A stretch of DNA of 64,000 nucleotides, taken from positions 3,037 to 67,036 of the forward strand of contig ASNI01000006.1 in the NCBI GenBank assembly GCA_000404785.1, written 5' to 3'. The position numbers and the translations under genes were made by a program. This DNA comes from Cloacimonetes bacterium SCGC AAA252-N17. Its GTDB lineage: Bacteria > Cloacimonadota > Cloacimonadia > JGIOTU-2. Shown piece by piece: positions 1 through 64,000 of the stretch (its first letter is position 1; the number at the start of each line of letters is the position of its first letter). The notes below the pieces were generated by a model. The model worked only from the letters and a program-made list of their open reading frames with translations. It had not been told where the DNA came from and did no database searches.

Positions 1-45
1 TCCAGAGAAACTTGTATTTATAGGAAGTAATGTAAAAAAGTAGAA

Positions 46-474
46 ATGACTATTAATAAAGAAAAAATTATAACTCTGATTGGCGAAGCAAGAAACGCAT
101 TAGGTCAACTCGCTCGATATGAGGATGTATCTCTTGATGCATTACTTAAAGATGATGAGAAATTAGGAAATATAAAATATCAACTTATCATTCTGATAGA
201 AGCTTGTATCGATATGTGTGCCCATATTACAGCGAAATCTCTTAACGTCGCTCCGGAAAGTTATTCCCATTGTTTTCAATTGTTGCAAGAAAATAATTTT
301 ATTGATGAAGGATTAGCTGATAAAATGTCTGAGATGGCAAAATTCAGAAATCTTTTGGTGCATTTGTATTGGAAAGTTGATAATATACGTGTTATTGAAA
401 TAGCTCAAACTAAAATGGATATATGCAATGAATTTATTCATTCGATTGTTAGAATCGTGAAACGTGAGTCATGA
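46..474 (+). CDS. HepT-like ribonuclease toxin (DUF86/HEPN)
   Basis: HEPN R-x4-H-x-Y motif RNLLVHLY; the MNT partner probably lies upstream of the window. Confidence 0.9.
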   Translation: MTINKEKIITLIGEARNALGQLARYEDVSLDALLKDDEKLGNIKYQLIILIEACIDMCAHITAKSLNVAPESYSHCFQLLQENNFIDEGLADKMSEMAKFRNLLVHLYWKVDNIRVIEIAQTKMDICNEFIHSIVRIVKRES

Positions 475-566
475 AAAGTGAAATGTGAATTTCACAGAAA
501 ATTAGTTGTCACTCTGATTCACTAGCTTAAGGATTGGGTATCGGAAATCTAATAAATTTAGAGTTT

Positions 567-836
567 ATGAATAATCCGGAAATTAAACAATTCATAAGAG
601 AAAACAGCTATCTTTTCTGGTGGATCAGGGAAGATGCAAAAGCGGAAATTAGCTTAAATCTATTGATAGAAACAATCTTGAATTATGGTGATATAGAAAG
701 CATAAAAAATTTATTTACACTTATCGGAATAAAAAAAGTTGCTGAAATTTTCTATCAGAGTATTCATCGAAAACGTGTTAACTATCATCCACGAACTATT
801 AATTTTTTTACACTTTATTTTACACGAAATGCATAA
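567..836 (+). CDS. Small putative antitoxin of the AbiEii-type nucleotidyltransferase pair
   Basis: About 89 aa from ATG 567; YLFWW..ETILNYG pattern; stop overlaps the start of the AbiEii-type gene. Confidence 0.6.
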   Translation: MNNPEIKQFIRENSYLFWWIREDAKAEISLNLLIETILNYGDIESIKNLFTLIGIKKVAEIFYQSIHRKRVNYHPRTINFFTLYFTRNA

Positions 837-1446
837 AGAGATACTTACAAAAAATCAACAGAAATTACTGCCCTTTGTTAAGGATTTTTCAAATAACTAT
901 TATCTTGTTGGTGGAACAGCAGTCGCATTATATATAGGACACCGAAGATCTATAGATTTTGACCTTTTTTCAGATAAAGCAATTGATAGAGGTGATATCA
1001 AACGTTTGATTGAACATAATGATTTATCAATCCAGAAGACTATATTCGAAGCTCATGATCAGCTTCATTTAATTATTGAAGACGTGAAATTTACATTTAT
1101 GCAATTTCCCTTTAAGATTGAAGCGAATACGAATTTTAATACTATAATTAACTTGCCTGCATTGATCGACCTGGCAACAATGAAATCCTATGCACTTGGC
1201 GGAAGAGCAAAATGGAAAGACTATGTTGATCTGTACTTTCTTCTTAAATTTCATTTCAATCTGGATGAGATTATTTCAAGAGCAAAAAAAATATTTTGTA
1301 ATTATTTTAATGAGAAGCTTTTTCTGGAACAGCTTTCGTATTTTGATGATATAGACGAAAGTGAAAAAATCGAGTTTATGTGTGAACCTGTAAATGATGA
1401 TGAGATCAAAAATTTCTTGATTGATGTGGCGACCCAAACTTTTTAA
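829..1446 (+). CDS. AbiEii/AbiGii-family nucleotidyltransferase toxin
   Basis: YLVGGTAVAL..HRRSIDFDLF and K..A..GRAKWKDYVDLY motifs; ATG 829 in frame with the track ORF. Confidence 0.85.
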   Translation: MHKEILTKNQQKLLPFVKDFSNNYYLVGGTAVALYIGHRRSIDFDLFSDKAIDRGDIKRLIEHNDLSIQKTIFEAHDQLHLIIEDVKFTFMQFPFKIEANTNFNTIINLPALIDLATMKSYALGGRAKWKDYVDLYFLLKFHFNLDEIISRAKKIFCNYFNEKLFLEQLSYFDDIDESEKIEFMCEPVNDDEIKNFLIDVATQTF

Positions 1447-1542
1447 TAAACGTAATCATAATGAATAAAAAAATTGTGTTTATTTATCTCATTGTTTTTA
1501 ATGCTTAATTCTTCATTATGAAAACAAATGTTGTTCTTGAAA

Positions 1543-1617
1543 AAAGTAGAAATTAAAAAGCAGAAAGCAGAAATTAAAAAGCAGAAAGTTTACCCCGTGA
1601 AATCTTTTGTTACTAAT
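1543..1617. repeat. Heptamer array (GCAGAAA-type) plus left arm of a palindromic REP-like element
   Basis: gtagaaattaaaaagcagaaagcagaaattaaaaagcagaaagttt followed by ccccgtgaaat (1593-1603); near-identical context at 9655-9740. Confidence 0.7.
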
Positions 1618-1619
1618 TA

Positions 1620-3169
1620 GTCGACCCTGAAAAACTCTGTTTTTGTGCATTAGATTATTTACATTTTCATTACATTTAAGCATAAGATTTACAATATGAA
1701 TTGAGATATGGGTCAGATTGTATAATTTTAACATAATTTTCCAAGAAATTGAGCATTTTTTTGATAAAAACAGTAAAGACAAAAAAAGCAGACGCAATTC
1801 GCCTATAGATCATCCGTAAATTATATCCACAGGCTGAGAATACTACATTTAATGAATCTCCCTCTTTACCTTTAAGATAGTTGCGATCAAGACGATGTTC
1901 GCCTTTCATATGTCCAATATCCGCTTCAATGACGCTACGCCGATTATACCACCTCCGCTGTGAACGTGTAAGACGCTTTCTACTTCTTCCTACAATATGA
2001 ATCTCTGCTTCACCTTCATAATCATGCTTCCGATACCCAAGATCTACATACACATCTTCCAGGTTGCCAACCGAACGCACATTGCTCTTCGCTTGATGTA
2101 AAGTCTCTTGTAAAGTATGACCATCATAAGGATTCCCATGAAAAGCTACTGCCGACAATATAAAACCTTCTTTAGACGTTCCCGTAAATCCAACCTTGTT
2201 GCCAAATTCATAACGCTTATGTGCCTTCCCTTTGCAGATACATTCCACATGTGGCTCATGAACACTATAAAGTTTATGCTTACTCGTTTTCGTTTGACTC
2301 AAACCCTTATCCACTAACTGTCTTAATGCCTCGAAATCTTTATCCATAAGAAGTTCCGGTGTCGCTTTCCGAAGAATATCTCGATACAATCTCCCAAGTG
2401 AGGTCCTTAACTTACTCTTAACGCTCATGGCTCGTTTCATCTGTTTCGCATGCACATAACCGCCATGTCTACGAAGCAAAGTCTTACCTGATCTCTCATA
2501 GGTCTGTTTCATTGGAATATCATGTGATTTCGCTTTTCTAACAAGATGTTGGATTAATCTGTAATACAACTTTACATCTGTAGGAAAGGTGATGTTCTTC
2601 TCCTGTACTGTTGTATCAACATTTACCTTCTTGATGCTCTGCTTCCTTATCGTTTTCGTCTTTAAACCCGACTTGATCGTTGTCTCAAGAAGCTCTTGTA
2701 AATGTGAATCTTTAAGTCGATTACGCCACTTGGTCATGCTGGTAGGATGAATCGGGAACTCTGTCTGAAAATATTCTTCTCCGCAGAAATACTGCCAGTA
2801 GGGGTTCTCGATCCATTGCTCCACAAGAACTTCATCACTCAGGTTTTTCATATACTTCAGGAAATGAAGACCCACCATTAAACGCACCGATTTCGCAGGA
2901 CGCCCCATATCTTCTGAATACAATACCTTGAATGATTCATTAAGATCATCCCAAGATATACTATTCGCTAATCTACAGAGCGGATGTGGAAGATTTAGAA
3001 TATTTGGAAGATACATTTGAAACATATTTGGTTCATTTACTTTATTTTTTATCATCATAAACTCTCAGACTTTTAAGCATTTCTGCACCTTTTTTGGGAG
3101 TTTATTACGTACTAAAATCCTCGTAGTCAAGTTATTTATCAAGGCCTTAACAACTTTTTCAGGGGGAAC
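1620..3169 (-). mobile_element. IS5-family insertion sequence
   Basis: Imperfect terminal inverted repeats gtcgaccctgaaaaa / tttttcagggggaac; TA on both flanks (1618-1619, 3170-3171) as probable target duplication; single transposase inside. Confidence 0.8.
1676..3058 (-). CDS. IS5-family DDE transposase
   Basis: GRP..RLMVGL..LSDE..W.ENPYWQYFCG N-terminal domain; VDTTVQEK, D.GYR, RRSVIE..IGHMK DDE segments. Confidence 0.92.
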   Translation of the reverse strand: MMIKNKVNEPNMFQMYLPNILNLPHPLCRLANSISWDDLNESFKVLYSEDMGRPAKSVRLMVGLHFLKYMKNLSDEVLVEQWIENPYWQYFCGEEYFQTEFPIHPTSMTKWRNRLKDSHLQELLETTIKSGLKTKTIRKQSIKKVNVDTTVQEKNITFPTDVKLYYRLIQHLVRKAKSHDIPMKQTYERSGKTLLRRHGGYVHAKQMKRAMSVKSKLRTSLGRLYRDILRKATPELLMDKDFEALRQLVDKGLSQTKTSKHKLYSVHEPHVECICKGKAHKRYEFGNKVGFTGTSKEGFILSAVAFHGNPYDGHTLQETLHQAKSNVRSVGNLEDVYVDLGYRKHDYEGEAEIHIVGRSRKRLTRSQRRWYNRRSVIEADIGHMKGEHRLDRNYLKGKEGDSLNVVFSACGYNLRMIYRRIASAFFVFTVFIKKMLNFLENYVKIIQSDPYLNSYCKSYA

Positions 3170-3174
3170 TACTT

Positions 3175-3300
3175 ATCCCGTTAAATCTCATCTTTTTGTA
3201 TTTAACTGGGACCTGTCCCGTTAAATCTCATCTTTTTGTATTTAACTGGGACCTGTCCCGTTAAATCTGTTTTATTTATTTAACTGGGATTTCACTGGGG
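3175..3300. repeat. Three tandem 40-bp hairpin repeats inside an outer palindromic arm
   Basis: cccgttaaat..atttaactggg-acctgt units starting at 3177, 3217 and 3257; closes with atttcactgggg (3289-3300). Confidence 0.9.
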
Positions 3301-3325
3301 CAGAAAGATAAAAGATTAAAAAGAA

Positions 3326-3721
3326 ATGAAAATTGACATAGATAGAATTAGCAAAGAACTTTTTAATACTATTCCAGAAGCTGAATTTGCATATATTTTT
3401 GGATCTACACAAGATGGGAATATAGGCAAAAACTCAGATATTGATATTGCATTTTATTTTTCTAAAAATATTGAAATATCTGAAACTTTAATATTAAAAA
3501 TTTTTAAAAGTTTCGAAAAAATCTATCCTAACCTAACCTTGGATATTTGTAATTTAAATACTGCTTCTCTGATCTTACGGTTCGAAGCTTTAAGGGGAAC
3601 ATTGTTATTTGTAAGAGATAGTTTTAAAGATAAGTTTGCAGAATTTTTTTCTCTGACAGCTCGTGAATACGAAGATGAAATGTATAGAAGAAAACTTCAG
3701 TTGAAGTATAGAGGTTATTAA
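3326..3721 (+). CDS. Minimal nucleotidyltransferase (MntA-type antitoxin)
   Basis: FGS-x10-DIDIA motif; stop overlaps the HepT start. Confidence 0.88.
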   Translation: MKIDIDRISKELFNTIPEAEFAYIFGSTQDGNIGKNSDIDIAFYFSKNIEISETLILKIFKSFEKIYPNLTLDICNLNTASLILRFEALRGTLLFVRDSFKDKFAEFFSLTAREYEDEMYRRKLQLKYRGY

Positions 3722-4137
3722 TGGAATATAATGGTGTAATTGAAAATAAAATTCGATTACTTGAAAATAAAATCGAAGAAATCAGATCGTGGGATATTAC
3801 TTCTTTAAATAAAATTAAAAAGAGTACTCTAATTAGAAATGCTGTTGAGCGAGCATTGCAAGTATCAATTGAAATTATGTTGGATATAGCTGAAAGAATC
3901 TTGGCTTTAGAAAATTGCAAACCCACCATGAGTTCATCTGAAGCTATTGCAAAATTGGAAGATTTAGGCATAATAAAAGAATCTGAAAAATATATTGATA
4001 TGATAAGATTTCGCAATTTTATTGTTCATCGTTATGAATATGTTGATATTAATATTCTCTTTACTATTGTTACTAAAAAACTGCATTATTTTGAATATTA
4101 TGTTGATGAAATAAGAAATGCGATTTCAATTGGTTAA
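3721..4137 (+). CDS. HepT-like ribonuclease toxin (DUF86)
   Basis: RNFIVHRY HEPN motif; ERALQVSIEIMLDI helix. Confidence 0.9.
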   Translation: MEYNGVIENKIRLLENKIEEIRSWDITSLNKIKKSTLIRNAVERALQVSIEIMLDIAERILALENCKPTMSSSEAIAKLEDLGIIKESEKYIDMIRFRNFIVHRYEYVDINILFTIVTKKLHYFEYYVDEIRNAISIG

Positions 4138-4177
4138 TACGCCATGACAAGACGCCGTGATAAGAAAGAAGAAAGAT

Positions 4178-4300
4178 AAACCACCCGTCTTCGTTACACT
4201 TCAGTCTTTGCTACGCTACGCCCAGACAGGACGCCGAGGCAGGCGAAATACACCAGTCTTCGCTACGATTCGCCGAGGCAGGCGAAATAACACGAAAAAT
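4178..4300. repeat. CACGAAA-type array interrupted by nested CCGTCTTCG/CAGTCTTCG palindromic units
   Basis: aaccac[ccgtcttcg..gcagg]cgaaatacac[cagtcttcg..gcagg]cgaaataacacgaaaaa. Confidence 0.65.
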
Positions 4301-4394
4301 TAAAGAAATTGAATAAAGAAAAAAGAATCTCCCAAAAACAAGTTGTCATTCATCCGTCTTCGTTGCACTACGCCATGATATGAAAGCAAAAAGT

Positions 4395-4580
4395 TTACCC
4401 CGTGAAATACGAAAGTATATTTCACAGGGTGAACCCCTTGAAATCTGTTACTATTTATCCCGTTAAATCTCATCTTTTTGTATTTAACTGGGACCTGTCC
4501 CGTTAAATTTGTTTTATTTATTTAACTGGGACCTGTCCCGTTAAATCTGTTTTATTTATTTAACTGGGATTTAACTGGGG
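4395..4580. repeat. REP-like hairpin plus three tandem cccgttaaat..atttaactggg units
   Basis: Near-identical to the block at 3175-3300; preceded by ccccgtgaaat..atttcacagggtg. Confidence 0.88.
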
Positions 4581-4600
4581 AAGAAAGATAAAAAGAAAAA

Positions 4601-5346
4601 ATGAATCCATTTCAATATGGCAATATTGTATCAGGAGATTTCTTTTATGACCGCAAGGAAGAGTTGTTGCGCATTAAGCAAACACTGAAGGGGGGAAACA
4701 ACTTAATGCTTTATGCTCCCAGGCGCTACGGGAAATCTTCTTTGGTAGCAAAGGCTATGAACACCATCAGAATGTATCATATTTGTTTCTCGGAAGCCGG
4801 ACACATCTTTTGAAAAATATGTTTAACAACAAAAACAGGGCTTTTTATAATGCAGCAATGCTTATGAATATTAGAGCAATGGATACTGAACATTCTATTA
4901 ATTTTTTATCTGATCGTTTTGCAAAAGATAATATTGACATATTAAGAAACACTGCCTTATACCTTATTAAAAAAGTTGATAGTATTCCTTATTATATTCA
5001 ATTTGTAGCAGCAGAGATCTGGCAACAGATTATTAACAATAAACAAAAAATCACTAATTACCACGTTGATAAAGCATTAGAACATATTATTGATTTAAAA
5101 TCTGATTATTATTGGGAATTAACAAATAAACAAACAAATTATAGAAAAAAAGTTTTGTATGCCATCAGTAAATCTGTTGAAGAGTTGTTTTCAAAAAAAA
5201 CAACAAATGATTATAATCTCGGACCTGTCTCAACAACTCAAAAAGCTGTTAAATCTTTTATTAATGAGGGCATTATAGAACGTTTTAATAATCAATACAA
5301 ATTTTCCGACCCTATCTATAAATTGTTTTTAATCAAAAATTTATGA
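4601..5346 (+). pseudogene. AAA/archaeal-ATPase-family protein with internal deletion and frameshift
   Basis: NPF.YG..V..FYDRKEEL and Walker A APRRYGKSSL in one frame; at about 4765 the match switches frame to HQNVSYLFLGSRTHLL; the Walker B region is missing. Confidence 0.75.
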
Positions 5347-5387
5347 TTATACCTAAAGGCGTAACGCTCACGGACGTAGTCAGGGGA

Positions 5388-5459
5388 AAAGCAACCCAGT
5401 TCACCCCGTTAAATCCCTTCAGGATCCCGATATATCGGGATATTTAACAGGGTGAAATA
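5388..5459. repeat. 72-bp palindromic repeat, copy 1
   Basis: caccccgttaaat..cccgatatatcggg..atttaacagggtg; differs from 6208-6279 at 2 positions. Confidence 0.9.
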
Positions 5460-5541
5460 TAAAAATAAAGCCATTTCACCCATGTGTAATAACAGATAAA
5501 AGAGATTACACCCCGATTAAATAAAGGTGAAAAAGGAAAAT

Positions 5542-5838
5542 ATGAATTTATATGATATAATTAACTTCATAAAAAATAATAAAAAATTTCTAAAAAAACA
5601 ATATGGGGTTGAAAAAATTGGGATTTTCGGCAGTTATGTTAAAAATAATATTAAAGATGACAGTGATATAGATATTGCGATAGAAATGGCTAAAGAGAGT
5701 AAAACCCTTCATAATTTTTTGGAACTCAAAAGGTATTTAGAAAAGAATCTACAAAGGGAAGTTGACTTAGGTATTGAATCAAATTTAAAAAAAGCTGTTA
5801 AAAAAAAAATAAAAAGTGAAATTATATATGCCTACTAA
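5542..5838 (+). CDS. Minimal nucleotidyltransferase (MntA-type antitoxin)
   Basis: YGVEKIGIFGSY..DSDIDI; ATG 5542 follows an AAGGA SD-like sequence (the track uses GTG 5527). Confidence 0.9.
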   Translation: MNLYDIINFIKNNKKFLKKQYGVEKIGIFGSYVKNNIKDDSDIDIAIEMAKESKTLHNFLELKRYLEKNLQREVDLGIESNLKKAVKKKIKSEIIYAY

Positions 5839-6163
5839 AGATCGACTATACCTCGAAGATATCATCGCATCAATAGAAGCGATAAAAATATATACTAAAG
5901 ATATAGAATATAAAGAATTTGTAAAAGACCGCAAAACACATTCTGCAACAATAAGAGAATTAGAAATTGTTGGTGAAGCAGTAAGCAAGCTGTCTGAAAA
6001 TATAAAAAATAAAGCCCCTGAGGTTCATTGGAGAGATATTAAGGATTTACGAAACCTCCTAATTCATGAATATTTTGGTGTAGACCTTGAAATCTTATGG
6101 AATATTGTAAATAATGATATTCCAATACTCCATAAAGCGATAAAAACTATTTTAAGTGATTAA
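5828..6163 (+). CDS. HepT-like ribonuclease toxin (DUF86)
   Basis: YLEDI..IE, ELEIVGEA, W..IKDLRNLLIHEYFGVD. Confidence 0.92.
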   Translation: MPTKDRLYLEDIIASIEAIKIYTKDIEYKEFVKDRKTHSATIRELEIVGEAVSKLSENIKNKAPEVHWRDIKDLRNLLIHEYFGVDLEILWNIVNNDIPILHKAIKTILSD

Positions 6164-6207
6164 GATTTTTGCGGAATGACATTAGTGTTTCAAAAGACCA
6201 AAGACTT

Positions 6208-6279
6208 AAAGCAACCCAGTTCACCCCGTTAAATCCCTTCGGGATCTCGATATATCGGGATATTTAACAGGGTGAAATA
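6208..6279. repeat. 72-bp palindromic repeat, copy 2
   Basis: Direct repeat of 5388-5459 at an offset of 820 bp. Confidence 0.9.
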
Positions 6280-6294
6280 AAAGAAAAAGAAGAT

Positions 6295-6765
6295 TCCACC
6301 CCGATTAACCCGGTGAAATAAAAGACAGATTTCACAGGTTAAAAATAAAAGAAAGAATTTAATGGGGTAAACAGGGCAGGCCGAGAACACCGAATAACAC
6401 AGAAAAGGCTGAGATGATTTATAAAAAAGTAATTGTCATTCTGAATCCGCCAGCCGGCGGAGAAGAATCTCCTAAAAGTAATTGTCATCCCAGTTGAATA
6501 GAAAAGAAAGATTCAACGGGATAAATTCTGAAGCACATTCGCCTTGCTCAGTATAAACTCCGCGAAGTTTACAATCCCGATTTATCGGGGAATCTCGCAA
6601 GAAGAACGTTAATCAATCCTTCTGAGAGATCCTTCCCGTCTTTATTTCACTTCAGTCTTCTCCGCCAGCTGGCGGATACGCCCAGACAGGACGCCGTGAC
6701 AGGTCCGTCTTCGTTGCACTTCGCCGTGACAGGCGCTCACTTAGTTCACTCGAGGATGACAAAGA
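6295..6765. repeat. Composite nested REP-like array (TTGTCATTCTG..GAAGAATCTC / GAGATCCTTC..AGGATGACAA with inserted hairpins)
   Basis: Same units as those around 52480-52773 and at 55870-56170. Confidence 0.8.
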
Positions 6766-6800
6766 AAAAAGAAATTAGAAAACGGTTAAAATGTAAAACA

Positions 6801-7190
6801 ATGAAAAAAGATATCATAAACATAATAAAAGAAATGCTATTTGCAAGAAAGGAAATTATTGCCGCATTTATCTACGGCTCATTCCTTAATACCGAAGATT
6901 ACGATGATATTGATGTTGGGGTATTTACAAATTGTGCATTTCAAGGTTTAGAAAAACCGGATTATGAATTTGAATTAGAGCAATTATTATCAAAGAAACT
7001 AACAGGTAGCAAAATCGATCTTAGAGTAATTGATGATGCTCCGGATAAATTTTTATATAATGTTTTCAAGGGTTGCTATCTATTTTCTAAAGACGAAAAA
7101 ATTGAAAAAATAATAGAGCATGTAATACAAAAAAGCATGGATCAACAATATTATCAAATCCAATATGTGCAACAAGCTTATGGAGTTTAA
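6801..7190 (+). CDS. Minimal nucleotidyltransferase (orphan MNT)
   Basis: IYGSF..DDIDVGV; the track N-terminal extension from 6696 is repeat-derived; the overlapping downstream frame stops after MEFN. Confidence 0.8.
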   Translation: MKKDIINIIKEMLFARKEIIAAFIYGSFLNTEDYDDIDVGVFTNCAFQGLEKPDYEFELEQLLSKKLTGSKIDLRVIDDAPDKFLYNVFKGCYLFSKDEKIEKIIEHVIQKSMDQQYYQIQYVQQAYGV

Positions 7191-7209
7191 TTAATGATAG
7201 ATAAACAAC

Positions 7210-7395
7210 ATGAAAAGAATAATTTTTTTAACTAAGTTAAAAGAACAAAAAAAACAGGATTTGAAATTCAGACGTTCAATGAGTTCGGAAGAGCGCTTGA
7301 GCGAAGTAGAAAGTCTCAGAATTCAAGCTGGTAAATTTTTATATGAATATCCAACAAGATTTCGAAGAATTATTAGAATTGCTCATAGAGCATAA
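7210..7395 (+). CDS. Small basic hypothetical protein, putative partner of the downstream nucleotidyltransferase
   Basis: 61 aa containing MSSEERL..VESLR; overlaps the next gene. Confidence 0.55.
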   Translation: MKRIIFLTKLKEQKKQDLKFRRSMSSEERLSEVESLRIQAGKFLYEYPTRFRRIIRIAHRA

Positions 7396-7789
7396 GGTAA
7401 AATACCTTATCGTTGGGGGATATGCTGTTGCTTTCCATGGATATCCGAGATTTACAAATGATATTGATATTTTTTATGAAATGAGTGAAGAAAATGTAAA
7501 AAAAATTACCGATTGCCTGGTGGATTTCGGATTTTCTAACTCAGAAGTTAACGGGAAACTATTTTTGGAAAAAGGTAATATCATTGTTATTGGAGTTGAA
7601 CCGCTGAGAGTGGATTTTATTAACGATATTGATGGAGTAGAGTTTGCAGCTGCTTGGGAAAATAGAATCAAGGGTAAATATGGTTCTGTTGAAGTAAATT
7701 TTATTTCAAAAACTGATCTGATAAAGAACAAATCAAAAACTAAAAGATCTGAAGATAAACTTGATGTAGAAAAGCTTACAGAAATTTGA
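7343..7789 (+). CDS. Nucleotidyltransferase-fold protein (putative toxin)
   Basis: YLIVGGYAVAFHGYPRFTNDIDIF; C-terminal DLIKNK..KR.ED..DVE. Confidence 0.8.
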   Translation: MNIQQDFEELLELLIEHKVKYLIVGGYAVAFHGYPRFTNDIDIFYEMSEENVKKITDCLVDFGFSNSEVNGKLFLEKGNIIVIGVEPLRVDFINDIDGVEFAAAWENRIKGKYGSVEVNFISKTDLIKNKSKTKRSEDKLDVEKLTEI

Positions 7790-7816
7790 AAGAAATATAA
7801 GGTTGTTACGAAGATA

Positions 7817-8146
7817 ATGCTGCATACCGGTCTCACTTCAGATAAATGGAAAACTTTTAGTATTGATAAGCAGATACTTATGATCGCTAATGAAATGAAT
7901 CGGGCAAAGAATTGGATTGAGAAGAAGGATTTTGAGAAGGTTTTGCATTGCTATGAGCGCGCTTTTGAGCTTATTGATCTCACTGTTGATTCGTCAAAGA
8001 ATAGAAGTTTGATTAATGAGTTAATGAGGGTTCGTGAACTTCTTGCAACAGAATACATTCATAGAGCTGATAATTCCGAGCAGAATATGAAAATATTTAA
8101 AGTTTTGCTTTCCTTAAATTTAGAAAGTTATAATATCTATAACTAA
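7817..8146 (+). CDS. Hypothetical all-helical protein
   Basis: 109-aa ORF (QILMIANEMNRA..YERAFELIDLT); stop overlaps the MNT start. Confidence 0.65.
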   Translation: MLHTGLTSDKWKTFSIDKQILMIANEMNRAKNWIEKKDFEKVLHCYERAFELIDLTVDSSKNRSLINELMRVRELLATEYIHRADNSEQNMKIFKVLLSLNLESYNIYN

Positions 8147-8415
8147 TGAAAAGAGAAAAAATACTACATACACTAAAAGATTTTAAAGAAAATAATACTG
8201 ATAAATATGGTATTTTGACTTTAGGAATTTTCGGCTCTTACGCAAGAGGAGAAGCTAAATCTGACAGTGATCTTGATATTGTAGTTGAAATTTCAAATGT
8301 AGATATGTTTTTATTGGTTCATATGAAAGATGATTTAGAAAAAATCTTTAATACCAAAATAGATATTGTGGTTAGAAAAGGGGAAAGAAGAGGTTCATAT
8401 TACGAATTAATATGA
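8146..8415 (+). CDS. Minimal nucleotidyltransferase, C-terminus apparently altered
   Basis: YGI..LGIFGSYARGEA..DSDLDIVV. Confidence 0.8.
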   Translation: MKREKILHTLKDFKENNTDKYGILTLGIFGSYARGEAKSDSDLDIVVEISNVDMFLLVHMKDDLEKIFNTKIDIVVRKGERRGSYYELI

Positions 8416-8416
8416 T

Positions 8417-8449
8417 ATGCCAACTTTATGCCAACTTTATGCCAACTTT
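8417..8449. repeat. 11-bp tandem repeat x3
   Basis: atgccaacttt repeated three times. Confidence 0.9.
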
Positions 8450-8605
8450 GAAATAGAGCTATAGGGAGCACAAGAAGGGTTCATTAAATTTCAGAGGTAA
8501 TACTAAACAAAGTTTCAAATAAAACAGCGAGTTTAGAACTTAAAAATTTGGAGAAAGAATTAAGAGTTTAATTAAAGAAAAACATGAATATGTGATGTCT
8601 AAACA

Positions 8606-8710
8606 GTTAAAACAAGGTAAAAGGGTAAAAGATAAAAGGTATCCGTCTTCATTACACTTCGCCGCGACAAGAAGGTAAAAGGTAAAAGATAAAAGGCAAA
8701 AATAAAATAA
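8606..8710 (+). repeat. AAAAGGT/AAAAGAT heptamer array with an inserted CCGTCTTC hairpin
   Basis: aaagggt aaaagat aaaaggt [atccgtcttc..gacaag] aaggt aaaaggt aaaagat aaaaggc, directly before ATG 8711. Confidence 0.75.
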
Positions 8711-8890
8711 ATGAAAAAATACGAAATTGACCTTAACGAAAGATTAATTCAATTCGCAATAAATACTTTCAAATTCCTGAAATCATTACCAAAAGATAAA
8801 GAATATGATGTTTTTACCCTGTGAACCCCCCGACGAGAGGGGGAGAAGTGTAACTTCTGTTTCACTGGGTGAAGATATAAACTATTAATA
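8711..8890 (+). pseudogene. Four-helix-bundle protein remnant disrupted by a 57-bp hairpin insertion
   Basis: MKKYEIDLNERLIQFAINTFKFLKSLPKDKEYDVF aligns with DLSERLLNF..LPHNKEYDVFRYQL of the gene at 9861; after the insert at 8816-8872 it resumes RYKL. Confidence 0.75.
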
Positions 8891-8976
8891 TCATTTATTT
8901 TAAAAATAAAGACATTATGGAAATAATTAATGTTATATTTTTTAAGCAACAATAAATGTATAAAAAAGGAGATGCG

Positions 8977-9189
8977 ATGCAAAAAATTACTTTAAATATT
9001 AAAGACGAATCAAAATTAGATATTTTTATACGGTTTCTTCGTGAAATAAGTTTCATTGAAATATCTAAAATAGAAAAATCAACAAACGATTTTGAAACAA
9101 AAAGTTTTAATTATTTGTTTGGTATTTGGAAAAACCGCTCCATTTCATTATCCGATATTAGGGAAAAAGCTTGGGGAAGGAGTCTATAA
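8977..9189 (+). CDS. Putative VapB-type antitoxin
   Basis: Short ORF ending LFGIWK..IREKAWGR; SD AAGGAG; directly abuts the PIN gene. Confidence 0.7.
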   Translation: MQKITLNIKDESKLDIFIRFLREISFIEISKIEKSTNDFETKSFNYLFGIWKNRSISLSDIREKAWGRSL

Positions 9190-9564
9190 ATGGTTTTATG
9201 TGATACCAATGTTATTATTGAATTCTTCAAAGGTAATAATAAAACACTTAAAGAACTTGAGCAAATTGGTTTTGATAATATAGTTATAAGTACAATTACT
9301 GTTATGGAATTATACTATGGGGCTTTAAATAAGAAAGAATTAAGTAAGATTAAAAAATGTATTCATTCTTTAAATGTTCATCAAATTGATTCCTATATCT
9401 CAGAAATTTCAGTTGAATTGATTGAAAAGTATTCTAAGAGTCATAACCTAATGATTCCAGATGCTATTATAGCTGCGACAGCAATTTCAATTAAAATGGA
9501 CCTCTATACTTACAATCTCAAAGATTTCTCTTTCATTAAAGAACTTAAGCTATATAATTTATAA
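9190..9564 (+). CDS. vapC: VapC PIN-domain ribonuclease toxin
   Basis: VLCDTNVII, TVMELYYG, IPDAIIAATA, TYNLKDF. Confidence 0.92.
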   Translation: MVLCDTNVIIEFFKGNNKTLKELEQIGFDNIVISTITVMELYYGALNKKELSKIKKCIHSLNVHQIDSYISEISVELIEKYSKSHNLMIPDAIIAATAISIKMDLYTYNLKDFSFIKELKLYNL

Positions 9565-9607
9565 GAGTTAACAAATTGAGGATGCAATTGAACCCATGGA
9601 AAATTCT

Positions 9608-9742
9608 AAAGATAAAAGGGAAGACAAAAGATAAAAGAAAAAAGACGAAAGATTAAAAGCAGAAAGTAGAAATTGTAAAGCAGAAAGTTTACCCCGTGAA
9701 ATCTTTTGTTACTATTTCACCGGGGTAGAAAGCAGAAAGGTA
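9608..9742 (+). repeat. AAAGAT/GCAGAAA heptamer array with an inserted ccccgtgaaat..atttcaccgggg hairpin
   Basis: Repeat read directly from the sequence; same architecture as 1543-1617. Confidence 0.75.
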
Positions 9743-9860
9743 TAATATGATAGAAAAATTAGATATTGACGATCATATAAAGAATAATCCTTTATTATAT
9801 AAATCATTTTTTTAGCATTAGAAATTATCAAATTGTATAAATATTTAACTGAAGAAAAGC

Positions 9861-10262
9861 ATGGAATACAAGATTAAAGACGAAAGACAAAAGAGCAAAG
9901 AAAAGAAGATTAATCGTGATCTTTCAGAAAGACTTCTTAATTTCGTTGTAAAGACTATGCAATTTCTACGATCACTTCCACATAACAAAGAGTACGATGT
10001 CTTTAGGTATCAACTATCAAAATCATCTTCGTCCATAGGCGCCAACTACGAGGAATCTCAAGCATGCACTGAAAATGAATTCAAGCAGCGAATAGCCATC
10101 TGTCTTCGTGAAGCTCGTGAAACAAATTATTGGTACAGAGTAATTGATAAACTGGACATTGGTGATAGCGAACAAAGAAAATATTTATTACAAGAATCCT
10201 ATGAATTAAAGTTAATATTTGGATCAATATACTCCAAATGCTACAAGAAGGCAAAAATATGA
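9861..10262 (+). CDS. Four-helix-bundle protein (23S rRNA IVS protein/Avd-like family)
   Basis: QLSKSSSSIGANYEE, F...IAICLREARETNYW. Confidence 0.9.
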   Translation: MEYKIKDERQKSKEKKINRDLSERLLNFVVKTMQFLRSLPHNKEYDVFRYQLSKSSSSIGANYEESQACTENEFKQRIAICLREARETNYWYRVIDKLDIGDSEQRKYLLQESYELKLIFGSIYSKCYKKAKI

Positions 10263-11800
10263 ATAATAAAATTTTAATCTTTATTCTTTGCTCTTTAATC
10301 TTTTTTACTATAACTTTCTGCTCAAACACAGGACCTCAGACAGGAACATTATCCGGCACTATTAATTTAGAAGGTCAATCCGACCACTCCGGAATAATTA
10401 TAGGCATTTACAAACTTGCCGAGTTAGATCCCGACATCGTCGAAGCTAATCAGAAATGGCCCCACATTGGCGTAATAATTAATCAGATGACTGAATTCGA
10501 CCACCGCTTCGGCACATTAATTAAAACCGGAGAAACCGATGCATCCGGTTACTTTGAAATTAAAGACATCCCAACGGGTGTTTATAATGTAGTTGCAATA
10601 AAAGACTCTTTCGGTTTTCGTTATATTTACAATGTACAAATAAATGATGGAAATAATGAGCTTTCAGCAAAGAATAAAGACAAAAGATCAAAGATCAAAA
10701 GTGAAAATTCTACCGATGTCCTTAATCTTTCTTCTTTAGTCTTTGATCTTAATAATCGCACTAGCGATTTAACTCTTTTTCCCGAAACAACAATCTCCTC
10801 CGACATCTCCACCCCAACTACCTTTCTCTCCCACCATCATTACATAATTGAACAAGACATTATAGTTGATGACGAACTCATCATACAACCCGGTGCAGTT
10901 GTACGTTTGAACGAAGGCAAAGAAATAACCAGCTATGGTACCTTTAATGCAGTAGGAGAATATGAAAACTTCATCTGGTTTACCAAGAATGATGGATTTT
11001 CCGAAAACTTGAGTACAATAGAACCTGACTCAAATTATATTTGGGATAGAGTTACCCTAGAGCCATATTCACAAGCGCAGGTCCAATGGAGTAAATTCGA
11101 TTGTGCGAATATTGGATTGTTAAATCATGTGAATGGATTTGGGATTTCGGATTGTATTTTTAGTGCTAGTCAGTGTGGATTTAAAGCTGTGGATGTTGAT
11201 TCGATGTTTTGTAGTAATTTGTTGTGTGAAGCGATTACAAATGAAACTGAAGGTGGGATTTATTTTGTAAATTGTAATTCAGGTAAAATTAATAATAACC
11301 TGTTAGTAAAAAACTCTACAGGTATAAAAGTAAAGGATTTATCTAATCCCTTAATGAAGAATAATTACTTTACTCAAAATGAATTTGGTGCAGAATTATG
11401 GAGTAGTAATTCTTCTTTTATCAATAATGAATTTTCATACAATTCTAACGGTTTAAGGATTTGTGGAACCACTTCTCCCACAATATATCTTAATAACATT
11501 CAATCGGATATCGGAATATATATAGGATTTAACGATACCTATCCAAACGCAAATCCTGAAATTAATTTTAACAATTTAATCAATTGCGGCTATACGATTT
11601 ATGAAACGTTTTTTAATAGTAATGTTATAAATGCAGAGAATAACTATTTTGGCACTACTGATCCACTCATTATTGAAGAATTAATTCATGATAAAAATGA
11701 TCTATCATCAACGGCACCATATTATAACACTTATGGAATAATTAATTATATTCCATTTTTATTATCGGAATATCCAAATGCAGGAATACAGGATGAATAA
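10259..11800 (+). CDS. Secreted or lipoprotein with carboxypeptidase-regulatory-like domain and right-handed parallel beta-helix
   Basis: Signal peptide ending TFC; GTLSGTINLEG..G.YNVVA; repeated N..(I/F)..N..GI turns; C-terminal NAENNYFG. Confidence 0.65.
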   Translation: MNNKILIFILCSLIFFTITFCSNTGPQTGTLSGTINLEGQSDHSGIIIGIYKLAELDPDIVEANQKWPHIGVIINQMTEFDHRFGTLIKTGETDASGYFEIKDIPTGVYNVVAIKDSFGFRYIYNVQINDGNNELSAKNKDKRSKIKSENSTDVLNLSSLVFDLNNRTSDLTLFPETTISSDISTPTTFLSHHHYIIEQDIIVDDELIIQPGAVVRLNEGKEITSYGTFNAVGEYENFIWFTKNDGFSENLSTIEPDSNYIWDRVTLEPYSQAQVQWSKFDCANIGLLNHVNGFGISDCIFSASQCGFKAVDVDSMFCSNLLCEAITNETEGGIYFVNCNSGKINNNLLVKNSTGIKVKDLSNPLMKNNYFTQNEFGAELWSSNSSFINNEFSYNSNGLRICGTTSPTIYLNNIQSDIGIYIGFNDTYPNANPEINFNNLINCGYTIYETFFNSNVINAENNYFGTTDPLIIEELIHDKNDLSSTAPYYNTYGIINYIPFLLSEYPNAGIQDE

Positions 11801-12042
11801 AAGAAGAAAGCATTAATAACAGGACAGGATGGTTCATATCTTGCTGAATTATTATTGGACAAAGGATATGAAGTACATGGGATTATCCGTAGGGCATCAA
11901 CTTTTAATACAGAAAGAATTGATCATTTATTCAATAATCCTGAAATCCATGATAAAAAATTATTTTTACACTATGGCGATCTAACGGATTCCAGTAATTT
12001 AAACCGTATATTGGGAAAAGTTAAACCCAATGAAATATACAA
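11793..12042 (+). pseudogene. gmd: Truncated GDP-mannose 4,6-dehydratase
   Basis: [48 protein letters not shown]; start out of frame; one ITG of ITGITG missing; similarity ends after EIYN. Confidence 0.85.
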
Positions 12043-12222
12043 TATTGGCTTCCAGCTGTTGATGTATATGCTGAGAATAACTATTTTTATGCAAATGATG
12101 AAAATGAAATATCGGTTATTATATATGACAAAAATGATGTTGTAAATAATCAGGAAAATATTGGACTAATATTTTATGATCCATGGGAAGACACTCAAAT
12201 TGATAGCTGTGGAATTTATTAG
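12040..12222 (+). pseudogene. 3-prime fragment of a beta-helix protein paralogous to 10259-11800
   Basis: [31 protein letters not shown] resembles INAENNYFGTTDPLIIEELIHDKNDL..NYIPF. Confidence 0.65.
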
Positions 12223-12243
12223 TCAAAAATGAAATAATTTGAT

Positions 12244-13710
12244 ATGTTGAAAAAAAAAGAATATTCATTAACTTCACAAGCAGTATATGTGTTTTTAGGA
12301 AAGTTTATACAATTTCTTTTTCAAATTATTGTGCCAGTAATATTAGTACGTTTATTCACAACAGAACAATATGGTCTATATCGGCAAGTAATTTTTATGT
12401 GTCTTTTAATTGTTCCGATATTAAGGTTTCATTTCACAAATAGTCTTTTTTATCTTTATCCAAATAAAAATAATCATGAAGAACAGAGTGAATTAATTTC
12501 ACAAACTTTTTTTATTTTAATTTGTGTAGGTATATTTTTCTGCTTAATAGTTTTCATATTCCACAAATCTTTTATTTCATTAATTAATACTGAGAATTTT
12601 AATAAGATGGTTGTTCCTGCCGTATTTCTTATTACTTTATATGTATTTTCTTCAATTGTTGAGAATATATTTATTATTGAAAAAAAATCTAAACTAGTAA
12701 TAAGTTTTTTATCAATTGATACATTTATTAGAACATTATTTTTACTTGCATTTGTATTTTTTTATCGAACTATTTATGCGGCATTAATTGCATTAGTAAT
12801 ACATGGTGTATTGAAGTTTATTTTCCTTGTAATATATCTTCTACATTATTATAAGCTAAATATTTTTAAGATACATTTAGGGGGAGTGAAAGAACAGTTG
12901 AAGTATGTCATTCCAATGGGATTGAGTACTGTGATAGGTACAATCGGAAAAAATGTTGATAAAATTATATTGATTTATTTATTAACATCACAAGATTTTG
13001 CCTTATATTCTGTTGGTAACTTAAGTATTCCTTTTATAGCAATATTGTATTTGTCAGTTGGTAATGTAATACTACCACAAATTAGTAGATTTTCTAAAAA
13101 AAAAGAAAACAATAAAACAATTCAATTATGGAAAAAAATGATAATAAAAAATGCTACTTTTACGATACCGACTTTGATTTTTTTCTTTGTTCAGGCAAAT
13201 CATGTTTTTATTATTCTTTTTACTGAGAAGTATTTAGCAAGTGTTGGTGTTTTTCGGATATATATATTAGTTTTACTGATTCAAATGTTGGGTTATGGAT
13301 ATATACTAAGGGGGTATGGTAAAACGAAAAGTGTTTTTTATGCAAATTTAATAAAAACATTGTTCAGTATTGTATTCGGATTTCTTTTTATCAAGTATTT
13401 TGGAATTATAGGCGCAGCTGTTACATATGTCATTGCTTTTTCAATTAATGGTATATTTCAACTCTTTAGAACAAAATGTATGTTAAATATAAGTTGGTTA
13501 AACCTTTTGCCGTGGATGGATATTTTAAAATTATTTTTGGTTTCTCTACCACCAATTATACTGATAATATTAATTAATCAATGTAATTATTCGGATATTG
13601 TTTTAATTATTATAACTGGTATTGTATATTTTTCTATTGTATTTATGGCATTTGTGAAATTGGGGTACTTAAATATTAGAAATATTAAAGATTTAGCTAA
13701 ACTAAATTAG
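12244..13710 (+). CDS. wzx: Polysaccharide flippase (Wzx/MOP family)
   Basis: Many TM segments; RLFTTEQYGLY, DKIIL..ALYSVG, GIIGAAV. Confidence 0.88.
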   Translation: MLKKKEYSLTSQAVYVFLGKFIQFLFQIIVPVILVRLFTTEQYGLYRQVIFMCLLIVPILRFHFTNSLFYLYPNKNNHEEQSELISQTFFILICVGIFFCLIVFIFHKSFISLINTENFNKMVVPAVFLITLYVFSSIVENIFIIEKKSKLVISFLSIDTFIRTLFLLAFVFFYRTIYAALIALVIHGVLKFIFLVIYLLHYYKLNIFKIHLGGVKEQLKYVIPMGLSTVIGTIGKNVDKIILIYLLTSQDFALYSVGNLSIPFIAILYLSVGNVILPQISRFSKKKENNKTIQLWKKMIIKNATFTIPTLIFFFVQANHVFIILFTEKYLASVGVFRIYILVLLIQMLGYGYILRGYGKTKSVFYANLIKTLFSIVFGFLFIKYFGIIGAAVTYVIAFSINGIFQLFRTKCMLNISWLNLLPWMDILKLFLVSLPPIILIILINQCNYSDIVLIIITGIVYFSIVFMAFVKLGYLNIRNIKDLAKLN

Positions 13711-13718
13711 TTTAATAA

Positions 13719-14747
13719 ATGAAAATATTAATTATTATATCAAACTTACCTCCTTCTGGGGGAGCAGAGAAAGTGGCTTGGGATCTGGCCGTTAATTTAA
13801 AATACAAGCATGAAGTTCATGTTATCACATTTTGCAAAGAAAGTAAAACTGTTTATATTAATGAGGTCGCTGTACATTGTTTAAAACAAAGATCACATGC
13901 CCTTTGGTATTACATGACAATTGGCAGGAAACAAATTTTAGATATTGTAGACCAGATAAAACCGGACGTGATCAATGCACACATGCCTTCCATTATTGCA
14001 TTTGTTCTGAGACATTATCCAGCAAAAAAGGTGTTAACACTTCATAATAGTGAATATAAATTTTATGTGAAGAGTTTGTCTCAAAAACTGGAACATAAAT
14101 TTACCTTGAGAACGATTAATAGATTTGATCATGTAACCACTGTTTCTAGGCACATGCAGGCGTACTTCATTGAATTCTTAAAAAGAAATATCGAATTAAT
14201 CACCAATGGAATTGATTTAAATTTATTTAAACATAATGAAAAATGCCTTAGACAACGAAATACAATTTTGTATGTAGGCAGATTAGTTGAATTTAAAGGT
14301 GTGAAAATTATTTTTGAAATGGCGACTAAACTTCAAAAATTCAATTTTGTTTTAATAGGCCAGGGTCCATTATATAAAAGTATTGATCTTCCAAATGTTT
14401 TTTTTGAAGGTAGAAAACAAGCCCATGAGGTTGCTATATACTATAATGAATCTTTTCTTTCCATATTTCCAAGTATTTACGAGAATTTTCCACTAGTTGG
14501 TCTTGAAGCAATGGCTTGCGGTTCAATAGTATTGGCAAATGACATAAAAGGATTTAGAGAATATATCGAAAATGGAGTTAACGGATTTTTAATTGATATG
14601 AAAAACCAAGATCAAGTTATCAAAAAAATTGAAGAAATTGAAAACTCAGATAATTTAGATTGCATAAAAGAGAATGCATTCGATACTGCAAGAAAATATT
14701 CTTGGGAAAAAATTAAAAACAGTTATGTGGAATTGTATTCATCGTAA
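13719..14747 (+). CDS. Glycosyltransferase family 4
   Basis: GGAEKV, ILYVGRL..KG, PS.YENFPLVGLEAMACG. Confidence 0.9.
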   Translation: MKILIIISNLPPSGGAEKVAWDLAVNLKYKHEVHVITFCKESKTVYINEVAVHCLKQRSHALWYYMTIGRKQILDIVDQIKPDVINAHMPSIIAFVLRHYPAKKVLTLHNSEYKFYVKSLSQKLEHKFTLRTINRFDHVTTVSRHMQAYFIEFLKRNIELITNGIDLNLFKHNEKCLRQRNTILYVGRLVEFKGVKIIFEMATKLQKFNFVLIGQGPLYKSIDLPNVFFEGRKQAHEVAIYYNESFLSIFPSIYENFPLVGLEAMACGSIVLANDIKGFREYIENGVNGFLIDMKNQDQVIKKIEEIENSDNLDCIKENAFDTARKYSWEKIKNSYVELYSS

Positions 14748-14779
14748 GTAAAATATAAATATTGGGGCGATAGAATAAA

Positions 14780-15703
14780 ATGTTAGAAGAAACTATTTCG
14801 ATTAATCAATTGAGAAAAAAATCAGTAGTCATGCTTTTTGATATAAAAAATTCTCTGGATAAATGGAATGTAACTTATTGGTTAGATTTTGGATCGTTGT
14901 TAGGAGCCTTTAGAAGTGGTAAATCTATGCCGTGGGACGGTGATTTTGACCTTAGTACATTGGACTTGGACATAAATAAGAAAGAAGGACTTTGGCAGGA
15001 ATTAAAGAAAAAAGGTTATCTGCTAGATTTTTCTCATAGCAATATCAAAATAATAAAAAATGATTGGAGAATTGGACAATATCGACTTGATCTTCATAGA
15101 TATCATACTAATGAAAAAGATGATGCTGAATATGAATATGGTCGTAAGTATGTAAGAAAAATCGATTTCTTTTTGAATAATTTTATCCAGGTTTTAGATT
15201 TCCTCATGGTCCCTAATATTAAATCAAAGATAAAATATCCTACTTTTGGTATTCTATGCAGGCTCTTGCTGCAGAATGGAGTTGACCCAAATGAACTTGA
15301 AACTTTAGAACCTTTTAAGGTTATAAAAGGAAAATTTAATAGTCATTATGATTTAGTCATCCAAACTTCTCAAGTAGAAATTTTTAGTTCACCTCTACAG
15401 AGATTAACTAAATCCAGCAAACTATTTTATCATATTATTAAGATTTCACCTAATTTTTTAATAACAGGATTGTTCTCATTGCTAAATAATCATCTTCTCA
15501 GGTCTCCGAAAATTCCATCACGTAGAGTGTTCTTTCCTAAACGTTTTTATAATGCATTTACACCTATAGATTTTTTTGGTATGAAATTTAATGCTCCAAG
15601 TCCTACAGAAGAATATCTTGAAAGAATTTATGGAAATAATTGGAAAACTCCATTAGTTACTAAAAATAAAAAATATTTAAATAGGATAACTTATAAAAAA
15701 TGA
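14780..15703 (+). CDS. LicD-family phosphotransferase
   Basis: YWLDFGSLLGAFR..PWDGDFD; C-terminal F.GMKFNAP..YLERIYG.NW. Confidence 0.88.
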   Translation: MLEETISINQLRKKSVVMLFDIKNSLDKWNVTYWLDFGSLLGAFRSGKSMPWDGDFDLSTLDLDINKKEGLWQELKKKGYLLDFSHSNIKIIKNDWRIGQYRLDLHRYHTNEKDDAEYEYGRKYVRKIDFFLNNFIQVLDFLMVPNIKSKIKYPTFGILCRLLLQNGVDPNELETLEPFKVIKGKFNSHYDLVIQTSQVEIFSSPLQRLTKSSKLFYHIIKISPNFLITGLFSLLNNHLLRSPKIPSRRVFFPKRFYNAFTPIDFFGMKFNAPSPTEEYLERIYGNNWKTPLVTKNKKYLNRITYKK

Positions 15704-16911
15704 ATACCACACCTTCAAATTACCAGGGAAAACTCGCAATTGTATGTATTCATGGCCTTGGAGAAAACGGCTTAAATACTGTCAGATCATTAGGAAGAGC
15801 AGGAATCCCCGTTGTGGTTATAGGTATACAAGGAGAACTTAATCTTGCAAAATATAGCAAATACTGTTCACGATTTGAAGAAATAAATTCATTTGATAAG
15901 AAACAATTGCTTGATAAATTATTTCAACTTCGGGATGAATTGACATATAATCCAATTCTTTTTTTTGATAATGATTATATGCTGGCTCTATTAAATGATT
16001 CAGAAGAAGTATTGAAATCTAAATTCAAGCTTACACAAGGAATCAAAGATTTTTCATTTAAAGATTATCAAATGAAAATGGCTGATGAAGCTGACGTAAA
16101 TGTGCCAAAAACCTGGAAACCGAAGAGTTGGAATGGCTTAATGGAAATGAAAATTCCCCTCAATATTAAGCTTATTGCCAAACCTTCACAAGACGAAGGC
16201 AAAAAACCTTTTAAAACAATAGTTGCTAGTAATTTAGAAAAACTAATTGATTTAATTAAAAAGAAAACAGAATCAATAGATAAAATTATTATTCAAGAAT
16301 ATATTGAAGGTAAACAAGACAGCATATGGGCTGTATTAGGTTACTATTCATCTGATATGCAATTTTCCCCAATTTTAACAGCTGTAAAATATTCAATGTG
16401 CCCTCCACAAGGTGGAGTTATGGCTATTGGCAAAGTATTAGAGAATAACACTTTGACTGAAATTTCCAAGCGATATATAAGAAAATCTAATTATTTTGGT
16501 ATTTTTGGTTTAGAATTTAAATACTCAATTTCTGATGGTAGTTATTATTTCATTGAAATGAGTCCTCGAACTGAAGGTTTTCACAATATTACAAAACTTA
16601 TTGGTATTGATTTGCCGCTATGTGCTTATTGGGACTTAGTATTAAAAAAGAAACCATTTTACCAAAAGAGCAACAAATTGGGCATTTATTCTGGTTACTG
16701 GATAAATATTAGATATTTTGTGGAATCATTAGTGATTCAAAAGAGTGTTTCTGATCTTAGCAAACTTTTTATTGCATTAGCATCAAAAAGCCAGTTTCAA
16801 CACTTTGATATAAAGGATCTTAAACCATTCTTTGTGGCATCACGATGGTATATCAATACTGCTTGGAAACATCGAATTAAAAAACTAATTATAGGTAAGA
16901 TGAATGGCTAA
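15700..16911 (+). CDS. ATP-grasp carboxylate-amine ligase (D-aspartate ligase-like)
   Basis: L.TVRSLGRAGI; K..Q...A....VPKTW; IAKP; IIQEYIEG; GLEFK..YFIEMSPR; LPL.AY. Confidence 0.75.
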   Translation: MNTTPSNYQGKLAIVCIHGLGENGLNTVRSLGRAGIPVVVIGIQGELNLAKYSKYCSRFEEINSFDKKQLLDKLFQLRDELTYNPILFFDNDYMLALLNDSEEVLKSKFKLTQGIKDFSFKDYQMKMADEADVNVPKTWKPKSWNGLMEMKIPLNIKLIAKPSQDEGKKPFKTIVASNLEKLIDLIKKKTESIDKIIIQEYIEGKQDSIWAVLGYYSSDMQFSPILTAVKYSMCPPQGGVMAIGKVLENNTLTEISKRYIRKSNYFGIFGLEFKYSISDGSYYFIEMSPRTEGFHNITKLIGIDLPLCAYWDLVLKKKPFYQKSNKLGIYSGYWINIRYFVESLVIQKSVSDLSKLFIALASKSQFQHFDIKDLKPFFVASRWYINTAWKHRIKKLIIGKMNG

Positions 16912-18829
16912 AGGTATAAACATTTTATTAGGTGGAATAGGAGATGATGCCCATTCAGTAGGAATTACACTTTTATCTTTAGGATTATCTGAAGCAGGAT
17001 TTGAAGTAGACAATATAGGTATTCAAAATCCGATTAATGATTTTTTCAAATCAGAACAAGACGTCCAGATAATAATGATATCCAGCAAAAACGGACATAG
17101 TGAATTGTATTTAAATAATTATGGAAAAGAAATATATGAACACACACAAAGCAATAAAAAACAAATATGGTATATAGGTGGTCATTTATCAATATGTGAA
17201 AAAGATGATGTTATAATTAACAAATATAAGAGAATGGGTTTTACTAGAGTTTTTCCAAATTTCATTACAATGGAAAATATCATAGAATACCTGAAAAAAG
17301 ATATATATTTAAAAAAAATAACTCCTGGTATAGTTAGAACTTCACAAGCTGAAGTGATTGAAGATGAAGGATTAGAAAGGGTCTCAGATTCAAAATGGCC
17401 AATTGAAAAATTAATTAAAATTAGACCGAATGTTTTAAGAACTTGGAAAACAGGATTAGATATCGACTGGGGTATTATAAAAAAAGTTCACTCATTTCCA
17501 AATAAAAATCTCAATTTTGTTCAGAACAATAGAGGTAAAACACCTTTACTTCAACCAAGAACAGGAGTGGCCAGCATCTCAAAACAAATAAGAAAATTAA
17601 TTGATTTGCAATCTTTAGGAATTGATGTTGCCTCAGTGCAACTTGATGCATCGACAAGAATTAAGAATTATAAGAAGGCTGAGGAAGGTGTACAGATAAG
17701 CGAATATAGGAAAAAATCATTTTTAAATGGTTTTCCAGTTCCAATATATGGTCAGGAAGGTGTAAAAAAAATTGTTGATTAATTAAAAATCCCATTTCAA
17801 ATCAGGGGTGGAGCACCTGATCATAGGTTAACCTATGAAATTGCATTAGCTGGAGGTGCATCAGCTGTTGAAGGGGGCTTTTTATGTTATCTTTTTCCTT
17901 ATGATAAAGATACACCACCTAGTGAAAGCTTGAAGAACTGGCAATATATTGATAGGTTAGCTGGATTTTATTATGAAGAACATCGCATAGTTATAAATAG
18001 AGAGTGGTTTGGCGTTCTTACTGCAAACTTAATTCCACCTTCTTTAGCAATAGTTATAAATATAATTCAGACAATTTTAAGTGCAAAACAAGGTGTAAAA
18101 AGCATATCTGTAGGTTATGCTGAACAGGGAAACAGATCACAGGACATTGCTGCAATGCAGGCTTTAAGGGAACTGAATCTAAAATACTTAAATGATTTTG
18201 GCTTTTATGATGTAAGTCTAACAACAGTTTTCCATCAATATATGGCTGCTTTTCCAAGTGATATTGAAAAAGCAGAAATGTTAATTTTCGAGTCAGCAAT
18301 TACAGCGCAATTAGCCAAATCAGATAGAATGATGATGAAATCACCTGTTGAAGCAATCAAGATTCCATCGACAAAAGAAAATGAATTGGGTGTGAAGATT
18401 TGCAGGAATGGGTTTCTACACGCCAATGATATCCACTATTATGATGCAAAAGTAAACTTTGAAAAAAAGTATATATTTAAAGAAGTTGATGCAATAATTC
18501 AAAAGGTGATACAACTTGGGAAAGGTGATATAGCAAAAGGAGCAATAAAAGCATTCTCAAAAGGTGTCCTGGATATCCCATTTTCACCCAGTAGGTATAA
18601 CAAGGGAGAAGTGATTTGCATTAGAGATGTTTCGGGTGCTATAAGATATGCTAAATTTGGGAATATGCCCTTTAGTGATGAGATTAAAGAATTTCATTTT
18701 GAGAAAATTGAAGAAAGAAAAACCAAACAACGAAAAAATAGCTTATTTCAAATGGTTGAAGATGATCTACAAAGAATTGCTCTGAATGATTTCAGTACGT
18801 GGCCATTAGACGATAATTATATTATTTAA
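16904..18829 (+). pseudogene. Fused B12-dependent glutamate (methylaspartate) mutase S+E subunits with one in-frame TAA at 17780-17782
   Basis: DAHSVG (DxHxxG) B12 domain; LQPRTGV, LDASTR, LNGFP, EGG..Y..PY, WQYIDRL, REWFG.LT..LIPPS match GlmE; the reading frame continues past the TAA. Confidence 0.88.
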
Positions 18830-19495
18830 ATGTTTTTAAAAATAAATAATCTTATTCTTAAGATATTTAGAAAATTAATTAGCTACTTAAAAATCAGAAT
18901 TCATTATGGTTTAGTTTTTTGTTATGATATTAATATAATTAAGAAGATTACAAATTCGAAGAGCAATGCAGAATTAATAAAGTCACCAATCAAAATTGTT
19001 CAATGTAATAACTCAATTGATATTTATAATTATTATAATAAAAATGGTAAATATATTCCTGAAGAAGTAATTGCTGATTGGCTGTTAAATGATTATAGGT
19101 GCTGGCTAGCATATAGCTCAAATGAAATAGCTGGGATTTCTTGGACATGGACAGGAAAAGTACATTTACAGGGTTTAAGTGGTAGAGCTTTTTCGAAAAA
19201 GAAGACAATCGAATTTGAAGAAGACACATTCTATATTTGTCATGTACATGTCGACCGAAAATACAGAGGACAGAATATAATGGCAAAACTTGAAATTGAA
19301 CAGCTTAAATTTCATCTTATTGAGAATAATTATAGCAAAGGGGTCATTACAATGGGTATAGATAATATACCCAGTGTTAAAACTCAAACAAAATTAGGTG
19401 GTAAGTTAATTGTTGTATCTTTTATGTTGTTTTTATTGAATATTCAGTTTCGAAAGTATTTGTACTTTGATAGAAAAGAAAAATGTTGGAATTAA
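18830..19495 (+). CDS. GNAT-family acyltransferase
   Basis: YICHVHVDRKYRGQNIM acetyl-CoA motif; DNIPS...KLGG. Confidence 0.75.
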   Translation: MFLKINNLILKIFRKLISYLKIRIHYGLVFCYDINIIKKITNSKSNAELIKSPIKIVQCNNSIDIYNYYNKNGKYIPEEVIADWLLNDYRCWLAYSSNEIAGISWTWTGKVHLQGLSGRAFSKKKTIEFEEDTFYICHVHVDRKYRGQNIMAKLEIEQLKFHLIENNYSKGVITMGIDNIPSVKTQTKLGGKLIVVSFMLFLLNIQFRKYLYFDRKEKCWN

Positions 19496-19728
19496 CTGAC
19501 TTGAACTAATCTCATATTAAGTTTATTAAATGATTTATAGTAACATTTTATTTGTCTGTAAATTAATTAAAAACTGTTTCTGATCGAGTTTGATCGCAAT
19601 CAATTGATAAATTAATGTTGGCTTTTAGCAGGTTAGGTAAAAAAAAGTTCTATGAAATTTGTTTGATATTATCATTGTGTTTCAATAAACAATTGAATAT
19701 CATTAACTTTTAACTTGATGGAGAAAAG

Positions 19729-20487
19729 ATGATTGAGATTAAGAATACTGTGTTAATTATTGCGGCTGGTATGGGAAGTAGGTTGAGACCTTATACATCA
19801 CAAACTCCTAAATCAATAATAGATATTAATGGAATGACAATGTTAGGTCAATCCTTATTCAACCTTAATGAAATAAATAATTCTGATAATATCATTATTG
19901 ATAAAGTGCTTATTTGTATTGGATATTTAAAAGAAAAGATCAAGCAATATGTGAATTCACTTGAGTTAAAGAATATCAACGTTGAATTCATAGAAAACCC
20001 GTTATATGCAACTCTAAATAATAACTTTAGTGTATGGTTAGCACATTCTCATATTACAGACCAGCAATTGGTGTTAATTAATGGTGATATTTTTTATGAT
20101 AAACAGATACTAATAAGTACTTTTCTTTCAAGATATGAGAACCTGTCTGTTATAGACTCCACAAAACCTTTACCAGAGGATGGAATGAAGGTTTTGGTTA
20201 ATGATGAAAATAGAATTATTGCTTTTAGCAAAACATATTACAATGGATTTGGATGTACAGTAGGCATTCATAAATTCTCAACTGAAGGGACCTCATTATT
20301 TTTGAAAAAGATATATGATCATTTGGAAAATGGTATAAACACTTTTCATCATAAAGCGATTGATGACTTGATTAAATCAAATGAGTTAGATCATTATGCC
20401 TTGGATGTAAATGGCTTTGAATGGATTGAAATTGATGATGTTACAGATTTGCAATCAGCTAAGGAGAATTATTTTGAAGAATTATGA
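19729..20487 (+). CDS. Phosphocholine-cytidylyltransferase-like NTP transferase (LicC-like)
   Basis: IIAAGMGSRLRP..PK; ENP.Y..NN..S; LINGDI; W.EIDD..DL. Confidence 0.85.
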   Translation: MIEIKNTVLIIAAGMGSRLRPYTSQTPKSIIDINGMTMLGQSLFNLNEINNSDNIIIDKVLICIGYLKEKIKQYVNSLELKNINVEFIENPLYATLNNNFSVWLAHSHITDQQLVLINGDIFYDKQILISTFLSRYENLSVIDSTKPLPEDGMKVLVNDENRIIAFSKTYYNGFGCTVGIHKFSTEGTSLFLKKIYDHLENGINTFHHKAIDDLIKSNELDHYALDVNGFEWIEIDDVTDLQSAKENYFEEL

Positions 20488-21688
20488 GATAATTCTAAAT
20501 ACCATAAAAAAACGACGAAGCGTGAGATCATTTATCAGAGACTTTGAAATCGGGGATGATGTCTTGATGAAAATTCTTGAGGCTGCAAAGCATATACCTT
20601 CAGCAAGGAATATTCAGCCTTTAGAATTTATTATAGTTAGAGATAAAAATATTCTAGAATCACTAAATACCGCTTGCCAGCAAAATCAAACTTCACAAGT
20701 AGATGTGGCAATTGTTATAGTGGGTGATTTGATTTTAGCCAGGAAAGTTGGCTCAATAAGTTCACATTCATACACAACTGCTGATAAAGGAAGTAATATT
20801 TTTATTTTTATGGATGCAGCAGCCTCAGCGCAGAATATTCTATTGGCAGCCTGCTCGCTGGGTATAGACACACTTTGGATAAGTAGTTTTGATGAAAAAG
20901 AAATTTCAAGAGTATTGAATATTCCAGAAACATATATTCCCTTGGTAATTATCCCATTAGGCAAAAGAAAGAATGAACCTTTTACCCCGCAGAAGAGACC
21001 GTTGATTGAAAGAATTCATCATGATACATTCCAAGTAATTAATCACGATTTCAGTTATCTTGAAATGTCGAAAAAGATAAATGAGGATAATGGTGAACTA
21101 CAAAATTACACTCATGTAAATCTTCAGACTGCACGTAAGGAATTAACTAAACTTTTAGCTGCTAATTGTAACACTAAACAATCGGAGGAATTCTTACATT
21201 ATGCCAACTCAATAGCAAAGAAATGTAAACTGATTAGCGAACAAATTAACAAAAGAAATAGCTTGCCTGTTAGTCCCAGCAAGCTAGAAGCTATAGGATT
21301 GTTATGTAGAATTGGGCTTATTCTTTCAGATAATATTGAATATGAAGAACTATATTGCTTTGACTACTTGAATAAAAATGGATTTAGCACAATTTCAAAC
21401 ATAATAGTTAGTCCAGTTATTGGATTAGAAAAAATCAGTTTTTATGTTTCGAAAACAAGTATAGAAATTGGTAATATTAGAAATTATGCTATAGATAGTG
21501 TTGAAAAAAAAATATTAACTTTTGTGTTACTTTCCACTAATTCAGATGGTGGTGATATTTATTTTGGAGACAAGATAAATGAGCTTGAAAGTAATTGCTC
21601 AAATATTGTTATTAAAAGCATGTACAATAAAAAACGGAACGAATTAACTGAAATCTGTTTAGAGATTGAAACTCTAGTTAATAAATAA
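20474..21688 (+). CDS. Nitroreductase-family protein fused to a degenerate HD-like domain
   Basis: IKKRRSVRSF, PSARNIQP, DAAASAQNILLAA..LG; TTG start after AAGGAG; C-terminal LEAIGLLCRIG resembles HD-domain A.LLHDIG. Confidence 0.75.
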   Translation: MKNYEIILNTIKKRRSVRSFIRDFEIGDDVLMKILEAAKHIPSARNIQPLEFIIVRDKNILESLNTACQQNQTSQVDVAIVIVGDLILARKVGSISSHSYTTADKGSNIFIFMDAAASAQNILLAACSLGIDTLWISSFDEKEISRVLNIPETYIPLVIIPLGKRKNEPFTPQKRPLIERIHHDTFQVINHDFSYLEMSKKINEDNGELQNYTHVNLQTARKELTKLLAANCNTKQSEEFLHYANSIAKKCKLISEQINKRNSLPVSPSKLEAIGLLCRIGLILSDNIEYEELYCFDYLNKNGFSTISNIIVSPVIGLEKISFYVSKTSIEIGNIRNYAIDSVEKKILTFVLLSTNSDGGDIYFGDKINELESNCSNIVIKSMYNKKRNELTEICLEIETLVNK

Positions 21689-21719
21689 GATGAAGCTGTA
21701 TTAAAAGGATAAACTTAAT

Positions 21720-22673
21720 TTGCAATACTTCACTTTGACTGTAGATACTGAAGCTGATAATGCATGGACTTCACCCGAGAAAATTGAGATGAAAAATTTC
21801 AAAGAGTTAATTCGTTTCCAAGAATTATGTGAGAAGTACAATATTATTCCGACATATTTACTAACATATGAATATGCTACATATAAACCTGCAATTGATT
21901 ATCTAAAACCGAAAGCTTATCAGAGAAAATGTGAAATTGGTCATCACCTACATGTTTGGACTACACCTCCCCTCCAGAAGGAACAGAAAGGTATTGATAT
22001 TGAATGGTTACATGCATATCAGTATGAATTACCAGACAATCTGTTTTACGATAAAGCAAATATGCTTTATAATACAATAGAAAAAAATTTTGGTTTAAAA
22101 CCAAAATCTCATAGAGCTGGTAGATGGGGAATTGATAATCGTACAATTGATTGGTTGGTCAACAAAAATTTTCTCGTAGATACTTCAGTTGTTCCAGGGA
22201 AAGATTATACTGATAGTAAGGGTGTTTTTAGTAGTGGACCAAATTTTCAAAATCAATCTAGTAATTTTTTTTTTTGGAAAACTAATAAAAGCAAAATACT
22301 TGAAGTTCCTGTATCAGTCTATAATAATTTTTTTATTTTTAATAAAGCCTTTATTAAAAATATTTATAAATTTATTCCCAATAATAAAAAAGGGAGTAAA
22401 CTATCCAACATTTCAATATTACGCTTAGATCCAGCTTATTCTTATTCTTTTTATAAAAATGCGATATCAGGAAAATTACAAAAACAATACATCGTAAATA
22501 TGATGCTTCATTCTTCAGAGCTTGCTCTTAATTGTAGTCCCAAATCAAAAATAATGAAATATTATAAAAAAAACTGGCTTGTAATTGAACACGTTTTTAG
22601 AATTGTGAGAAAACTTAAATTAATTTCATGTTCTTTATCTGAAATTTCATTATTATATAAGAAATATGAATAA
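21720..22673 (+). CDS. Polysaccharide deacetylase-like protein (WalW-like)
   Basis: FTLTVDTEAD, EIGHHLH.W, SHRAGRWG, VDTSV.P, LEVPVS, MLHSSEL. Confidence 0.8.
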   Translation: MQYFTLTVDTEADNAWTSPEKIEMKNFKELIRFQELCEKYNIIPTYLLTYEYATYKPAIDYLKPKAYQRKCEIGHHLHVWTTPPLQKEQKGIDIEWLHAYQYELPDNLFYDKANMLYNTIEKNFGLKPKSHRAGRWGIDNRTIDWLVNKNFLVDTSVVPGKDYTDSKGVFSSGPNFQNQSSNFFFWKTNKSKILEVPVSVYNNFFIFNKAFIKNIYKFIPNNKKGSKLSNISILRLDPAYSYSFYKNAISGKLQKQYIVNMMLHSSELALNCSPKSKIMKYYKKNWLVIEHVFRIVRKLKLISCSLSEISLLYKKYE

Positions 22674-22699
22674 ATTTATTACTTTTAAGGAAATTTATT

Positions 22700-24055
22700 T
22701 TGTCTTCTAATAAGGATTTCTTTTTAGCGTTATTTTTTATTTTAATTCTACTCGCTATAATTATAATATTTGCTCACTATGGAATATTAAATTATTTGTA
22801 TCTATTTTTACTAATTTTTTTTATTTTTTTGCTTATAATAAGACCTGAGTTAATAATTTATAGTTATTTAGTAATATTACCTACTAACGGAATTGTTCCC
22901 GCCAAATACAACTTTGTTTTGTTTTTGGGGCTTGATGATATAATAAGCATTCTGGTATTACTTTATTTAATTTTTTATCGAAATTTAAGAAACCCCAAAA
23001 AGAATGTTCTTCAAAAATATAATATTTCATTGATTATAATTATGATAGTAATATACTTTCTTACTAATATAAAAAATTCATATTTTAATATTTATAATGG
23101 GGATTATTTTACAACAATTAAAATTTTATTATCCCTAATACTAAAATATGTTCCTTTAATATATATTTTGGTTAATCTCAATCGTGAAGATGTTAAACTG
23201 TTAACTTGTGTAAGATATGGTATTTATTGTAGCATGATTTTTCTTGTTATTTGTCAGTTTATAACACCCTATTTAGGAGGATTAGATCTATTTACCATGG
23301 TTGATTCTGAATATGCTGGACTTGCTAAAAACGTTACTAATGTTGAAAGATTTGCTGGATTCTATAATGGAGATTCAAATAGCTTCGGGGCATTTTTAGT
23401 AATGAATATTGGATTCCTATTTCTACAATTAAATACAAAAAATACAAAAAAATATTTAATTTATTTTTTTATAGGTATTGCTGTATTAGGAGTTTTACAA
23501 ACGGCATCTAGATCTGCAGAAATTTCTTTAGTAATTATTACCTTAATGTTTTTATATAATAATAGAAGTAGTAAGAATTTTATTCAACTATTAATTCTTC
23601 TTCTATTAATTATTTTTAGTTTTGCTGGTTTTATTTCAAATCAAATATCAAGATTTCATAATGCATCATTCCAGCTTAATACTAATCTTGAAGGAAATAG
23701 AATAATGATCTGGGCAAATTATTTTAATTTTTTTAATATAAATCCTCAATATTTAATAACTGGTTCCCATGAAGAAATATATTTTTATGCAGCTCATAAT
23801 GTGTACATTCAAACGATATTCAATGTAGGTATTTTTCCTCTTTTATATATGTTATATATACTTTATAGAATAATTATTAATGTAATTAAGGAAAATAGAT
23901 ATTTGTTGTACATCATTATTCCATTTGTGATTATTACAATGTATGTGGGCCAAATGTCAGAATTTGCCTTTTTTGTTCTGTTAATCACAGTATCCATAGT
24001 TGATTTTAGAAGAAAAGTGAATTTGAATGTAAAACAAACAAAGGATGAAAGTTAA
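22700..24055 (+). CDS. wzy: O-antigen polymerase/ligase-family membrane protein (Wzy)
   Basis: Many TM helices; RFAG..GDSNSFG, TASRS, R..IW, AHNVY. Confidence 0.75.
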
Positions 24056-24056
24056 T

Positions 24057-25088
24057 ATGAAAAAAGCACTTATTACAGGAATTAGTGGCCAAGATGGTTC
24101 TTATTTAGCAGAATTATTACTAAATAAAGGTTACGAAGTACATGGAATTATTAGAAGGTCTAGTTTAGAAACTCGAACTAGGATTGATCATTTATACCAA
24201 GACCCTCACTTGAAAGGAAGGAAATTCTTTTTACATTATGGAGATATGACGGATTCTTCTGGATTATCACATCTTATTAAAGCCATATCACCCGACGAAA
24301 TTTATAATCTTGCAGCTCAAAGCCATGTAAGGGTATCTTTCGAGACGCCGGAATATACTGAAAACGTTGATGCCGCTGGAGCATTAAGGATATTAGAAGC
24401 AATAAGGACTCATGGATTTATAGGTAAAACAAAATATTACCAAGCATCAACGAGTGAATTATTTGGTAAAGTTAAAGAAGTCCCTCAAAAAGAAACTACT
24501 CCTTTCTATCCCAGAAGTCCATATGCAGCAGCAAAGATCTATTCCTATTGGATAACTGTTAATTATAGAGAAGCATATAATATATTTGCCACAAATGGAA
24601 TATTATTTAATCATGAATCACCTCGTAGAGGTGATAGTTTTGTAACTAAAAAAATTGTAAATTCAGTTGCAGGAATTGAAAAAGGTAAGTTAAAGAAATT
24701 CTATATGGGCAATATAAACTCGAAACGCGATTGGGGTTATGCGCCAGATTATGTTGATGCTATGTGGAGAATGCTGCAAACAGAATATCCACACGATATT
24801 GTTATTGCAACAGGAGAAACAAATACTGTTCGTGATTTTATAGAACGTGCTTTTAAATATGTTGATATTGAGATTGAATGGCAGGGAAATGGAGTTGATG
24901 AAAAAGGCATTAATCCTAAGAATGACGATGTTTTGCTAGAAATAGATCCTTGGTATTTTAGACCTACAGAAGTAGATATACTTGTTGGTGATGCATCAAA
25001 AGCAAAAAAAATATTAAATTGGGAACCCTCTGTTCGTTATGAAGAACTTATTGAAATTATGATGAAAGACGCATTAGAAACAACATAA
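24057..25088 (+). CDS. gmd: GDP-mannose 4,6-dehydratase
   Basis: [53 protein letters not shown]. Confidence 0.97.
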
Positions 25089-25122
25089 GGTAGATTTACA
25101 TCTGATAATTAAGGATTATCAA

Positions 25123-26229
25123 GTGAATAATAAATATTTCGAAATTCCGATAACCATTCCAGACCTTTCAGGAAATGAATACAAATACTTATGTGATGCT
25201 TTTCAATCAACTTGGATCTCTAGTAGTGGAGAATATATTAATAAATTTGAGAATAAATTTTCCAGTTTTTGCGAAAGTGATTATGGTATAGCTGTATCAA
25301 ACGGTACAGTTGCAATACACTTGGCTTTGGTTTCTCTAGGAATTAAATCAGGTGACGAGGTTATTGTTCCTGATCTCACTTTTGCTGCAACAATTAATGC
25401 AGTGTTACATGCTAACGCAATACCTGTTATAGTTGATATTGAGAAAGATAGCTGGTGTATATCTCCCGTAGAGATTGAAAAGGCAATTACTCCTAAAACC
25501 AAAGCTATAATTCCTGTACATCTATATGGGCAACCTGCAGATATGGATAACATCATGAAGATTGCAAAAGCAAATAATTTATTTGTTATCGAAGATTGTG
25601 CAGAAGCACATGGAGCAAAATTCAATAATCGCAAAGTAGGTTCTTTTGGAGATATTGGCTGTTACTCTTTTTTTGCGAACAAGATTATTACAACCGGTGA
25701 AGGTGGAATGTGTGTTACAAATAACCAGAAATATTATTCTAAAATGAGGAAACTTAGAGATCATGGGATGAGTAAAAACCAAAAATATTGGCATGATGAA
25801 ATCGGATTTAATTATAGGATGACAAATTTGCAAGCTGCAATTGGTGTTGCGCAACTTGAGCGAATCGAAGCAATATTAGAGGAAAAAAAAGCTCTTGAAG
25901 CAAGATATAGAAAAGTCCTTGATGTATGTGAAAATATTCGTTTTCAAGAAAATGATTTAAACGAAAGAGAAAAAATTACTTGGTTAGTATCAATATTGGT
26001 TAATGGTAATAGAGATAATTATTTAACCAATTTGCATGAGAAAGGAATTGATGCCAGACCATTTTTCTATCCTTTGAGTATAATGCCTCCATATAAAGAT
26101 TATTTATTCAGTAATAAAAATAGCGTTGAAATTTCACAAAAAGGTATAAATTTACCAACAAGCAAGAATGTAACTAATAGTATTCTTAAACAAGTTAAAC
26201 AGTTATTTCTGGAGTATCCAAATGATTAA
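25123..26229 (+). CDS. per: DegT-family aminotransferase, perosamine synthase-like
   Basis: SNGTVAIHLAL, VHLYGQP, EDCAEAHGA, SFFANKIITTGEGG; directly follows gmd. Confidence 0.8.
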   Translation: MNNKYFEIPITIPDLSGNEYKYLCDAFQSTWISSSGEYINKFENKFSSFCESDYGIAVSNGTVAIHLALVSLGIKSGDEVIVPDLTFAATINAVLHANAIPVIVDIEKDSWCISPVEIEKAITPKTKAIIPVHLYGQPADMDNIMKIAKANNLFVIEDCAEAHGAKFNNRKVGSFGDIGCYSFFANKIITTGEGGMCVTNNQKYYSKMRKLRDHGMSKNQKYWHDEIGFNYRMTNLQAAIGVAQLERIEAILEEKKALEARYRKVLDVCENIRFQENDLNEREKITWLVSILVNGNRDNYLTNLHEKGIDARPFFYPLSIMPPYKDYLFSNKNSVEISQKGINLPTSKNVTNSILKQVKQLFLEYPND

Positions 26230-26938
26230 TTCAAAAAGAGTACTTGCCCTTATCCCCGCGAGAGGAGGAAGTAAAGGTTTACCAGGTAAAAACATTAAAG
26301 TAATAAATGGAAAACCTCTAATCAACTGGACTATTAATACAGCTCTTAATACAAAAGAAATTGATAAAGTTATTGTCTCAACTGATGATAAAGCGATTGC
26401 TGACATTGCTAAAAAAGCAGGGGCATCTATTCCTTTTTTAAGACCAAAATATTTAGCACAAGATAATTCAGGTTCTGTGGACGTCTTATTACATGCGATT
26501 AATTATTTAGAGAGAAAAAATGAGGACTATGATTTGATTATGTTGTTAGAACCAACATCGCCTTTACGGAAAAAAGAAGATTTATCTTTAGCAATTAATA
26601 AATTCACTTCAAATTTTGAAAACTTTGACGGCATTGTATCCTTAGGGGAAATTCATTTAGAAAATCCTGTGATTACAAAGATTATCAAGAATGGATTTGT
26701 TTCACCATTCTTCGAATATAAATCAATATCGCAAAGACAGCAATACCCACGGGTTTTTTTCCCTTATGGTGTAATATATGCAGTAAAAATTGAATTACTG
26801 AAAAAAAATAAAACAATATATAATAAACACTCAATGCCATATATAATCGAAAGATGGCAAAACTATGAAATTGATGACTATTATGATTTTATTTGCATTG
26901 AACAAATACTTAAGTTAAAAGAAAAGGAAATATTGTGA
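26222..26938 (+). CDS. neuA: Acylneuraminate cytidylyltransferase (CMP-nonulosonate synthetase)
   Basis: LIPARGGSKGLPGKN, VSTDD, LEPTSPLR, EIDD. Confidence 0.9.
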   Translation: MINSKRVLALIPARGGSKGLPGKNIKVINGKPLINWTINTALNTKEIDKVIVSTDDKAIADIAKKAGASIPFLRPKYLAQDNSGSVDVLLHAINYLERKNEDYDLIMLLEPTSPLRKKEDLSLAINKFTSNFENFDGIVSLGEIHLENPVITKIIKNGFVSPFFEYKSISQRQQYPRVFFPYGVIYAVKIELLKKNKTIYNKHSMPYIIERWQNYEIDDYYDFICIEQILKLKEKEIL

Positions 26939-27924
26939 AATTTTTAGTAATTGGATTAGGCTCAATGGGTAGAAGACGGATTAGATGTTTGCAAGCACTT
27001 GGCTATAAAGATATTGTCGGTATTGATCCTAGGAATGATCGTCGATCAGAATCCCTATCTAATTATTCAATAGATTCCTACAGTACAATATCGGACATTA
27101 ATGTCTCAGATTTTGATATAATGATTATTTCAACACCTCCAGATATACATAAGACTTACTTGAAGATTGCCATCAAATACAATAAACCTACTTTTGTAGA
27201 AGCTGGGGTGATTTTGGATGATGCAATAACTATCTTGAATACTAATAGAAATGACACGTATATTGCTCCAAGTTGTACACTAAAATTTCATCCTCTTATA
27301 AAAGATTTGAAACATTTAATCAACTCTAAAAAATATGGAAAACTTTCAAATTTCACTTACCATTCTGGCAATTATCTGCCAGATTGGCATCCTTGGGAAA
27401 AAGTTTCTGATTTTTATGTTTCAAATAGAATAACTGGGGGGGCAAGAGAAATAGTACCGTTTGAATTGACTTGGTTGATTGACATATTTGAAAATCCTAT
27501 TGATTTGAAAGCTTATTTTCAGAAAACCATTAATATGGGTGCTGATATTGAAGACACGTATTTATTTCAGTTAAAATTTGTGGAGGGATTAGGATCAGTA
27601 ATTATAGACGTTACTTCTAGATTTAGCACAAGAAGCTTGATAGTAAATTTGGAAGAAGCGCAGATAAGATGGAATTGGGAAGAGAATAAATTAAAAGTTT
27701 ATGAAGCAGAAAATAGGAGATGGGTAGAGTATTATCAATATACCGGTGAAGCTGAAAAGGGTTATAATAAGAATATCATCGAGCAAATGTATATTGATGA
27801 AATTGCAGCTTTTTTACTAGGAATCAGCGATAAAAGTAAATTTCCTAATAGCTTAAATGATGACGTGAAAATTCTAAAAATACTCGAAAAAATTGAAAAA
27901 TCGGATGGAGGATTTAGCAGATGA
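26935..27924 (+). CDS. Gfo/Idh/MocA-family oxidoreductase
   Basis: LVIGLGSMGRR, ISTPP..H, YLPDWHPWE. Confidence 0.85.
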   Translation: MKFLVIGLGSMGRRRIRCLQALGYKDIVGIDPRNDRRSESLSNYSIDSYSTISDINVSDFDIMIISTPPDIHKTYLKIAIKYNKPTFVEAGVILDDAITILNTNRNDTYIAPSCTLKFHPLIKDLKHLINSKKYGKLSNFTYHSGNYLPDWHPWEKVSDFYVSNRITGGAREIVPFELTWLIDIFENPIDLKAYFQKTINMGADIEDTYLFQLKFVEGLGSVIIDVTSRFSTRSLIVNLEEAQIRWNWEENKLKVYEAENRRWVEYYQYTGEAEKGYNKNIIEQMYIDEIAAFLLGISDKSKFPNSLNDDVKILKILEKIEKSDGGFSR

Positions 27925-29213
27925 ACTATAGTGAAAAACTAAATAATTTAATACCAGGTGGAGCACATACTTATAGTAGAGGTGATGATCAATATCCATC
28001 TAATGCACCTAAAATATTAGCAAAAGGAAAAGGCTGTTATGTTTGGGATACAGAAGGTAACAAGTATCTCGATTATGGTATGGCGTTAAGAGCAAATACG
28101 ATAGGCTATTCATATGAACCCATAGATAATGCAGCTATTAAAGAAATACAAAATGGTAATAATTTAACGAGAGCGTCAATGATTGAATTAAAGGCTGCAG
28201 AAGTGATTACAGCATTAATCCCTTCTGCTGATATGGTTAAGTTTGCTAAAAACGGTTCAACTGCTACGTCAGCTGCGGTCAAATTGGCTCGAGCCTATAC
28301 TGGAAGGAAAATGATTGCACGCTGTGTTGACCATCCATTCTTTTCTTATGATGATTGGTTCATTGGTGACACACCTCTTATCAAGGGAATTCCTCAAGAG
28401 ATTTATAAATTAACACTAAATTTTCATTATAATGATCTACCTTCGTTGAAAAAACTATTTGACGAGTACCCAAATGAAATTGCATGTATTATTTTACAAC
28501 CAGCTGTAAACGAAAAACCTAAAGATGGTTTCTTGCACAAAGCAAAAGAGCTATGTCACCAAAATGGTACTCTATTCATATTGGACGAGATGATCACAGG
28601 TTTTAGATGGCATCTTAACGGAGCCGAATCCTATTATGATATCAAACCGGACCTCTCAACTTTTGGCAAAGGTATGGCAAACGGATTTTCCGTGGCAGCA
28701 CTTACTGGTAAAAGAGAGATTATGAATCTTGGCGGGATTAAAGAAGTTGGTAAAGAGAGAGTATTTCTAGTATCTACGACACATGGAGCTGAAATGTCTG
28801 GCCTGGGTGCATTCGTAAAAACTGTAGATTGTTACAAAGAACTAAAAGTGGTAGAACACCTCTGGGATTATGGTAGAAAAATGATAGATGGCATGAACAA
28901 TATTGCCAAAGATTTTGGTTTAGAAAACTATTTCATTGCTAAAGGTTATCCCTGCTCCCCTGAGTATTGTACCTTAGATCAATCGGGCAATAATTCTCTA
29001 GATTTTAGAACACTTTTTTCTCAGGAAATGATAAAAAATGGTGTGCTGATTCCCTGGATTGCTCTTAGTTACGCTCACAATGAGCTTGAACTTGAACTTA
29101 CATTTGAAGCTACCAGGAAATCGTTGCAGATTTACGAACAAGCTCTTGATAAAGGATTAAAAAGATATTTAGTTGGTGATTCTATAAAACCAGTTTTCAG
29201 GAAATATAATTGA
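27921..29213 (+). CDS. Class III PLP aminotransferase (glutamate-1-semialdehyde aminomutase-like)
   Basis: KGCYVWD..YLDY, FAKNGSTATSAAVKLARAYTG, DEMITGFR, TFGKGMANG. Confidence 0.88.
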   Translation: MNYSEKLNNLIPGGAHTYSRGDDQYPSNAPKILAKGKGCYVWDTEGNKYLDYGMALRANTIGYSYEPIDNAAIKEIQNGNNLTRASMIELKAAEVITALIPSADMVKFAKNGSTATSAAVKLARAYTGRKMIARCVDHPFFSYDDWFIGDTPLIKGIPQEIYKLTLNFHYNDLPSLKKLFDEYPNEIACIILQPAVNEKPKDGFLHKAKELCHQNGTLFILDEMITGFRWHLNGAESYYDIKPDLSTFGKGMANGFSVAALTGKREIMNLGGIKEVGKERVFLVSTTHGAEMSGLGAFVKTVDCYKELKVVEHLWDYGRKMIDGMNNIAKDFGLENYFIAKGYPCSPEYCTLDQSGNNSLDFRTLFSQEMIKNGVLIPWIALSYAHNELELELTFEATRKSLQIYEQALDKGLKRYLVGDSIKPVFRKYN

Positions 29214-29998
29214 TAAAAATTGCTTTAGTATCATTGAATCATGTATGGGAAAACAAACAAAAAAACAAGCAGAATTGTATTACATATATAAAAAAAGCTG
29301 CAGATCAAAAGGCAGAAATTGTAATATTCCCGGAAATGACTTTAACTGGATTTTCCATGAAGAGCCGTGAAATAGCAGAGGATATAGATGGATCAGAAAC
29401 AATTGAATTCTTTCGGAAAATGGCCTTGGAATATTTTATAACAATAGTATTTGGTATAGTACTGTTTTCCTCAGAAAATCCCACAAACAATCTATTTGCT
29501 ATATCTCCCGAAGGGAAAATACTGGTTAAATATACAAAGATTCATCCTTTTACATATTCATCGGAAGATAAGTATTATACCAAGGGGAATGAGCTTGCAG
29601 AGTGTACGATCGGAGGAATTACTTTTGGATATGCAATTTGCTATGATCTTCGTTTTCCAGAACTTTATCAAGCTCTATCCAAACAATCTAAAATAATAAT
29701 AACAATTGCTAACTGGCCAAAAGCTAGAGTTGGCCACTGGAAAGTTCTTCTTAGGGCAAGGGCAATAGAAAACCAGTCTGTTTGCATTGGCGTAAATAGA
29801 GTTGGTGAAGATGGAAATGGTATCGAATATGTTAAAAGCTCTTTCGTTTTTGATCAATCCGGAAACATGATACTTCCAGAATTCTCTGAAAATGAATTTG
29901 ATGTTTTCGATATTGATGTAGCAAAAGTTAATGAAGAAAGAGATAGATTTCCAATAAAAAATGATAGGCGTATAGATTTGTATAAAAAGGTACTATAA
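29210..29998 (+). CDS. Carbon-nitrogen hydrolase (nitrilase family)
   Basis: E-K-C triad: FPEM, YTKIH, ICYDLRFPE. Confidence 0.9.
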   Translation: MIKIALVSLNHVWENKQKNKQNCITYIKKAADQKAEIVIFPEMTLTGFSMKSREIAEDIDGSETIEFFRKMALEYFITIVFGIVLFSSENPTNNLFAISPEGKILVKYTKIHPFTYSSEDKYYTKGNELAECTIGGITFGYAICYDLRFPELYQALSKQSKIIITIANWPKARVGHWKVLLRARAIENQSVCIGVNRVGEDGNGIEYVKSSFVFDQSGNMILPEFSENEFDVFDIDVAKVNEERDRFPIKNDRRIDLYKKVL

Positions 29999-30792
29999 TG
30001 ATAGATGGAAAGATAGTCATTGTAACTGGGGGAGCAGGTTTATTAGGATTTGAATTTGTCAAAGCCATAGTAAATAATGGCGGGACAGCAATAATTGGAG
30101 ATATAAACGAAGATGTTGGTAAACAGCGGCTGCAGGAAATATCGCAATCATCTGGCAAAAACAAAGCAGAGTTCCTGAAATTAGATGTTACTTCTAAATC
30201 TTCCATTAATGCTATGATTGAATTCGTTAAAAACAAATATGGTAAAATCGATACCTGGGTAAATAATGCTTATGCCAAGATTAAAAGTTTTAATATTGAG
30301 AAGAAGAGAGAATATTCAAACTCTTTTTTTGACGTAGATGTAGATGATTTATGTGAGAGCGTGAGTTTAAATATTGGTTCATATTTTCTCTGTTCTCAAC
30401 TCATTGCCAAATATTTTATTGATCAGGGTTATGGAAATATTGTGAATATTTCTTCAATATATGGAGTAATCTCTCCCAGATTTGAAATATATTCCGATAC
30501 TAAAATGACTATGCCTGTTGATTATGCTTTGAATAAATCTTCAATGATCCATTTTACTCGTTATCTAGCAAAATTTTTAAGAGATAAAAACATTATAGTC
30601 AATACAATAAGTCCGGGAGGGATATTTAATAATCAACCCGTATCTTTTGTTAATGCATATAACCAATTTGCTCTAAACAAAGGTATGTTAGATAAAGATG
30701 ATATTAGCGGAACTTTAATCTTTCTTATTTCTGATTATTCAAAATTTGTGAATGGACAAAATATTATAGTTGATGATGGTTGGACATTATGA
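29998..30792 (+). CDS. SDR oxidoreductase (PtmA-like)
   Basis: VTGGAGLLG, VNNA, SSIYG, Y..NK, N.ISPGG. Confidence 0.85.
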   Translation: MIDGKIVIVTGGAGLLGFEFVKAIVNNGGTAIIGDINEDVGKQRLQEISQSSGKNKAEFLKLDVTSKSSINAMIEFVKNKYGKIDTWVNNAYAKIKSFNIEKKREYSNSFFDVDVDDLCESVSLNIGSYFLCSQLIAKYFIDQGYGNIVNISSIYGVISPRFEIYSDTKMTMPVDYALNKSSMIHFTRYLAKFLRDKNIIVNTISPGGIFNNQPVSFVNAYNQFALNKGMLDKDDISGTLIFLISDYSKFVNGQNIIVDDGWTL

Positions 30793-31841
30793 TAAGTTTT
30801 AATAAAAAGATTCAAATAGGTAACAAAGAAATTTCTAATGATTCTCCCGTGTTCATTATTGCTGAAGCTGGAGTAAACCATAATGGCGATATTCATGTTG
30901 CAAAACAACTTATTGACGTTGCTGTGGAATCTGGAGTTGATGCAGTAAAATTTCAAGCTTTCAAGACAGAAAACTTGATTTTAGCTAATGTGGAAAAAGC
31001 AGATTATCAGAAAAAAACTACAGGAAGCAGTGAATCACAATACAACATGCTGAAAAAACTGGAGATTTCTAAACAACAAACTAGAGAATTAATGGATTAT
31101 TGTATTAAGAATAGAATCCTATTCTTATCAACTCCATTCGATGAAACAAGTCTTTTGGAACTGGAATCATTGGGAATATATGCTTACAAGATTGCATCTA
31201 CCGATACAACCAACTTGCCATTTCTAAAAAAGATTGCAAAGTTAGGAAAACCAATGATTTTATCATCTGGCATGAGTTATATGTCGGAGGTAAAAATGGC
31301 TCTCGAAGAAATTTATCCATATAATAAAAATGTGATATTACTGCAATGTACTGCCAACTATCCAATAAAAAATAACGAGGCAAATTTAAATGTATTGAAG
31401 ACGTATCATAATGAACTTGATATTCTGCTGGGATATTCCGACCATTCGGAAGGTCTTGGCGCATCACCATATGCTGTACCGTTAGGAGCTAAAGTAGTTG
31501 AGAAACATTTTACTTTAGATATACAAAATGAAGGACCTGATCACCTGGCTTCACTTTCTCCACAAGAACTAAAGCTGTATGTAAAGGAAATCAGAAAGGT
31601 AGAGGAGTATCTTGGTTCAAAGATAAAAAAACCATCTTTTGAAGAAATCGAAACGAGAAGATCTCTGCAGAAATGTTTGGTTGCAGCCAGACGTATAAAA
31701 AAGGGTGAGTTGTTTAGTTTGGATAATATTGTAGCAAAAAGAACTAATGGGAATGGAATTTCTCCGATATATTATAAAAGTATTATAGGTAAACCAGCTA
31801 AATACAATATCTCTAAAAATGAGATAATCTATGAAAAATGA
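30789..31841 (+). CDS. neuB: Nonulosonic acid synthase (NeuB family)
   Basis: IIAEAGVNHNGD, AVKFQ, GYSDHSEG, EKHFTLD; C-terminal AFP-like domain. Confidence 0.95.
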   Translation: MISFNKKIQIGNKEISNDSPVFIIAEAGVNHNGDIHVAKQLIDVAVESGVDAVKFQAFKTENLILANVEKADYQKKTTGSSESQYNMLKKLEISKQQTRELMDYCIKNRILFLSTPFDETSLLELESLGIYAYKIASTDTTNLPFLKKIAKLGKPMILSSGMSYMSEVKMALEEIYPYNKNVILLQCTANYPIKNNEANLNVLKTYHNELDILLGYSDHSEGLGASPYAVPLGAKVVEKHFTLDIQNEGPDHLASLSPQELKLYVKEIRKVEEYLGSKIKKPSFEEIETRRSLQKCLVAARRIKKGELFSLDNIVAKRTNGNGISPIYYKSIIGKPAKYNISKNEIIYEK

Positions 31842-32445
31842 AATAATAATTATCGGTGCTGGTGGACATGTAACATCAGTTTTAAACTTGCTGAAGTACA
31901 CCGAATATACTGTAATTGGAATATATGACAACTCTTATCAGGAAGGAAAAAATGAATTGATCAATGCAATTCCGGTTAAAGGTAGAATTGATTCGATTCC
32001 TTCAAGATATCAGATTTTATTATCGATTGGTGATAACCATGAAAGAAGAAGACTTTTTCACAGGTTTTCAAATCAAATCTTAGCAGATAACCTTATACAT
32101 GAGCTATCATTTATAGAAGATCATATTGAGATGGGAATAGCAAATCAGATCCTAGCAAATTCGTACTTAAATGCAAATACAGTTATCGGCAATAATAATA
32201 TTATCAATTCCAGTTCAACCATAGAGCATGAAGTCAGAATTGGTTCTCATAACCATATATCAGTGAATACTACGATTTGTGGAAGAGTTACGATCGGTGA
32301 TTCATGTTTTATCGGAGCCGGTACTGTAATCATAGATAAAATAAATATTTGTAGCGATGTAACTATTGGAGCAGGATCTGTTGTTATCAGAAGTATTGAA
32401 GAACCAGGTGTATATGTTGGCAATCCATTGAGGAAAATCAAGTGA
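31831..32445 (+). CDS. NeuD/PglD-family acetyltransferase
   Basis: IIGAGGH; hexapeptide repeats; IEHE..IG..HI; YVGNP. Confidence 0.88.
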   Translation: MKNEIIIIGAGGHVTSVLNLLKYTEYTVIGIYDNSYQEGKNELINAIPVKGRIDSIPSRYQILLSIGDNHERRRLFHRFSNQILADNLIHELSFIEDHIEMGIANQILANSYLNANTVIGNNNIINSSSTIEHEVRIGSHNHISVNTTICGRVTIGDSCFIGAGTVIIDKINICSDVTIGAGSVVIRSIEEPGVYVGNPLRKIK

Positions 32446-33299
32446 TTTTTGTTTCATCATCTTGTGTTAAACATTCAAAAATTTCTCATTCTGTCAAAGA
32501 ATTAGCAGAGCATGGTTTCAAAAATATAGAACTTTCTGGTGGAACAGATTACTATAAAAATTATATTAAAGATCTAATAGATTTGAAGAAAAAGTACAAT
32601 CTTAATTATTTTATTCATAATTATTTTCCTCCACCTGAACAGCATTTTGTCTTGAACTTAGCTTCCTTAAACCAAACGATATTTGATAATACAATCAACC
32701 ATTTCAAGATATCTATAGATCTTGCCAAGAAACTGGATATTGACAGAATAGGTGTTCACGCTGGATTCTATATTGATCCAAATGTGAATGAATTAGGGCA
32801 TAATATAAGCAAGACCACAATAAACAATAGACGTAAGGCTATCGATAGATTCATAAATGGTTATTCTAGTTTGAAAAGATATGGAGATGATGTAATAATC
32901 TATGTTGAAAATAATGTGATTTCTAAAAGAAATTTTAAAACTTATAAGACAAATCCATTTATGTTAACAAATCTTGCAGATTATCATGAACTGAAAGACA
33001 GGATAGATTTTCCACTTTTATTAGACGTAGCTCATCTAAAGGTAAGTTGCAAAACTTTAGATTTAGGTTTCGAGTATGAATTGAGCGAATTGCTAGAACA
33101 TTCTGATTATATACATATTAGCGATAATAATGGTGAAAGTGACACTAATAATCCAATAGATGAAAATAGTTATATGTTGCAGTATCTAAAAACAAGTAGA
33201 TTAGACAATAAGAAAATTACTTTAGAAATTTACGATGATATTTATAAGTTAAGGAAAAGTTTTAAAATTATTGCGAATATGGAGGATTTTATTAAGTGA
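32442..33299 (+). CDS. Sugar-phosphate isomerase/epimerase-family TIM barrel (AP endonuclease 2 type)
   Basis: IELSGG, HNYFPP, YVENN, LLDVAHLK, YIHISDN, LEIY. Confidence 0.8.
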   Translation: MIFVSSSCVKHSKISHSVKELAEHGFKNIELSGGTDYYKNYIKDLIDLKKKYNLNYFIHNYFPPPEQHFVLNLASLNQTIFDNTINHFKISIDLAKKLDIDRIGVHAGFYIDPNVNELGHNISKTTINNRRKAIDRFINGYSSLKRYGDDVIIYVENNVISKRNFKTYKTNPFMLTNLADYHELKDRIDFPLLLDVAHLKVSCKTLDLGFEYELSELLEHSDYIHISDNNGESDTNNPIDENSYMLQYLKTSRLDNKKITLEIYDDIYKLRKSFKIIANMEDFIK

Positions 33300-34432
33300 C
33301 TGAAAAAAAGAATGGAGTTCTTTTTATAATTTTTTCACTAGGAAATGGTGGCACTGAAAGAATGATGATGAATGTATTGAATAAATGTGAGTTACCTCAC
33401 AATGATAAAATCCTATATTTGTATAGTTATATTGATAATAATTCTTATGAAAAATTATTAAACAGTAATATTACAATATACAAACATCCGCGAACCCAAA
33501 AAAAATATAAACATTTTGTCCAAATCAGTAAATTAATAAAAATTATTAAAAATCATAATGTAGAAACAATTGTATGTTTCTCTTCAAAATCTGCATTATT
33601 GGCTGTAATTATAAAAAAAATATTCTTCTTTAAAAAGATAAAAGTAATTTCCCGACTCGGAGCTTTTTTCTTAAAGCAATACAGCGATACGAAAAACATG
33701 ATAAAATATCACTTTTGGACTCATGTTACCCTTCATTTCTCCTATAGATATTCAGATAAAGTAATTTGTCTTACAAATGCTATGAAGAATGATTTAGTTA
33801 GTAAATCAGAAAAACTATTTGATAAAATTGTCATAATAAATAATTATATTGATACTGATAGAATTGAATTAGCACTTAAAAATCCCTTACCAGTAAAATA
33901 TCAAAACTACTTTATTGCGGTGGGAAGATTAGAGAAACAGAAAAATTATTTTGGTTTGATTGAAGCTTTTAATATAATAAAAGACGAAATTAAAGAGAAT
34001 TTATTAATTCTAGGAGACGGAGGTCACAAAACTATTTTAGAAGATTATATCAATCAAATCCAATGCTCGAATCGGATAAAATTATTAGGGTTTAAAGAAA
34101 ATCCATATAAGTACATAAGTAATGCTAATTTTTATATTCTTAATTCTTATTTTGAAGGGATGTCAAATTCATTGCTAGAGGCAATGATCTGTAAAATTCC
34201 AATTATTGTTACTAATCATCCAGGTGTAGAAGATGTGATAACTAATGAAAAAAATGGATTAATCGTACCAATGGGTGATGATGCAACTCTTGCTAAAACT
34301 ATTGTAAGATTATCAAATGACAAAGAATTACAATCAAATCTAGCTAAAGCGAGTTTTAAATCTGCAGTTAGGTTTACAAATACAATAGAGAAATATAGTG
34401 AATTAATTGATGAATTAAGAGATAACAAATGA
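33296..34432 (+). CDS. Glycosyltransferase family 4
   Basis: GGTERMM, VGRLEKQKN, SYFEGMSNSLLEAM. Confidence 0.9.
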   Translation: MTEKKNGVLFIIFSLGNGGTERMMMNVLNKCELPHNDKILYLYSYIDNNSYEKLLNSNITIYKHPRTQKKYKHFVQISKLIKIIKNHNVETIVCFSSKSALLAVIIKKIFFFKKIKVISRLGAFFLKQYSDTKNMIKYHFWTHVTLHFSYRYSDKVICLTNAMKNDLVSKSEKLFDKIVIINNYIDTDRIELALKNPLPVKYQNYFIAVGRLEKQKNYFGLIEAFNIIKDEIKENLLILGDGGHKTILEDYINQIQCSNRIKLLGFKENPYKYISNANFYILNSYFEGMSNSLLEAMICKIPIIVTNHPGVEDVITNEKNGLIVPMGDDATLAKTIVRLSNDKELQSNLAKASFKSAVRFTNTIEKYSELIDELRDNK

Positions 34433-35643
34433 AGATAGGTTTTTTTATAGTCAGCTTAAATGCTTATCATGCCCACATAAAGCCCTTTATTGATTACTTA
34501 TCAGATGCAGATTATTCTTTTGTTATTTTTCACTTAAATAATTTATATACACCAGAATTTTCTATTGATGAATTGCCATGTTCAACAGTTAGCTTGTCAA
34601 AGATGTGTAATATAAAAAAAATATTATGTTATCATTCAATAGATTTTATGGTTTTTATAAATCCAGGTAGTTTATTCGACCTCTTTTTGATTGCCTGTTG
34701 TAAACAATTGAATATTACAACTATATATTATCAGCATGGAATTCAATTAGATTTTTCTTCGTTTAATCCAAACTCTTTAAATAGAAATAAAACGTTAAAG
34801 GCTTTTCTAATAAGAATAAAAAAATACTTTTATATCTATTTTTTTATTCTTAATAATATTTTTTTTTTTAAAAGAGCAAAAAATATTTTAAAAACTGTAA
34901 CAATCAAAACATTACATTTACTAAATAAAAAAAATAAGAATGTTTTACCCAAATATGGTCTTAAATTCATGCATATAGATTATGCATTTGTATATGGAAA
35001 ATTAGATAAAAAATATTTAATTTCAAGTATGGATATGTGTAATAAAAATATAATTTTATCAGGATATCCATTTATTCAACAATCTGAAAAGCTTAAGTTT
35101 TTAAGTAGGATTAAATATATTTTATATATTTCTTCTGGATTAAGAAAAGCTGGTGTCATTCCAATTGCTGAAAAAGAAGAAAGGGAGTTTTACTTAAATA
35201 TAAATGAAATTGCATTTCAAAACAATTTCAAACTAATAATTAAAATTCATCCACAAGAAAACATAAAGTTATTTGAAAAAAATTTTGAGAATAATAAAAA
35301 CATAATTGTTTATAAACATAAAAACTTAGCTGATTTGACTATTAATTCTGAATGCGTATTAGGAGACTATTCAACAGCCTTATTTTACGCAATTAAATAT
35401 TACAAACCCATTTTGATCATTAGAAATAGATTTTTTCATACTTATCCTTTTGATTTAACTAAATATGATATAGGCAAAAAAATAGATTTAACTAATTTAG
35501 ATATAGAATTAAAAAGATTAGGTTTAACTAGATATGAGAAAAAGAAATATCAAGATTTTCTACATAATCACTTACTAAGTCCATTTAGTGAAACATTATA
35601 TAAGATTTTTTATGATCATTTAGAAAAAATAAGAAAGGCATGA
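34429..35643 (+). CDS. GT-B-fold capsule protein, candidate nonulosonate transferase
   Basis: YYQHG, SGYP, KIHPQE, DYSTALFYA motifs resemble sialyl-/glycerophosphotransferase families. Confidence 0.55.
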   Translation: MKIGFFIVSLNAYHAHIKPFIDYLSDADYSFVIFHLNNLYTPEFSIDELPCSTVSLSKMCNIKKILCYHSIDFMVFINPGSLFDLFLIACCKQLNITTIYYQHGIQLDFSSFNPNSLNRNKTLKAFLIRIKKYFYIYFFILNNIFFFKRAKNILKTVTIKTLHLLNKKNKNVLPKYGLKFMHIDYAFVYGKLDKKYLISSMDMCNKNIILSGYPFIQQSEKLKFLSRIKYILYISSGLRKAGVIPIAEKEEREFYLNINEIAFQNNFKLIIKIHPQENIKLFEKNFENNKNIIVYKHKNLADLTINSECVLGDYSTALFYAIKYYKPILIIRNRFFHTYPFDLTKYDIGKKIDLTNLDIELKRLGLTRYEKKKYQDFLHNHLLSPFSETLYKIFYDHLEKIRKA

Positions 35644-36968
35644 AAATTAGGTTAATTGAATTTGTTATGAAGCACGTATTCATTAAACTATTAGATTTAC
35701 TTATTTCTACAAATATTTTGAAATGGTATAAACTAATAGCTGAATTGCGAGGAAAAAAAACATCTGAAATTTGCGACTGGCAATTCAAAAGATTAAAATT
35801 TTTATTAAAACATGCATACAATAATACAGTCTATTATCGAAGACTATTTGACAATTTAAATTTGCAACCCAATGATATCCTTTCTTTAAATGATTTAAAT
35901 AAAATTCCACCTCTTTCAAAACAAGACATAAAAAAGAATTTTGAAAACATAAAAGCTCGAAATATAAAAAAAATTCCTCATTTTTTCAAATCTACGGGTG
36001 GTTCTACTGGAGATCCATTGCAGTACATTTTAGATAGAGATTCGTGGAGTTTTATTTTTGCTAATCGATTACAAGCATGGGAAAAAATAGGATATACTAT
36101 TGGGCAAAGATATGTTGCTTTAGGGAGCTCTTCATTGTTTCCAATAAATAAACGATCAATTAAAAATCGACTATATAATTTACTTATTGGAAGAATTCCT
36201 GTTAATGCTGTTAATTTATCAGACCAAAAATTAGAAATTATTGTAACTTTGTTACAGAAAAGAAAAATTAGATACATTTTCGGATATTCCTCAGCATTAT
36301 ATTTGCTTGCAAAATACGTTATTACTAATAATATATATCTTAAACACATAAAAGGTTGCATATCAACATCAGAGATTTTATTGGAAAATTATAGGGAAAC
36401 AATTATTCAAGCATTTAATTGTAAAATAATTGATGCTTACGGAGCTTATGATGGAGGCATTAACGCATACAAAATCTTTGATGATTTTTATAAAGTGGGT
36501 TATAATTGTTATATTGAAACAAAGAAAACAAATATTGAAAAAATAGACAATGAATTGTTAACAACAGATCTATTAAATTTTGCATTTCCGTTTATTAGAT
36601 ATAGTATAGGGGATGAAGCAATAATATCGAATAAAGGGATTAAAAATTACAAAGGTCAAACCATAACTAAGCTGATGGGACGAACACCTGATATTATTAA
36701 ACTTAGTAATGGAAACATTCTTACAGGACCTGGATTTACAATACTATTTAAAGATCTCAATGTTGATGCTTATAGGATAGTACAAAAAACTGAATTAGAA
36801 ATAACTTGTCAGATATTAGTAAATAAAAGTTTTGTAAAAAAGGAAGAAATCTTGATTTTGAATACATTAAAAAAACATGCGGGAAAGGAATGTATTATTA
36901 ATATTGAATATGTTAAAGATTTTAAGATATTAGATAGTGGTAAATTAGGGTATTTTATTTCAAATTAA
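35640..36968 (+). CDS. Phenylacetate-CoA ligase-like protein (CapK family)
   Basis: AY.NTVYYR, STGGSTGDP, TSE.L, DAYG..DGG, FPFIRYSIGD, GR. Confidence 0.85.
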   Translation: MKIRLIEFVMKHVFIKLLDLLISTNILKWYKLIAELRGKKTSEICDWQFKRLKFLLKHAYNNTVYYRRLFDNLNLQPNDILSLNDLNKIPPLSKQDIKKNFENIKARNIKKIPHFFKSTGGSTGDPLQYILDRDSWSFIFANRLQAWEKIGYTIGQRYVALGSSSLFPINKRSIKNRLYNLLIGRIPVNAVNLSDQKLEIIVTLLQKRKIRYIFGYSSALYLLAKYVITNNIYLKHIKGCISTSEILLENYRETIIQAFNCKIIDAYGAYDGGINAYKIFDDFYKVGYNCYIETKKTNIEKIDNELLTTDLLNFAFPFIRYSIGDEAIISNKGIKNYKGQTITKLMGRTPDIIKLSNGNILTGPGFTILFKDLNVDAYRIVQKTELEITCQILVNKSFVKKEEILILNTLKKHAGKECIINIEYVKDFKILDSGKLGYFISN

Positions 36969-37077
36969 ATTGAGAAAATCTTAGAATTTATCAGGAATTT
37001 TTACTTGATAAGAATCTATTTGTTAGAGTTTATTAATAGAGCCTGTCCAATTATGGAGTAGTATTTACTTAGTACCA

Positions 37078-37602
37078 ATGAAAATAATAAGCATGTTTTT
37101 ATATTACTTAATTTTTTGCAAACTTCCCAGTAGCTATTTCCCTTTTGGCAAAGTGTTTAACAATTTAAGAATATTTTTTCTCAAGAATTTTGTTAATATT
37201 GGAAAATTTAATAAAATACAAAGTAGAGTATATTTAGGTGATGGATCAGATGTGTTTATAGGTAGTAATTGTCAAATTAATGAGAATGTTAAATTGGATA
37301 ATGTTAAAATTGGAAATTACGTTATGATTTCTCCTGGGGTTACAATTTTGGGTAAATTGCATAAAACGGATAATGTAGATATCCCGATGGTAAAACAAGG
37401 TCAGTTGAAAGCAGAACAAACGATAATTGGTAATGATGTATGGATTGGTACGAATGCAATATTGATGCCTGGGATAAAAATAGGTGATGGTGTAATAGTT
37501 GCAGCTGGTGCAGTTGTTACAAAAGATTGTGAAGCTTTTTCCGTTTATGCTGGCGTTCCAGCGAAACTAATAAAGAAAAGAATACTAAATAATGAAAAAT
37601 AA
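37078..37602 (+). CDS. Hexapeptide-repeat O-acyltransferase
   Basis: IGNDVWIGTNAILMPGIKIG..VAAGAVVTKD..YAGVPA. Confidence 0.88.
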   Translation: MKIISMFLYYLIFCKLPSSYFPFGKVFNNLRIFFLKNFVNIGKFNKIQSRVYLGDGSDVFIGSNCQINENVKLDNVKIGNYVMISPGVTILGKLHKTDNVDIPMVKQGQLKAEQTIIGNDVWIGTNAILMPGIKIGDGVIVAAGAVVTKDCEAFSVYAGVPAKLIKKRILNNEK

Positions 37603-38632
37603 AATTTGGTTTGATTTAGATAATTTACCTCATGTTTCTCTTTTTCGTCCGGTTTTCGAGGAATTAGAAACACGAAATATTAAATATCTCGTAACAGCAA
37701 GGGATTTTAATCATACATTGGAACAACTTAAGTATTGGAATATTAATCATACTGCTATTGGCTGTCATGGAGGAAAGAATAAGTTTAAAAAGATATTAAA
37801 CTTGTTTGAAAGGTCATATCACTTAAAAAGGTATATCAAAAGTTTTGATAATATTAGTTTAGCTGTAAGCCACGGATCAAGAACACAATTAATTGCAGCT
37901 AAACTAATGGGAATTAATTCTATTGTTATGATGGATTATGAATATACTGAAACAAAAATATTTAATTATTTATCAACGTATATGCTTATTCCAAAATTTA
38001 TTCCAAAACATAGACTTTCTTCGGTTGGTATTAATCTTAAGAAAGTAATTAGATATAATGGTTTTAAAGAGCAAATATATTTAAATAATTTTAAGCCGGA
38101 TAAAAATTTTAGAGATCAAATTAATATTTCAGATGAAGCAATATTAGTTGTTATAAGACCGCCTGCTTTAGCAGGTAATTATCATGATCCTAAAAGTGAA
38201 GAATTGTTGATTAGTGGATTGAATTATTTTTCAAATATTGAAAATACTATTTGTTTAATTTTAAGTCGTACTTCTGAGGATAAAGATTTCATTTTATCCC
38301 AAATTGCTACTAGTAATAAAATTAGATTCTTGGACAAACAGGTTGATGGACTCCAACTTCTTTATTCAGCTGATATTACTGTAAGCGGTGGTGGAACCAT
38401 GAATAGAGAGTCAGCGCTTTTAGGAACAGAATCTTACAGTATATTTACTGGCAGAAGACCGTATTTGGATGAATATCTTGAAAAGCAAGGGAAATTAACA
38501 TTTATCAATAAACCCGATGATTTTTATAATATTCATATAAAAAGAGATGGGGGAAAGAAATTTTTCAAAAATAGCATTCAATTAAATTTAACCAAAGAAA
38601 TTGTTGATATAATTATAGAGAGAATGGATTAA
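37592..38632 (+). CDS. DUF354-family protein (GT-B/epimerase-like fold)
   Basis: IWFDL.N.PHV.LF, TARD, SHGS, DYEY, GGTMNRE.ALLG. Confidence 0.8.
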   Translation: MKNKIWFDLDNLPHVSLFRPVFEELETRNIKYLVTARDFNHTLEQLKYWNINHTAIGCHGGKNKFKKILNLFERSYHLKRYIKSFDNISLAVSHGSRTQLIAAKLMGINSIVMMDYEYTETKIFNYLSTYMLIPKFIPKHRLSSVGINLKKVIRYNGFKEQIYLNNFKPDKNFRDQINISDEAILVVIRPPALAGNYHDPKSEELLISGLNYFSNIENTICLILSRTSEDKDFILSQIATSNKIRFLDKQVDGLQLLYSADITVSGGGTMNRESALLGTESYSIFTGRRPYLDEYLEKQGKLTFINKPDDFYNIHIKRDGGKKFFKNSIQLNLTKEIVDIIIERMD

Positions 38633-40051
38633 ATGAAACTACCACTCCACAAATCTCTCCTTTTCATCCATGATATAATAATTATAATTGCTGGGATAAT
38701 TATTTCTAATTATTTCTATTTCCATCATAGATTATTAAATTATAGTGAGATCTCTTATGGGCATTTATGGGGATATGTTATATTATTTTTTACTATTATG
38801 GTATTTTTACAGGGGAATCATCTTTATCAATATCAAATCATTCTTGACCGTTCACGCCATACCCTTGCTCTGCTCAAGTCACTTTTTACAAGTTTGATTG
38901 TCTTAGTATTTATGTCCTTTATATTGAAGATAACTGAAATTACTATGAGCAGAATTCTTTTAGGGATAACATTTACAATCCTGTTTATATTATTTTTCAT
39001 TAGCCGAGTTATAATTGTTCCACAAATTTACTATTTGCTGGTAAAAACTAAAAAAATAAATCGCAACTTACTTATTATTGGTGCAGGTGAATTAAGCATA
39101 AAAAAGGCACGATATCTGAAGGTAGATAAAAGATCTTATTATAATATTTGTGGATTTCTCGATGATGATGAATCCAAACAAGGGAATTCTTTTATAGATA
39201 TTCCTGTTTGGGGAAATACAAAGGATTTGAAAAAAATTGTTGATTTAAATAAAATTAAAGAAATTCTTATTTCTATAAATAATATTTGCTATGAAAGGTT
39301 ACAAGCAATTATTGATTTGTGCAAAGAAACGCAATGTACAACTCATATAATATCCGAATTATATAATATTGTATCTGAAAAATTAGAAATTGAGGAAATC
39401 GCCGGTATTTCTGCGTTTAGGTTGCAACCATATAATCAGAAATCTGGCTATGAGATTATTAAAAGAATTGTTGATGTTGTAATTACCGTTTTGCTAATTA
39501 TAGTTTTGTCTCCTATTTGGATTGTAATTGCATTTTTTATAAAGATTTCCTCAAGAGGACCTGTTTTTTATAAGGCAAGAGTAATTGGAAAAGATGGTAA
39601 AGAATTTGATATGTTTAAATTCCGTTCAATGTATCATAATTGTAATCCAAAACCTCACAAAGACAAAGTTAAAGAAATGATTAATGGGAATGGAAATACA
39701 AAAAAATTAAGAGGAGATTCGAGAATTACACCCATCGGTAAATTCCTTAGGAAATACTCTATTGATGAATTTACACAATTATGGAATGTTTTAAAAGGAG
39801 ATATGAGTTTAGTTGGTCCTCGTCCTAATGTAAGATATGAATATGATTTAATGGAAAATTGGCAAAAGAAGAGACAAACTGTTTTACCGGGCATGACCGG
39901 TTTATGGCAGGTAAGAGGTAGAGATGAAGTTACATTTAATGACCAGGTTATCTTGGATTTGTATTATATTGAAAATAGGTCGTTAAAACTTGACTTGGAA
40001 ATACTACTTAAGACCATTCCTGCAGTAATTTTTGGGAAGGGAGGAGTATGA
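38633..40051 (+). CDS. Initiating polyprenyl-phosphate sugar-1-phosphate transferase (WcaJ/WbaP family)
   Basis: N-terminal TMs, CoA-binding-like domain, FKFRSM, SIDEF.QL.NV..GDMSLVGPRP, PGMTGLWQV. Confidence 0.92.
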   Translation: MKLPLHKSLLFIHDIIIIIAGIIISNYFYFHHRLLNYSEISYGHLWGYVILFFTIMVFLQGNHLYQYQIILDRSRHTLALLKSLFTSLIVLVFMSFILKITEITMSRILLGITFTILFILFFISRVIIVPQIYYLLVKTKKINRNLLIIGAGELSIKKARYLKVDKRSYYNICGFLDDDESKQGNSFIDIPVWGNTKDLKKIVDLNKIKEILISINNICYERLQAIIDLCKETQCTTHIISELYNIVSEKLEIEEIAGISAFRLQPYNQKSGYEIIKRIVDVVITVLLIIVLSPIWIVIAFFIKISSRGPVFYKARVIGKDGKEFDMFKFRSMYHNCNPKPHKDKVKEMINGNGNTKKLRGDSRITPIGKFLRKYSIDEFTQLWNVLKGDMSLVGPRPNVRYEYDLMENWQKKRQTVLPGMTGLWQVRGRDEVTFNDQVILDLYYIENRSLKLDLEILLKTIPAVIFGKGGV

Positions 40052-40097
40052 GAGATATTGTTGTTTTAGAATTTATAAAAAAACTTAGGAGTACATT

Positions 40098-40391
40098 ATG
40101 TCCAAAGAATTAATTATTCAGATCGTTATTAAGTGTGTTGATGAATATTTTGATTCTCAAGATATTTCAGAATCTGCCAGTAAAAATACTGTGCTATTTG
40201 GAAACAAATCAATGCTCGATTCGATTGGTTTGGTAAGTGTTATTGTTGATATTGAATCAAAATTTTCAGATGATGATATTGAAATATCTCTAACTTCTGA
40301 AAAAGCAATGTCTCGCCGAAATAGCCCTTTCAGAACCATTTCAACTTTAGCTGAATTTATTAAAGAACAAATTGAGGGGAATGATGAATAA
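40098..40391 (+). CDS. Acyl carrier protein
   Basis: LFG..LDSIGLV phosphopantetheine motif; acidic, 97 aa. Confidence 0.8.
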   Translation: MSKELIIQIVIKCVDEYFDSQDISESASKNTVLFGNKSMLDSIGLVSVIVDIESKFSDDDIEISLTSEKAMSRRNSPFRTISTLAEFIKEQIEGNDE

Positions 40392-41082
40392 AGTAATTGT
40401 AATAACAGGTTCAAGACAAGGTATTGGTCGATATTTAGCTGAGTACTACTTGAATAAAGGATTTGTTGTAATTGGCTGTGATCTTTTCGAAACCGACTTG
40501 GAGCATCTGAATTATGAACATTTCTGCCTAGATGTTGCAAATGAAAATGAAGTAAAGAAAATGGTCTCTAAAATTGCAAAGAAATATAAACGAATTGATT
40601 ATCTTGTTAATAATGCAGGCATTGCTTCTATGAATCACAGTCTTTTAACACCACTATCCACTGTTGAGAAGGTTTTTAGAACTAATGTATTTGGCACATT
40701 TCTTTTTTGCCGTGAAGTAGCTAAAGTAATGATTAAAAACAAATTTGGTAGAATTATTAATTTTAGCTCAGTAGCAGTCCCACTTGATCTCGAAGGAGAA
40801 GCTATTTATGCTGCATCGAAATCTGCAATCGAGAAATTAACAACAATTTTATCAAAGGAATTTGGGAAAAATGGAATTACAGTAAATGCAATAGGACCTT
40901 CTCCAATTAGAACCGCACTACTAAAAAATGTGAATGAAACAAAACTAAATGATCTTCTTAAGCAACAAGCAATATCCAAATTTGGTTCCTTTGAAGATGT
41001 TGCTAATGTTATTGATTTTTATATTTCAGAAAAAAGTGATATGATAACTGGACAAATAATTTATTTGGGAGGAGTATTTTAA
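40381..41082 (+). CDS. FabG-like SDR ketoreductase
   Basis: ITGSRQGIG, NNAGI, Y.ASK, VNAIGP. Confidence 0.85.
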   Translation: MMNKVIVITGSRQGIGRYLAEYYLNKGFVVIGCDLFETDLEHLNYEHFCLDVANENEVKKMVSKIAKKYKRIDYLVNNAGIASMNHSLLTPLSTVEKVFRTNVFGTFLFCREVAKVMIKNKFGRIINFSSVAVPLDLEGEAIYAASKSAIEKLTTILSKEFGKNGITVNAIGPSPIRTALLKNVNETKLNDLLKQQAISKFGSFEDVANVIDFYISEKSDMITGQIIYLGGVF

Positions 41083-42413
41083 TGTTTTTAGATTTCTTGT
41101 TTAATATTTTCGAAGAAAATAAAGAGAATAATGCTTTTTTCTGGCGGGGAGAGGAATTTACATATGAATGGTTAAAGTCGCAAATTGTTAAGGCTCAGTC
41201 ATTTTTGAAAAGACATGACATCAAATTTGGCGATGTTGCAGCAATCCGTTCTGATTTTAACCCATTTTCGGTTGCATATTTAATAGCTTTAATTGAGAAT
41301 GGGAATATAGTTGTTCCTATTAGTTTTGCTGTAAAAACGTTAGAAGAATTCTATGATATTGCAGAAGTAGAATCTGTGATTGAAATGAAAGAAGAAAAAC
41401 CGACTGTAATGATAAGAAACATAAAACCATCTCATTCAACATTAATATACTTAAAAGAAAAAAAACATCCAGGTTTGATTTTGTTTTCCTCAGGTTCAAC
41501 TGGAAAAAGTAAAGCAGCTGTTCATGATTTTGTGCCATTGTTAGAAAAATTCAAAGTAAAAAGAAAATTATTAAAGACGATTACTTTTTTACTATTCGAT
41601 CACATAGGTGGAGTTAATACTTTATTCTATATTTTATCTAATGCAGGAACAGTAATTTCAGTAGAAGACCGAAGCCCTGAAAATGTGTGCCTCATGATTG
41701 AAAAATATAAAGTTGAATTGTTACCGACATCACCGACTTTTATAAACATGATTTTGATGAGTAGAGCTTATGAAAAATATGATATTTCTTCCTTAAAAAT
41801 GGTGACTTATGGAACAGAGTCAATGCAAGAACAAACATTGAAAACATTTCACAATCTTTTCCCAAATATAAGACTAAAACAAACCTATGGTCTTTCCGAA
41901 CTTGGTATTCTACGCTCAAAATCGCGTTCTGACGACTCTCTATGGGTTAAAGTTGGTGGTGAGGACTATGAAATAAAAGTAATTGATGATATTCTTTATA
42001 TTAAGGCAAAAACGGCAATGTTGGGTTATCTAAATGCCCCATCCCCATTTGATGAAAATGGTTGGTTTAATACTCAAGATAAAGTTGAAGTTGATGGCGA
42101 GTGGATAAAGATCTTAGGAAGAGAAACTGATATAATAAATGTTGGTGGTCAGAAAGTATATCCCGTTGAAGTTGAATCAATACTTCTTGAAATGGATAAT
42201 ATAATTGACGTAACAGTTTATAGTAAAAAGAATCCAATTATGGGTAATGTCGTTGCAGCAAAGATAAATTTACATAACGAAGAATCATCTGTGGAATTAA
42301 AGAAAAGAATAAGAAAATATTGTAAGGATAAATTAGAATCCTATAAAATTCCTATTTATATAGAAATTACACGGGAAAAGCAGATTTCAGGTAGATTTAA
42401 AAAAATACGATAA
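41082..42413 (+). CDS. AMP-binding acyl-activating enzyme (acyl-CoA/ACP ligase)
   Basis: FSSGSTGKSK, QTYGLSE, WFNTQD, GRETD.INVGGQKV.P.EVE, YKIP. Confidence 0.9.
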   Translation: MFLDFLFNIFEENKENNAFFWRGEEFTYEWLKSQIVKAQSFLKRHDIKFGDVAAIRSDFNPFSVAYLIALIENGNIVVPISFAVKTLEEFYDIAEVESVIEMKEEKPTVMIRNIKPSHSTLIYLKEKKHPGLILFSSGSTGKSKAAVHDFVPLLEKFKVKRKLLKTITFLLFDHIGGVNTLFYILSNAGTVISVEDRSPENVCLMIEKYKVELLPTSPTFINMILMSRAYEKYDISSLKMVTYGTESMQEQTLKTFHNLFPNIRLKQTYGLSELGILRSKSRSDDSLWVKVGGEDYEIKVIDDILYIKAKTAMLGYLNAPSPFDENGWFNTQDKVEVDGEWIKILGRETDIINVGGQKVYPVEVESILLEMDNIIDVTVYSKKNPIMGNVVAAKINLHNEESSVELKKRIRKYCKDKLESYKIPIYIEITREKQISGRFKKIR

Positions 42414-42417
42414 AGGG

Positions 42418-43185
42418 ATGTTGGAAATGAAAGGTAAAATATCATCAAAAGCTGTTATTGGTGAAAATGTTAGTATTGGTGAATATACAATTATTCATGA
42501 TAATGTAATTATAGGTAATAACTCAATAATAGAAGATTTTTGTATACTAGGTTATCCAACAAATCTATCAAACGAAAAACCTTTAATAATTGGAGAAGAT
42601 TCTCATATAAGAAGCCATTGTGTTTTTTATGAAGGTTCCATATTAGGGAATAACTTGGTGACAGGTCATTCAGTTCTAGTAAGAGGAAATACTAAAGCTG
42701 GCAAATATTTACAAATCGGTAGTCAGAGTGAAATTGAGGGTGCTTGTCATATCGGTAACTATGTTAAAATACATACTGGAGTACAGATTTCAAAAAAAAC
42801 AAAAATTGGAGATTTTGTTTGGTTATATCCCCACGTTCAATTTACAAACGATCCATTACCTCCATCTATTTATTGTGAAGGTGTAATAATAAAAGATTTA
42901 GCAGTAATTGCTACTTCTTCATTATTGCTACCTGGCATCGTGGTTGGATTAGGTAGTTTTGTAGCTGCTGGTAGTTTAGTTAATTCTGATGTGCCAGATA
43001 TTATGTGTGTATATGGAAATCCCGCTAAAACATTTGCTCGTATAGATCAACTTGTAAATTATAAATACAAAATATCTAATCCGTGGCCAAAACATTTTAG
43101 AGATGGATATCCGGAAGAAAGTTTTCCATTAATGGATAAATTATTAAAAAGAATTGAGAACTTAATAAAAGAAAAGAAAGATTAG
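42418..43185 (+). CDS. Hexapeptide-repeat N-acyltransferase (FdtC/WxcM-like)
   Basis: Multiple hexapeptide turns; PHVQFTND..P; YGNPA. Confidence 0.8.
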   Translation: MLEMKGKISSKAVIGENVSIGEYTIIHDNVIIGNNSIIEDFCILGYPTNLSNEKPLIIGEDSHIRSHCVFYEGSILGNNLVTGHSVLVRGNTKAGKYLQIGSQSEIEGACHIGNYVKIHTGVQISKKTKIGDFVWLYPHVQFTNDPLPPSIYCEGVIIKDLAVIATSSLLLPGIVVGLGSFVAAGSLVNSDVPDIMCVYGNPAKTFARIDQLVNYKYKISNPWPKHFRDGYPEESFPLMDKLLKRIENLIKEKKD

Positions 43186-43194
43186 GAGTGTATT

Positions 43195-44115
43195 ATGTAC
43201 AATTTTATTGTAACTGGGGGATGTGGATTTATTGGGAGTCATTTTATTGAATTATTATTATCAAAAGGATATTCGGTTCTTAATATTGATAAAATGACCT
43301 ATGTCTCATGGGATAATATTGGTTTTGAAAATTACAAGAATTACGATTTTTGGAAACAGGATATTTGTGAAATTACTAATCTTCCAAAATCAGATTATCT
43401 AGTAAATTTTGCTGCAGAGAGTTTTGTGGATAATTCAATCGAAAATAGTGAAGTTTTTTTCAAATCCAATGTCCAGGGTGTCCATAATTTACTTGAACAT
43501 ATTAGAATGAAAGCAAAATTTGATCGACCTGTTTTTGTTCAAATTAGCACTGATGAGGTTTATGGAGATACTGAAGATGGGAAATTTACAGAGAAAGATA
43601 TATTGCGCCCAAGTAATCCATATTCGGCTACAAAAGCAGCAGCCGAAAAGTTCTTGATCGCATACAATCGTACTTATGGAATTGATTATATTACTACTAG
43701 ATGTAGCAACAATTATGGCAATCGCCAATATCCTGAAAAATTAATTCCCAAAACTATAGAAAGTGCGCTGAATAATCGTAAAATGACTATACAGGGGGAT
43801 GGATCCTATATAAGATCATGGATTCACGTAAAAGATCATTGTGAAGCAATTTTGAGTTTAATAGAGAATAATTGTTATAATGAAATTTTTAATATATGCT
43901 CTGGTACTGAATTTTCAAATCTTGAAATTGTGAACATGGTTTTTGATGCTATGGGCATTCAACCGAATTTACAGTTTGTTGAAAATAGATGGGGACAAGA
44001 TGTAAGGTATGCTATTTCAACAGAGAAGTTAAATAAAAGAATATCCTGGAAACCTAAATATGATATTAGAAAAAGTATGCATGAGATGATCAAATTTTAT
44101 AAGGATCATAAATGA
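43195..44115 (+). CDS. rmlB: dTDP-glucose 4,6-dehydratase
   Basis: VTGGCGFIGS, FAAESFVDNSI, ISTDEVYG, NPYSATKAA, SNNYG.RQYPEKLIP. Confidence 0.92.
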   Translation: MYNFIVTGGCGFIGSHFIELLLSKGYSVLNIDKMTYVSWDNIGFENYKNYDFWKQDICEITNLPKSDYLVNFAAESFVDNSIENSEVFFKSNVQGVHNLLEHIRMKAKFDRPVFVQISTDEVYGDTEDGKFTEKDILRPSNPYSATKAAAEKFLIAYNRTYGIDYITTRCSNNYGNRQYPEKLIPKTIESALNNRKMTIQGDGSYIRSWIHVKDHCEAILSLIENNCYNEIFNICSGTEFSNLEIVNMVFDAMGIQPNLQFVENRWGQDVRYAISTEKLNKRISWKPKYDIRKSMHEMIKFYKDHK

Positions 44116-44513
44116 AATTAAATACAATCCCTAAGCATTCTGATCAAAGGGGTTTTTTAATAGAGTTTATTCGGGAAGATGAGAATTTATTAAATTTTAA
44201 AGGGCAAATATATGCATCAACTATCAGTCCTGGAGATATACGAGGAAATCATTATCATAACGAGAAAACAGAAATTTTCTGTGTTATGAAAGGTAAACTA
44301 AAAGTATTGGTTCAACAAATTGATTCAAACAAGATTAATGAGTATATATTAGACAGCAATAAAGATGAATTAGATAGAATACTGGTGTCACCCAAATACG
44401 CTCATGCTTTTATTAATATTGGTAATGAAGAAGTAATTTTGTTGGCTTATGGTGATAAAGTTCATGACCATGGCAATCCCGATCAGTATAAATTTATTAT
44501 TTGTTCAAATTAA
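44112..44513 (+). CDS. Cupin sugar 3,4-ketoisomerase/epimerase (FdtA/WxcM-like)
   Basis: D.RG.L, RGNHYH, P.YAHAF. Confidence 0.8.
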   Translation: MKLNTIPKHSDQRGFLIEFIREDENLLNFKGQIYASTISPGDIRGNHYHNEKTEIFCVMKGKLKVLVQQIDSNKINEYILDSNKDELDRILVSPKYAHAFINIGNEEVILLAYGDKVHDHGNPDQYKFIICSN

Positions 44514-44619
44514 AGATTTAATGATGAAGAATTACTAATGGATACATAATACACTCGACACCACTTACTCCTTCCGAAGCTTCTCAGGCTGTGTGAAGAT
44601 GATTTATTTAATTTATAAC

Positions 44620-44725
44620 GACCCCCATCCCTTAACCCTTCCCCCTATCGAAGGGGAAGGGAACTGCCTGCGGCAAAAGGAGATAGATTCTCCCCCTATT
44701 TAGGGGGAGTTAGAGGGGGTTGAGA
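44620..44725. repeat. Purine/pyrimidine-tract double hairpin (ccccatcccttaacccttccccct..aggggaaggg; tccccctatttaggggga)
   Basis: Two GC-rich inverted repeats in an intergenic region. Confidence 0.75.
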
Positions 44726-45089
44726 AAATATCGAGCATTTCATCAGTTTTCACACAAGCTGTTTTGCTTCGGAAACTAATAGGATTTGAAGTGTTTGCTC
44801 CGGCATTGAAAGCTTCTACTTCGCTATTGAGAGAAGCAGAAGCTTCTGGAGTTAGCGTCTTCCGAAATGAAAAGTTCGGAAGGAGAAAATCAATATGTCA
44901 GGAATTTAATGTACTCATTAGTATATCTGTTGGTTCAACATATCTATATTGGATTTTGCATAGTTTTTTCCAAACCAAATCTTTCTAATAAATAAACAAT
45001 AAAATTAAGAAAATGAGTATCTTAAAGAATAGATATATAATTAAAATCAGTGTTAATCAGTTTAATCTGCGCAATCTGTGTTCTAAACA

Positions 45090-46202
45090 ATGAAAGTTAA
45101 ATTTTTAGATTTAAAATCACAATATTTGTCAATCAAAGAAGAAATAGATAATGCAATTCAGAATGTTTTATTGGATTCTGCATTTACTTCTGGTCCTTAT
45201 GTAAGATCATTTGAAGATAATTTTGCAAAACGTCATACTGCTAAATATTGTGTTGCAGTTAATTCTGGGACTGCTGCCCTGCATGCCTCTTTAATGGCTT
45301 TGGATATCAAAGCTGGTGACGAAGTTATTGTTCCTGCCAATACTTTTTTTTCAACTCCTCTTTCAGTAACATTGACTGGAGCCACTCCAGTTTTTGTTGA
45401 TTGTGAAAGCGATTATTTTAATATCGATGTAAATGAGATTGAAAATGCAATTACAGGTAAAACAAAAGCAATTATTGCAGTGCATCTTTATGGTCAACCA
45501 TCACAAATAGATAAAATTAAAGCGATTGCAGATAAACATGGTTTATATCTAATTGAAGATTGTGCTCAAGCACATATTGCAAAGTATAAAGAAGGATTTG
45601 TCGGAAATTTTGGAAAATGTGGTTGTTTCAGTTTCTATTGTGGCAAAAACTTAGGTGCTTATGGCGAAGGCGGAGCGATTATTACTAATGATGAAACTCT
45701 ATATGAAAAATTGTTAATGATTAGAAATATTGGTATGTCTCGAAAATACTATCATGATTTGATAGGTCATAATTACAGAATGTCAGGTATGCAAGGTGCA
45801 ATCCTCGATGTTAAGTTGAAACATTTAGATGAATGGACTGATACACGCAGAAAAAATGCTGATTTGTACAGAAGATATTTAGCTGATTGCAGTGAGATAA
45901 TATTACCAAATGAAATGGATAATATTAAGCACGTATATCATCTTTTTGTTATTAGAACTCAAAAGAGAGATAAGCTCATGCATTTCCTTGATAATAATCA
46001 AATACAAACCGGCATTCACTATCCAATACCTTGTCATCTGCAAAAAGCGTATGATTATTTAAACTATAAAATAGGAGATTTCCTTATAACTGATAAATTG
46101 GCTAATGAAATAATTTCTCTTCCAATGTCTGAGCAATTAAAAGAAGAAGAAATTAGGTATGTCTCTTGGAAAATAAAGGAATTTTTTAGTAATAGAGTTT
46201 GA
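45090..46202 (+). CDS. DegT-family aminotransferase (FdtB-like)
   Basis: VNSGTAALH, VHLYGQP, EDCAQAH, SFYCGKNLGAYGEGG, YHLFVI. Confidence 0.88.
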   Translation: MKVKFLDLKSQYLSIKEEIDNAIQNVLLDSAFTSGPYVRSFEDNFAKRHTAKYCVAVNSGTAALHASLMALDIKAGDEVIVPANTFFSTPLSVTLTGATPVFVDCESDYFNIDVNEIENAITGKTKAIIAVHLYGQPSQIDKIKAIADKHGLYLIEDCAQAHIAKYKEGFVGNFGKCGCFSFYCGKNLGAYGEGGAIITNDETLYEKLLMIRNIGMSRKYYHDLIGHNYRMSGMQGAILDVKLKHLDEWTDTRRKNADLYRRYLADCSEIILPNEMDNIKHVYHLFVIRTQKRDKLMHFLDNNQIQTGIHYPIPCHLQKAYDYLNYKIGDFLITDKLANEIISLPMSEQLKEEEIRYVSWKIKEFFSNRV

Positions 46203-46311
46203 TCTGTGGTATATAGAAAATTGGACTTTCTGGCTTGATGTTAAAATTATTTTTATGACAGTATTTAGCAGGCAATCTAAATTAAATGCGTTTTAATATA
46301 TTTTAGTTTGG

Positions 46312-46353
46312 GGGTTTAGGAGTTTAGAGGTTTAGAGGGTTAGAGGTTTAGAA
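46312..46353 (+). repeat. Octamer array (AGGTTTAG), left flank of a four-helix-bundle gene
   Basis: gggtttag gagtttag aggtttag agggttag aggtttag. Confidence 0.85.
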
Positions 46354-46716
46354 GTGCATACATATTCATTTGAAAAACTTTAAGTATGGAAATTAGCAAA
46401 AGATTTTGTTATTAAAATTTACAGGATAACAGAGAAATTTCCAAAATCAGAAAAATTTGGAATAGTAGATCAAATAAGACGTTCTTCAGTTTCTGTACCT
46501 ACCAATTTATCCGAGGGAAGTGGAAGGCAAACAGGAAGAGATAAAGCACATTTCACACAAATTGCTTATGGCAGCATAATGGAGTGCTTGAATCTATTAA
46601 TTATTTCTCGTGATTTGGAGTATATTTCTCAAGATGAATTAGATGATTTAAGATCTGATATCGAAAGAATTACAAAGAAACTTTCAAATTTACGCCTATC
46701 ACAACTAAACAACTAA
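46354..46716 (+). pseudogene. Four-helix-bundle protein with in-frame TAA at 46381-46383 (not in the ORF track)
   Basis: MHTYSFEKL*VWKLAK..FPKSEKFGIVDQIRRSSVSVPTNLSEGSGR..F.QIAYGSIME. Confidence 0.85.
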
Positions 46717-46719
46717 GAT

Positions 46720-46860
46720 AAGTTTAGAAGGTTAGGTGTGTAGAGTTTTATGTGTTTATTGGGTTAGAAGGTTATGGATTTTTTCTAAACTTCTAAACTT
46801 TTTTCCTAAACTTCTAAACTGTTTTTTCTAAACTTCTAAACTTTTTTTCTAAACTTCTAT
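46720..46860. repeat. Direct then inverted octamer arrays (GTTTAGAA / TTCTAAAC) forming a long potential hairpin
   Basis: agtttagaaggttagg.. followed by about seven ctaaact units. Confidence 0.85.
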
Positions 46861-46879
46861 AACAAAAAAAAGAGCCATC

Positions 46880-48427
46880 ATGAAAAAACTCCTCTTAACA
46901 ATAATAGTCTTAACAACCCTCACTACAATCTCCTTCGCAGACTATATCATCTCACCCAACGATCCCGTCTATTCATTTCTCGAAACAGCTCAAAACTTAG
47001 GTTATACAGAACAGTTAATATCTGTCTATCCCCAATATCATGATAAGGTCATTAATGACCTTACTCAATTGCTATCATTGGATATTGCAGTAAGTTATAA
47101 GAAACTTGCTGAATATCATTTAAAAAGAATTTCGCTTATCACTTCTTATGGATTTGAGTCAGCACTCTATCCGATAAAGAAAATTCCACAATCCTTCATC
47201 TCGATATTCAAGAATCGATCTCCGAAAAAAAGATTATTCCGATTTAAAAAAGGAGATACTGATCTATTTCTTTCCGGAATCATTGGAATAGATTATGATT
47301 TATTGAAATCAGATGCTGAAGATAAGCATCGTTTGCTAAAATATTATGGATTAGAGTTTGGTGGTAACATATCAGAGACTATTGGAATATTCTCTATATT
47401 CCGCAAAGGGCATTATACCTGCGATGCCTATTTTACTCGAGCGGATTCTGTACAACTCATTTCTGATAATTGGGAAAATCCTGAAAAGGTAGAGATTCAG
47501 ACAGAGTGCTTTTTGCAAACAAATTTATTAGATTTTTCTATTGGATATGGAAATTTTCAGTTTGGTAATGCCATAACTTCTTCAATTATTCTCAACAAGG
47601 ATATTTCACCTTTTCCTTATATAAAAGTTTCAAAACAGTTCGGTGATTTCTCATACATATCTTTATATAGCCAATTAGTTCCGGATAGTCTGAAAGATGA
47701 AATAGAATATGAATCCAAATCCTATGCGCTACAAATGCTATCTTATCAAACCGATAAATTGTTCTTAGCCATTGGTGAATGCTCAATTTATGGTGACAGG
47801 AATTTTGATATTTCCTATTCCACACCCTTAATTATGTACAAGCTGGTAGATTTTGCAAATCAATCCAGAGATAATGTAAATGCTTTTTTAATCACAAATT
47901 ATTCTCCATTCAATGGTTTTCTTATTTATAATAATTTATTTATTGATGATGTAAAGTTGAGTAGATTAACAACTAATGAATATTTGTCAGGATTCGCTGA
48001 ACAGCTTGGAGTAAGTTATTCATTTGAAAAGTTACCATTAAATATCACTTTTGAAGGAACCGCTATTGGACCGAGAACATATTGCCACCGCAGGGATTTA
48101 GTTTACAGTCATAGAAATCAATTACTCGGTTATCCGAATGGCTCTAATCAACTTAATCTTGCGATTCAGGCTCAATATTTATTACCAGGTCTGGAATGTA
48201 AAGTGCTATATTCAAATATGCAGCAGGGCAGTATTAGTAATGATCCTTTCAAGCCGCAGCCCAATACTAAATTCTTAGCTGGTGAAATCAGCAGGACACA
48301 AAATATTGTTGCTTCGATAAATTATAGTTTTACACCGGAATTGAAGTTTCATCTCAGATATGAATATGAGAATACAGATGATAAGGTGAAGAATTATGTT
48401 TATTCGGGAATTGAGTTGAAATATTAG
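46880..48427 (+). CDS. Outer-membrane beta-barrel, capsule assembly Wzi-like
   Basis: Signal peptide; DP.Y.FLE N-terminus; alternating aromatic strands; C-terminal ..GIELKY. Confidence 0.6.
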   Translation: MKKLLLTIIVLTTLTTISFADYIISPNDPVYSFLETAQNLGYTEQLISVYPQYHDKVINDLTQLLSLDIAVSYKKLAEYHLKRISLITSYGFESALYPIKKIPQSFISIFKNRSPKKRLFRFKKGDTDLFLSGIIGIDYDLLKSDAEDKHRLLKYYGLEFGGNISETIGIFSIFRKGHYTCDAYFTRADSVQLISDNWENPEKVEIQTECFLQTNLLDFSIGYGNFQFGNAITSSIILNKDISPFPYIKVSKQFGDFSYISLYSQLVPDSLKDEIEYESKSYALQMLSYQTDKLFLAIGECSIYGDRNFDISYSTPLIMYKLVDFANQSRDNVNAFLITNYSPFNGFLIYNNLFIDDVKLSRLTTNEYLSGFAEQLGVSYSFEKLPLNITFEGTAIGPRTYCHRRDLVYSHRNQLLGYPNGSNQLNLAIQAQYLLPGLECKVLYSNMQQGSISNDPFKPQPNTKFLAGEISRTQNIVASINYSFTPELKFHLRYEYENTDDKVKNYVYSGIELKY

Positions 48428-48520
48428 ATGGGGGAAACGTTGAGAGAAAGAGACGTTGTGAAGGAGAGACTGGGGGACTTGGTGAAGGGGAGTTTGGACT
48501 AATAGGCGGTAGGGTGATAA
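48428..48520 (+). repeat. G-rich octamer array (NNAGAGAC/NNGGTGAA), left flank
   Basis: gttgagag aaagagac gttgtgaa ggagagac tgggggac ttggtgaa. Confidence 0.7.
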
Positions 48521-48538
48521 GGCGAAAAATAGAGTATT

Positions 48539-48910
48539 ATGAAAATAAGAACGCATAAAGATCTTGTAGTTTATCAATTAGCTTTTGATGCAGCAATGGA
48601 AATATTTGAAATTACAAAATTATTTCCTAAAGAAGAACGATATTCTTTAGTTGATCAAATGCGCAGAAGTTCTCGTTCTGTAGCAGCAAATATTGCAGAA
48701 GCTTTTAGGAAAAGAAAGTATCCAAAAGCTTTTATATCAAAATTATCAGATAGCGAATCTGAAGCTGCAGAAACTCAGGTGTGGTTAGAATTTACTTTGA
48801 AATGCAGATATATTGATGAAATTACATTTGATGATTTGTTTAATAATTATGATCATATAATTGGCAAACTTGTAAATATGAGTAGAGAGCCACAGAATTG
48901 GAGCATATGA
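48539..48910 (+). CDS. Four-helix-bundle protein
   Basis: FPKEERYSLVDQMRRSSRSVAANIAEAFRKR..KLSDSESEAAETQVW. Confidence 0.92.
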   Translation: MKIRTHKDLVVYQLAFDAAMEIFEITKLFPKEERYSLVDQMRRSSRSVAANIAEAFRKRKYPKAFISKLSDSESEAAETQVWLEFTLKCRYIDEITFDDLFNNYDHIIGKLVNMSREPQNWSI

Positions 48911-48927
48911 AATTTCAAGGCAGTCAA

Positions 48928-48966
48928 TGATTTCTCACATTCTCTCTATCTCTAAGTCTCTTATTC
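48928..48966 (-). repeat. Inverted octamer array, right flank
   Basis: atttctca cattctct ctatctct aagtctct. Confidence 0.65.
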
Positions 48967-49026
48967 GTTTAAATATCTTTGAACAATGTAAATAATCTAA
49001 TAAACAAAATAAATTGAGGTTTACAT

Positions 49027-50565
49027 ATGATGAAAGCATCCCTCTCGCCCAACGGAACGGAATATAAACTTCCAACCGAATCTGAATCAGCGAATGAATT
49101 AAAAGAACTCAAGAAAATAACTGCCGAGCAACGAAAATTAGGACGCAAGATCGTAGCTGTGCAGGGGATGGGTTTTGTCGGCTGCGTGATGGCAGCAGTT
49201 GTTGCAGATGCAGTTGATGAAAAAGGAGAACCGCTCTATTTTGTGCATGGTCAGCAAAGAGCTTCTCTGCGTTCCTTTTGGAAAGTGCCGGTTATCAATC
49301 GAGGAATCCCACCGGTAAGTTCCTCCGATGTAGAAGTGCCAAAAATATTTCATAGAACTGTAGTTGAAAAGAAAACACTGAGAGCAACATGGCTCAATTA
49401 TGCATATGAGGTGGCAGATATTGTGGTTGTAGATATTCAGTTGGATGCTACGAAACCTACTTTTGGAGATGCCTCTCAGGGCTATTGTGATATGTCTGCC
49501 TTTAGAGATGGCATGAAAAATCTTGGTATGCATATTTCTCCTGAATGTCTTATTCTTGTAGAAACAACTGTTCCGCCCGGAACATGCGAGAATGTCGTTA
49601 AGCCACTTATTGAAGAGGAATTTAATAAACGTGGAATTGACATTGCAAAGAATCCTCCTTTGATCGCACATTCTTATGAGCGAGTTATGCCCGGTGCAAA
49701 GTATGTAAGCTCAATCCGAGATTTCTGGCGTGTATTTTCGGGAGTGAATGAAAAGAGTAAGTATATTGCTCGAGAGTTTTTAAACAATATTCTCGATACT
49801 GAGAAATATCCCCTTACTGAATTGGATAACACAAATGCATCCGAACTTTCCAAGGTTATGGAAAATTCATATCGTGCAACGAATATTGCACTTACACTTG
49901 AATGGGCAAAGTGTGCGGAAAAGATAGGTGTCGATATTCATAAAGTACGTGCTGCGATCCGCAAACGTAAAGGTACTCACGATAATTTATTGCGTCCAAG
50001 TTTAGGGGTGGGTGGATATTGTCTGACGAAAGATCCTGTTCTGGCAAACTGGGCAATGGGTGCTATTTTTAATATTGATGATAAGCTGAAAATTGCAATA
50101 AATTCTGTTGATATTAATGATACAATGCCATTACATACTATCGATCTTATCAAAGAAGAATATCCTGATTTGAAGGATGTAAAGATAGCTGTTTTGGGTG
50201 TTTCTTATTTAGAAAATTTAGGAGACACGAGACATTCACCGTCCGAAACTCTGATAAAATTCTTGAATGAATATTGGGCAATTGTCAAAACCCACGATCC
50301 TTATGTGGAATATTGGGCAGAAATGGAGAATGTGCCGATTGAAAAATCACTATCCGATGCGCTAAAAGATGCAGATGTGGTCATTTTTGCTGTAGGTCAT
50401 ACGCAATACCTCGAGCTCGACCCGGATGAGGTTGTTGCGATGACAGGGAAAAAACCTCTTATTATAGACTGCTCAAATTTTCTTAATGATGAGAAGATAA
50501 AGGCATATTTGAGAGCAGGATGTAAAGTCAAAGGTGTTGGGAAGGGACATATTGGGAAGCTGTGA
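49027..50565 (+). CDS. Nucleotide-sugar dehydrogenase (UDP-HexNAc 6-dehydrogenase family)
   Basis: GMGFVG, ETTVPPGT, SYERVMPG, K..ENSYRA.NIA, GVGGYCL.KDP. Confidence 0.88.
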   Translation: MMKASLSPNGTEYKLPTESESANELKELKKITAEQRKLGRKIVAVQGMGFVGCVMAAVVADAVDEKGEPLYFVHGQQRASLRSFWKVPVINRGIPPVSSSDVEVPKIFHRTVVEKKTLRATWLNYAYEVADIVVVDIQLDATKPTFGDASQGYCDMSAFRDGMKNLGMHISPECLILVETTVPPGTCENVVKPLIEEEFNKRGIDIAKNPPLIAHSYERVMPGAKYVSSIRDFWRVFSGVNEKSKYIAREFLNNILDTEKYPLTELDNTNASELSKVMENSYRATNIALTLEWAKCAEKIGVDIHKVRAAIRKRKGTHDNLLRPSLGVGGYCLTKDPVLANWAMGAIFNIDDKLKIAINSVDINDTMPLHTIDLIKEEYPDLKDVKIAVLGVSYLENLGDTRHSPSETLIKFLNEYWAIVKTHDPYVEYWAEMENVPIEKSLSDALKDADVVIFAVGHTQYLELDPDEVVAMTGKKPLIIDCSNFLNDEKIKAYLRAGCKVKGVGKGHIGKL

Positions 50566-50642
50566 CAGGGCGACGGGGTGACTTGGTGAGGGAGAGACTG
50601 AGAGAGACAGGCTGACTGGGTGAGATTGAGATAAGATGAGAA
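50563..50642 (+). repeat. Octamer array (NNNGTGAC), left flank
   Basis: gtgacagg gcgacggg gtgacttg gtgaggga gagactga. Confidence 0.75.
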
Positions 50643-50666
50643 ATAATAAAAAAGGAGGAGGGTATA

Positions 50667-51038
50667 ATGAAAATAAGAGATCATAATGAATTGGATGTTT
50701 TTAATTTGTCTTTTGATAATGCGATGAAAATATTTGAACTTTCTAAGAATTTCCCAAAAGAAGAAAAGTTTTCATTAACTGATCAGATTAGAAGAGCTTC
50801 GAGATCAGTTGCTACGAATATTGCTGAAGCATTTAGAAAAAGACGTTATCCTAAAGCGTTTGTAGCAAAACTTTCAGATTCTGAAGCAGAAGCTGCAGAA
50901 ACTCAGGTCTGGTTAAAATTTTCCTATGAATGCAGCTATATAGACAAACAGGTTTTCAACGAATTAATCCAAAGTTATGATTTTGTTCTGGGGAAATTGG
51001 TAAATATGAGCCGGCAACCAGAGCAATGGACAACGTAA
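50667..51038 (+). CDS. Four-helix-bundle protein, close paralog of 48539-48910
   Basis: FPKEEKFSLTDQIRRASRSVATNIAEAFRKRRYPKAF. Confidence 0.92.
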   Translation: MKIRDHNELDVFNLSFDNAMKIFELSKNFPKEEKFSLTDQIRRASRSVATNIAEAFRKRRYPKAFVAKLSDSEAEAAETQVWLKFSYECSYIDKQVFNELIQSYDFVLGKLVNMSRQPEQWTT

Positions 51039-51061
51039 TATCCATCAGACTTTTTATAAAT

Positions 51062-51142
51062 CTCAAAGTCACTTGGTCACTTAGTCACAAAGTCCCCAAA
51101 TCACATAGTCCCAAAGTCTCTATGTCATAAAGTTACTAAATC
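51062..51142 (-). repeat. Inverted octamer array (GTCACNNN), right flank, about 10 units
   Basis: ctcaaagt cacttggt cacttagt cacaaagt ccccaaat cacatagt cccaaagt ctctatgt cataaagt. Confidence 0.85.
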
Positions 51143-51192
51143 ATTTAATACCACGAAAATACAATCCTTAATCCATTATACTTAACAAGCAT

Positions 51193-52218
51193 ATGATAAT
51201 CTTATACTTTTTTTCCTTCTTCCTTATTTTATTTGGAGTTTCATTATTCATTTCTTTTAAGAAAAAAAACTCAATTCAGCATTCTTACTCCATCATAATT
51301 CCTTGCAGAAACGAGGAGCACACCCTTCCAGTTCTTCTACACTCATTAGAAAATCTCAATTATCCGGAAAAATTATTTGAAGTGATCCTTATTGATGATG
51401 CTTCGAGTGACAGTACTTCTAAAATAATTCAGGAATTCTGTAAAAATAGATCCAATTATACAGCAGTGCATATTGCCAATAAAAGTGAAGAGTATAAAGG
51501 CAAGAAGTATGCTCTTAAGAAGGGAATTGAAAAAGCACAATTTGAAAATCTTCTTTTTACTGATGCTGATTGCATGATGCCTTCGAACTGGATAGACTCG
51601 TTTAATAAATTCATTTGCAAAAATGTTGGAATGGTAGTAGGATACTCACCCGAAAAAGGAGTTTCTTCTTTTCGGAGATTTTCACAGATCATTACTGCAG
51701 ATTTTTATTGTGCCACGATAAATCTTGGAGTTCCCTTCAGTAACAATGGGAGGAATCTCTATATTAATAAAAAAGCTTACGAGCAGGTTGATGGATTCGA
51801 GAAGATAAAGAGCTTCACATGCGGAGAGGATAAGTTATTACTTAATCTCATTAAAAATACCCAGTTTAAAATCATATATAATTCTGACTGCAAGGTTTAT
51901 ACTCATCCTCAAATAAACGATTTTGCCAATCAGCAAAAACGCAGATACGGTCAATTTCCTTTATCGTCTCCGCTTTACAAAGTAGTTTCATTATTTATTC
52001 TTTTATTCTTTCTTTATATGCCATTCCATGTAATTTTTTATAAAGATTTGCTTGGTTTGTCGATATACTATGTTTCATTCTTGATTTTCTGGATTTCAGG
52101 TTTGATCAAACACAGGGAGTCCTTTCATTTCTTTGATCTGTTTTATATAATATTTTATCCATATTATTTGATTTATTATTCTCTGTTAGGGATGTTCAGC
52201 AAGTGGACGTGGAAATAA
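51193..52218 (+). CDS. Glycosyltransferase family 2 with membrane anchors
   Basis: SIIIPCRNEE, IDDASSD, GKKYAL, FTDADC, Q.KRR. Confidence 0.9.
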   Translation: MIILYFFSFFLILFGVSLFISFKKKNSIQHSYSIIIPCRNEEHTLPVLLHSLENLNYPEKLFEVILIDDASSDSTSKIIQEFCKNRSNYTAVHIANKSEEYKGKKYALKKGIEKAQFENLLFTDADCMMPSNWIDSFNKFICKNVGMVVGYSPEKGVSSFRRFSQIITADFYCATINLGVPFSNNGRNLYINKKAYEQVDGFEKIKSFTCGEDKLLLNLIKNTQFKIIYNSDCKVYTHPQINDFANQQKRRYGQFPLSSPLYKVVSLFILLFFLYMPFHVIFYKDLLGLSIYYVSFLIFWISGLIKHRESFHFFDLFYIIFYPYYLIYYSLLGMFSKWTWK

Positions 52219-52224
52219 TAGTTG

Positions 52225-52465
52225 ATTGTCACTCTGATCAGCCAGTGGGCGGAGAAGAGTCTCCCAAAAGTAATTGTCATTCTGGAGCACATTCGCTTTG
52301 CTCAGTATAAGCCATGTGCTGAGCGTAGCGAATGCATCCGCGAAGAATCTCCCGAAAGTAATTGTCATTCTGGAGCGCAGCGAAGAATCTCCCGAAAGCG
52401 TTAATTTATCCTCTTTTGAGATCCTTCGTCAGGAATTAAAATTCCTTCCTCGAGGATGACAAGAA
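52225..52465. repeat. REP-like doublet array upstream of the GIY-YIG gene
   Basis: Three TTGTCA(C/T)TCTG..GAAGA(A/G)TCTC units, then inverted GAGATCCTTC..AGGATGACAA. Confidence 0.88.
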
Positions 52466-52479
52466 AGTAGTAAAAAAAG

Positions 52480-52773
52480 ATGCCACTCACCAAAACCTAT
52501 TATGTGTATATAATGACTAATAACTCAAAGACTCTTTACACAGGTGTAACAAATAATCTGGAAAGAAGAGTCTTTGAGCATAAACATGGTACTGTTAGAG
52601 GTTTCACAAAAAAGTATAATATTGATCAACTTGTGCATTATGAATCCTGTCCTGACATAAATGGAGCAATAAATAGAGAAAAGCAAATCAAAGGTTGGCT
52701 TAGAATCAAAAAGATCGAGTTAATTGAAAGTGTTAATCCAGAATGGAAGGACCTTAGTTATGGCTGGTTTTAG
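52480..52773 (+). CDS. Small GIY-YIG nuclease
   Basis: YYVYIMTN..LYTGVTNNLERRVFEHK..FTKKY..LVHYE..AINREKQIKGW. Confidence 0.93.
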   Translation: MPLTKTYYVYIMTNNSKTLYTGVTNNLERRVFEHKHGTVRGFTKKYNIDQLVHYESCPDINGAINREKQIKGWLRIKKIELIESVNPEWKDLSYGWF

Positions 52774-52796
52774 TGATTAATAGGTTAAAAAGCAAG

Positions 52797-53245
52797 ATTG
52801 TCATTCTGGAGGAGCACATTCGCTTTGCTCAGTATAAACTCCGCGAAGAATCTGGCAAAAACATTGATCTATCCTCTTGGGGAGATCCTTCGTCACCCCA
52901 ATGAATTGGGGATTCCTCGAGGATGACAAGGAAGGGGAAATTGTCATTCTGGTGAATGTCAGTTTCAACTGACTGAAGAAGAATCTCCCGAAAGTAATTG
53001 TCATCCCAGTTAAATAAAAAAAAGATTTAACGGGATAAATTCTGGAGCACTTTCGCTTTGTTCAGTATAAGCCATGTGCTGAGCGTAGCGAATGCATCCG
53101 CGAAGAATCTCCCGAAAACATTAATTTATCCTCTTGGGAGATCCTTTCCGTCTTCATTTCAGTCTTCGCTACACTACGCCCAGACATGACGCCGTGACAG
53201 GCGGTCACTTCACTCAGACAGCTGGCTGATGACAAAGTAATGTGT
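52797..53245. repeat. REP-like doublet array downstream of the GIY-YIG gene
   Basis: Same unit pair repeated twice, with different nested hairpins in the loops. Confidence 0.88.
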
Positions 53246-53262
53246 ATGACAATCAAAATTAA

Positions 53263-54156
53263 ATGAAATTATCAAACTCATCCAAAACCATAATTTTTGT
53301 CCTTAAGATAATCATAACAGCACTAATACTCTATTTCATTTTCAAAAAAATTCAATTTGACCAATTAATTGCTGATTTCCTGACAATAAAATTATGGGTA
53401 ATACTATTAATTATTATCACAACAATTATTAAACTCTTTATTCAGGCATATAATTGGGGAAAATATCTCAAAATGAATTCTGATTACACACCTAAGAAAT
53501 ATGAAGTGTTGAAATCATATTTTGTCGGACTGGCACTACGATTTGTTGGTCCTGGCGGTATCGGTGTCGTTGGCAAAATATATTTTGTGAATAACAAAAA
53601 GAAAGCCACATTAGCTTCAATAGGCGTTGAGCGAATATTCCTTACATGGAAAAATATTTTTTTTGCAGCTTTTGCAGCGATTTTCTTTTTCACCAACATT
53701 AATATGATCATAAAGGTAGCGGTCTTGATCGCAGTGATCTTTCTTCCTTTTATAATTTATCTTTTTTCTTTCTTAACCAAAAATGAGAATATCCAGTCAT
53801 ACTCATTAAATTATTTAAAGAAAACACCCGAAATAATGCTTGCACAGATAATTTTTGTGTTTATAACATTCTACCAATATTTTATTCTTCTGAGAAATTT
53901 CGTTGATATTAGTTTTTTTAAAATTATGATCTCTGTCCCACTCATTCATATCTCTCACATTATTCCCCTTTCATTTAATGGATTTGGGCTTCGTGAAACC
54001 TTTGCAATCGAGGTTTTCTCGAAGTATGGAATAAGTCCTGAACTTGCGGTCACTGCTACGTTCTTAATATTTTTCTTTAATTCGGTTGTTCCGGCAATAA
54101 TCGGTGTATATTACATTTTCAGGATAAAACATAGCAAAGAAGCGATAAGAATATGA
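53263..54156 (+). CDS. Lysylphosphatidylglycerol-synthase TM-region (UPF0104) membrane protein
   Basis: K..I..LILYFIF, P.G.G..GK, ER, PLSFNGFGLRE. Confidence 0.8.
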   Translation: MKLSNSSKTIIFVLKIIITALILYFIFKKIQFDQLIADFLTIKLWVILLIIITTIIKLFIQAYNWGKYLKMNSDYTPKKYEVLKSYFVGLALRFVGPGGIGVVGKIYFVNNKKKATLASIGVERIFLTWKNIFFAAFAAIFFFTNINMIIKVAVLIAVIFLPFIIYLFSFLTKNENIQSYSLNYLKKTPEIMLAQIIFVFITFYQYFILLRNFVDISFFKIMISVPLIHISHIIPLSFNGFGLRETFAIEVFSKYGISPELAVTATFLIFFFNSVVPAIIGVYYIFRIKHSKEAIRI

Positions 54157-54543
54157 AAAAAGTAATACTCTTACTTATTGTCCTGTTGCTCGCTAATCTA
54201 ATTTATGCAGATTTTACCATTCCCCTTGATGATGATGTTTACGAGTATCTGCCCCGATAAATCGGGGGAAATATTGGGGAAAATCCCATCAATTGCTGTA
54301 TATCCATAATATTTTGATCGTATAGAAAATTATCTTAACAATATTGCTGATTACGAGAATATTGCGAGAAGCTAGTAAGAATCTGAGTTCCTCTCTGGAG
54401 AATTCACTCGTACTCAAAGAATAAGTGGGAAAGTATCCTTCTATTTGAACCGGCATCTCAAAGCGAAAGTTCAATACACTCTGATTAATACGAATAATAA
54501 AACTACAAATTATCTCTTTTCCGGACTGGAATTCCAATTATAA
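54153..54543 (+). pseudogene. Collapsed remnant of a Wzi-like paralog of 46880-48427
   Basis: MKKVILL..ADFTIPLDDDVYEYL* at the start and EFLSGEFTRTQ..NYLFSGLEFQL* at the end match both ends of the 46880 protein. Confidence 0.7.
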
Positions 54544-54635
54544 AGCGATAGAATTATAAAACAAATTAAGAAAAACTTGACACATCCTTACCATAAAAAC
54601 AAGAAACATCTAAACATATTCTGAAAGGAGAACGT

Positions 54636-54905
54636 ATGGGAAAGAATATAATTAAGATCATATCTTTTTTATTGATTGCATTTTTTGTGCTTTCAGCGTG
54701 TTGTCATAAACCATCTCCGCCTATTTCCCAAGCAGAGCTGGTTGACCTTCGCGCGAAAGTGGAACAATTCGAAGCACAAGTTAGTGCACAAAGCGCAGAG
54801 ATTGAAGCACTCGAGAAGGAATTGCAACAAAAAAAAGTTGAACTTCAAAATCTTCAGGATTACGAACAACAGCTAAAAGACGACGGTTTTTTAGGGGAGG
54901 AGTAA
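54636..54905 (+). CDS. Small coiled-coil lipoprotein
   Basis: Lipobox-like LSACC; heptad-rich C-terminus. Confidence 0.7.
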   Translation: MGKNIIKIISFLLIAFFVLSACCHKPSPPISQAELVDLRAKVEQFEAQVSAQSAEIEALEKELQQKKVELQNLQDYEQQLKDDGFLGEE

Positions 54906-54906
54906 C

Positions 54907-55791
54907 ATGAAAAAGTATATCGCACTATTCGTTTTATTGATGATCCTATCTACTTTTCTGCAGGCGGAAGTCCGCTATTTGACAGAAGAGGAATACAAAG
55001 ACCTCTCCAAAGAAGAAACTCTCAAGTACTGGGAAGCTCTGGAAAATGAGCTGATGATGCTGCAGGTTCGCCAGGCAAATGCCGGTTCGCAAGTTACTGA
55101 GAATGAATTGAAAATTGTAGCTCTGGGTGAAGAAATCGCTCTTCTTGATCTGGAATATGATGTGATCTACACAAGAATCATGAATTCTATCGGAACTGTT
55201 TCGCATAGTGAACTTGTTGATTTCGAACAGAAATTGAATGAGATCAAGAACAAGCTTGATTACTATGATCAACTTCCTAATTCCGAACTGTATAAAAGTA
55301 ATCAGGAAATCAAGAATTTCATTGCTCAGTATGAAAGTCTGAAGGGTGAGGATATAGCAAAAGTCCCTCGGTTCCAGCAGGATTTTGCAGAGATTGATAG
55401 CAGAATTGATATGCTTCAGGAAAATATGTATCCTTATGGTGAGTACTATGAGGATGAATATACTGTGGTTAAAGGTGATTATTTAGTGAAGATCTCCGGC
55501 TATGAGCATATTTATAATGATCCTGCAAAGTGGGGGATCATATATCGTGCCAATAGAGATCAGATCAAAGATCCTGACTTGATCTATCCCAATCAGGTTT
55601 TCAAAATACCTCGTGGACTTCCTTCAAGTTGGAAGGTGTATGGAGGTGAATGCCTTTGGACAATTTCAAGCTATCCTGAGATTTACAATGATCCATTCCA
55701 ATGGCCCAAAATTTACCGAGCTAATACAGATCAGATCAAAGATCCTGATTTGATTTATCCAAACCAGATTCTTAGAATACCCCGAGACTGA
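54907..55791 (+). CDS. Secreted coiled-coil protein with two C-terminal LysM domains
   Basis: YTVVKGDYL.KIS..W..IYRANRDQIKDPDLIYPNQ pattern twice. Confidence 0.88.
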   Translation: MKKYIALFVLLMILSTFLQAEVRYLTEEEYKDLSKEETLKYWEALENELMMLQVRQANAGSQVTENELKIVALGEEIALLDLEYDVIYTRIMNSIGTVSHSELVDFEQKLNEIKNKLDYYDQLPNSELYKSNQEIKNFIAQYESLKGEDIAKVPRFQQDFAEIDSRIDMLQENMYPYGEYYEDEYTVVKGDYLVKISGYEHIYNDPAKWGIIYRANRDQIKDPDLIYPNQVFKIPRGLPSSWKVYGGECLWTISSYPEIYNDPFQWPKIYRANTDQIKDPDLIYPNQILRIPRD

Positions 55792-55804
55792 TATACATTC
55801 TTAG

Positions 55805-55848
55805 AAGCCCCTTATCTCTTTGTTCGGAATAAGGGGCTTTTTTATTTT
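55805..55848 (+). terminator. Rho-independent terminator
   Basis: aagccccttat-loop-ataaggggctt followed by a T tract, 14 bp after the LysM stop. Confidence 0.8.
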
Positions 55849-55869
55849 CAGTAAAATAACCTTGCGAAT

Positions 55870-56170
55870 GGTGAGCTAAAACTCACTTCTCAAGGATAAC
55901 AAGGAAGGGGGATTGTCATTCTGATCCGCCAGCTGGCTAAGAAAGAGAATCTCCCCAACAAGGATTGTCATTCTGGAATCCGATTTATCGGGTGAAGAAT
56001 CTCCCAAGAACATTAATTCATCCTTTTGGGAGATCCTTCGTCACCCCCAATGAATTGGGGATTCCTCGAGGATGACAATGAAGGGGAGATTGTCATTCTG
56101 GTGAATGTCAGTTTCAACTGACTGAAGAAGAGTCTCCCAAGATATTAATCTATCGTTATTGGATATCCTT
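55870..56170. repeat. Orphan REP-like doublet array (same family as around the GIY-YIG gene)
   Basis: gagatccttcgtcacccc(c)aatgaattggggattcctcgaggatgacaa and ttgtcattctggtgaatgtcagtttcaactgactgaagaa shared with 52878-52990. Confidence 0.88.
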
Positions 56171-56248
56171 TCAGTCTTCATTTCTCACTCATCCGTCTTC
56201 ATTTCTCACTCATCACTCTTCACTCTTTGCTCTTCACCCATTTATTGT

Positions 56249-56276
56249 TTGACAAAAGAATTGATGATTTTATATA
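56249..56276 (+). promoter_or_regulatory. Putative sigma70 promoter of the pgpH-ybeY operon
   Basis: TTGACA-16 bp-TATATA, 37 bp before ATG 56314. Confidence 0.45.
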
Positions 56277-56313
56277 TACATATCAAAATTCTCGAGTAAA
56301 TATTTAATAAGAC

Positions 56314-58443
56314 ATGAAAACATATATTCCAGCAAAAAGAATATCGCAGGCATTTATTGCGGTCGGTATCACCACAATACTCATCTTTCTTGTTAATTTC
56401 TTCTTTACAAGAGAAAAAATTATTATTAGGAAATCCACTTTCAATATCGGGCAGATTTCCAATCAGACTATCGTAGCTCCCTTTAATTTCCATATTTATG
56501 AAGATCCTGAAATTCTCAAAGACAAAAAAGCAAAAGCAGAAGAACGTGTTTTGCCCAAGTATCAATTTTCTGATGATGTCACTTTTGACGCACAGTCTCA
56601 TATAAATGATTTCTACAGCTTATTGGATAAGACATTTATACAGGATTCCCTTAATTCTGTAAGATTATTAAGTTTAAATCAAGACGGATACAGCTTAAAC
56701 GAACAGGAGTTGAAATTTCTTGAGAACAAAGATGCTCGCGAACAGCTCTTTGAATTTCTGCTTGTGCAGGTGAAAAGTGTTCTTGGTGTTGGAATCCTCA
56801 AAAGCGAACCCAATAATGAAAAAATCACTCTAATTGAGGGTAATACTGAAAAAGTAGTTTCTATAAAAGAGCTTTTTACAAAAGAAACTGCGATCAATTA
56901 TATTCTTGATCAACGCACTCCAAGGTTCGGTTCTGACGGGTGGAAAAGCATCATTGAGAAAATACTCAATAAAATCTTACAGCCCAATGTCATATATGAT
57001 AGAGAAGAAACTGATGTTGCAAAGAAAAGAGCCAGCGAAAGTGTTCCTCAGATTCTCGGTGAAGTCCTCAAAAATGAACTGATCGTGCCGGAGCATCAGA
57101 AAATAACTGGGGATATGCTACGAAAACTGAATGCTCTTGAACAAGCTGAGCAAAAAAGGATCGTTACAGAACAGGCAGGAAAACAGGTTCTTTCTCACAT
57201 TGCAGAATTTTTCTATATCTTCATTGTGCTTTCTCTATTCATCATATTGTCATATTTTATGTATCCTGAACTCCTTAGGACTGTTTCTTTCTTCAGAACC
57301 TTTCTATTTTTTACAGCATGTATTGCACTTTTACTCATTCTGATAACAAATCTCACTACTTGGTCAGCTTATATTCTTCCCTTTGGTTTGCCCATTATTC
57401 TTCTTGCATTTCTGATTGATGTTCCCGCTGCAATGATCTTTGGGTTTGTAAATTACTTTCTGATAGCTGGTTTGCTAGACTGGAAGATCGTTCCCTCTAT
57501 GATCATTTGCCTGTCCGGTATGAGCGCTGTGCTTCCCCTTGAGAATCCACGTAGCCGAAGAGATTTCTATAATGCTGCGTTCTATATGCTGATCTTTTTC
57601 ATCGCACTGGTCTTTATTTTTGGCGCAATACAGCACGCTAAGATTCTTACAATTCTGAATGATATCAAATGGGGTGTTCTGGGGGTATTAATTTCTCTCG
57701 TTGGTAGTATGACACTTCTTGCTCCGATCGAGCAGCGTTTGCCGGTGATCACAAATATCCATCTGCTCGAGTTGGCTGATTTCAGTAATCCTTTATTAAA
57801 ATTACTCACTGAAGCTGCGTCTGGAACATATCATCATTGCATCATTGTAGGAAATCTTGCAGCAGCAGCCGCAAAAGCCATAGAGGCAAATCCTATCCTT
57901 GCTCGTGTGGGAAGCTATTATCACGATATCGGAAAGACCAAAAATCCCGAATACTTTATTGAAAATACTACTGAAAAAGAAAGTATGCACAATCAATTAA
58001 CTGCAACTCAGAGTGCGCAGATAGTAAAGCGCCATGTTGAGGACGGAGTTAAGCTTGCTCGAGAGCGCCACATTCCTAAAGCAATAATTGATATTATGCA
58101 ACAGCATCATGGCACATCACAGATCAGCTTTTTTCTGAATGAAGCGCTTGAACAGGAAGAAGAGATCGATGAGAAAGATTTCTATTATGATGGTCCCAAA
58201 CCTCAAACAAAAGAAGCTGCTATCGTTATGATCGCTGATATTATAGAGTCCACTACCAAATCTCTGCATGAGCCGACTGTTGAAGAAATCGAAAGTGTTG
58301 TGAAAAAAACCATAAAGCGATTGATCGATACTGACCAGCTTTCAGAGAGTGGAATTTCTCTGAAGGAATTAAAAACTTTACAGGAAAGTATGATGCCAAT
58401 TTTACTTGGTATCTATCAAAAACGTATTGCATATCCGGAATAA
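56314..58443 (+). CDS. pgpH: 7TM-HD phosphohydrolase (PgpH-like cyclic-di-AMP phosphodiesterase)
   Basis: Extracellular 7TMR-HDED region, TM block, GTYHHC..YYHDIGK.KNPEYFIEN..HHGT..GPKPQTKEAAIVMIAD; adjacent to ybeY. Confidence 0.8.
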   Translation: MKTYIPAKRISQAFIAVGITTILIFLVNFFFTREKIIIRKSTFNIGQISNQTIVAPFNFHIYEDPEILKDKKAKAEERVLPKYQFSDDVTFDAQSHINDFYSLLDKTFIQDSLNSVRLLSLNQDGYSLNEQELKFLENKDAREQLFEFLLVQVKSVLGVGILKSEPNNEKITLIEGNTEKVVSIKELFTKETAINYILDQRTPRFGSDGWKSIIEKILNKILQPNVIYDREETDVAKKRASESVPQILGEVLKNELIVPEHQKITGDMLRKLNALEQAEQKRIVTEQAGKQVLSHIAEFFYIFIVLSLFIILSYFMYPELLRTVSFFRTFLFFTACIALLLILITNLTTWSAYILPFGLPIILLAFLIDVPAAMIFGFVNYFLIAGLLDWKIVPSMIICLSGMSAVLPLENPRSRRDFYNAAFYMLIFFIALVFIFGAIQHAKILTILNDIKWGVLGVLISLVGSMTLLAPIEQRLPVITNIHLLELADFSNPLLKLLTEAASGTYHHCIIVGNLAAAAAKAIEANPILARVGSYYHDIGKTKNPEYFIENTTEKESMHNQLTATQSAQIVKRHVEDGVKLARERHIPKAIIDIMQQHHGTSQISFFLNEALEQEEEIDEKDFYYDGPKPQTKEAAIVMIADIIESTTKSLHEPTVEEIESVVKKTIKRLIDTDQLSESGISLKELKTLQESMMPILLGIYQKRIAYPE

Positions 58444-58887
58444 ATGGAAGAAAATAATCAACAAATTATCAATGAAACTGACGCCGAGATAGACCAACGG
58501 CGCATACAAAAACTCATAACGCATATTTTTCAGAGTGAAGGATTACCCACTGAAACAATTCTAAATATTGTCTTTACTGATAATGCTACAATTCATGAAC
58601 TCAATAAGAAGTTCCTTGACCGTGACTGTCCAACAGATGTGCTTTCCTTTAATGTGCATACCGAGTATTTACCCGGCGAATTACCAATTCTTGGTGATGT
58701 ATACATCTCAGCAGAAGAAGCAAAAAATCAGGCGGAAAGTTATCTAGTAACATTTCAGGATGAACTTGAACGGCTTGTTACGCATGGGATTCTCCATCTC
58801 ATTGGATATGAGCATGATGATCCCGAACAGCAAGAGAAGATGAAAGCTTTGACCGAACAATACCTTGAGTTATCTAATGATAAATAA
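58444..58887 (+). CDS. ybeY: rRNA maturation endoribonuclease YbeY
   Basis: LNKKFL.RD.PTDVLSF, LGDVYIS, THGILHLIGYEH. Confidence 0.95.
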   Translation: MEENNQQIINETDAEIDQRRIQKLITHIFQSEGLPTETILNIVFTDNATIHELNKKFLDRDCPTDVLSFNVHTEYLPGELPILGDVYISAEEAKNQAESYLVTFQDELERLVTHGILHLIGYEHDDPEQQEKMKALTEQYLELSNDK

Positions 58888-58908
58888 GATTTAGGTATAA
58901 ATAGAAAA

Positions 58909-59352
58909 TTGAACATGAAAGAGTTAATTAAAACCACAGAGTTCACAGAGGGCACAGAGAAATTAGAGAGGGATCCGTTTACCGGAAAGATTATTGGCTG
59001 TGCAATAGAGGTACATCGCACTCTTGGACCTGGATTACTTGAATCGACTTATCAACAATGTTTAGCTCGAAAATTAGCAATTAATAAAATAAAATTTTCT
59101 TTAGAACATCCTTTACCGGTAGAGTATAAAGGCGTTCGTTTAGATTGTGGGTATCGTATTGATGTTCTTGTTGAAAGCGAAGGTGTGCCTTGTCGTCTTC
59201 TTATCCTTGAATTGAAATCAGTGGAAAAGATACAAGGAATTCATAGAGCTCAACTTCTCACGTATATGAAACTTTCAAATATTAAAACAGGTTTGTTAAT
59301 TAACTTTAATGTAAAGAGATTGAAAGATGGTATTGAAAGATTTAAATTATAA
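58909..59352 (+). CDS. GxxExxY protein (PD-(D/E)XK nuclease-like)
   Basis: IIGCAIEVHRTLGPGLLESTY, YRID..ELKSV, QLLTYMKL..GLLINFN. Confidence 0.93.
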   Translation: MNMKELIKTTEFTEGTEKLERDPFTGKIIGCAIEVHRTLGPGLLESTYQQCLARKLAINKIKFSLEHPLPVEYKGVRLDCGYRIDVLVESEGVPCRLLILELKSVEKIQGIHRAQLLTYMKLSNIKTGLLINFNVKRLKDGIERFKL

Positions 59353-59373
59353 ATCTCTGTGTTCTCTGTGGTT
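58932..59373. repeat. Inverted CACAGAG arrays bracketing the GxxExxY gene
   Basis: aaccacagagttcacagagggcacagaga (58932-58960) versus tctctgtgttctctgtggtt (59354-59373). Confidence 0.85.
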
Positions 59374-59409
59374 AGAAAAAAATATGTTTATAATTGTTAG
59401 CATTTTTGA

Positions 59410-60696
59410 ATGGAAGAAATAACGATGGCTTTTAAGATCATATTAATGGTTGTTTTTCTTGCACTTTCAGGATTTTTTTCATCCTCGGAAACAGCGATAT
59501 TCTCACTTTCCAGAATGTATCTTAAGAAGCTTGAGAATTCAAAAAAATGGTCGAGCAGATATGTTCCCCAACTTCTCAAACATCCTCAGCAGCTTTTGAT
59601 CACAATACTTCTTGGCAATACAATTGTGAACGTTACTTTTGCTTCTATAGCTGCAATGATGGCGCTTAATATCAGCCATTCCATACCGGGCTTTTCTACA
59701 GCTCTTGCACTAATAATAGAAATTTTTCTTGCAACAATGATCATACTCATTTTTGGTGAAGTCGTTCCAAAAGTCTTTGCTATCCAGTATGCTGAAAAGT
59801 ATTCGACTTTGGTCGCACTACCTGTTGGATTTTTTAAGATCATTCTATTTCCGATAGTTAAGATTTTAGAACTTTTCTCTAGTATTTTTACGAAAGGAAC
59901 AGATCATGGTTTGCTGGATTCCAATATAAAAATCACTTCTGATGATATAAAAAGCATTGTCTATGATGAAGCTCCAGACTTGGTTGATATTCATGAAGAA
60001 GAACGGGAGATGCTGAACAGCGCCTTCGAGTTTTCAGATACAAAAGTGAAAGAGATACTCACTCCAAGAATTGATATTACTGCAGTTGAGATAGAAGATG
60101 GCATTGAAAATCTTATTTATGTGATAAAGGAAAGTGGTTTTTCCCGCATTCCGATATATCGTGGAACAATAGATAACATTATCGGCATGGTTTATAGTAA
60201 GGATATCATACTGAACCTCGGCTCTCAGATGCGTATAAAAGACCTTATGCGAACATGCTATTTCATTCCGGAAAATATGAAACTGAGCTTCATTCTGAGT
60301 TATTTCAGAAAAAATAAGATCCACATGGCAGTTGTGGTGGATGAGTATGGCGGCACAACCGGCTTGGTTACACTGGAGGATGTGCTGGAAGAGATTGTTG
60401 GGGAAATTCTCGATGAAACAGATGTTGAAAAGATAGAGATCAAGTCCATTACAAAGAGCGAATATATTATTGATTGCTCGATCGATATTGACGATGTTTG
60501 CAAGAAGTTCGATCTGGAAGTCGATGATCAGTATGATAGTTTTTCAGGTTTCCTGTATCAGCTTTTTGGCAAGATACCTCAAAAAGGTGAAACTGTTATT
60601 TTTAAGGATAAATATAAGTTTATTATCGAGTCCATTGACGGACAGCGAATTACAAGTGTACGCCTGAATATACTGCAACCACAAAATGAAGAATAA
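59410..60696 (+). CDS. HlyC/CorC-family CNNM-CBS-CorC protein
   Basis: [56 protein letters not shown]. Confidence 0.93.
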
Positions 60697-61423
60697 GTTC
60701 CGGCTGATTTTATTTATTCTGATCCTACCCCTTGTGTGCTTTGCAGAAAAAACAGTCTGTGAATATAGTGTTCATTATGCAGGACTTCCTGTTGCACTCG
60801 TAAAGATCACACTGGATAGCACAGATTCATTACAGACTATTGCGCTTGAAAGCACCTCAAAAGGATTTGTCTCAGCACTCTTTTCTATAGAGAATACTTA
60901 TGTGAGTTCGTGCAATAATAGTTTTTTACCTTTCTATTTCTGGAAAACGATTTGCCAGCAAAATGTACAAGAAAAGAAAGTTGTTCTCTTCAATCAAAAA
61001 GAGGGTAGTATTGTTGTTCGAAATGTTTTAAGTAGTGAAGTCGATACACTTCGATGCGATAACCCAATTCATGACATTGTAAGCATGACCTTTTCACTGC
61101 TTTCTGATGTGCCGAAGCAAAAGTACTATACCTGTTATGGCAATTATCGTATCTGGCAGTTAGATGCAGAAAAGTCAAAAACAGTGACTCTCAGCTTCCA
61201 GAAGAAAAAATATGAGTGCTTTGAGTACGAGATCAAATCCGAGATTAAGTACGATTCCAAGATTGATTCAAAAACCGATATACTTACTAATAATATTTTT
61301 AAGAACAAGGGAACGACCTATTACTGGGTCAGCAAAGAAGCACCGCATTTGTTGTTAAAAGCAAAATATAAACGTTTTCCCTTCAGTATATATTTGTATA
61401 TGATTAATATCTATACACAATAA
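60686..61423 (+). CDS. DUF3108-like secreted protein
   Basis: Signal peptide; Y.V.YAG..VA, HDIVS, YWVSKE...LLK. Confidence 0.55.
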   Translation: MKNKFRLILFILILPLVCFAEKTVCEYSVHYAGLPVALVKITLDSTDSLQTIALESTSKGFVSALFSIENTYVSSCNNSFLPFYFWKTICQQNVQEKKVVLFNQKEGSIVVRNVLSSEVDTLRCDNPIHDIVSMTFSLLSDVPKQKYYTCYGNYRIWQLDAEKSKTVTLSFQKKKYECFEYEIKSEIKYDSKIDSKTDILTNNIFKNKGTTYYWVSKEAPHLLLKAKYKRFPFSIYLYMINIYTQ

Positions 61424-61486
61424 TTTTTCAAACACATTTTTTTTCAAAACTTGACACATTAATAAACAGCTTATTTTTCTAAAAAT

Positions 61487-61876
61487 ATGAAAATGGGATT
61501 CAGAATCGCTCTTATTATATGGACAATTCTTATGCTGACATTGTCCTCTTTACCGAATTTTCAAGCGCCGAACCTCTTTCCTAAATTTTCTGATAAAATC
61601 GCACATTTGATCGAATATGGGATTTGGGCTACTCTTTTCCTTCTGATGTTGAAACATGAAGACAGGATCAAGAACCTCTGGAGCGTCTTTGTTACTGTGC
61701 TCATTTGCGGAGGTATATTGGGTATTTTAGATGAAATTCATCAACGCTTTGTATCGGGTCGTTTTATGGATATTTATGATTTCTTCGCTGACGTGATAGG
61801 CATTACAGTTGCGATAATTATCTTCCGCATTTTTTACAGAAAACCACGATATTATATTCCTGAAAGAAAAAAATAA
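61487..61876 (+). CDS. VanZ-family membrane protein
   Basis: DKIAHLIEYG, LDEIHQ.FV.GR..D..D..AD..G. Confidence 0.9.
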   Translation: MKMGFRIALIIWTILMLTLSSLPNFQAPNLFPKFSDKIAHLIEYGIWATLFLLMLKHEDRIKNLWSVFVTVLICGGILGILDEIHQRFVSGRFMDIYDFFADVIGITVAIIIFRIFYRKPRYYIPERKK

Positions 61877-61898
61877 ATAATAGTTTTACAATAACATT

Positions 61899-63173
61899 AT
61901 GAAATACCAGGCACCACGCGGAACCTATGATATTTTGCCGGAAGATATTAAGAAATGGCATTATATTGAGAACATCATAAGAAAACTTACATCATTATAT
62001 AATTACTTTGAAGTTCGTGTCCCAATTTTTGAACAGCTCGAACTTTTTCAGCGAAGTGTGGGTGAAGACACAGATATCGTTGAAAAAGAGATGTATGCTT
62101 TTAAAGATAAGAAAGGACGTGAACTTGCTCTCCGACCTGAAGGTACTGCTTCGATAGCGAGAATGGTAGCAGAACACAATCTTAAATCATCAAAGAAAAA
62201 ACCTCTGCGCCTCTGGTATGAAGGTCCGATGTTCAGATATTCAAGACCTCAAAAAGGTCGGTACAGACAGTTCTATCAATTCGGTGTGGAGTGCATAGGA
62301 TCGTCCAATCCGATTGTAGATGCAGAAATTATTGCCATTGGCTGGCAGATACTACAAGAAGCAAAAGTGCCGGATGTATCTCTTGAGATCAACAGTGTGG
62401 GCTGCCCTGAATGCAGTAATGATTATAATATTTTACTGAAAGAGTTTTTATATAAAGATAAAGATAAATATTGTGCGGACTGCCAGCGCAGAATGGATCA
62501 GAATCCACTCAGAGTGTTTGACTGCAAGAATAATAGCTGTCGGCAACTCATAAAAAATGCACCACGCATGTTGGATAGCCTTTGTGAAGAGTGTGCCCTG
62601 CATTTCGAGGGTGTGAAGAATAATCTGGAAATGATGAAGGTGCCCTTTAATGTTAATCCTGAAATAGTCCGAGGATTGGATTATTATACAAAAACTGCAT
62701 TTGAATACAAGATCAATTATCTTGGAGCGCAGGACGCACTTGGTGGTGGCGGAAGGTATGATGAACTGATCGAATATCTTGGTGGAAAGCAAACACCGGC
62801 AGTAGGACTCTCAATGGGATTGGAAAGAATAATCCTTTCTCTGGAAAAATCGGGCTTTTCATTCCCTGAAGAAAATATCCTGGAAGTGCTTGTTATTCCT
62901 ATCGGGACTTGTGCACTTCAGGCATCCATCGAGATGATACAGGAACTTCATAAAGCAGATATTTCTGCAATAATAGCGGATGAAAGTTCATCTGTGGGAA
63001 ACAATTTAAAGTTTTGCGACAAAAACAATGTGTCTTTTGCTGTATTGATCGGCGATAACGAGCTGAAATCAGGTATGTATGTAGTAAAAGATATCAAAAA
63101 GAAAGCTCAATCAGAGATTAAAAGAGAAGAAGTTGTAAGCTTCATAAAAAAATATCTGAGTGGGGTAGTATAA
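61899..63173 (+). CDS. hisS: Histidine-tRNA ligase
   Basis: PRGTYD, LRPEGTA, GRYRQFYQFGVE, VRGLDYYT, GGGRYD. Confidence 0.97.
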   Translation: MKYQAPRGTYDILPEDIKKWHYIENIIRKLTSLYNYFEVRVPIFEQLELFQRSVGEDTDIVEKEMYAFKDKKGRELALRPEGTASIARMVAEHNLKSSKKKPLRLWYEGPMFRYSRPQKGRYRQFYQFGVECIGSSNPIVDAEIIAIGWQILQEAKVPDVSLEINSVGCPECSNDYNILLKEFLYKDKDKYCADCQRRMDQNPLRVFDCKNNSCRQLIKNAPRMLDSLCEECALHFEGVKNNLEMMKVPFNVNPEIVRGLDYYTKTAFEYKINYLGAQDALGGGGRYDELIEYLGGKQTPAVGLSMGLERIILSLEKSGFSFPEENILEVLVIPIGTCALQASIEMIQELHKADISAIIADESSSVGNNLKFCDKNNVSFAVLIGDNELKSGMYVVKDIKKKAQSEIKREEVVSFIKKYLSGVV

Positions 63174-64000
63174 TGATACTGGTAACAGGTGCAGCGGGTT
63201 TTATTGGTTCACATCTCGTGGAGCAACTTCTCAGTAAGGGTGAAGTGGTTATTGGGCTTGATAATATAAATGATTTTTATGATGTTGCATTAAAGCAACA
63301 CAATCTAAAACTGATTAAAGAACGCACTCAAGCAGAAAAGAATTTTACCTTTATTCGAGGAGATATCACTGATATGGCGTTGTTACAGATACTTTTCAAT
63401 GAATATGATATCAATAGTGTGATCCATTTCGCAGCAATGGCTGGAGTGCGACCCTCGATAGAAAATGCACCATATTATCAGAAGGTGAACATTGAAGGGA
63501 CACTGAATCTGCTCGAATGTTGTAAGGATCATAGTATTAAGAAGTTTATTTTCGCCTCCTCATCATCGGTGTATGGAAATAATGAGAAGATACCTTTCTC
63601 TGAAGATGATCCCGTTGAAAATCCGATCTCTCCCTATGCAGCGACTAAAAAAGCAGGTGAGCTTTTCTGTCATACATATCATTATCTCTATGATATGGAT
63701 ATTGTTTGCTTGAGATTTTTTACAGTGTACGGTCCTCGCCAGCGTCCTGATCTTGCGATCCATAAATTCTCTCAGTATATCATACATAAGAAATCGATAC
63801 CCTTTTATGGCGACGGTACTACCTCCAGAGATTACACCTATATTGATGATATAATCGATGGTGTTATGAAGGCATTTGCATGGCTCAAGAAAAATAAAGG
63901 TGTATTTGAGATCATCAATCTGGGCAATAATGAGCCCATAACACTCGAAGAGCTTGTAAAAGAAATTTCGGATAATTTTGAATACGAAATACTTACTAAT
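63173..64000 (+). CDS. NAD-dependent epimerase (UDP-glucuronate 4-epimerase-like), runs off the window end
   Basis: ILVTGAAGFIGSH, HFAAMAGVRPSIEN, ASSSSVYG, SPYAATKK, RFFTVYGPRQRPDLA. Confidence 0.88.
   Translation, partial: MILVTGAAGFIGSHLVEQLLSKGEVVIGLDNINDFYDVALKQHNLKLIKERTQAEKNFTFIRGDITDMALLQILFNEYDINSVIHFAAMAGVRPSIENAPYYQKVNIEGTLNLLECCKDHSIKKFIFASSSSVYGNNEKIPFSEDDPVENPISPYAATKKAGELFCHTYHYLYDMDIVCLRFFTVYGPRQRPDLAIHKFSQYIIHKKSIPFYGDGTTSRDYTYIDDIIDGVMKAFAWLKKNKGVFEIINLGNNEPITLEELVKEISDNFEYEILTN

What the first reader, a model, noticed from the sequence alone, without database searches (positions are those of the whole stretch)
14780..19495. B12-dependent glutamate mutase, ATP-grasp ligase and GNAT translationally coupled inside a Wzx/Wzy locus
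Seen: licD-like, ATP-grasp, fused mutase S+E and GNAT genes overlap or abut with no spacers. The mutase keeps DxHxxG and the GlmE arginine, glutamate and tyrosine motifs, and no methylaspartate ammonia-lyase or reactivase gene is visible in the window. Known: glutamate mutase makes 3-methylaspartate in glutamate fermentation and supplies it to natural products (friulimicin, vicenistatin); D-aspartate-ligase-type ATP-grasps attach acidic amino acids to amines. Inference: a radical-B12 route to decorate a surface glycan with beta-methylaspartate. I know of no described example.
Basis: partly seen in the sequence, partly recalled or inferred. Interest (0 to 1): 0.85.

Follow-up and report, generated by a model that had tools for sequence, protein, structure and literature searches.

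The report
B12 glutamate mutase in a glycan-tailoring cassette
A surface-polysaccharide gene cluster of an uncultured Cloacimonadota bacterium holds a conserved gene cassette that probably attaches the unusual amino acid 3-methylaspartate to a sugar, a decoration I found no report of, but in this strain a stop codon has knocked out the B12 enzyme that would make the amino acid.

Summary
LicD, ATP-grasp, a fused GlmS+GlmE glutamate mutase and a GNAT overlap or abut at 14780-19495, between Wzx and Wzy. The mutase scores above NCBI's equivalog cut-off for MutE and keeps the DxHxxG motif and all eight GlmE residues checked.

Its frame is broken by one in-frame TAA (17780-17782, codon 293), eight residues before the Arg149 equivalent. 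Seven of eight orthologues have Ser there. Seven contigs from independent assemblies are identical here and six show the same split, so it is not a sequencing error.

The linkage recurs. Nine distinct low-GC loci, all but one (a 6.8-kb contig) with Wzx and/or Wzy in view, keep the order ATP-grasp, mutase, N-acyltransferase (GNAT in five, formyltransferase in four). One locus lacks the mutase; another carries an independent nonsense codon.

Two sister fused mutases (50-52% identical) sit in NRPS clusters, a setting where glutamate mutase is known to supply 3-methylaspartate.

Best model, inferred only: de-N-acylate an amino sugar, ligate (N-acyl-)3-methylaspartate to it. The logic resembles mycothiol synthesis. 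No publication was found. I rate it a new variant of a known kind, interest about 0.6.

The parts
12244..13710 (+). Wzx-type flippase (488 aa)
   Evidence: Pfam Polysacc_synt 71 bits, plus Polysacc_synt_3 and MurJ. 41-48% identical to the Wzx of L084, L091 and L093.
13719..14747 (+). GT4 glycosyltransferase that travels with the cassette
   Evidence: Pfam Glycos_transf_1 and Glyco_transf_4. Homologues at 77% (L081), 43% (L084) and 50% (L093). A GT4 lies directly upstream of the ATP-grasp in T-01tIRd, sH_EU4W2 and L102.
14780..15703 (+). LicD-family phosphotransferase-like protein (accessory, present in 4 of 9 loci)
   Evidence: Pfam LicD 43.8 bits over residues 30-59 only. NCBIfam GGPL_Ptran_Mf1 58.5 bits, below its cut-off. 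41-48% identical homologues in L084, L091 and L093. Overlaps the ATP-grasp start by 4 nt.
15700..16911 (+). ATP-grasp carboxylate-amine ligase of a small subfamily, always next to the mutase or acyltransferase
   Evidence: Pfam ATP-grasp_3 26.1 bits. AF2 model pLDDT 85.9. Foldseek hits PurK, biotin carboxylase, PylC and L-amino-acid ligases at E about 1e-14, TM 0.5-0.6. Only 14 close relatives in 5.8 billion proteins, within a broad family of 1930 representatives at E <= 1e-30.
16904..18829 (+). Fused GlmS+GlmE adenosylcobalamin glutamate (methylaspartate) mutase, 641 codons, interrupted by one nonsense codon
   Evidence: TIGR01503 444.9 bits against cut-off 390.1. S domain 88.9 bits, below cut-off 110. 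E = 1.7e-107 to 1CCW chain B. All eight GlmE residues checked are conserved. Intact orthologues of 640-641 aa at 66-79% identity.
17780..17782 (+). In-frame TAA (codon 293) replacing a conserved Ser; aligns with GlmE Ala141, 8 residues before Arg149
   Evidence: Orthologues have S in 7 of 8 and N in 1 of 8 at this position. Seven retrieved contigs from separate assemblies are 99.99-100% identical to the window here; six show the 292 + 299 aa split and the seventh ends inside the gene. The next in-frame ATG/GTG/TTG is TTG at 17930, past R301, E323, Y329 and Y333.
18830..19495 (+). GNAT N-acetyltransferase (221 aa); this slot holds a formyltransferase in 4 of 9 loci
   Evidence: Pfam Acetyltransf_1 22.5 bits. 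52% identical to the L081 gene. A profile of three orthologues hits Naa30 (E = 1.6e-4) and a putative phosphinothricin acetyltransferase 2JLM (E = 0.022).
19729..20487 (+). NTP_transferase (LicC/RmlA-like nucleotidylyltransferase), accessory; co-occurs with LicD in the window and L084
   Evidence: Pfam NTP_transferase 32.4 bits. 61% identical to the L084 gene.
20411..21688 (+). Nitroreductase-domain protein with an uncharacterised C-terminal half of about 200 aa; accessory (public gene calls start at window 20474)
   Evidence: Pfam Nitroreductase 92 bits on residues 32-185. 54% identical to the L084 gene. Called as 404 aa in public assemblies.
21720..22673 (+). orf317: CE4/NodB-fold de-N-acylase-like protein; fourth core member of the cassette. 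No N-terminal hydrophobic segment by eye (no predictor run), so probably cytoplasmic.
   Evidence: No Pfam or NCBIfam hit. 51-61% identical orthologues directly after the acyltransferase in L081, L084, L091 and L093. Genes of 322-330 aa without a Pfam hit occupy the same slot in T-01tIRd, zwB4qjAK and L102; homology is supported for the first two by P0144 and P0140. AF2 pLDDT 92.5. Foldseek top hits are polysaccharide deacetylase 3RXZ (E = 8e-10), H. pylori PgdA 3QBU and ArnD 8T0J.
22700..24055 (+). Wzy-type polymerase
   Evidence: Pfam Wzy_C 28 bits, below the 31.7 cut-off. 27-41% identical to the Wzy_C-hitting genes of L081, L082, L084 and L093.

Best explanation
The region is part of a conserved glycan-tailoring cassette inside Wzx/Wzy-dependent polysaccharide loci of uncultured low-GC bacteria. 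The window's organism belongs to Cloacimonadota.

Core of the cassette: (GT4), ATP-grasp ligase, fused GlmS-GlmE mutase, N-acyltransferase, CE4-fold deacylase.

Proposed mechanism:
1. The AdoCbl-dependent mutase isomerises free L-glutamate to (2S,3S)-3-methylaspartate.
2. The probably cytoplasmic CE4-like enzyme removes an N-acyl group from an amino sugar of the nucleotide- or lipid-linked repeat unit, freeing an amine.
3. The ATP-grasp enzyme activates a carboxylate of methylaspartate as an acyl phosphate and amidates that amine.
4. The GNAT (a formyltransferase in sister loci) caps the amino acid's alpha-amine, either before or after ligation. The product is an N-acetyl- or N-formyl-3-methylaspartyl amino sugar.

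The logic parallels mycothiol synthesis: GT4 MshA, deacetylase MshB, ATP-dependent Cys ligase MshC, GNAT MshD.

LicD, the NTP-transferase and the nitroreductase-fusion form a separate, optional phospho-substituent module.

In this strain the mutase is inactivated by a single nonsense codon (a one-base TCA to TAA change would account for it; the ancestral codon is inferred). The strain therefore either decorates with an ordinary acidic amino acid, as the mutase-less locus L093 presumably does, or not at all.

Shown: gene identities, folds, conserved catalytic residues, the stop codon, and the recurrence and order of the genes. Inferred: every chemical step, the acceptor, and the order of steps.
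For: Mutase identity and active site.

Discrete glycan clade of fused mutases. Identity is 63-80% between distinct members of the clade (near 100% for two near-duplicate entries) and 43-53% to all others.

Sister clade. The two sister loci examined lie in NRPS clusters next to an Asp/Glu racemase: L088 Chitinophaga rupis and L089. That is a setting in which glutamate mutase is known to make free methylaspartate as a building block.

Recurrence. Nine loci keep the order ATP-grasp, (mutase), acyltransferase, and eight of them show the CE4-like gene next (the ninth contig record ends first). They are the window, L081, L084, L091, T-01tIRd, sH_EU4W2, zwB4qjAK, L102 and L093.

Mutase is optional. 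L093 matches the window in wzx, GT4, LicD, ATP-grasp, CE4, Wzy and gmd at 41-84% identity but has no mutase. That fits an amino-acid ligation module to which the mutase adds an unusual substrate.

The acyltransferase slot switches between GNAT (5 loci) and formyltransferase (4 loci).

GNAT affinities. The L084 GNAT is most similar to phosphinothricin/arsinothricin N-acetyltransferases, which acetylate the alpha-amine of glutamate analogues (5DWM E = 2e-8; ArsN1). The window-type GNAT profile hits N-alpha-acetyltransferase Naa30.

The CE4 fold of orf317 includes ArnD, a cytoplasmic-face deformylase of a lipid-linked amino sugar. A deacylase in every locus whose record reaches that slot argues that an amine must be exposed.

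Precedent for the end product's type. N-acetyl-D/L-aspartyl on Qui4N occurs in Providencia O33 and O4 O-antigens (review PMC10609480).
Against: - No enzyme of the cassette has been assayed, and none has a characterised close homologue.
- The ATP-grasp fold matches are generic, so neither the carboxylate nor the amine partner is identified.
- orf317 belongs to a very large family (more than 3900 hits), so it is not specific to this cassette.
- TM-scores to CE4 enzymes are moderate (0.54-0.6), and its metal/catalytic motif was not mapped.
- The GNAT similarities are weak.
- The mutase is broken here and in one other locus and absent from a third. The cassette therefore works, or survives, without it.
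- No reactivase (GlmL/MutL) gene is linked.
- All related loci come from metagenomes, so no glycan structure exists to compare.
Confidence: 0.55

Rival explanations
1. Same cassette, opposite polarity. The ATP-grasp activates a sugar carboxylate (uronic or nonulosonic acid) and the alpha-amine of 3-methylaspartate attacks it. This gives a uronamide-type decoration, like Glu on GlcA in Klebsiella K82 or the Cj1438C amidoligase of C. jejuni. The GNAT/formyltransferase and the CE4 enzyme then act on an unrelated sugar amine, for example an Arn-like transient N-formyl or N-acetyl protection cycle.
For: Carboxyl-linked amino acids are common in glycans (PMC10609480). An ATP-grasp domain forms the GlcA amide in C. 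jejuni (PMC11800379). Uronic-acid or nonulosonic-acid genes are present: a UDP-Glc dehydrogenase-like gene at 49027 and NeuB at 30780 in the window, and the ManNAc3NAcA pathway in L093. Formyltransferase plus an ArnD-like fold recalls ArnA/ArnD.
Against: Cj1438C belongs to a different (TupA-like) ATP-grasp family. The sugar-acid genes are not the same across the nine loci, whereas the deacylase and acyltransferase are constant and adjacent. The GNATs resemble amino-acid or alpha-amine acetyltransferases rather than sugar N-acetyltransferases.
Confidence: 0.2
2. The cassette makes a small soluble molecule rather than a glycan substituent. An example would be an N-acyl-methylaspartyl dipeptide or amide, with the ATP-grasp acting as an L-amino-acid ligase. 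On this reading the cassette merely lies in polysaccharide loci.
For: Foldseek hits include the L-amino-acid ligases BL00235 and RizA, and PylC. The GNAT resembles enzymes that act on free amino acids.
Against: In the loci where flanks are visible the cassette lies between or beside Wzx and Wzy, often with overlapping start and stop codons (junctions). It is always accompanied by a carbohydrate-esterase-fold protein and usually by a conserved GT4. No exporter or regulator of its own is present.
Confidence: 0.08
3. The mutase clade has changed substrate. It would rearrange a glycan- or nucleotide-bound glutamyl residue, or another 2-substituted acid, after ligation, so free 3-methylaspartate is never made.
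For: The clade is 43-53% identical to other fused mutases, with two clade-specific fixed substitutions, F120 and Q284. The ATP-grasp gene precedes the mutase gene in every locus.
Against: All three carboxylate-binding arginines, the amine-binding Glu171 equivalent and both tyrosines are intact. The protein scores above the equivalog cut-off of TIGR01503. Neither clade-specific substitution is at a known substrate contact.
Confidence: 0.05
4. The stop codon is bypassed by readthrough, a suppressor tRNA or a functional two-piece enzyme, so the window's mutase is active.
For: The rest of the 641-codon frame is undamaged. A second glycan-clade mutase (P0019) also carries a nonsense codon rather than a frameshift.
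Against: TAA is the ordinary stop of the neighbouring ATP-grasp gene and of the mutase itself, so it is not reassigned. The stop is followed by T; UAAU is the most efficient bacterial terminator (my own knowledge). No ATG/GTG/TTG lies in frame before TTG 17930, so a restart product would lack R301, E323, Y329 and Y333. No tRNA gene lies in the window.
Confidence: 0.07

Closest known systems
Glutamate (methylaspartate) mutase GlmS/GlmE of Clostridium cochlearium and C. tetanomorphum (EC 5.4.99.1; PDB 1CCW, 1I9C)
   Same: B12-binding domain with DxHxxG. GlmE TIM barrel with R66, R100, R149, E171, Y177, Y181, K326 and E330 conserved. The match to GlmE has E = 1.7e-107 and the protein scores above the TIGR01503 equivalog cut-off.
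   Different: S and E are fused into one polypeptide of about 640 aa. The context is not fermentation: no methylaspartate ammonia-lyase, mesaconase or GlmL reactivase is linked. Here the gene lies in a Wzx/Wzy glycan locus and carries a nonsense codon.
Glutamate mutases that supply 3-methylaspartate to natural products (friulimicin GlmA/GlmB, vicenistatin VinH/VinI; fused homologues in Chitinophaga NRPS clusters)
   Same: The enzyme serves as a building-block supplier for a secondary product rather than for catabolism. The nearest sister clade (50-52% identical, same S+E fusion) lies in NRPS clusters in the two loci examined.
   Different: The consumer is an ATP-grasp ligase in a polysaccharide locus, not an adenylation domain or NRPS. 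The glycan clade is separate: 63-80% identity between distinct members, 43-53% to the others. The friulimicin and vicenistatin roles are from my own knowledge and were not checked here.
Mycothiol (MshA-D) and bacillithiol biosynthesis
   Same: The same four-step logic and partly the same enzyme classes. A GT4 installs a HexNAc, a deacetylase frees the amine, an ATP-dependent ligase adds an amino acid, and a GNAT acetylates that amino acid's amine.
   Different: This is analogy only. MshB is LmbE-type and not CE4. MshC is related to aminoacyl-tRNA synthetases and is not an ATP-grasp. The product there is a soluble thiol, not a polymer decoration. (My own knowledge of the pathway; not tested here.)
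N-acetyl-aspartyl amino sugars in O-antigens (Providencia stuartii O33, P. alcalifaciens O4; Qui4N acylated through Asp C-4)
   Same: An N-acylated acidic amino acid is amide-linked to a sugar amine. This is the product type predicted here, less the methyl group (PMC10609480).
   Different: The amino acid there is proteinogenic Asp. No mutase is involved. The review read here gives the structures and says nothing about the ligases, so no sequence comparison was possible.
Cj1438 C-terminal amidoligase of the Campylobacter jejuni HS:2 capsule
   Same: An ATP-grasp enzyme encoded in a capsule locus that makes an amide on the glycan (PMC11800379).
   Different: It is a TupA-like ATP-grasp family fused to a GT2. 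It activates the GlcA carboxylate, and the amine is ethanolamine- or serinol-phosphate. The window protein hits ATP-grasp_3 and COG3919-type relatives instead.
ArnA formyltransferase and ArnD deformylase of the lipid A Ara4N pathway
   Same: A formyltransferase is paired with a CE4-fold deacylase in four sister loci. ArnD (8T0J) is among the top structural matches of orf317.
   Different: Sequence identity is only about 10%. In five loci the partner is a GNAT, not a formyltransferase. No ArnC/ArnT-type genes are present.

Membership tests
Glutamate mutase (methylaspartate mutase, EC 5.4.99.1) | E subunit matching the curated equivalog model | tested here: met
   TIGR01503 444.9 bits against cut-off 390.1, with the stop read as X. 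Pfam Met_asp_mut_E 383 bits.
Glutamate mutase (methylaspartate mutase, EC 5.4.99.1) | Base-off/His-on cobalamin-binding S domain with DxHxxG | tested here: met
   D15-A-H17-S-V-G20 and the GG motif align with GlmS. The S-domain scores are below the equivalog cut-offs (88.9 against 110; 69.2 against 135.8).
Glutamate mutase (methylaspartate mutase, EC 5.4.99.1) | Substrate and adenosyl contacts R66, R100, R149, E171, Y177, Y181, K326, E330 | tested here: met
   All eight are conserved as R219, R252, R301, E323, Y329, Y333, K479 and E483.
Glutamate mutase (methylaspartate mutase, EC 5.4.99.1) | Uninterrupted reading frame giving a complete E barrel | tested here: not met
   TAA at codon 293 (17780-17782). 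The same 292 + 299 aa split appears in six of seven retrieved independent contigs; the seventh ends inside the gene. Orthologues P0001-P0007 are intact.
Glutamate mutase (methylaspartate mutase, EC 5.4.99.1) | AdoCbl-dependent Glu to 3-methylaspartate activity | not testable with these tools
   Needs an enzyme assay on an intact orthologue.
Methylaspartate pathway of glutamate fermentation | Linked methylaspartate ammonia-lyase, mesaconase and GlmL reactivase | tested here: not met
   None among the window ORFs submitted to Pfam or NCBIfam, which include every ORF of at least 200 aa, nor in the gene tables of the eight related loci.
NRPS-associated methylaspartate supply | Adjacent NRPS or adenylation genes that consume the amino acid | tested here: not met
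   No Condensation or PP-binding NRPS gene lies next to the glycan-clade mutases. The sister loci examined have them. The AMP-binding gene at 41082 is 22 kb away in a separate acyl module.
ATP-grasp carboxylate-amine ligases | ATP-grasp fold and nucleotide-binding core | tested here: met
   Pfam ATP-grasp_3 above its cut-off. AF2 pLDDT 85.9. Foldseek E about 1e-14 to PurK, biotin carboxylase, PylC and L-amino-acid ligases.
D-aspartate ligase (Aslfm) type | Specific sequence relationship to Aslfm, with beta-carboxyl activation of Asp | tested here: inconclusive
   The only link is that JGI names a 28%-identical relative (P0133) 'D-aspartate ligase'. No NCBIfam model or PDB entry for Aslfm was matched.
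GNAT acetyltransferases | Acetyl-CoA-binding GNAT core | tested here: met
   Acetyltransf_1 22.5 bits against cut-off 20.7, which is marginal. The orthologue profile hits Naa30 at E = 1.6e-4.
LicD phosphotransferases | Nucleotidyltransferase-fold N-terminal motif (DxD) and a CDP-alcohol donor | tested here: inconclusive
   The Pfam LicD match covers only residues 30-59 (43.8 bits). The motif PWDGDFDL is present. The donor is unknown.
CE4 / NodB-fold de-N-acetylases (orf317) | Deformed (beta/alpha) barrel fold of CE4 enzymes | tested here: met
   AF2 pLDDT 92.5, pTM 0.91. 37 PDB hits at E <= 1e-3, most of them CE4 deacetylases and the rest mainly GH57 enzymes. Best hits are 3RXZ (8e-10), 3QBU and 8T0J, with TM 0.54-0.6.
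CE4 / NodB-fold de-N-acetylases (orf317) | Asp-His-His metal triad with catalytic Asp and His motifs | tested here: inconclusive
   Invariant or near-invariant D9, E11, D13, H76, H78, H131, R132 and H264 exist across 58 homologues. They were not superposed on a CE4 active site. No Pfam PF01522 hit.
Wzx/Wzy-dependent polysaccharide locus | Flippase, polymerase, initiating transferase and glycosyltransferases in one cluster | tested here: met
   Wzx 12244; Wzy 22700 (Wzy_C below cut-off); Bac_transf 38633; several GT4s; sugar-nucleotide genes.

The most novel reading that the evidence does not exclude
Intact versions of this cassette install N-acetyl- or N-formyl-3-methylaspartate on a cell-surface polysaccharide. 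I found no report of an adenosylcobalamin radical mutase dedicated to glycan tailoring, nor of this non-proteinogenic substituent on a bacterial glycan. Repeated loss of the mutase (two independent nonsense codons and one absence among nine loci) would then switch the epitope between methylaspartyl and ordinary acidic-amino-acid forms, or reflect B12 limitation.
Probability: 0.45. Interest if true: 0.75.

Novelty: new variant of a known kind. Interest (0 to 1): 0.62.

Why it matters
Amino-acid substituents are immunodominant features of bacterial surface glycans, yet the ligases that attach them are hardly known.

This cassette offers three things:
- A defined, recurrent, four-to-five-gene candidate system for N-aminoacylation of a sugar.
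- A case I found no report of: a coenzyme-B12 carbon-skeleton mutase recruited to glycan decoration. That would extend the known roles of glutamate mutase (fermentation, NRPS/PKS supply) and tie surface-antigen chemistry to cobalamin availability.
- An uncharacterised ATP-grasp subfamily, and a very large CE4-fold family not covered by Pfam, each now with a testable function.

It is testable by heterologous expression of the intact orthologues. The limits are that all carriers are uncultured environmental bacteria and that the copy in this window is dead.

Tried and rejected
- Frameshift as the cause of the split: rejected. Both halves are in the same frame with a single TAA.
- Sequencing or assembly error: rejected. 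Seven retrieved contigs, from two NCBI assemblies and from JGI and Logan runs, are 99.99-100% identical to the window; six carry the same split and the seventh ends inside the gene. Because they are clonal they say nothing about selection, so no dN/dS test was possible.
- Reassigned TAA: rejected. Neighbouring genes end in TAA.
- Cobalamin riboswitch or any RNA element: no Rfam match and no tRNA in the window.
- Sequence-only searches of orf317, the ATP-grasp and the GNAT against PDB, and of orf317 against Pfam and NCBIfam, gave nothing useful. Structure prediction was needed.
- Promoter and terminator scan of 11800-24100: counts are no higher than in shuffles, so it does not define the operon.
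- The 80 genome-contig loci found with the mutase (at most 55% identity) all have a GlmS-like segment just upstream of the GlmE match, consistent with the fusion. None has an ATP-grasp, GNAT or LicD homologue. They do not bear on the glycan cassette.
It was redone with database hits.
- Literature: 'glutamate mutase' with 'O-antigen' gave 0 papers. Methylaspartate with polysaccharide, and the methylaspartic/methylaspartyl terms, gave nothing on glycans. The assembly accessions are not cited in the library.
- Treating LicD as a core member: rejected. It is absent from L081, T-01tIRd, sH_EU4W2, L102 and the visible part of zwB4qjAK.

Full report
**1. What is in the sequence**

On the + strand the window carries one long polysaccharide locus of about 12.2-46.2 kb. 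The finding's interval holds four genes:
- LicD-like, 14780-15703
- ATP-grasp, 15700-16911
- A 641-codon frame for a fused GlmS+GlmE mutase, 16904-18829
- GNAT, 18830-19495

The junctions are ATGA (a 4-nt overlap), an 8-nt overlap, and TAAATG. A Wzx flippase and a GT4 lie upstream. Downstream come an NTP-transferase, a nitroreductase-fusion, orf317 and a Wzy-type polymerase.

Further downstream are a nonulosonic-acid pathway (NeuB, CMP-transferase, LegC-like aminotransferase, PglD-like acetyltransferase), a polysialyltransferase-like gene and the initiating Bac_transf enzyme.

The first 10 kb are toxin-antitoxin genes and a transposase. No ORF submitted to Pfam or NCBIfam, which includes every ORF of at least 200 aa, matches methylaspartate ammonia-lyase or the GlmL/MutL reactivase. 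There is no Rfam hit, so no cobalamin riboswitch, and no tRNA gene.

**2. The mutase**

Read through its stop, the protein scores 444.9 bits on NCBI's MutE equivalog model TIGR01503 (cut-off 390.1). It aligns over residues 161-624 with C. cochlearium GlmE at E = 1.7e-107. The N-terminal 135 residues align with GlmS.

From the alignment, numbered:
- DxHxxG is D15...H17...G20.
- The three carboxylate-binding arginines are R219, R252 and R301 (GlmE R66, R100, R149).
- E323 corresponds to E171, Y329 and Y333 to Y177 and Y181, and K479 and E483 to K326 and E330.

By sequence this is a glutamate mutase for free L-glutamate.

The frame is nevertheless broken. Codon 293 is TAA (17780-17782), in the same frame as both halves, at the position of GlmE Ala141. 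Seven of eight orthologues have Ser there and one has Asn. A one-base TCA to TAA change would account for it, although the ancestral codon is inferred.

The next in-frame start codon is TTG at 17930, beyond R301, E323, Y329 and Y333. Neither fragment could be active. TAA is the normal stop of the neighbouring genes, so it has not been reassigned.

The stop is not an error. The ATP-grasp protein of the window is on 23 public contigs. Seven were retrieved, from two NCBI assemblies (AWNX01000011, ASKN01000016) and from JGI and Logan runs. They are 99.99-100% identical to the window over up to 9.2 kb. Six show the same 292 + 299 aa split and the seventh ends inside the gene. They are clonal, so they say nothing about selection.

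Clusters at 90% identity of two housekeeping proteins place the organism in Cloacimonadota, alongside Ca. Cloacimonas sp. and Ca. Celaenobacter polaris.

**3. Does the linkage recur?**

Yes. Fused S+E mutases of about 645 aa form a large family (735 hits). The window protein belongs to a discrete clade. Identity is 63-80% between distinct members of that clade and 43-53% to all other fused mutases.

The others include named Chitinophaga and Mucilaginibacter proteins. In the two sister loci examined they sit in NRPS clusters next to an Asp/Glu racemase, a setting in which glutamate mutase is known to supply free 3-methylaspartate. None of 80 species-level genome loci at 55% identity or less has an ATP-grasp, GNAT or LicD homologue.

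The ATP-grasp protein has only 14 close relatives among 5.8 billion proteins. It lies inside a broad, uncharacterised ATP-grasp family of 1930 representatives at E <= 1e-30. Every relative whose context could be read sits in the same arrangement:

| Locus | Gene order |
|---|---|
| window | wzx, GT4, LicD, ATP-grasp, mutase*, GNAT, NTP, nitroreductase, orf317, Wzy |
| L081 | wzx, ATP-grasp, mutase, GNAT, orf317, Wzy ... GT4 |
| L084 | wzx, GT4, Hexapep, LicD, ATP-grasp, mutase, GNAT', orf317, NTP, nitroreductase, Wzy |
| L091 (Tara Oceans) | wzx, LicD, ATP-grasp, mutase, formyltransferase, orf317, GT |
| T-01tIRd | GT4, ATP-grasp, mutase, GNAT, 322 aa |
| L102 | GT4, ATP-grasp, mutase, GNAT, 327 aa |
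| zwB4qjAK | ..., mutase, formyltransferase, 330 aa, Wzy |
| sH_EU4W2 | wzx, GT4, ATP-grasp, mutase*, 83 aa, formyltransferase |
| L093 | wzx, GT4, LicD, ATP-grasp, formyltransferase, orf317, Wzy (no mutase) |

An asterisk marks a mutase with a premature stop. All of these loci for which DNA was retrieved are low-GC (26-35%).

In sH_EU4W2 the mutase is split into 418 + 195 aa. Its product P0019 ends at ...DIAAM where the other sequences inspected have Gln, which indicates an independent nonsense codon.

L093 is otherwise collinear with the window, at 41-84% identity for wzx, GT4, LicD, ATP-grasp, orf317, Wzy and gmd.

The conserved core is therefore ATP-grasp, (mutase), N-acyltransferase and orf317, usually with a GT4. 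LicD with the NTP-transferase and nitroreductase is an optional companion.

**4. The partners**

*orf317 (21720-22673).* It has no Pfam or NCBIfam match, but more than 3900 homologues, all unnamed or 'hypothetical'. An AlphaFold model built from 58 sequences has pLDDT 92.5. Its PDB neighbours are mostly CE4/NodB-fold deacetylases, with some GH57 enzymes. The best are M. smegmatis 3RXZ (E = 8e-10), H. pylori PgdA and Salmonella ArnD, with TM 0.54-0.6. By eye its N-terminus has no hydrophobic leader (no predictor was run). A cytoplasmic de-N-acylase, like ArnD, is the natural reading.

*ATP-grasp.* The model (pLDDT 85.9) matches PurK, biotin carboxylase, PylC and L-amino-acid ligases. That confirms a carboxylate-amine ligase fold but not the substrates.

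*GNAT.* The L084 version is most similar to phosphinothricin/arsinothricin N-acetyltransferases, which acetylate the alpha-amine of glutamate analogues (5DWM E = 2e-8). The window-type GNAT profile hits N-alpha-acetyltransferase Naa30 and a putative PAT. These are weak hints that the acetyl group goes onto an amino acid's alpha-amine.

*Formyltransferases.* Those of the sister loci are generic Fmt/ArnA-like.

**5. Mechanism proposed (inferred)**

1. The mutase converts L-Glu to (2S,3S)-3-methylaspartate.
2. The CE4-like enzyme exposes an amine on an amino sugar of the repeat unit.
3. The ATP-grasp forms an acyl phosphate on a carboxylate of the amino acid and amidates the sugar amine.
4. The GNAT or formyltransferase caps the alpha-amine.

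The predicted product is an N-acetyl- or N-formyl-3-methylaspartyl amino sugar. It would be the methyl homologue of the N-acetyl-aspartyl-Qui4N known from Providencia O33 and O4 (PMC10609480). The gene logic (GT4, deacetylase, ATP-dependent amino-acid ligase, GNAT) parallels mycothiol synthesis. That is an analogy from my own knowledge, not homology.

A variant reading has the acyl group transient, as in the Arn pathway, leaving a free amine. That would also explain why GNAT and formyltransferase are interchangeable.

The main rival is reverse polarity, with the amino acid's amine joined to a uronic or nonulosonic carboxylate. The constant presence of a deacylase argues that an amine must be freed, which favours the first polarity.

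In this strain the route is cut at step 1. The intact ligase may use Asp or Glu, as L093 presumably does.

**6. Comparison with the known, and novelty**

Known uses of glutamate mutase are glutamate fermentation and supply of methylaspartate to peptide and polyketide natural products. Neither context applies here (see the membership table).

The review of glycan substituents lists Ala, Asp, Gly, Ser, Thr, allo-Thr, Orn, Lys and Glu, but not methylaspartate. No paper in the library links glutamate mutase with O-antigens or capsules.

The only biochemically defined capsule ATP-grasp amidoligase I found, Cj1438C, belongs to another ATP-grasp family and activates the sugar acid.

I therefore class the cassette as a new variant of a known kind: amino-acid decoration of glycans, with a B12 mutase as a new supplier.

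**7. Verdict**

Recurrence is strong, while the chemistry is untested and the window's mutase is a pseudogene. LicD is accessory, and a CE4-fold deacylase outside the reported interval belongs to the system.

Interest 0.62. It would be higher if an intact cassette is shown to put methylaspartate on a glycan.

Noticed in passing
window 1-10300: Dense run of toxin-antitoxin and defence-type genes: HepT 46-474, AbiEii 739-1446, MNT/HepT pair 3326-4137, Polbeta nucleotidyltransferase 6696-7190, DUF6036 7343-7789, PIN 9190-9564. A DDE transposase lies on the minus strand at 1676-3058. All of this sits directly upstream of the polysaccharide locus.
   Followed up: partly
window 9861-10262, 48539-48910, 50667-51038: The 133-aa ORF at 9861-10262 hits Pfam PF05635 (23S rRNA intervening-sequence protein). 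Two 123-aa ORFs at 48539 and 50667 are 66% identical paralogues, and each follows a roughly 515-aa ORF; they were not scanned against Pfam, so their relation to PF05635 is only suspected. All three are scattered through the glycan locus. Function unknown.
   Followed up: partly
window 19729-21688 (and L084 13476-15420): An NTP-transferase overlaps a nitroreductase-domain protein whose C-terminal half (about 200 aa) has no family. The pair is conserved (61% and 54% identity) in L084, which also has LicD. It may make the unknown CDP/NDP donor for LicD. A nitroreductase fold in such a role would be unusual.
   Followed up: partly
JGI 3300072015 contig of 19171 nt (place sH_EU4W2; protein P0019): A second glycan-clade mutase is split into 418 + 195 aa. 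P0019 ends at ...DIAAM where the other sequences inspected have Gln, which indicates an independent nonsense codon. No DNA was available to check.
   Followed up: partly
L093 8960-11956 (JGI 3300034998): A locus collinear with the window (wzx, GT4, LicD, ATP-grasp, CE4, Wzy and gmd at 41-84% identity) in which the ATP-grasp overlaps a formyltransferase directly, with no mutase. It implies that the ligase family can work with an ordinary amino acid.
   Followed up: yes
window 21720-22673 and its homologues P0135-P0254: orf317 represents a very large family (more than 3900 hits at E <= 1e-3) of roughly 320-380-aa proteins that are unnamed or 'hypothetical' wherever a name is given. The family has no Pfam or NCBIfam model yet gives a confident CE4-like fold. 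It is a candidate new deacetylase family.
   Followed up: partly
window 24045-35643: Nonulosonic-acid block with unusual extras: GDP-mannose-dehydratase-like, LegC-like aminotransferase, CMP-transferase, GFO/IDH oxidoreductase, class-III aminotransferase, carbon-nitrogen hydrolase, SDR, NeuB, PglD-like acetyltransferase and a xylose-isomerase-like TIM barrel. A polysialyltransferase-like gene follows at 34429-35643. This block is 64-92% identical in L081 for four of the five genes found there (CMP-transferase 44%).
   Followed up: no
window 40372-43185: SDR, AMP-binding acyl-activating enzyme and hexapeptide acyltransferase form a second, separate acyl-decoration module near the end of the locus.
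   Followed up: no
window 19496-19728: A 233-nt AT-rich spacer lies between the GNAT and the NTP-transferase. It is the only sizeable gap in the 12.2-24 kb stretch. No terminator-like site was called in it, and the single promoter-like match (19733-19760) starts just downstream, inside the next gene.
   Followed up: partly

Follow-up and report, generated by a model that had tools for sequence, protein, structure and literature searches.

A two-module operon predicted to direct the synthesis of a perosamine-derived, additionally aminated nonulosonic acid

The operon described here, in which two recurrent modules are interleaved, would encode the synthesis of a CMP-activated and previously undescribed nonulosonic acid which is built from GDP-mannose via perosamine and carries an extra amino group. 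Judged from sequence comparisons, we hold this explanation with slightly better than even confidence; perosamine derivation and extra amination, which the first-pass annotation had offered as alternatives, would probably both apply at once. The operon forms part of a Wzx/Wzy polysaccharide locus in a Cloacimonadota genome (assembly of 2.41 Mb in 137 contigs, 89.6 % complete) and was studied within a window, i.e. the whole stretch of 64,000 nucleotides that was analysed. Ten pathway genes, coupled translationally, occupy positions 24045-33299 and are followed by two glycosyltransferase genes. All genes named previously, from gmd to the TIM barrel, were found on the + strand, as follows:

24045-25088, +, gmd, GDP-mannose 4,6-dehydratase (TIGR01472 equivalog, 546.6 bits, cut-off 415; LegB model, 109 bits)
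25123-26229, +, DegT-family aminotransferase, GDP-perosamine-synthase-like (PF01041, 397 bits; LegC-family model, 371 bits, the cut-off of 420 not being reached)
26222-26938, +, NeuA / LegF / ElaB-type CMP-nonulosonate synthetase, CTP_transf_3 (PF02348, 91 bits; PseF model, 159 bits, the cut-off of 205 not being reached)
26935-27924, +, Gfo/Idh/MocA oxidoreductase of the PtmF / ElaA type (PF01408, PF22725)
27921-29213, +, AT3, class III (HemL-like) PLP aminotransferase (PF00202; PRK06209, 682 bits)
29210-29998, +, nitrilase-superfamily amidase, CN_hydrolase (PF00795, 130 bits; top NCBIfam matches, PRK10438 amidohydrolase with 133 bits, below cut-off, and deaminated-glutathione amidase)
29998-30792, +, SDR of the PtmA / ElaC type (PRK09186, 315 bits, cut-off 255; PtmA model, 244 bits, the cut-off of 350 not being reached)
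30780-31841, +, NeuB, nonulosonic acid synthase (TIGR03569, 406 bits against 399.65; PseI model, 251 bits)
31831-32445, +, NeuD/PglD/PerB-type N-acetyltransferase (TIGR03570, 186 bits against 160.8)
32442-33299, +, TIM barrel, endonuclease-IV-like, metallo, AP_endonuc_2 (PF01261, 53.7 bits; no NCBIfam family)
33296-34432, +, GT4 glycosyltransferase (PF00534, 117 bits), coupled to the pathway by a 4-base overlap with each neighbour
34429-35643, +, weakly polysialyltransferase-like glycosyltransferase (PF07388, alpha-2,8-polysialyltransferase family, 26.3 bits, cut-off 23.3; weak TIGR04396)

From the Wzy-like to the CapK-like gene all junctions overlap by 1-13 bases, with the single exception of gmd/DegT, where a 34-base gap is present. 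The genes form a single operon rather than a chance neighbourhood. The polysialyltransferase-like gene, which contains a T11 tract at 34859-34869, is a candidate for the nonulosonate transferase. A second acetyltransferase gene is found at 37078-37602.

The division into modules was obtained by comparison with about 250 related loci. The core module consists of NeuB, NeuD, the TIM barrel, the perosamine-synthase-like DegT and NeuA, at times together with Gmd. Gene order is fixed in the 80 loci that carry the TIM barrel, with NeuB and DegT each present in 74/80, NeuA in 63/80 and NeuD in 55/80, and any other family occurs in at most 27 of them. A true Gmd lies within the module in 16 of the 80 loci; where it does not, Gmd is encoded elsewhere in 43 of 50 carrier genomes, compared to 5 of 14 controls (Fisher p = 4e-4), and NeuC is absent from 38 of these 50. 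The four genomes with the nearest DegT (60-63 %) all possess Gmd and lack NeuC. In addition, NeuB, NeuD and DegT occur naturally as a triple fusion (P0224).

The best solved relatives of the window's DegT are 7b0m and the Caulobacter perosamine synthetase (3bn1, 3dr4, 3dr7) with 315-320 bits, the next class scoring 222 bits. With the DegT proteins of most TIM-linked modules it shares 57-68 % identity, as against 28-38 % with most canonical Leg-locus DegT proteins, and it lacks the N-terminal CBS domain present in most of its relatives. The top solved relative of NeuD is the perosamine N-acetyltransferase PerB (4ea7, 85.4 bits), in a near tie with PglD and VioB. NeuB, which is present in a single copy in the whole assembly, falls into a clade of 65 rows made up of 64 TIM-linked NeuBs and the window's own (SH-like support 98), and this TIM-linked clade is separate from the NeuC-linked LegI. 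The earlier suggestion of a perosamine-derived nonulosonic acid is thus supported by the relatives of DegT and NeuD, the 74/80 synteny, the NeuB clade, the usual absence of NeuC and the usual presence of Gmd. What counts against our explanation on this side is NeuA, which is up to 63 % identical to NeuA adjoining Gfo/AT3 in diacetamido (Leg) loci, so that a Leg-like substrate would fit no less well than a 5-hydroxy substrate.

In the pathway that we propose, Gmd would convert GDP-mannose to GDP-4-keto-6-deoxymannose, from which the perosamine-synthase-like DegT would form GDP-perosamine, and NeuD would N-acetylate the latter to GDP-N-acetylperosamine. The nucleotide would then be taken off by the metal-dependent TIM barrel. 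As GDP-perosamine is already of the manno configuration, no 2-epimerisation and hence no NeuC/LegG would be needed. NeuB would condense N-acetylperosamine with PEP to 7-acetamido-3,7,9-trideoxy-D-glycero-D-galacto-non-2-ulosonic acid, a product of the 7-acetamido-7,9-dideoxy-Kdn type with a hydroxyl at C5, and NeuA would turn this acid into its CMP derivative. The add-on dehydrogenase may then act on the CMP-sugar and oxidise one of its secondary hydroxyls, most likely that at C8, AT3 may convert the ketone to an amine with glutamine as donor, and the amidase may hydrolyse the by-product 2-oxoglutaramate, which would render the amination step irreversible. Finally, the polysialyltransferase-like enzyme would incorporate this sugar in the repeat unit of the Wzx/Wzy polysaccharide. 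Step order, stereochemistry and amination site are what we infer from the gene content. A ManC-like gene is present in the genome.

The first-pass annotation had reported that no NeuC/LegG or LegB/PseB is recognisable in the window and had proposed a genome search for neuC and legB. The observation extends to the whole 89.6 %-complete assembly, in which neither gene was found and no match reached the cut-offs of the LegB and PseB models; two Epimerase_2 genes on other contigs were considered as NeuC and rejected, as they are non-hydrolysing WecB. A PtmE-like CBS-nucleotidyltransferase was likewise not found in the whole assembly. The incompleteness of the genome, of which about 10 % is missing, counts against our explanation.

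The TIM-barrel gene had been recorded earlier with its role left unexplained; its presence is confirmed, and the protein is now the best candidate for the seemingly missing nucleotide-removing step, as a GDP-sugar hydrolase replacing NeuC/LegG/PseG. Its family comprises 762 clusters at E < 1e-30. The protein carries an invariant His/Glu/Asp set. With an AlphaFold model (pLDDT 95.8), Foldseek returned, in this order, MJ1311 (3wqo), endonuclease IV and ketose epimerases, and the fold is shared with endonuclease IV / xylose-isomerase-like barrels such as MJ1311 and the ketose 3-epimerases (TM 0.6-0.73). When aligned by hhalign with the genome's own Nfo, seven metal-ligand motifs line up, at a weak probability of 4.5 %. 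In contrast to Nfo, the TIM barrel has an Asn at one of the Nfo histidine positions, gives no match to the NCBIfam Nfo family and is located in nonulosonate operons. We infer that its reaction is the hydrolysis of a phosphodiester or sugar nucleotide. Against this counts that endonuclease IV and ketose 3-epimerases are not told apart by the fold search, whose top match, MJ1311, is uncharacterised; the protein may instead act as an epimerase or isomerase, in which case the hydrolase could be another protein.

The add-on module consists of NeuA, Gfo, AT3, the nitrilase-family amidase and the SDR. Relatives of AT3 (52-70 % identity) were found in more than 593 species, mainly in canonical legionaminic/NulO loci with the usual order legB legC neuD neuB neuC ptmE neuA [gfo] AT3 [nit] SDR. 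Among 80 AT3 loci, AT3 is adjoined by Gfo orthologues (39-60 % identity) in 33, by the amidase in 20 and by the SDR in 54, and in 56 of 74 loci the distance from AT3 to a dehydrogenase gene is at most 5 kb. By analogy, Gfo is predicted to generate a ketone by oxidation of a hydroxyl and AT3 to transaminate the keto intermediate; the amidase is a predicted omega-amidase that would clear 2-oxoglutaramate. C8 is the most likely amination site by analogy with ElaB (CTP-transferase), ElaA (Gfo) and ElaC (SDR), for which an action on C8 of CMP-Leg5Ac7Ac has been proposed, with oxidation and re-reduction assigned to ElaA and ElaC (PMC13656337), and an 8-amino nonulosonic acid occurs naturally in the O-antigen of Tenacibaculum maritimum (PMC3210612). 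The additional amination suggested earlier is therefore supported by AT3 and the amidase lying between a Gfo and an SDR that correspond to ElaA and ElaC in enzyme type and neighbourhood. That the SDR is retained beside Gfo and an aminotransferase counts against our explanation, as does the co-occurrence of AT3 with PtmE in 40 of the 51 loci with complete flanks, which would be compatible with a role in precursor supply.

Such a role is the basis of the alternative that survives best, which we consider unlikely. Gfo, AT3, amidase and SDR would here act on a six-carbon precursor (a sugar-phosphate, as in the role proposed for PtmA/PtmF in the supply of GDP-GlcNAc in Campylobacter, or C2 of a GDP-sugar) and not on the finished nine-carbon sugar, so that a 2-amino group would be introduced into GDP-(N-acetyl)perosamine and the end product, reached from GDP-mannose by a new route, would be a standard 5,7-diamino acid of the legionaminic type. 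The placement of PtmA and PtmF in the GDP-GlcNAc-forming segment of the Campylobacter Leg pathway, as reported in PMC4481668 with reference to Schoenhofen 2009, is in line with this, as are nine of the 40 AT3 loci with PtmE, which have no nearby NeuB, the likeness of NeuA to those of diacetamido-sugar loci and the second acetyltransferase (37078-37602). However, the cassette nearly always includes or touches a cytidylyltransferase, PtmE is absent from the window and from all of the approximately seven TIM-module loci that bear AT3, and in Acinetobacter it is the Gfo/SDR (ela) genes that distinguish 8-epi-Leg from Leg clusters (PMC5595891, PMC13656337).

We regard it as rather improbable that the operon serves two unrelated sugars. 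Gmd, DegT and NeuD would then, as in Caulobacter, supply the repeat unit with GDP-N-acetylperosamine, and NeuB, NeuA and the redox genes would belong to a standard legionaminic or neuraminic pathway, the first enzymes of which (LegB, LegG/NeuC, PtmE) would be encoded in the 10 % of the genome that was not assembled. Gmd, DegT and NeuD do match the known GDP-PerNAc trio, the genome is fragmented and incomplete, NeuA, Gfo, AT3 and SDR are nearest to canonical Leg-locus versions and NeuB passes a NeuB/LegI-type model. The core genes are nevertheless found together in 74/80 loci from many phyla, none with LegB or NeuC; NeuC is absent genome-wide from most carriers and all four closest genomes, the window's NeuB groups with the TIM-linked clade and not with NeuC-linked LegI, and NeuD adjoins NeuB and the TIM barrel, not DegT.

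Epimerisation only, as by ElaABC, with the HemL-like protein as an aminomutase or an enzyme for another substrate, is very unlikely: the NCBIfam name of PRK06209 is glutamate-1-semialdehyde 2,1-aminomutase, the closest solved relatives of AT3 are HemL enzymes and Gfo plus SDR suffice to epimerise (PMC13656337), but AT3 lies in glycan operons of more than 590 species between cytidylyltransferase and dehydrogenase, is often followed by the amidase, which is sensible for glutamine-dependent transamination, and is remote from true HemL (164 bits, compared to 682 bits for the family to which it belongs).

For the two-module pathway that we favour, no paper describing the core module or the add-on was found in the literature. 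The modules are not confined to this genome; both are widespread in bacteria, with relatives in hundreds of species and functions predicted from genomics.

Among known systems, the CMP-legionaminic pathway of Campylobacter jejuni (LegB, LegC, LegH, LegG, LegI, LegF with PtmE, PtmF, PtmA) shares GDP-linked precursors and the same logic of 4,6-dehydratase, C4 aminotransferase, NeuD-type N-acetyltransferase, nucleotide removal, NeuB-type synthase and cytidylyltransferase, and its PtmF (Gfo) and PtmA (SDR) adjoin the cytidylyltransferase as in the window. It differs in that the window has a true Gmd acting on GDP-mannose instead of LegB, a conserved TIM barrel in place of LegG/NeuC and PtmE, an additional class III aminotransferase and amidase, and a product predicted to carry a hydroxyl and not an acetamido group at C5.

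The GDP-N-acetylperosamine pathway of Caulobacter crescentus (Gmd, Per, PerB) has Gmd in common, and DegT and NeuD are nearest to its perosamine synthetase (318 bits) and PerB (85 bits). Genes of the window type are, however, locked in synteny with NeuB, NeuA and the TIM barrel, from which the amino sugar is predicted to be an intermediate of a nine-carbon acid and not a glycosyl donor.

Kdo8N of Shewanella, cited in the first-pass annotation as a precedent, stands as a chemical analogy, since KdnB (oxidase) and KdnA (transaminase) convert a hydroxyl via a keto/aldehyde to an amine on a 3-deoxy-ulosonic acid, like the predicted add-on. The analogy does not extend to enzyme class: KdnA is of the DegT type (PDB 5k8b is among the DegT relatives) whereas AT3 belongs to class III. 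KdnB is an iron alcohol dehydrogenase type, and the sugar modified in Shewanella has eight carbons and a primary alcohol.

ElaA/ElaB/ElaC of Acinetobacter baumannii KL49 and Vibrio vulnificus, which convert CMP-Leg5Ac7Ac to CMP-8-epi-Leg5Ac7Ac with a proposed 8-keto CMP-sugar intermediate (PMC13656337), resemble the window in the adjacency of CTP-transferase, Gfo/Idh/MocA and SDR, a likeness of enzyme type and neighbourhood. In the window, a class III aminotransferase and a nitrilase-family amidase are inserted between Gfo and SDR, from which the keto intermediate is predicted to be aminated rather than, or besides being, re-reduced.

A polysaccharide locus of about 35 kb on the + strand (window approximately 10.2-46 kb), which contains a Wzx-like flippase, a Wzy-like polymerase, glycosyltransferases and a PglC-like initiating transferase, encloses the region analyzed here. 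The source assembly is a Cloacimonadota MAG of 2.41 Mb in 137 contigs and is 89.6 % complete. Using family-model searches, every gene listed in the first-pass annotation was found in the window.

Genes of the region with their family-model scores
24045 (start), +, Gmd: TIGR01472 equivalog 546.6 bits against a cut-off of 415, LegB model 109 bits
+, DegT aminotransferase, window copy of 368 aa: TIGR04181 (LegC) 371 bits, cut-off 420
26222-27924, +, two adjacent genes: NeuA (CTP_transf_3 cytidylyltransferase) and a Gfo/Idh/MocA oxidoreductase (Gfo)
27921-29213, +, class III aminotransferase (AT3): PRK06209, 682 bits
+, nitrilase-family protein (CN_hydrolase): nearest to YafV-type and deaminated-glutathione amidases, below cut-off
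29998-30792, +, SDR: PRK09186 315 bits, PtmA model 244 bits, below 350
+, NeuB: TIGR03569 (NeuB_NnaB, generic) 406 bits against a cut-off of 399.65
+, NeuD: N-acetyltransferase of the operon
32442-33299, +, TIM barrel: AP_endonuc_2
+, end of the gene set: GT4 glycosyltransferase and a weak match to the polysialyltransferase family

Between the Wzy-like and the CapK-like gene, neighbouring genes overlap by 1-13 bases with a single exception, so that they form one translationally coupled operon. T11 homopolymer tracts lie at 34859-34869, within the polysialyltransferase-like candidate nonulosonate transferase (34429-35643), and at 22265-22275, within an unannotated ORF (21720-22673); both ORFs are in frame in the assembly and both tracts could be slipped-strand phase-variation switches. 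Downstream of the operon (35640-38632) a CapK/PaaK-like adenylating enzyme, a WbbJ-like hexapeptide acyltransferase and a DUF354 (GT-B-like) protein are encoded, and the same locus holds an ATP-grasp/glutamate-mutase cassette at 14780-19495.

Two modules are interleaved in this one operon, a core module (Gmd, DegT, NeuD, TIM barrel, NeuB and NeuA) and an add-on module (Gfo, AT3, amidase and SDR), in a genome without PtmE, LegB and NeuC; this is the distinctive point of the window, and the way the two are combined is informative about what the add-on does. Judged from the sequences, it is somewhat probable that both modules together would produce a CMP-activated new nonulosonic acid which is derived from perosamine and additionally aminated.

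The missing genes are those of the legionaminic front end. The first-pass annotation had recognized neither NeuC/LegG nor LegB/PseB in the window, and the search for neuC and legB which it proposed extends this to the whole assembly at its 89.6 % completeness, since nothing scored above cut-off. The best score in the genome was 179.7 bits for LegB (TIGR04180, cut-off 475) and 91.9 bits for LegG/NeuC (TIGR03568, cut-off 235.9), no protein in the whole genome reached the PseB cut-off, and apart from two WecB genes the searches for the missing genes yielded only generic SDR epimerases. The only two Epimerase_2 genes (contigs C39 and C135) were rejected as NeuC, as they represent the non-hydrolysing WecB (TIGR00236 345 and 271 bits, NeuC scores 92 and 57 bits). 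A PtmE-like CBS-nucleotidyltransferase was likewise not found in the genome, where the top match to a PtmE from a canonical locus has 29.9 bits, and there is a single NeuB. Supply of GDP-mannose is plausible because another contig has a match to a ManC-like guanylyltransferase (G000:C15:24447-25505), which with 339.8 bits stays under the cut-off of the bifunctional GMP_PMI model; this stretch, in which one TAA is reported, is the only such match of the genome.

To place the add-on module, species-representative genomes were scanned with AT3, which gave more than 593 relatives; the best 80 of these, from many phyla and with 52-70 % identity, were taken for context, and their neighbouring ORFs were clustered and the clusters named. 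The usual context consists of a legB-like dehydratase, DegT, NeuD, NeuB, NeuC, PtmE, NeuA, [Gfo], AT3, [nitrilase] and SDR, brackets marking optional genes, and is thus a legionaminic locus of the canonical GDP type whose NeuA/Gfo/SDR group has received AT3 and the amidase as insertions. In 56 of 74 loci AT3 has Gfo, SDR or both these dehydrogenases at a distance of at most 5 kb, and the nitrilase-family amidase occurs in 20 of the 80. Fusions of a cytidylyltransferase with AT3 were absent from these best 80 loci. The window departs from the usual pattern by lacking NeuC and PtmE and by having a true Gmd in place of the LegB-like gene. Annotation pipelines name AT3 glutamate-1-semialdehyde aminomutase (HemL), but the TIGR00713 hemL model gives 198.9 bits against a cut-off of 527.3, and the context in more than 590 species is a glycan operon and not tetrapyrrole synthesis. 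A distant branch (52-54 % identity; loci L068, L074, L081 and L084) has a PtmE-like nucleotidyltransferase, RmlC and a dehydratase as neighbours and no NeuB closer than 10 kb, so that the family also exists outside nonulosonate loci. Homologs of the WbbJ-like acyltransferase lie downstream of AT3 cassettes in five further loci (cluster c23: L011, L030, L032, L068 and L076), and this enzyme could acylate the new amine.

This distribution allows another reading, namely that the add-on aminates a hexose precursor, comparable to the role of PtmA/PtmF in the supply of GDP-GlcNAc (as cited in PMC4481668), and would here lead from GDP-mannose to a legionaminic-type sugar. AT3 is accompanied by PtmE in 40 of the 51 loci whose flanks are complete, which would fit such a function, as would the 63 % identity of the window NeuA to the NeuAs of Leg loci. 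However, the cassette occurs without PtmE in this window and in about seven further TIM-barrel loci, and it stays close to the cytidylyltransferase; amination of the hexose is therefore the less likely reading, though one to be taken seriously. Amination at C5, converting the 5-hydroxy sugar to Leg, survives within this reading; it was judged the less likely position because the same cassette is found in canonical Leg loci, where C5 already carries nitrogen.

The core module, for its part, is a recurrent unit. A scan with the TIM-barrel alignment yielded 112 relatives, and the best 80 loci contain NeuB (74/80), DegT (74/80), NeuA (63/80) and NeuD (55/80) in the fixed order NeuB, NeuD, TIM, DegT, [Gmd], NeuA, every other gene family being present in at most 27 of them. 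In 16 of the 80 loci a true Gmd, with an identity of 50 % or more, is part of the locus, often between DegT and NeuA. Where no local Gmd is present, 43 of 50 carrier genomes encode a Gmd above cut-off elsewhere, compared with 5 of 14 control genomes (Fisher p = 4e-4), and NeuC is absent in 38 of these 50. The closest relatives of DegT (60-63 %) are found in loci of Lachnospiraceae and Flavobacteriales, together with the closest NeuB (60-63 %) and TIM barrel (38-45 %); these loci lack a dehydratase and NeuC, and the four genomes with the closest DegT have Gmd in 4/4 and NeuC in 0/4. Among cultured strains, Pseudotenacibaculum haliotis KCTC 52127, Alkalimonas amylolytica CGMCC 1.3430 and Vibrio sp. 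Of14-4 carry the core module alone and Lachnospiraceae bacterium COE1 carries both modules, while the add-on accompanies a Leg locus in Flavobacterium cerinum, Chitinophaga rupis DSM 21039, Bdellovibrio sp. HCB-110 and Vibrio tapetis subsp. quintayensis. That two unrelated sugars are made, with the Leg front end located off the contig, is therefore improbable, as both the synteny of the core module and the genome-wide statistics of Gmd and NeuC speak against it.

Among solved structures, DegT comes closest to 7b0m (320 bits) and the Caulobacter GDP-perosamine synthetase (315-318 bits), the next class following at 222 bits, and its identity to most DegT proteins of canonical Leg loci is 28-38 %. 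NeuD scores highest with the perosamine N-acetyltransferase PerB (4ea7) at 85.4 bits, but PglD and VioB are almost level with it at 84.5-84.8 bits. A phylogeny of NeuB, also suggested at first pass, was computed from 131 sequences (FastTree, SH-like support) and places the window NeuB in a clade of 65 rows whose 64 other members are all TIM-linked (support 98), apart from the NeuC-linked synthases.

Several variations of this module were observed. In most TIM loci (L087-L089 and most of L102-L181) DegT has about 470 aa (median 469 aa) with an N-terminal CBS domain (PF00571), which the window copy of 368 aa lacks; in Leg loci the CBS domain is otherwise the hallmark of PtmE. One Lachnospiraceae (Kineothrix) locus has two radical-SAM genes, one with SPASM, between DegT and NeuB (L087:11097-13205) and no Gfo or AT3; the pair possibly stands in for the NAD-dependent oxidoreductases as a BtrN-like alcohol dehydrogenase that works anaerobically. 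One natural protein, P0224, is a fusion of NeuB, NeuD and DegT. No fusion of NeuB with the TIM barrel was found, neither as a long TIM relative nor as PF01261 in the best 120 long NeuB relatives (P0151-P0270), and each of the best 150 representatives of the TIM family is a stand-alone protein. Fusion partners among those 120 NeuB proteins include NeuC, cytidylyltransferase, Gfo and SDR epimerase/dehydratase; further fusions are a family of about 795 aa with a UDP-galactopyranose-mutase/amine-oxidase-like flavoprotein and one of about 688 aa with FemAB-like acyltransferase domains.

By elimination we infer that the TIM barrel is the nucleotide-removing enzyme of the core module, since all other steps have an enzyme and all other enzymes have a step. 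Its family is large (762 representative clusters at 50 % identity, E < 1e-30), the best annotation being 'sugar phosphate isomerase/epimerase'. No NCBIfam family matches the protein, the Nfo model included, and a sequence search of the PDB gave one weak match, MJ1311. The AlphaFold model is confident (pLDDT 95.8), and Foldseek ranks MJ1311 first (TM 0.73) and endonuclease IV third and fourth, followed by ketose 3-epimerases and isomerases; as all of these match, the chemistry is not decided by the fold alone. An alignment of 62 sequences shows H59, N72, H106, E156, N157, N158, D195, H198, H225, S227, N229, D234 and E262 to be invariant. When the family was aligned by hhalign to the genome's own endonuclease IV (TIGR00587, 364 bits), the FH.G, E, D..H, H, D and E motifs lined up with Asn at one His; the probability is weak, as only a single sequence stood on one side of the alignment. 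The aligned pairs (TIM family/Nfo) are FHAGF/FHPG, ENN/LE, DVAH/DTCH, HISD/HLND, D.N/DRH, TLE/LET and FVLNL/YLINL. In E. coli endonuclease IV these motifs carry the metal ligands, suggesting that the TIM family keeps more of a multi-metal phosphoesterase site than of the four-residue site of the epimerases. Judged by the family model and the nine metal ligands of Nfo, the protein thus resembles endonuclease IV without being a member, given the missing Nfo match and the Asn at one His position. The DUF354 protein (37592-38632) was set aside as the missing hydrolase because it occurs in only 1 of the 80 TIM loci, although it could still act in this strain.

In the proposed perosamine route, Gmd would convert GDP-mannose to GDP-4-keto-6-deoxymannose, DegT would form GDP-perosamine from it and NeuD GDP-N-acetylperosamine, from which the TIM barrel would release free N-acetylperosamine. 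A 2-epimerisation would be unnecessary because perosamine is already manno-configured. Condensation with PEP by NeuB would give 7-acetamido-3,7,9-trideoxy-D-glycero-D-galacto-non-2-ulosonic acid (carbon mapping modelled on ManNAc to Neu5Ac and mannose to Kdn), which NeuA would activate to the CMP-sugar; the predicted mass of the acid is 293.111 Da (C11H19NO8), and that of its aminated form after the add-on 292.127 Da (C11H20N2O7). The insertion of an aminotransferase between Gfo and SDR (ElaA/ElaC-type enzymes) suggests that a keto intermediate is transaminated; an add-on that only epimerises seems very improbable. AT3 would act on an 8-keto intermediate, and the nitrilase-family protein may serve as an omega-amidase hydrolysing 2-oxoglutaramate, the by-product of glutamine-dependent transamination, a helper role which fits its optional presence. 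That one add-on is used in both kinds of loci would be explained by the C8-OH, the C4-OH and the 7-acetamido-9-deoxy tail, which legionaminic acid and the predicted perosamine-derived acid have in common.

It is possible, though doubtful in this full form, that the product is CMP-7-acetamido-8-amino-3,7,8,9-tetradeoxy-non-2-ulosonic acid with the C5 hydroxyl kept, a core structure not known from earlier work, the TIM barrel being a new GDP-sugar hydrolase which bypasses NeuC/LegG/PseG, and a glutamine-dependent class III transaminase with an omega-amidase setting the C8 amine. 8-Amino nonulosonate chemistry does occur in nature, as the O-antigen of Tenacibaculum maritimum contains an 8-amino-3,5,7,8,9-pentadeoxy-nonulosonic acid (PMC3210612). 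Its genes could be linked to the AT3 cassette neither through the paper on the O-antigen cluster (PMC9796276) nor through a scan with an AT3 from Flavobacterium as the seed, in which Tenacibaculum did not come up. If the proposal is correct, the AT3 add-on would account for the genetic origin of this sugar, and the C8 amine could anchor the acyl or amino-acid ligases of the locus (the CapK-like enzyme at 35640 and the ATP-grasp/glutamate-mutase cassette).

Nonulosonic acids such as sialic, legionaminic and pseudaminic acid shape the recognition of bacterial surfaces by hosts, phages and immune lectins. To our knowledge, every bacterial route described so far begins with an N-acetylhexosamine nucleotide and depends on an enzyme of the NeuC/LegG/PseG type. 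A route from GDP-mannose and perosamine would add a new core sugar with a C5 hydroxyl, a C7 N-acyl group and a 9-deoxy end, would give a new activity to the large TIM-barrel family, and would explain why nonulosonate producers are under-counted or mis-typed in surveys scoring NeuC, LegB or PseB. Surveys based on mass only would miss the predicted sugar because its N-acetylated 7,8-diamino form (C13H22N2O8) is isobaric with Leg5Ac7Ac and Pse5Ac7Ac. The aminotransferase add-on, which is annotated as HemL and found in more than 590 species, would moreover explain genetically how 8-amino nonulosonic acids arise. In the literature we found no paper tying perosamine or Gmd to nonulosonate synthesis, and no description of the TIM barrel or a HemL-like aminotransferase in a nonulosonate role, nor of either module.

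Compared with known systems, the operon would work similarly to the GDP-linked legionaminic pathway but departs from it in four defining traits, namely LegB, LegG, PtmE and the clade of the synthase, while the Caulobacter GDP-PerNAc trio (Gmd, Per and PerB) would serve as the front end. For the add-on, the closest precedent by analogy is ElaB/ElaA/ElaC of Acinetobacter KL49 and Vibrio vulnificus, in which ElaB is the CTP-transferase, ElaA (Gfo/Idh/MocA) has been proposed to oxidise the C8-OH of CMP-Leg5Ac7Ac and ElaC (SDR) to turn the 8-keto group into the 8-epimer (PMC13656337). This is supported by crystal structures, docking and mutants, and the ela genes separate 8-epi-Leg from Leg loci (PMC13656337, PMC5595891). 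A direct comparison with ElaA and ElaC by way of solved structures yielded nothing, as neither the Gfo (E <= 1e-5) nor the SDR (E <= 1e-30) had a match there. As in ElaABC, a CTP-transferase, a Gfo/Idh/MocA oxidoreductase and an SDR are neighbours in a nonulosonate locus (here 26222-27924 and 29998-30792), and the window would thus carry an ElaABC-like tail to which a transaminase has been added.

Follow-up and report, generated by a model that had tools for sequence, protein, structure and literature searches.

The presence of a 97-aa GIY-YIG gene inside an array of hairpin repeats raises the question of whether the encoded nuclease is the enzyme partner of these repeats and, if so, whether the pair is a known kind of system. 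The locus was analysed within a stretch of 64,000 nucleotides from Cloacimonetes bacterium SCGC AAA252-N17, referred to here as the window. An initial annotation of this DNA had placed the gene between hairpin arrays, and this arrangement was confirmed, with nine hairpin units (six forward and three inverse) surrounding the gene (Table 1). A forward unit reads TGTC-ATTCT-(variable arm)-AGAAT-CTC and an inverse unit reads GAGATCCTTC..AGGATGACA. The six forward units follow the pattern TGTCA(T/C)TCT...GAAGA(A/G)TCT and the three inverse ones AGATCCTTC...AGGATGACA, the last of these being degenerate. The head of U7 is interrupted by a nested insertion from another repeat family (about 53005-53038), and the spacer between U2 and U3 has related copies at 52854-52882, 53111-53138 and 56003-56030.

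Table 1. Features of the gene-containing array and of related arrays in the window.
Feature	Position	Strand	Remarks
U0, forward hairpin, stem ACTCT/AGAGT	52227..52262	+	
U1, forward hairpin, long apical palindrome	52275..52350	+	DNA fold -16.1 kcal/mol, z -2.9
79-nt direct repeat	52279-52357 and 53039-53117		left copy in U1, right copy in U7
Segment from U2 to the U7 head, gene included	52359..53038	.	missing in the conspecific L081 (GCA_000404885.1)
U2, forward hairpin, minimal, 28 nt, TGTCATTCTGGAGCGCAGCGAAGAATCT	52363..52390	+	
Doublet spacer, conserved, CCCGAAAGCGTTAATTTATCCTCTTTTG	52391..52418	.	family of related copies
U3, inverse hairpin, stem ATCCT/AGGAT	52419..52461	-	start codon 18 nt downstream
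ssn-like gene, 97-aa single-domain GIY-YIG nuclease (predicted)	52480..52773	+	Pfam, BLASTP, AF2
U4, forward hairpin	52799..52853	+	25 nt past the stop codon
U5, inverse hairpin	52883..52928	-	DNA fold z -2.0
U6, forward hairpin	52942..52986	+	97% identical to the copy at 56091-56135
U7, forward hairpin	52999..53110	+	DNA fold z -3.9
U8, inverse unit, long, degenerate, AGATCCTTT...TGATGACA	53139..53234	-	
Gene-less array A	6434..6761	.	+ 6434-6470; + 6483-~6597 (nested insertions); inverse 6627-6761
Gene-less array C	55914..56135	.	+ 55914-55951; + 55966-56002; inverse 56031-56077; + 56091-56135
Partial inverse unit near array C	55886-55903		

The same doublets were also said to occur without the gene and to share long identical segments, and both statements held. 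Two gene-less arrays (A and C) were delimited. Positions 52896-52989 and 56045-56138 are 97% identical over 94 nt, and 6461-6505 is 91% identical to 52977-53021. The motif TTGTCATYCY occurs 16 times in the window against 1.01 expected from dinucleotide shuffles (none of 100 shuffles attained 16), and GAAGRATCTC occurs 10 times against 0.35 expected. The three arrays hold 14 of the 16 copies of the former and all 10 of the latter.

The 97-aa protein matches the GIY-YIG family PF01541 over residues 7-76 (E 3.8e-14), and both Pfam and the AF2 model describe a protein that is catalytic domain throughout, with neither an accessory nor a DNA-binding domain. The model (pLDDT 90) shows one compact domain that has a helix at its C-terminus. 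Among PDB entries it best matches UPF0213 (1zg2) and the nuclease domain of Slx1, the nearest solved structures being 1zg2, 6seh and 7cq2, and the fold is confidently predicted to be GIY-YIG/Slx1-like. In the PDB as of April 2026, no entry is closer than 1zg2 (25% identity). The UPF0213 proteins YhbQ, BH0048 and EF2693 are likewise stand-alone GIY-YIG domains of this fold. Slx1 itself differs in requiring Slx4 and a RING domain and in cutting branched duplex DNA.

A family that combines such a protein with hairpin repeats was published in March 2025. The Ssn family (cd10448) consists of nucleases made of a lone GIY-YIG domain, whose genes have cognate hairpin repeats, named NTS or SRM, in their flanks (Chenal et al., Nat Commun 2025, PMC11893778). 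In that work, family membership was defined by homology to Neisseria meningitidis SsnA at E < 1e-10. The window protein is 43% identical to the SsnA ortholog of Neisseria gonorrhoeae by pairwise BLASTP, at an E value (6e-26) well within this limit, and tblastn with the window protein against the N. gonorrhoeae chromosome record gave E 2e-16. The gonococcal ORF is located within a dRS3/NTS array and carries Y6, Y17 and E64 at the exact positions mutated in PMC11893778. These catalytic residues of N. meningitidis SsnA align with Y10, Y20 and E67 of the window protein, and Y20, R30, H34, E67 and N86 were invariant among 25 sequences that included proteobacterial homologs. The likeness extends to the repeats. 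In both cases the gene encodes a single domain of about 95 aa, has the catalytic residues in common and is flanked by oriented hairpins that carry a 5' (C/T)GTC tag and a C directly after the stem. In both, many gene-less copies are dispersed, often as inverted pairs and arrays. From these comparisons the gene is very probably a member of the Ssn family and the surrounding repeats its cognate hairpin sites, the counterpart of NTS/SRM. The pairing of a GIY-YIG nuclease with hairpin repeats is thus already known, and what the window contributes is a further, divergent case of it, not another type of system. As the Ssn system has been published, the value of this locus is that it extends and corrects what was known.

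The GIY-YIG fold could also point to a classical free-standing homing endonuclease with a long, asymmetric cleavage site in duplex DNA, and the protein does match TIGR01453 (group I intron endonuclease, NCBIfam), although weakly and below the cut-off (E 0.0017). This reading is barely credible, as all 97 residues belong to the catalytic domain with no DNA-binding domain attached, the nearest structures are UPF0213 and Slx1 and not I-TevI, no intron or intein context was found at the window gene, and the Ssn family lacks dsDNA activity in vitro (PMC11893778). One could also imagine that the units act at the RNA level, as terminators, stabilisers or regulators, and that their adjacency to the gene reflects expression control and not DNA cleavage. 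The hairpins are foldable as RNA too, the tandem G.A motif that they contain is frequent in RNA, and roles of REPs in RNA have been proposed by Di Nocera et al. Such a role would nevertheless be highly improbable here. Units of either orientation are found on each side of the gene, as well as in gene-less arrays, an Rfam search of the whole window returned no family, and RNA is not bound by SsnA (PMC11893778). In a promoter and terminator scan of positions 52150-53300 nothing exceeded shuffles, the sole terminator-like match being within the shuffle range (1 against a mean of 0.6).

The initial annotation had suggested testing whether TGTC/CGTC-tagged units are enriched around this GIY-YIG clade across genomes. 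We examined 80 homolog loci from many phyla. At 72 of them the gene had a unit within 300 nt, and at 56 it had one on both sides, while control windows from the same 80 loci contained a unit in 3.0% of cases and were flanked on both sides in 0.07%. Unit density within 300 nt of the homologs (5.1 per kb) was 58-fold above the control density (0.088 per kb). With the tight definition used here, 312 units were observed across the 80 loci against 1-7 in shuffles. A looser definition (GTC plus a 5-nt stem and its reverse complement within 200 nt) gave 629 observed against 316 shuffled and was dropped. The commonest layout, seen at 29/80 loci, is forward unit, gene, inverse unit, often so tight that the ORF ends inside the inverse unit, and the gap between gene and unit varies (0 to about 190 nt). 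Members of this clade, which spans Cloacimonadota, Chloroflexota, Cyanobacteriota, Acidobacteriota, Planctomycetota, Ignavibacteria and others, share 60-75% protein identity across phyla. Nostoc, Planktothrix and Leptolinea sp. HRD-7 are among its carriers. A more distant Firmicute-type relative from Subdoligranulum (34% identity) had no flanking units. When units were sampled irrespective of genes (n=122), just 2 were near such a gene, so that most units (about 98%) are orphans. Homologs that usually lacked flanks, or hairpins without specific enzyme activity, had been named as the outcomes that would count against a REPIN-like pairing. The flanks proved to be the rule, and in vitro Ssn homologs bind their cognate hairpins and cut them (PMC11893778), both of which favour the pairing.

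The association also bears on whether the GIY-YIG gene is a passenger or parasite of pre-existing repeats spread by another enzyme, of IS110 or HUH type. REP-like arrays are known insertion targets (PMC1525189), and in the conspecific genome GCA_000404885.1 an IS110-family transposase sits inside a unit head. The unit at that IS110 site is split, however, unlike the intact units that flank the GIY-YIG gene. Around the proteobacterial homologs lie CGTC-type hairpins of their own, which differ by lineage (ATTCCCGC in Neisseria, Aeromonas and Photobacterium, ATCCTCGGG in Sinorhizobium meliloti, GCCCCGTG in Novosphingobium and ACCCCGGG in Sphingobium), and the association persists with each of them. 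This persistence, the in vitro activity of homologs on their own hairpins and the failure of Di Nocera et al. to see any transposase tied to CGTC repeats (PMC3733652) make a passenger very unlikely.

If the gene belongs to the Ssn family, its sites should be compared with those already described. The minimal window unit of 28 nt is collinear with NTS (TGTC ATTCT GA GC gca GC GA AGAAT C against CGTC ATTCC CG C gcag G CG GGAAT C). The repeats of the window clade differ in their stem, which is broken by a conserved tandem G.A/A.G and has only five basal pairs that covary freely, in their hypervariable apical arm of 9 to about 130 nt, and in their tail, which is CTC and not CYRG. The published SRM pattern HGTCWYN(0-2)YYVSBRHN(0-5)WNVSBRGN(0-2)RNCYNB had no match in the window and lay near the gene at 1/80 clade loci. 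Matches near genes were obtained in Neisseria (6), Azospirillum (4), Aeromonas (2), Photobacterium (2), Sinorhizobium (1) and Sphingobium (1). As the pattern misses the window and 79/80 clade loci, the site must differ, by its tandem G.A-interrupted stem and TGTC tag, and the comparison shows the hairpin of the window clade to be, at the level of nucleotide sequence, a different class from the published SRM. The SRM pattern serves as a heuristic for searching and does not define the Ssn family. The window clade is also separate from the enzymes tested so far, at only 43% protein identity. A very large and highly conserved Ssn clade is predicted to recognise a hairpin class invisible to that pattern, and the published censuses, in which 71% of homologs had SRMs in their flanks and some genomes more than 200 SRMs (PMC11893778), therefore probably undercount.

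Variation among natural sites indicates which parts of the hairpin are read. Within the window, forward units have the stem ATTCT/AGAAT, except for U0, whose AGAGT tail recurs in C4, while all intact inverse units have ATCCT/AGGAT. The difference between the two orientations, which went unmentioned in the initial annotation, is compensatory. At the homolog loci, covariation of the basal stem was nearly perfect: ATTCT was paired with AGAAT in 109/112 cases, ATCCT with AGGAT in 31/32 and ACCCT with AGGGT in 16/16. The covariation score of the basal stem, 0.378 against 0.152, was attained in 0/500 shuffles, with slid controls at or below 0.12. The stem has nine positions, of which 6-7 are G.A/A.G, opens with A-T, T-A in most units, and is followed by the tail CTC. 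The minimal loop is 3 nt. A unit search that made no demand on the tags recovered T (.91), G (.96), T (.95) and C (.94) upstream and C (.95) directly after the stem, positions -5 and -6 being unconstrained. Apart from the tags, constraint is confined to the basal stem of 5 bp and to the GAG/GA internal loop, and the apical arm varies freely. In SsnA, the three nt 5' of the palindrome govern cutting, the C after it governs binding, and the loop may be deleted or lengthened (PMC11893778). In the flanks of the units examined here, conservation is highest at the very positions that were critical in that study, namely the GTC of the tag and the 3' C. Natural sites point to the tags, five covarying base pairs and the tandem G.A as the parts that are read, with almost anything accepted in the apical arm, and this variation could help to turn Ssn enzymes into programmable tools that cut ssDNA with new specificities. 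Among single basal-stem mismatches, A.C (29) exceeded G.T (4). Such an excess would speak for the opposite strand as the one that folds; most of these mismatches, however, fall at stem position 1 and may reflect register.

The units also resemble a repeat superfamily that was described without an enzyme. CGTC-tagged REPs, which include Neisseria dRS3/NIME and Rickettsia RPE-4/6, have an uninterrupted stem of 8-9 bp starting A-T, T-A, a loop of 4-5 nt and a CCA tail, are mostly arranged as inverted and often heterologous dimers (heterodimers) whose spacers measure 20-100 bp, and were said to 'lack a dedicated transposase', the GIY-YIG gene being unnoticed (Di Nocera et al., BMC Genomics 2013, PMC3733652). 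Cloacimonadota, Chloroflexota and Cyanobacteriota are absent from their host list. The window units share with them an unpaired CGTC/TGTC tag (TGTC in 91-96% of units here), an unpaired 3' tail and the arrangement in inverted dimers that are often heterodimers. The stem and loop may correspond as well, with an A-T, T-A start in most units, about nine positions and a short loop, but the stem is interrupted and the tail differs (CTC instead of CCA). By these features they would fit the "enzyme-less" REPs of 2013. All doublets in the window are ATTCT/ATCCT heterodimers, and across loci 39 of 52 forward/inverse doublets (spacers 7-98 nt) had different stems, a proportion not clearly distinct from random pairing of stem types. 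In S. meliloti, Azospirillum lipoferum, Novosphingobium aromaticivorans and Neisseria, all species with CGTC repeats, ssn homologs are flanked by their own CGTC units. Ssn is now connected to a superfamily left without a cognate enzyme in 2013, in work that the Ssn paper does not cite (PMC11893778).

Likeness to REPIN-RAYT systems and REPtrons, on which the initial annotation relied, lies in the short 5' tag, the inverted hairpin doublets, an enzyme gene flanked by repeats, hundreds of orphans per enzyme gene and recognition of one strand as ssDNA. The enzymes differ, the window protein being a GIY-YIG hydrolase and RAYT an HUH/Y1 transposase with a covalent intermediate, as do the tags ((C/T)GTC in the window and Ssn, GTAG in REPINs). 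No HUH gene was found between or beside the arrays. A REPIN-like arrangement with a GIY-YIG nuclease as the associated enzyme is supported by the 72/80 flanked loci. Enzyme-driven spread of the repeats is still hypothetical, and it is put forward only as a hypothesis in PMC11893778.

SsnA binds its hairpin as ssDNA only and on one strand only, has no dsDNA activity, does not bind RNA, and cuts a few nt upstream of the hairpin in variable sequence (PMC11893778). By homology, the window protein would be inactive on duplex DNA or RNA. Whenever one strand becomes single-stranded, as may happen in DNA uptake, replication or repair, 5'-TGTC-ATTCT...AGAAT-C-3' could fold into the hairpin. The enzyme might then bind the stem and the following C and hydrolyse the strand a few nt 5' of the GTC tag, as SsnA does. 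Units in opposite orientations would mark opposite strands, and arrays would evolve by recombination between units, which may also remove or duplicate the gene segment. The function demonstrated so far, in Neisseria only, is the restriction of incoming transforming ssDNA (PMC11893778). By analogy, the most likely cellular role would be site-specific ssDNA cutting that modulates recombination or uptake of repeat-bearing DNA.

A further question is whether the module moves. In L081, the flanks of the missing gene-containing segment are 99.6-99.8% identical to those of the window, and the segment is bounded by the direct repeat shared by U1 and U7. Array structure is polymorphic and near-identical multi-unit segments lie at distant sites, which recombination can explain; among the arrays and segments compared we saw no new insertion with defined ends. 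Closed assembly cycles of 559 nt containing the gene and units were found in two samples, and a 662-nt cycle was also seen (assemblies ERZ27316125, ERZ27315634 and ERZ27315541). Synteny with the related Cloacimonadota contig L001 was only patchy.

Such observations could indicate an active selfish element, in which gene and inverted hairpins form an autonomous IS- or REPtron-like unit and the gene-less doublets are non-autonomous REPIN/MITE-like derivatives, spread by the nuclease and host repair. This would be compatible with membership of the Ssn family, whose architecture Chenal et al. called 'identical to' that of an IS (PMC11893778). The often tight layout of the 29/80 loci, the large excess of orphans, near-identical multi-unit segments at distances of 3 and 46 kb, a gene segment that conspecifics may have or lack, the closed cycles and the conservation of the protein across phyla all agree with it. 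We nevertheless consider it unlikely, if deserving of attention. GIY-YIG enzymes hydrolyse DNA, with no strand-transfer or ligation step known, and the only indel is bounded by a 79-nt direct repeat, as plain homologous recombination predicts. Neither fixed element ends nor target-site duplications were found at the homolog loci, and the gene-to-unit distance is variable. In two divergent Deltaproteobacteria the gene lies at the same site, upstream of aspartokinase, which suggests long residence. The exact window protein occupies a single locus as well.

Mobility without a transposase is a doubtful variant, in which the gene and three units would leave as a circle of about 560 bp or amplify in tandem, driven by exchange between flanking units, with the gene-less doublets as relics. 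If true, it would describe a REPIN-like replicator run by a hydrolytic ssDNA nuclease and host repair. The gene segment that is missing from a conspecific, the IS110 transposase in a unit head and the closed cycles offer concrete material for asking whether such modules move.

Recent transposition of the window copy was considered and rejected. The 10 contigs and single-cell genomes that carry the exact protein all have it at the GT2/LPG-synthase locus, and a 99% variant (P0001) lies on short contigs of the same region, with the units rearranged.

The GIY-YIG gene lies within a 1044-nt intergenic gap, and nine hairpin units (U0 to U8) occupy nearly the whole of this gap around it (Table). The motif TTGTCATYCY was found 16 times in the window against 1.01 expected from shuffles, and GAAGRATCTC 10 times against 0.35, with neither count reached in any shuffle. 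Save for two stray heads, matches to both motifs were restricted to three arrays, the one around the gene and two gene-less arrays (A and C). Judged by these counts, the arrangement reported in the initial annotation, a GIY-YIG gene between hairpin doublets with gene-less copies elsewhere and long shared segments, is real and far above chance.

Features of the GIY-YIG locus and of neighbouring DNA (window coordinates unless a contig is named)
Feature	Position	Strand	Description
GIY-YIG gene	52480-52773	+	97 aa; Pfam PF01541, E 3.8e-14, residues 7-76
GT2 gene	51193-52218		neighbour of the gap
LPG-synthase-TM-like gene	53263-54156		neighbour of the gap
Forward units U0, U1, U2, U4, U6, U7	52227, 52275, 52363, 52799, 52942, 52999	+	TGTC-A(T/C)TCT-G...GA-AGA(A/G)T-CTC
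Inverse units U3, U5, U8	52419-52461, 52883-52928, 53139-53234	-	AGATCCTTC...AGGATGACA; last degenerate
Gene-less arrays A, C	6434-6761; 55914-56135		same units
Shared segment	52896-52989 and 56045-56138		94 nt, 97% identity; one of several long segments common to arrays
Segment missing in GCA_000404885.1	52359-53038		U2 through U7 head, GIY-YIG gene included
IS110-family transposase	L081 (GCA_000404885.1) 2447-3653, ~window 52231		320 aa; in forward unit head; DEDD_Tnp_IS110 + Transposase_20
23S_rRNA_IVP genes	48539-48910; 50667-51038		PF05635, 123 aa each
Flanks of 23S_rRNA_IVP genes	48430-48520, 50565-50650, 51060-51130
Second GIY-YIG gene	L085 1-186; L088 1-186		84 aa; PF01541, weak T5orf172 match
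Other short repeats	53005-53038, 6490-6530, 1556-1618, 3168-3325, 4450-4605, 5388-5481, 6208-6301, 9655-9717

The ends of the units are conserved, with a TGTC tag, a 5-nt stem arm and G(G)AG on the 5' side, and GA, the complementary 5-nt arm and C(TC) on the 3' side. The variable arm between them is 9 nt in U2 and more than 60 nt in U1 and U7 and, in DNA folds, is mostly a hairpin by itself. Another repeat family is nested between TGTCAT and ATTCTG in U7 and in the second unit of array A. Forward units in the window carry the stem ATTCT/AGAAT, except for ACTCT/AGAGT in U0 and an AGAGT tail also in the 56091-56135 unit of array C, and every intact inverse unit carries ATCCT/AGGAT. This change of stem is compensatory, so that doublet partners are not perfect complements of one another.

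Relatives of the window protein at 65-85% identity number in the thousands. We fetched 80 genome loci from Cloacimonadota, Chloroflexota, Cyanobacteriota, Acidobacteriota, Planctomycetota, Ignavibacteria, Deltaproteobacteria, Patescibacteria and others, and the same unit was visible by eye in the flanks of the homologs. A first, loose unit definition was non-specific and was dropped. With the definition used (GTC, stem and G, then GA and the reverse-complement stem), 312 units were found in the 80 loci versus 1-7 in shuffles, and the minimal unit seen most often, TGTCATTCTGAGCGCAGCGAAGAATCTC, turned up repeatedly across these loci. Unit density was 5.1 per kb within 300 nt of the gene versus 0.088 per kb more than 1 kb away. 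The enrichment of repeats around this GIY-YIG clade that the initial annotation had proposed to look for is therefore 58-fold, and homologs do not usually lack such flanks: 72/80 had a unit within 300 nt of the gene and 56/80 had units on both sides, versus 3.0% and 0.07% of 7612 gene-sized control windows of the same loci. The commonest layout was forward unit-gene-inverse unit (29/80), followed by the class seen in the window, with the gene between two doublets. Spacing between gene and unit varied, and in several loci the ORF enters the inverse unit and takes its TGA as stop.

When 122 units were drawn from metagenome contigs by pattern alone, only 2 had a gene homolog within 500 nt (1/76 among those whose flanks reached 700 nt or more on either side). 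Nearly every copy of the gene is thus accompanied by units while the vast majority of units are orphans, the same asymmetry as that of RAYT genes versus REPINs. The reading of the initial annotation was essentially correct, and it withstands the refutation criteria set there; that the nuclease spreads the repeats as RAYT spreads REPINs is an analogy and a hypothesis.

The head stem predicts the tail almost perfectly (ATTCT>AGAAT 109/112, ATCCT>AGGAT 31/32, ATGCT>AGCAT 17/19, ACCCT>AGGGT 16/16, ATTCC>GGAAT 21/22). In a set of 72 distinct 28-nt candidates for which complementarity was not demanded, 89.9% of the pairing cells were paired versus 77.3% in shuffles, and the covariation score was 0.378, a value matched by 0/500 shuffles, versus 0.152, with slid controls at or below 0.12. 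The central stem pair was U-A in 30 cases, C-G in 22, G-C in 10 and A-U in 3. A tag-free search gave T.91, G.96, T.95 and C.94 on the 5' side of the stem, with positions -5 and -6 unconstrained, and C.95, T.85 and C.67 on the 3' side.

Single-domain GIY-YIG nucleases of the Ssn family were described in March 2025 (PMC11893778). SsnA of N. meningitidis (94 aa, CDD cd10448) binds the NTS hairpin, which is dRS3 with its CGTC tag and a 3' C, as single-stranded DNA only and on one strand only, and cuts a few nucleotides upstream of the hairpin in non-conserved sequence; neither dsDNA nor RNA is a substrate (PMC11893778). Cutting is set by three nucleotides 5' of the palindrome and binding by the C right after it, the loop can be removed or extended, and Y6A, Y17A and E64A abolish cutting (PMC11893778). 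Deletion of ssnA raises transformation by NTS-bearing DNA about five-fold, and three further homologs cut their own hairpins (PMC11893778). An "Ssn-related motif" (SRM) was reported in the flanks of 71% of homologs, on both sides in 42%, and of the genomes that carry over 200 SRMs, 81% have an Ssn homolog; the NTS-ssnA-NTS layout was likened to an insertion sequence, and domestication was proposed (PMC11893778). That paper cites neither the CGTC-REP work nor the REPIN literature, and our literature search turned up no subsequent paper on these nucleases.

The window protein shares 43% identity with the gonococcal ORF (E 6e-26), whose Y6, Y17 and E64 coincide with the mutated SsnA positions and correspond to Y10, Y20 and E67 in the window. 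An alignment with proteobacterial homologs among its sequences shows no variation at Y20, R30, H34, E67 and N86. The AF2 model is confident (pLDDT 90.3) and has one GIY-YIG domain and two C-terminal helices; its top structural matches are the UPF0213 protein 1zg2 and Slx1 nuclease domains, with matches at sequence level as well. The most conserved flank positions of the units (GTC and the 3' C) are those functionally critical in SsnA, and the freedom of the apical arm agrees with the loop-extension experiments on NTS. Because homology, catalytic residues, fold, flank positions and arm freedom agree, we assign the gene to the Ssn family, take the units for its cognate hairpins, and infer its enzymology by homology. 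The kind of system is known, with the window copy as a new and divergent member from Cloacimonadota.

The published degenerate SRM pattern, translated literally, had no match in the window and matched near the gene in 1/80 clade loci; proteobacterial hairpins are found by it. The GAG/GA interruption explains why the clade units are missed: the minimal unit, though collinear with NTS, has G.A/A.G in place of the NTS pairs C-G/G-C. Since G10-A11 and G19-A20 are set by our search pattern, their invariance is uninformative by itself; the arrangement nevertheless recurs in the clade at these sites. As clade proteins are 60-75% identical across phyla and only 43% identical to SsnA, the clade hairpin is, on sequence grounds, a distinct class, one that the published counts probably miss. 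Our analysis adds a class of hairpins that had gone unrecognised in a very large Ssn clade, a tie to the "enzyme-less" CGTC REP superfamily, and gain or loss of the gene segment at population level.

A CGTC/TGTC/CCTC tag and a stem beginning A-T, T-A define the CGTC-tagged REPs, a group made up mostly of inverted dimers, to which Neisseria dRS3 and Rickettsia RPE-4/6 belong (Di Nocera et al. 2013, PMC3733652). When a plasmid collection, some of whose records are whole chromosomes, was searched by tblastn, homologs came up in several CGTC-REP host species, each with its own species' CGTC hairpins alongside. The N. gonorrhoeae homolog lies within a dRS3 array (CGTCATTCCCGCGCAGGCGGGAATC); in S. 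meliloti, CGTCATCCTCGGGCTTGACCCGAGGATCCA flanks the homolog on both sides in inverted orientation; in A. lipoferum 4B, the homolog sits between sufB and sufC with one doublet per side. A single unit per side was seen in N. aromaticivorans, Sphingobium and Aeromonas caviae, and in the latter two these are the sole such hairpins in 5.2 kb. Photobacterium has a 14-unit array downstream of the homolog, and Planktothrix and Spirosoma have TGTC-type units by it. The Subdoligranulum homolog, a distant Firmicute relative (34% identity), had no flanking units. Gene contexts differ among Planktothrix agardhii plasmid p1 (L235), Azospirillum lipoferum 4B (L233) and Sinorhizobium meliloti (L232), one of these homologs having an MmeI-type restriction-modification gene on one side and DISARM drmA on the other. 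S. meliloti has, in addition, a fragment from the C-terminus of another ssn copy (…EWKIELIEKLNPDWRDLYFQLW*), which lies a short way upstream of the intact gene with units on either side. In two Deltaproteobacteria MAGs with divergent DNA (L004, L014), a forward unit-gene-inverse unit module lies directly upstream of an aspartokinase gene (MALIVQKYGG...), which points to a long-standing presence at a single site in the lineage.

The exact 97-aa protein is encoded in 10 contigs or single-cell genomes, and its two neighbour genes are the same in all of them, so there is no sign of a recent move of the window copy. In the conspecific GCA_000404885.1, the flanks are 99.6-99.8% identical to the window and the segment carrying the gene is missing; this segment is bordered by a 79-nt direct repeat made by U1 and U7. 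The same genome carries an IS110-family transposase in a unit head (attgtcatt-IS-cattctgg), at the spot that the nested repeat occupies in U7. Neisseria dRS3 is likewise targeted by IS110-family elements. REP-type repeats are known targets of this family (PMC1525189). Additional unit rearrangements were found in other metagenome contigs. Contigs L108 (700 nt), L110 (684 nt) and L107 (703 nt) close as cycles, two of 559 nt and the third of 662 nt, each with the GIY-YIG gene and U7-like, U2 and U3 units. The 559-nt cycles, from different samples, hold the gene and these three units and have terminal overlaps of 141 and 125 nt; the 662-nt cycle has an extra nested repeat. The 141-nt overlap equals the k-mer size to which the "k141" contig names point. 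The cycles could be tandem amplifications, excised circles or graph artefacts. The missing segment, the rearrangements and the cycles fit recombination between units; none of them demonstrates transposition.

Two 23S_rRNA_IVP genes flank a UDP-glucose dehydrogenase gene on both sides. A G-rich GTGA/GAGAGAC-type stretch precedes each, and the second is followed by an approximate inverse of it (agtcacttggtcacttagtcac...). Conspecific contigs L086, L087 and L089 have the first copy, and L085 and L088 lack it. The arrangement resembles a further case of a small gene between inverted repeats. In L085 and L088, a second GIY-YIG gene, distinct from the one in the hairpin array, lies about 1.65 kb upstream of the UDP-glucose dehydrogenase gene and is accompanied by VanZ and HATPase_c_4 genes; at this position the window has a 515-aa ORF and an extra IVP gene, a further strain-level replacement. 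Other short repeat families, of the CCCGTTAAATC...GATTTAACTGGGA, CCCGTGAAATC and GGGTGAAAT types, are plentiful in the first 10 kb, and one of them is the family nested in the unit heads (53005-53038, 6490-6530).
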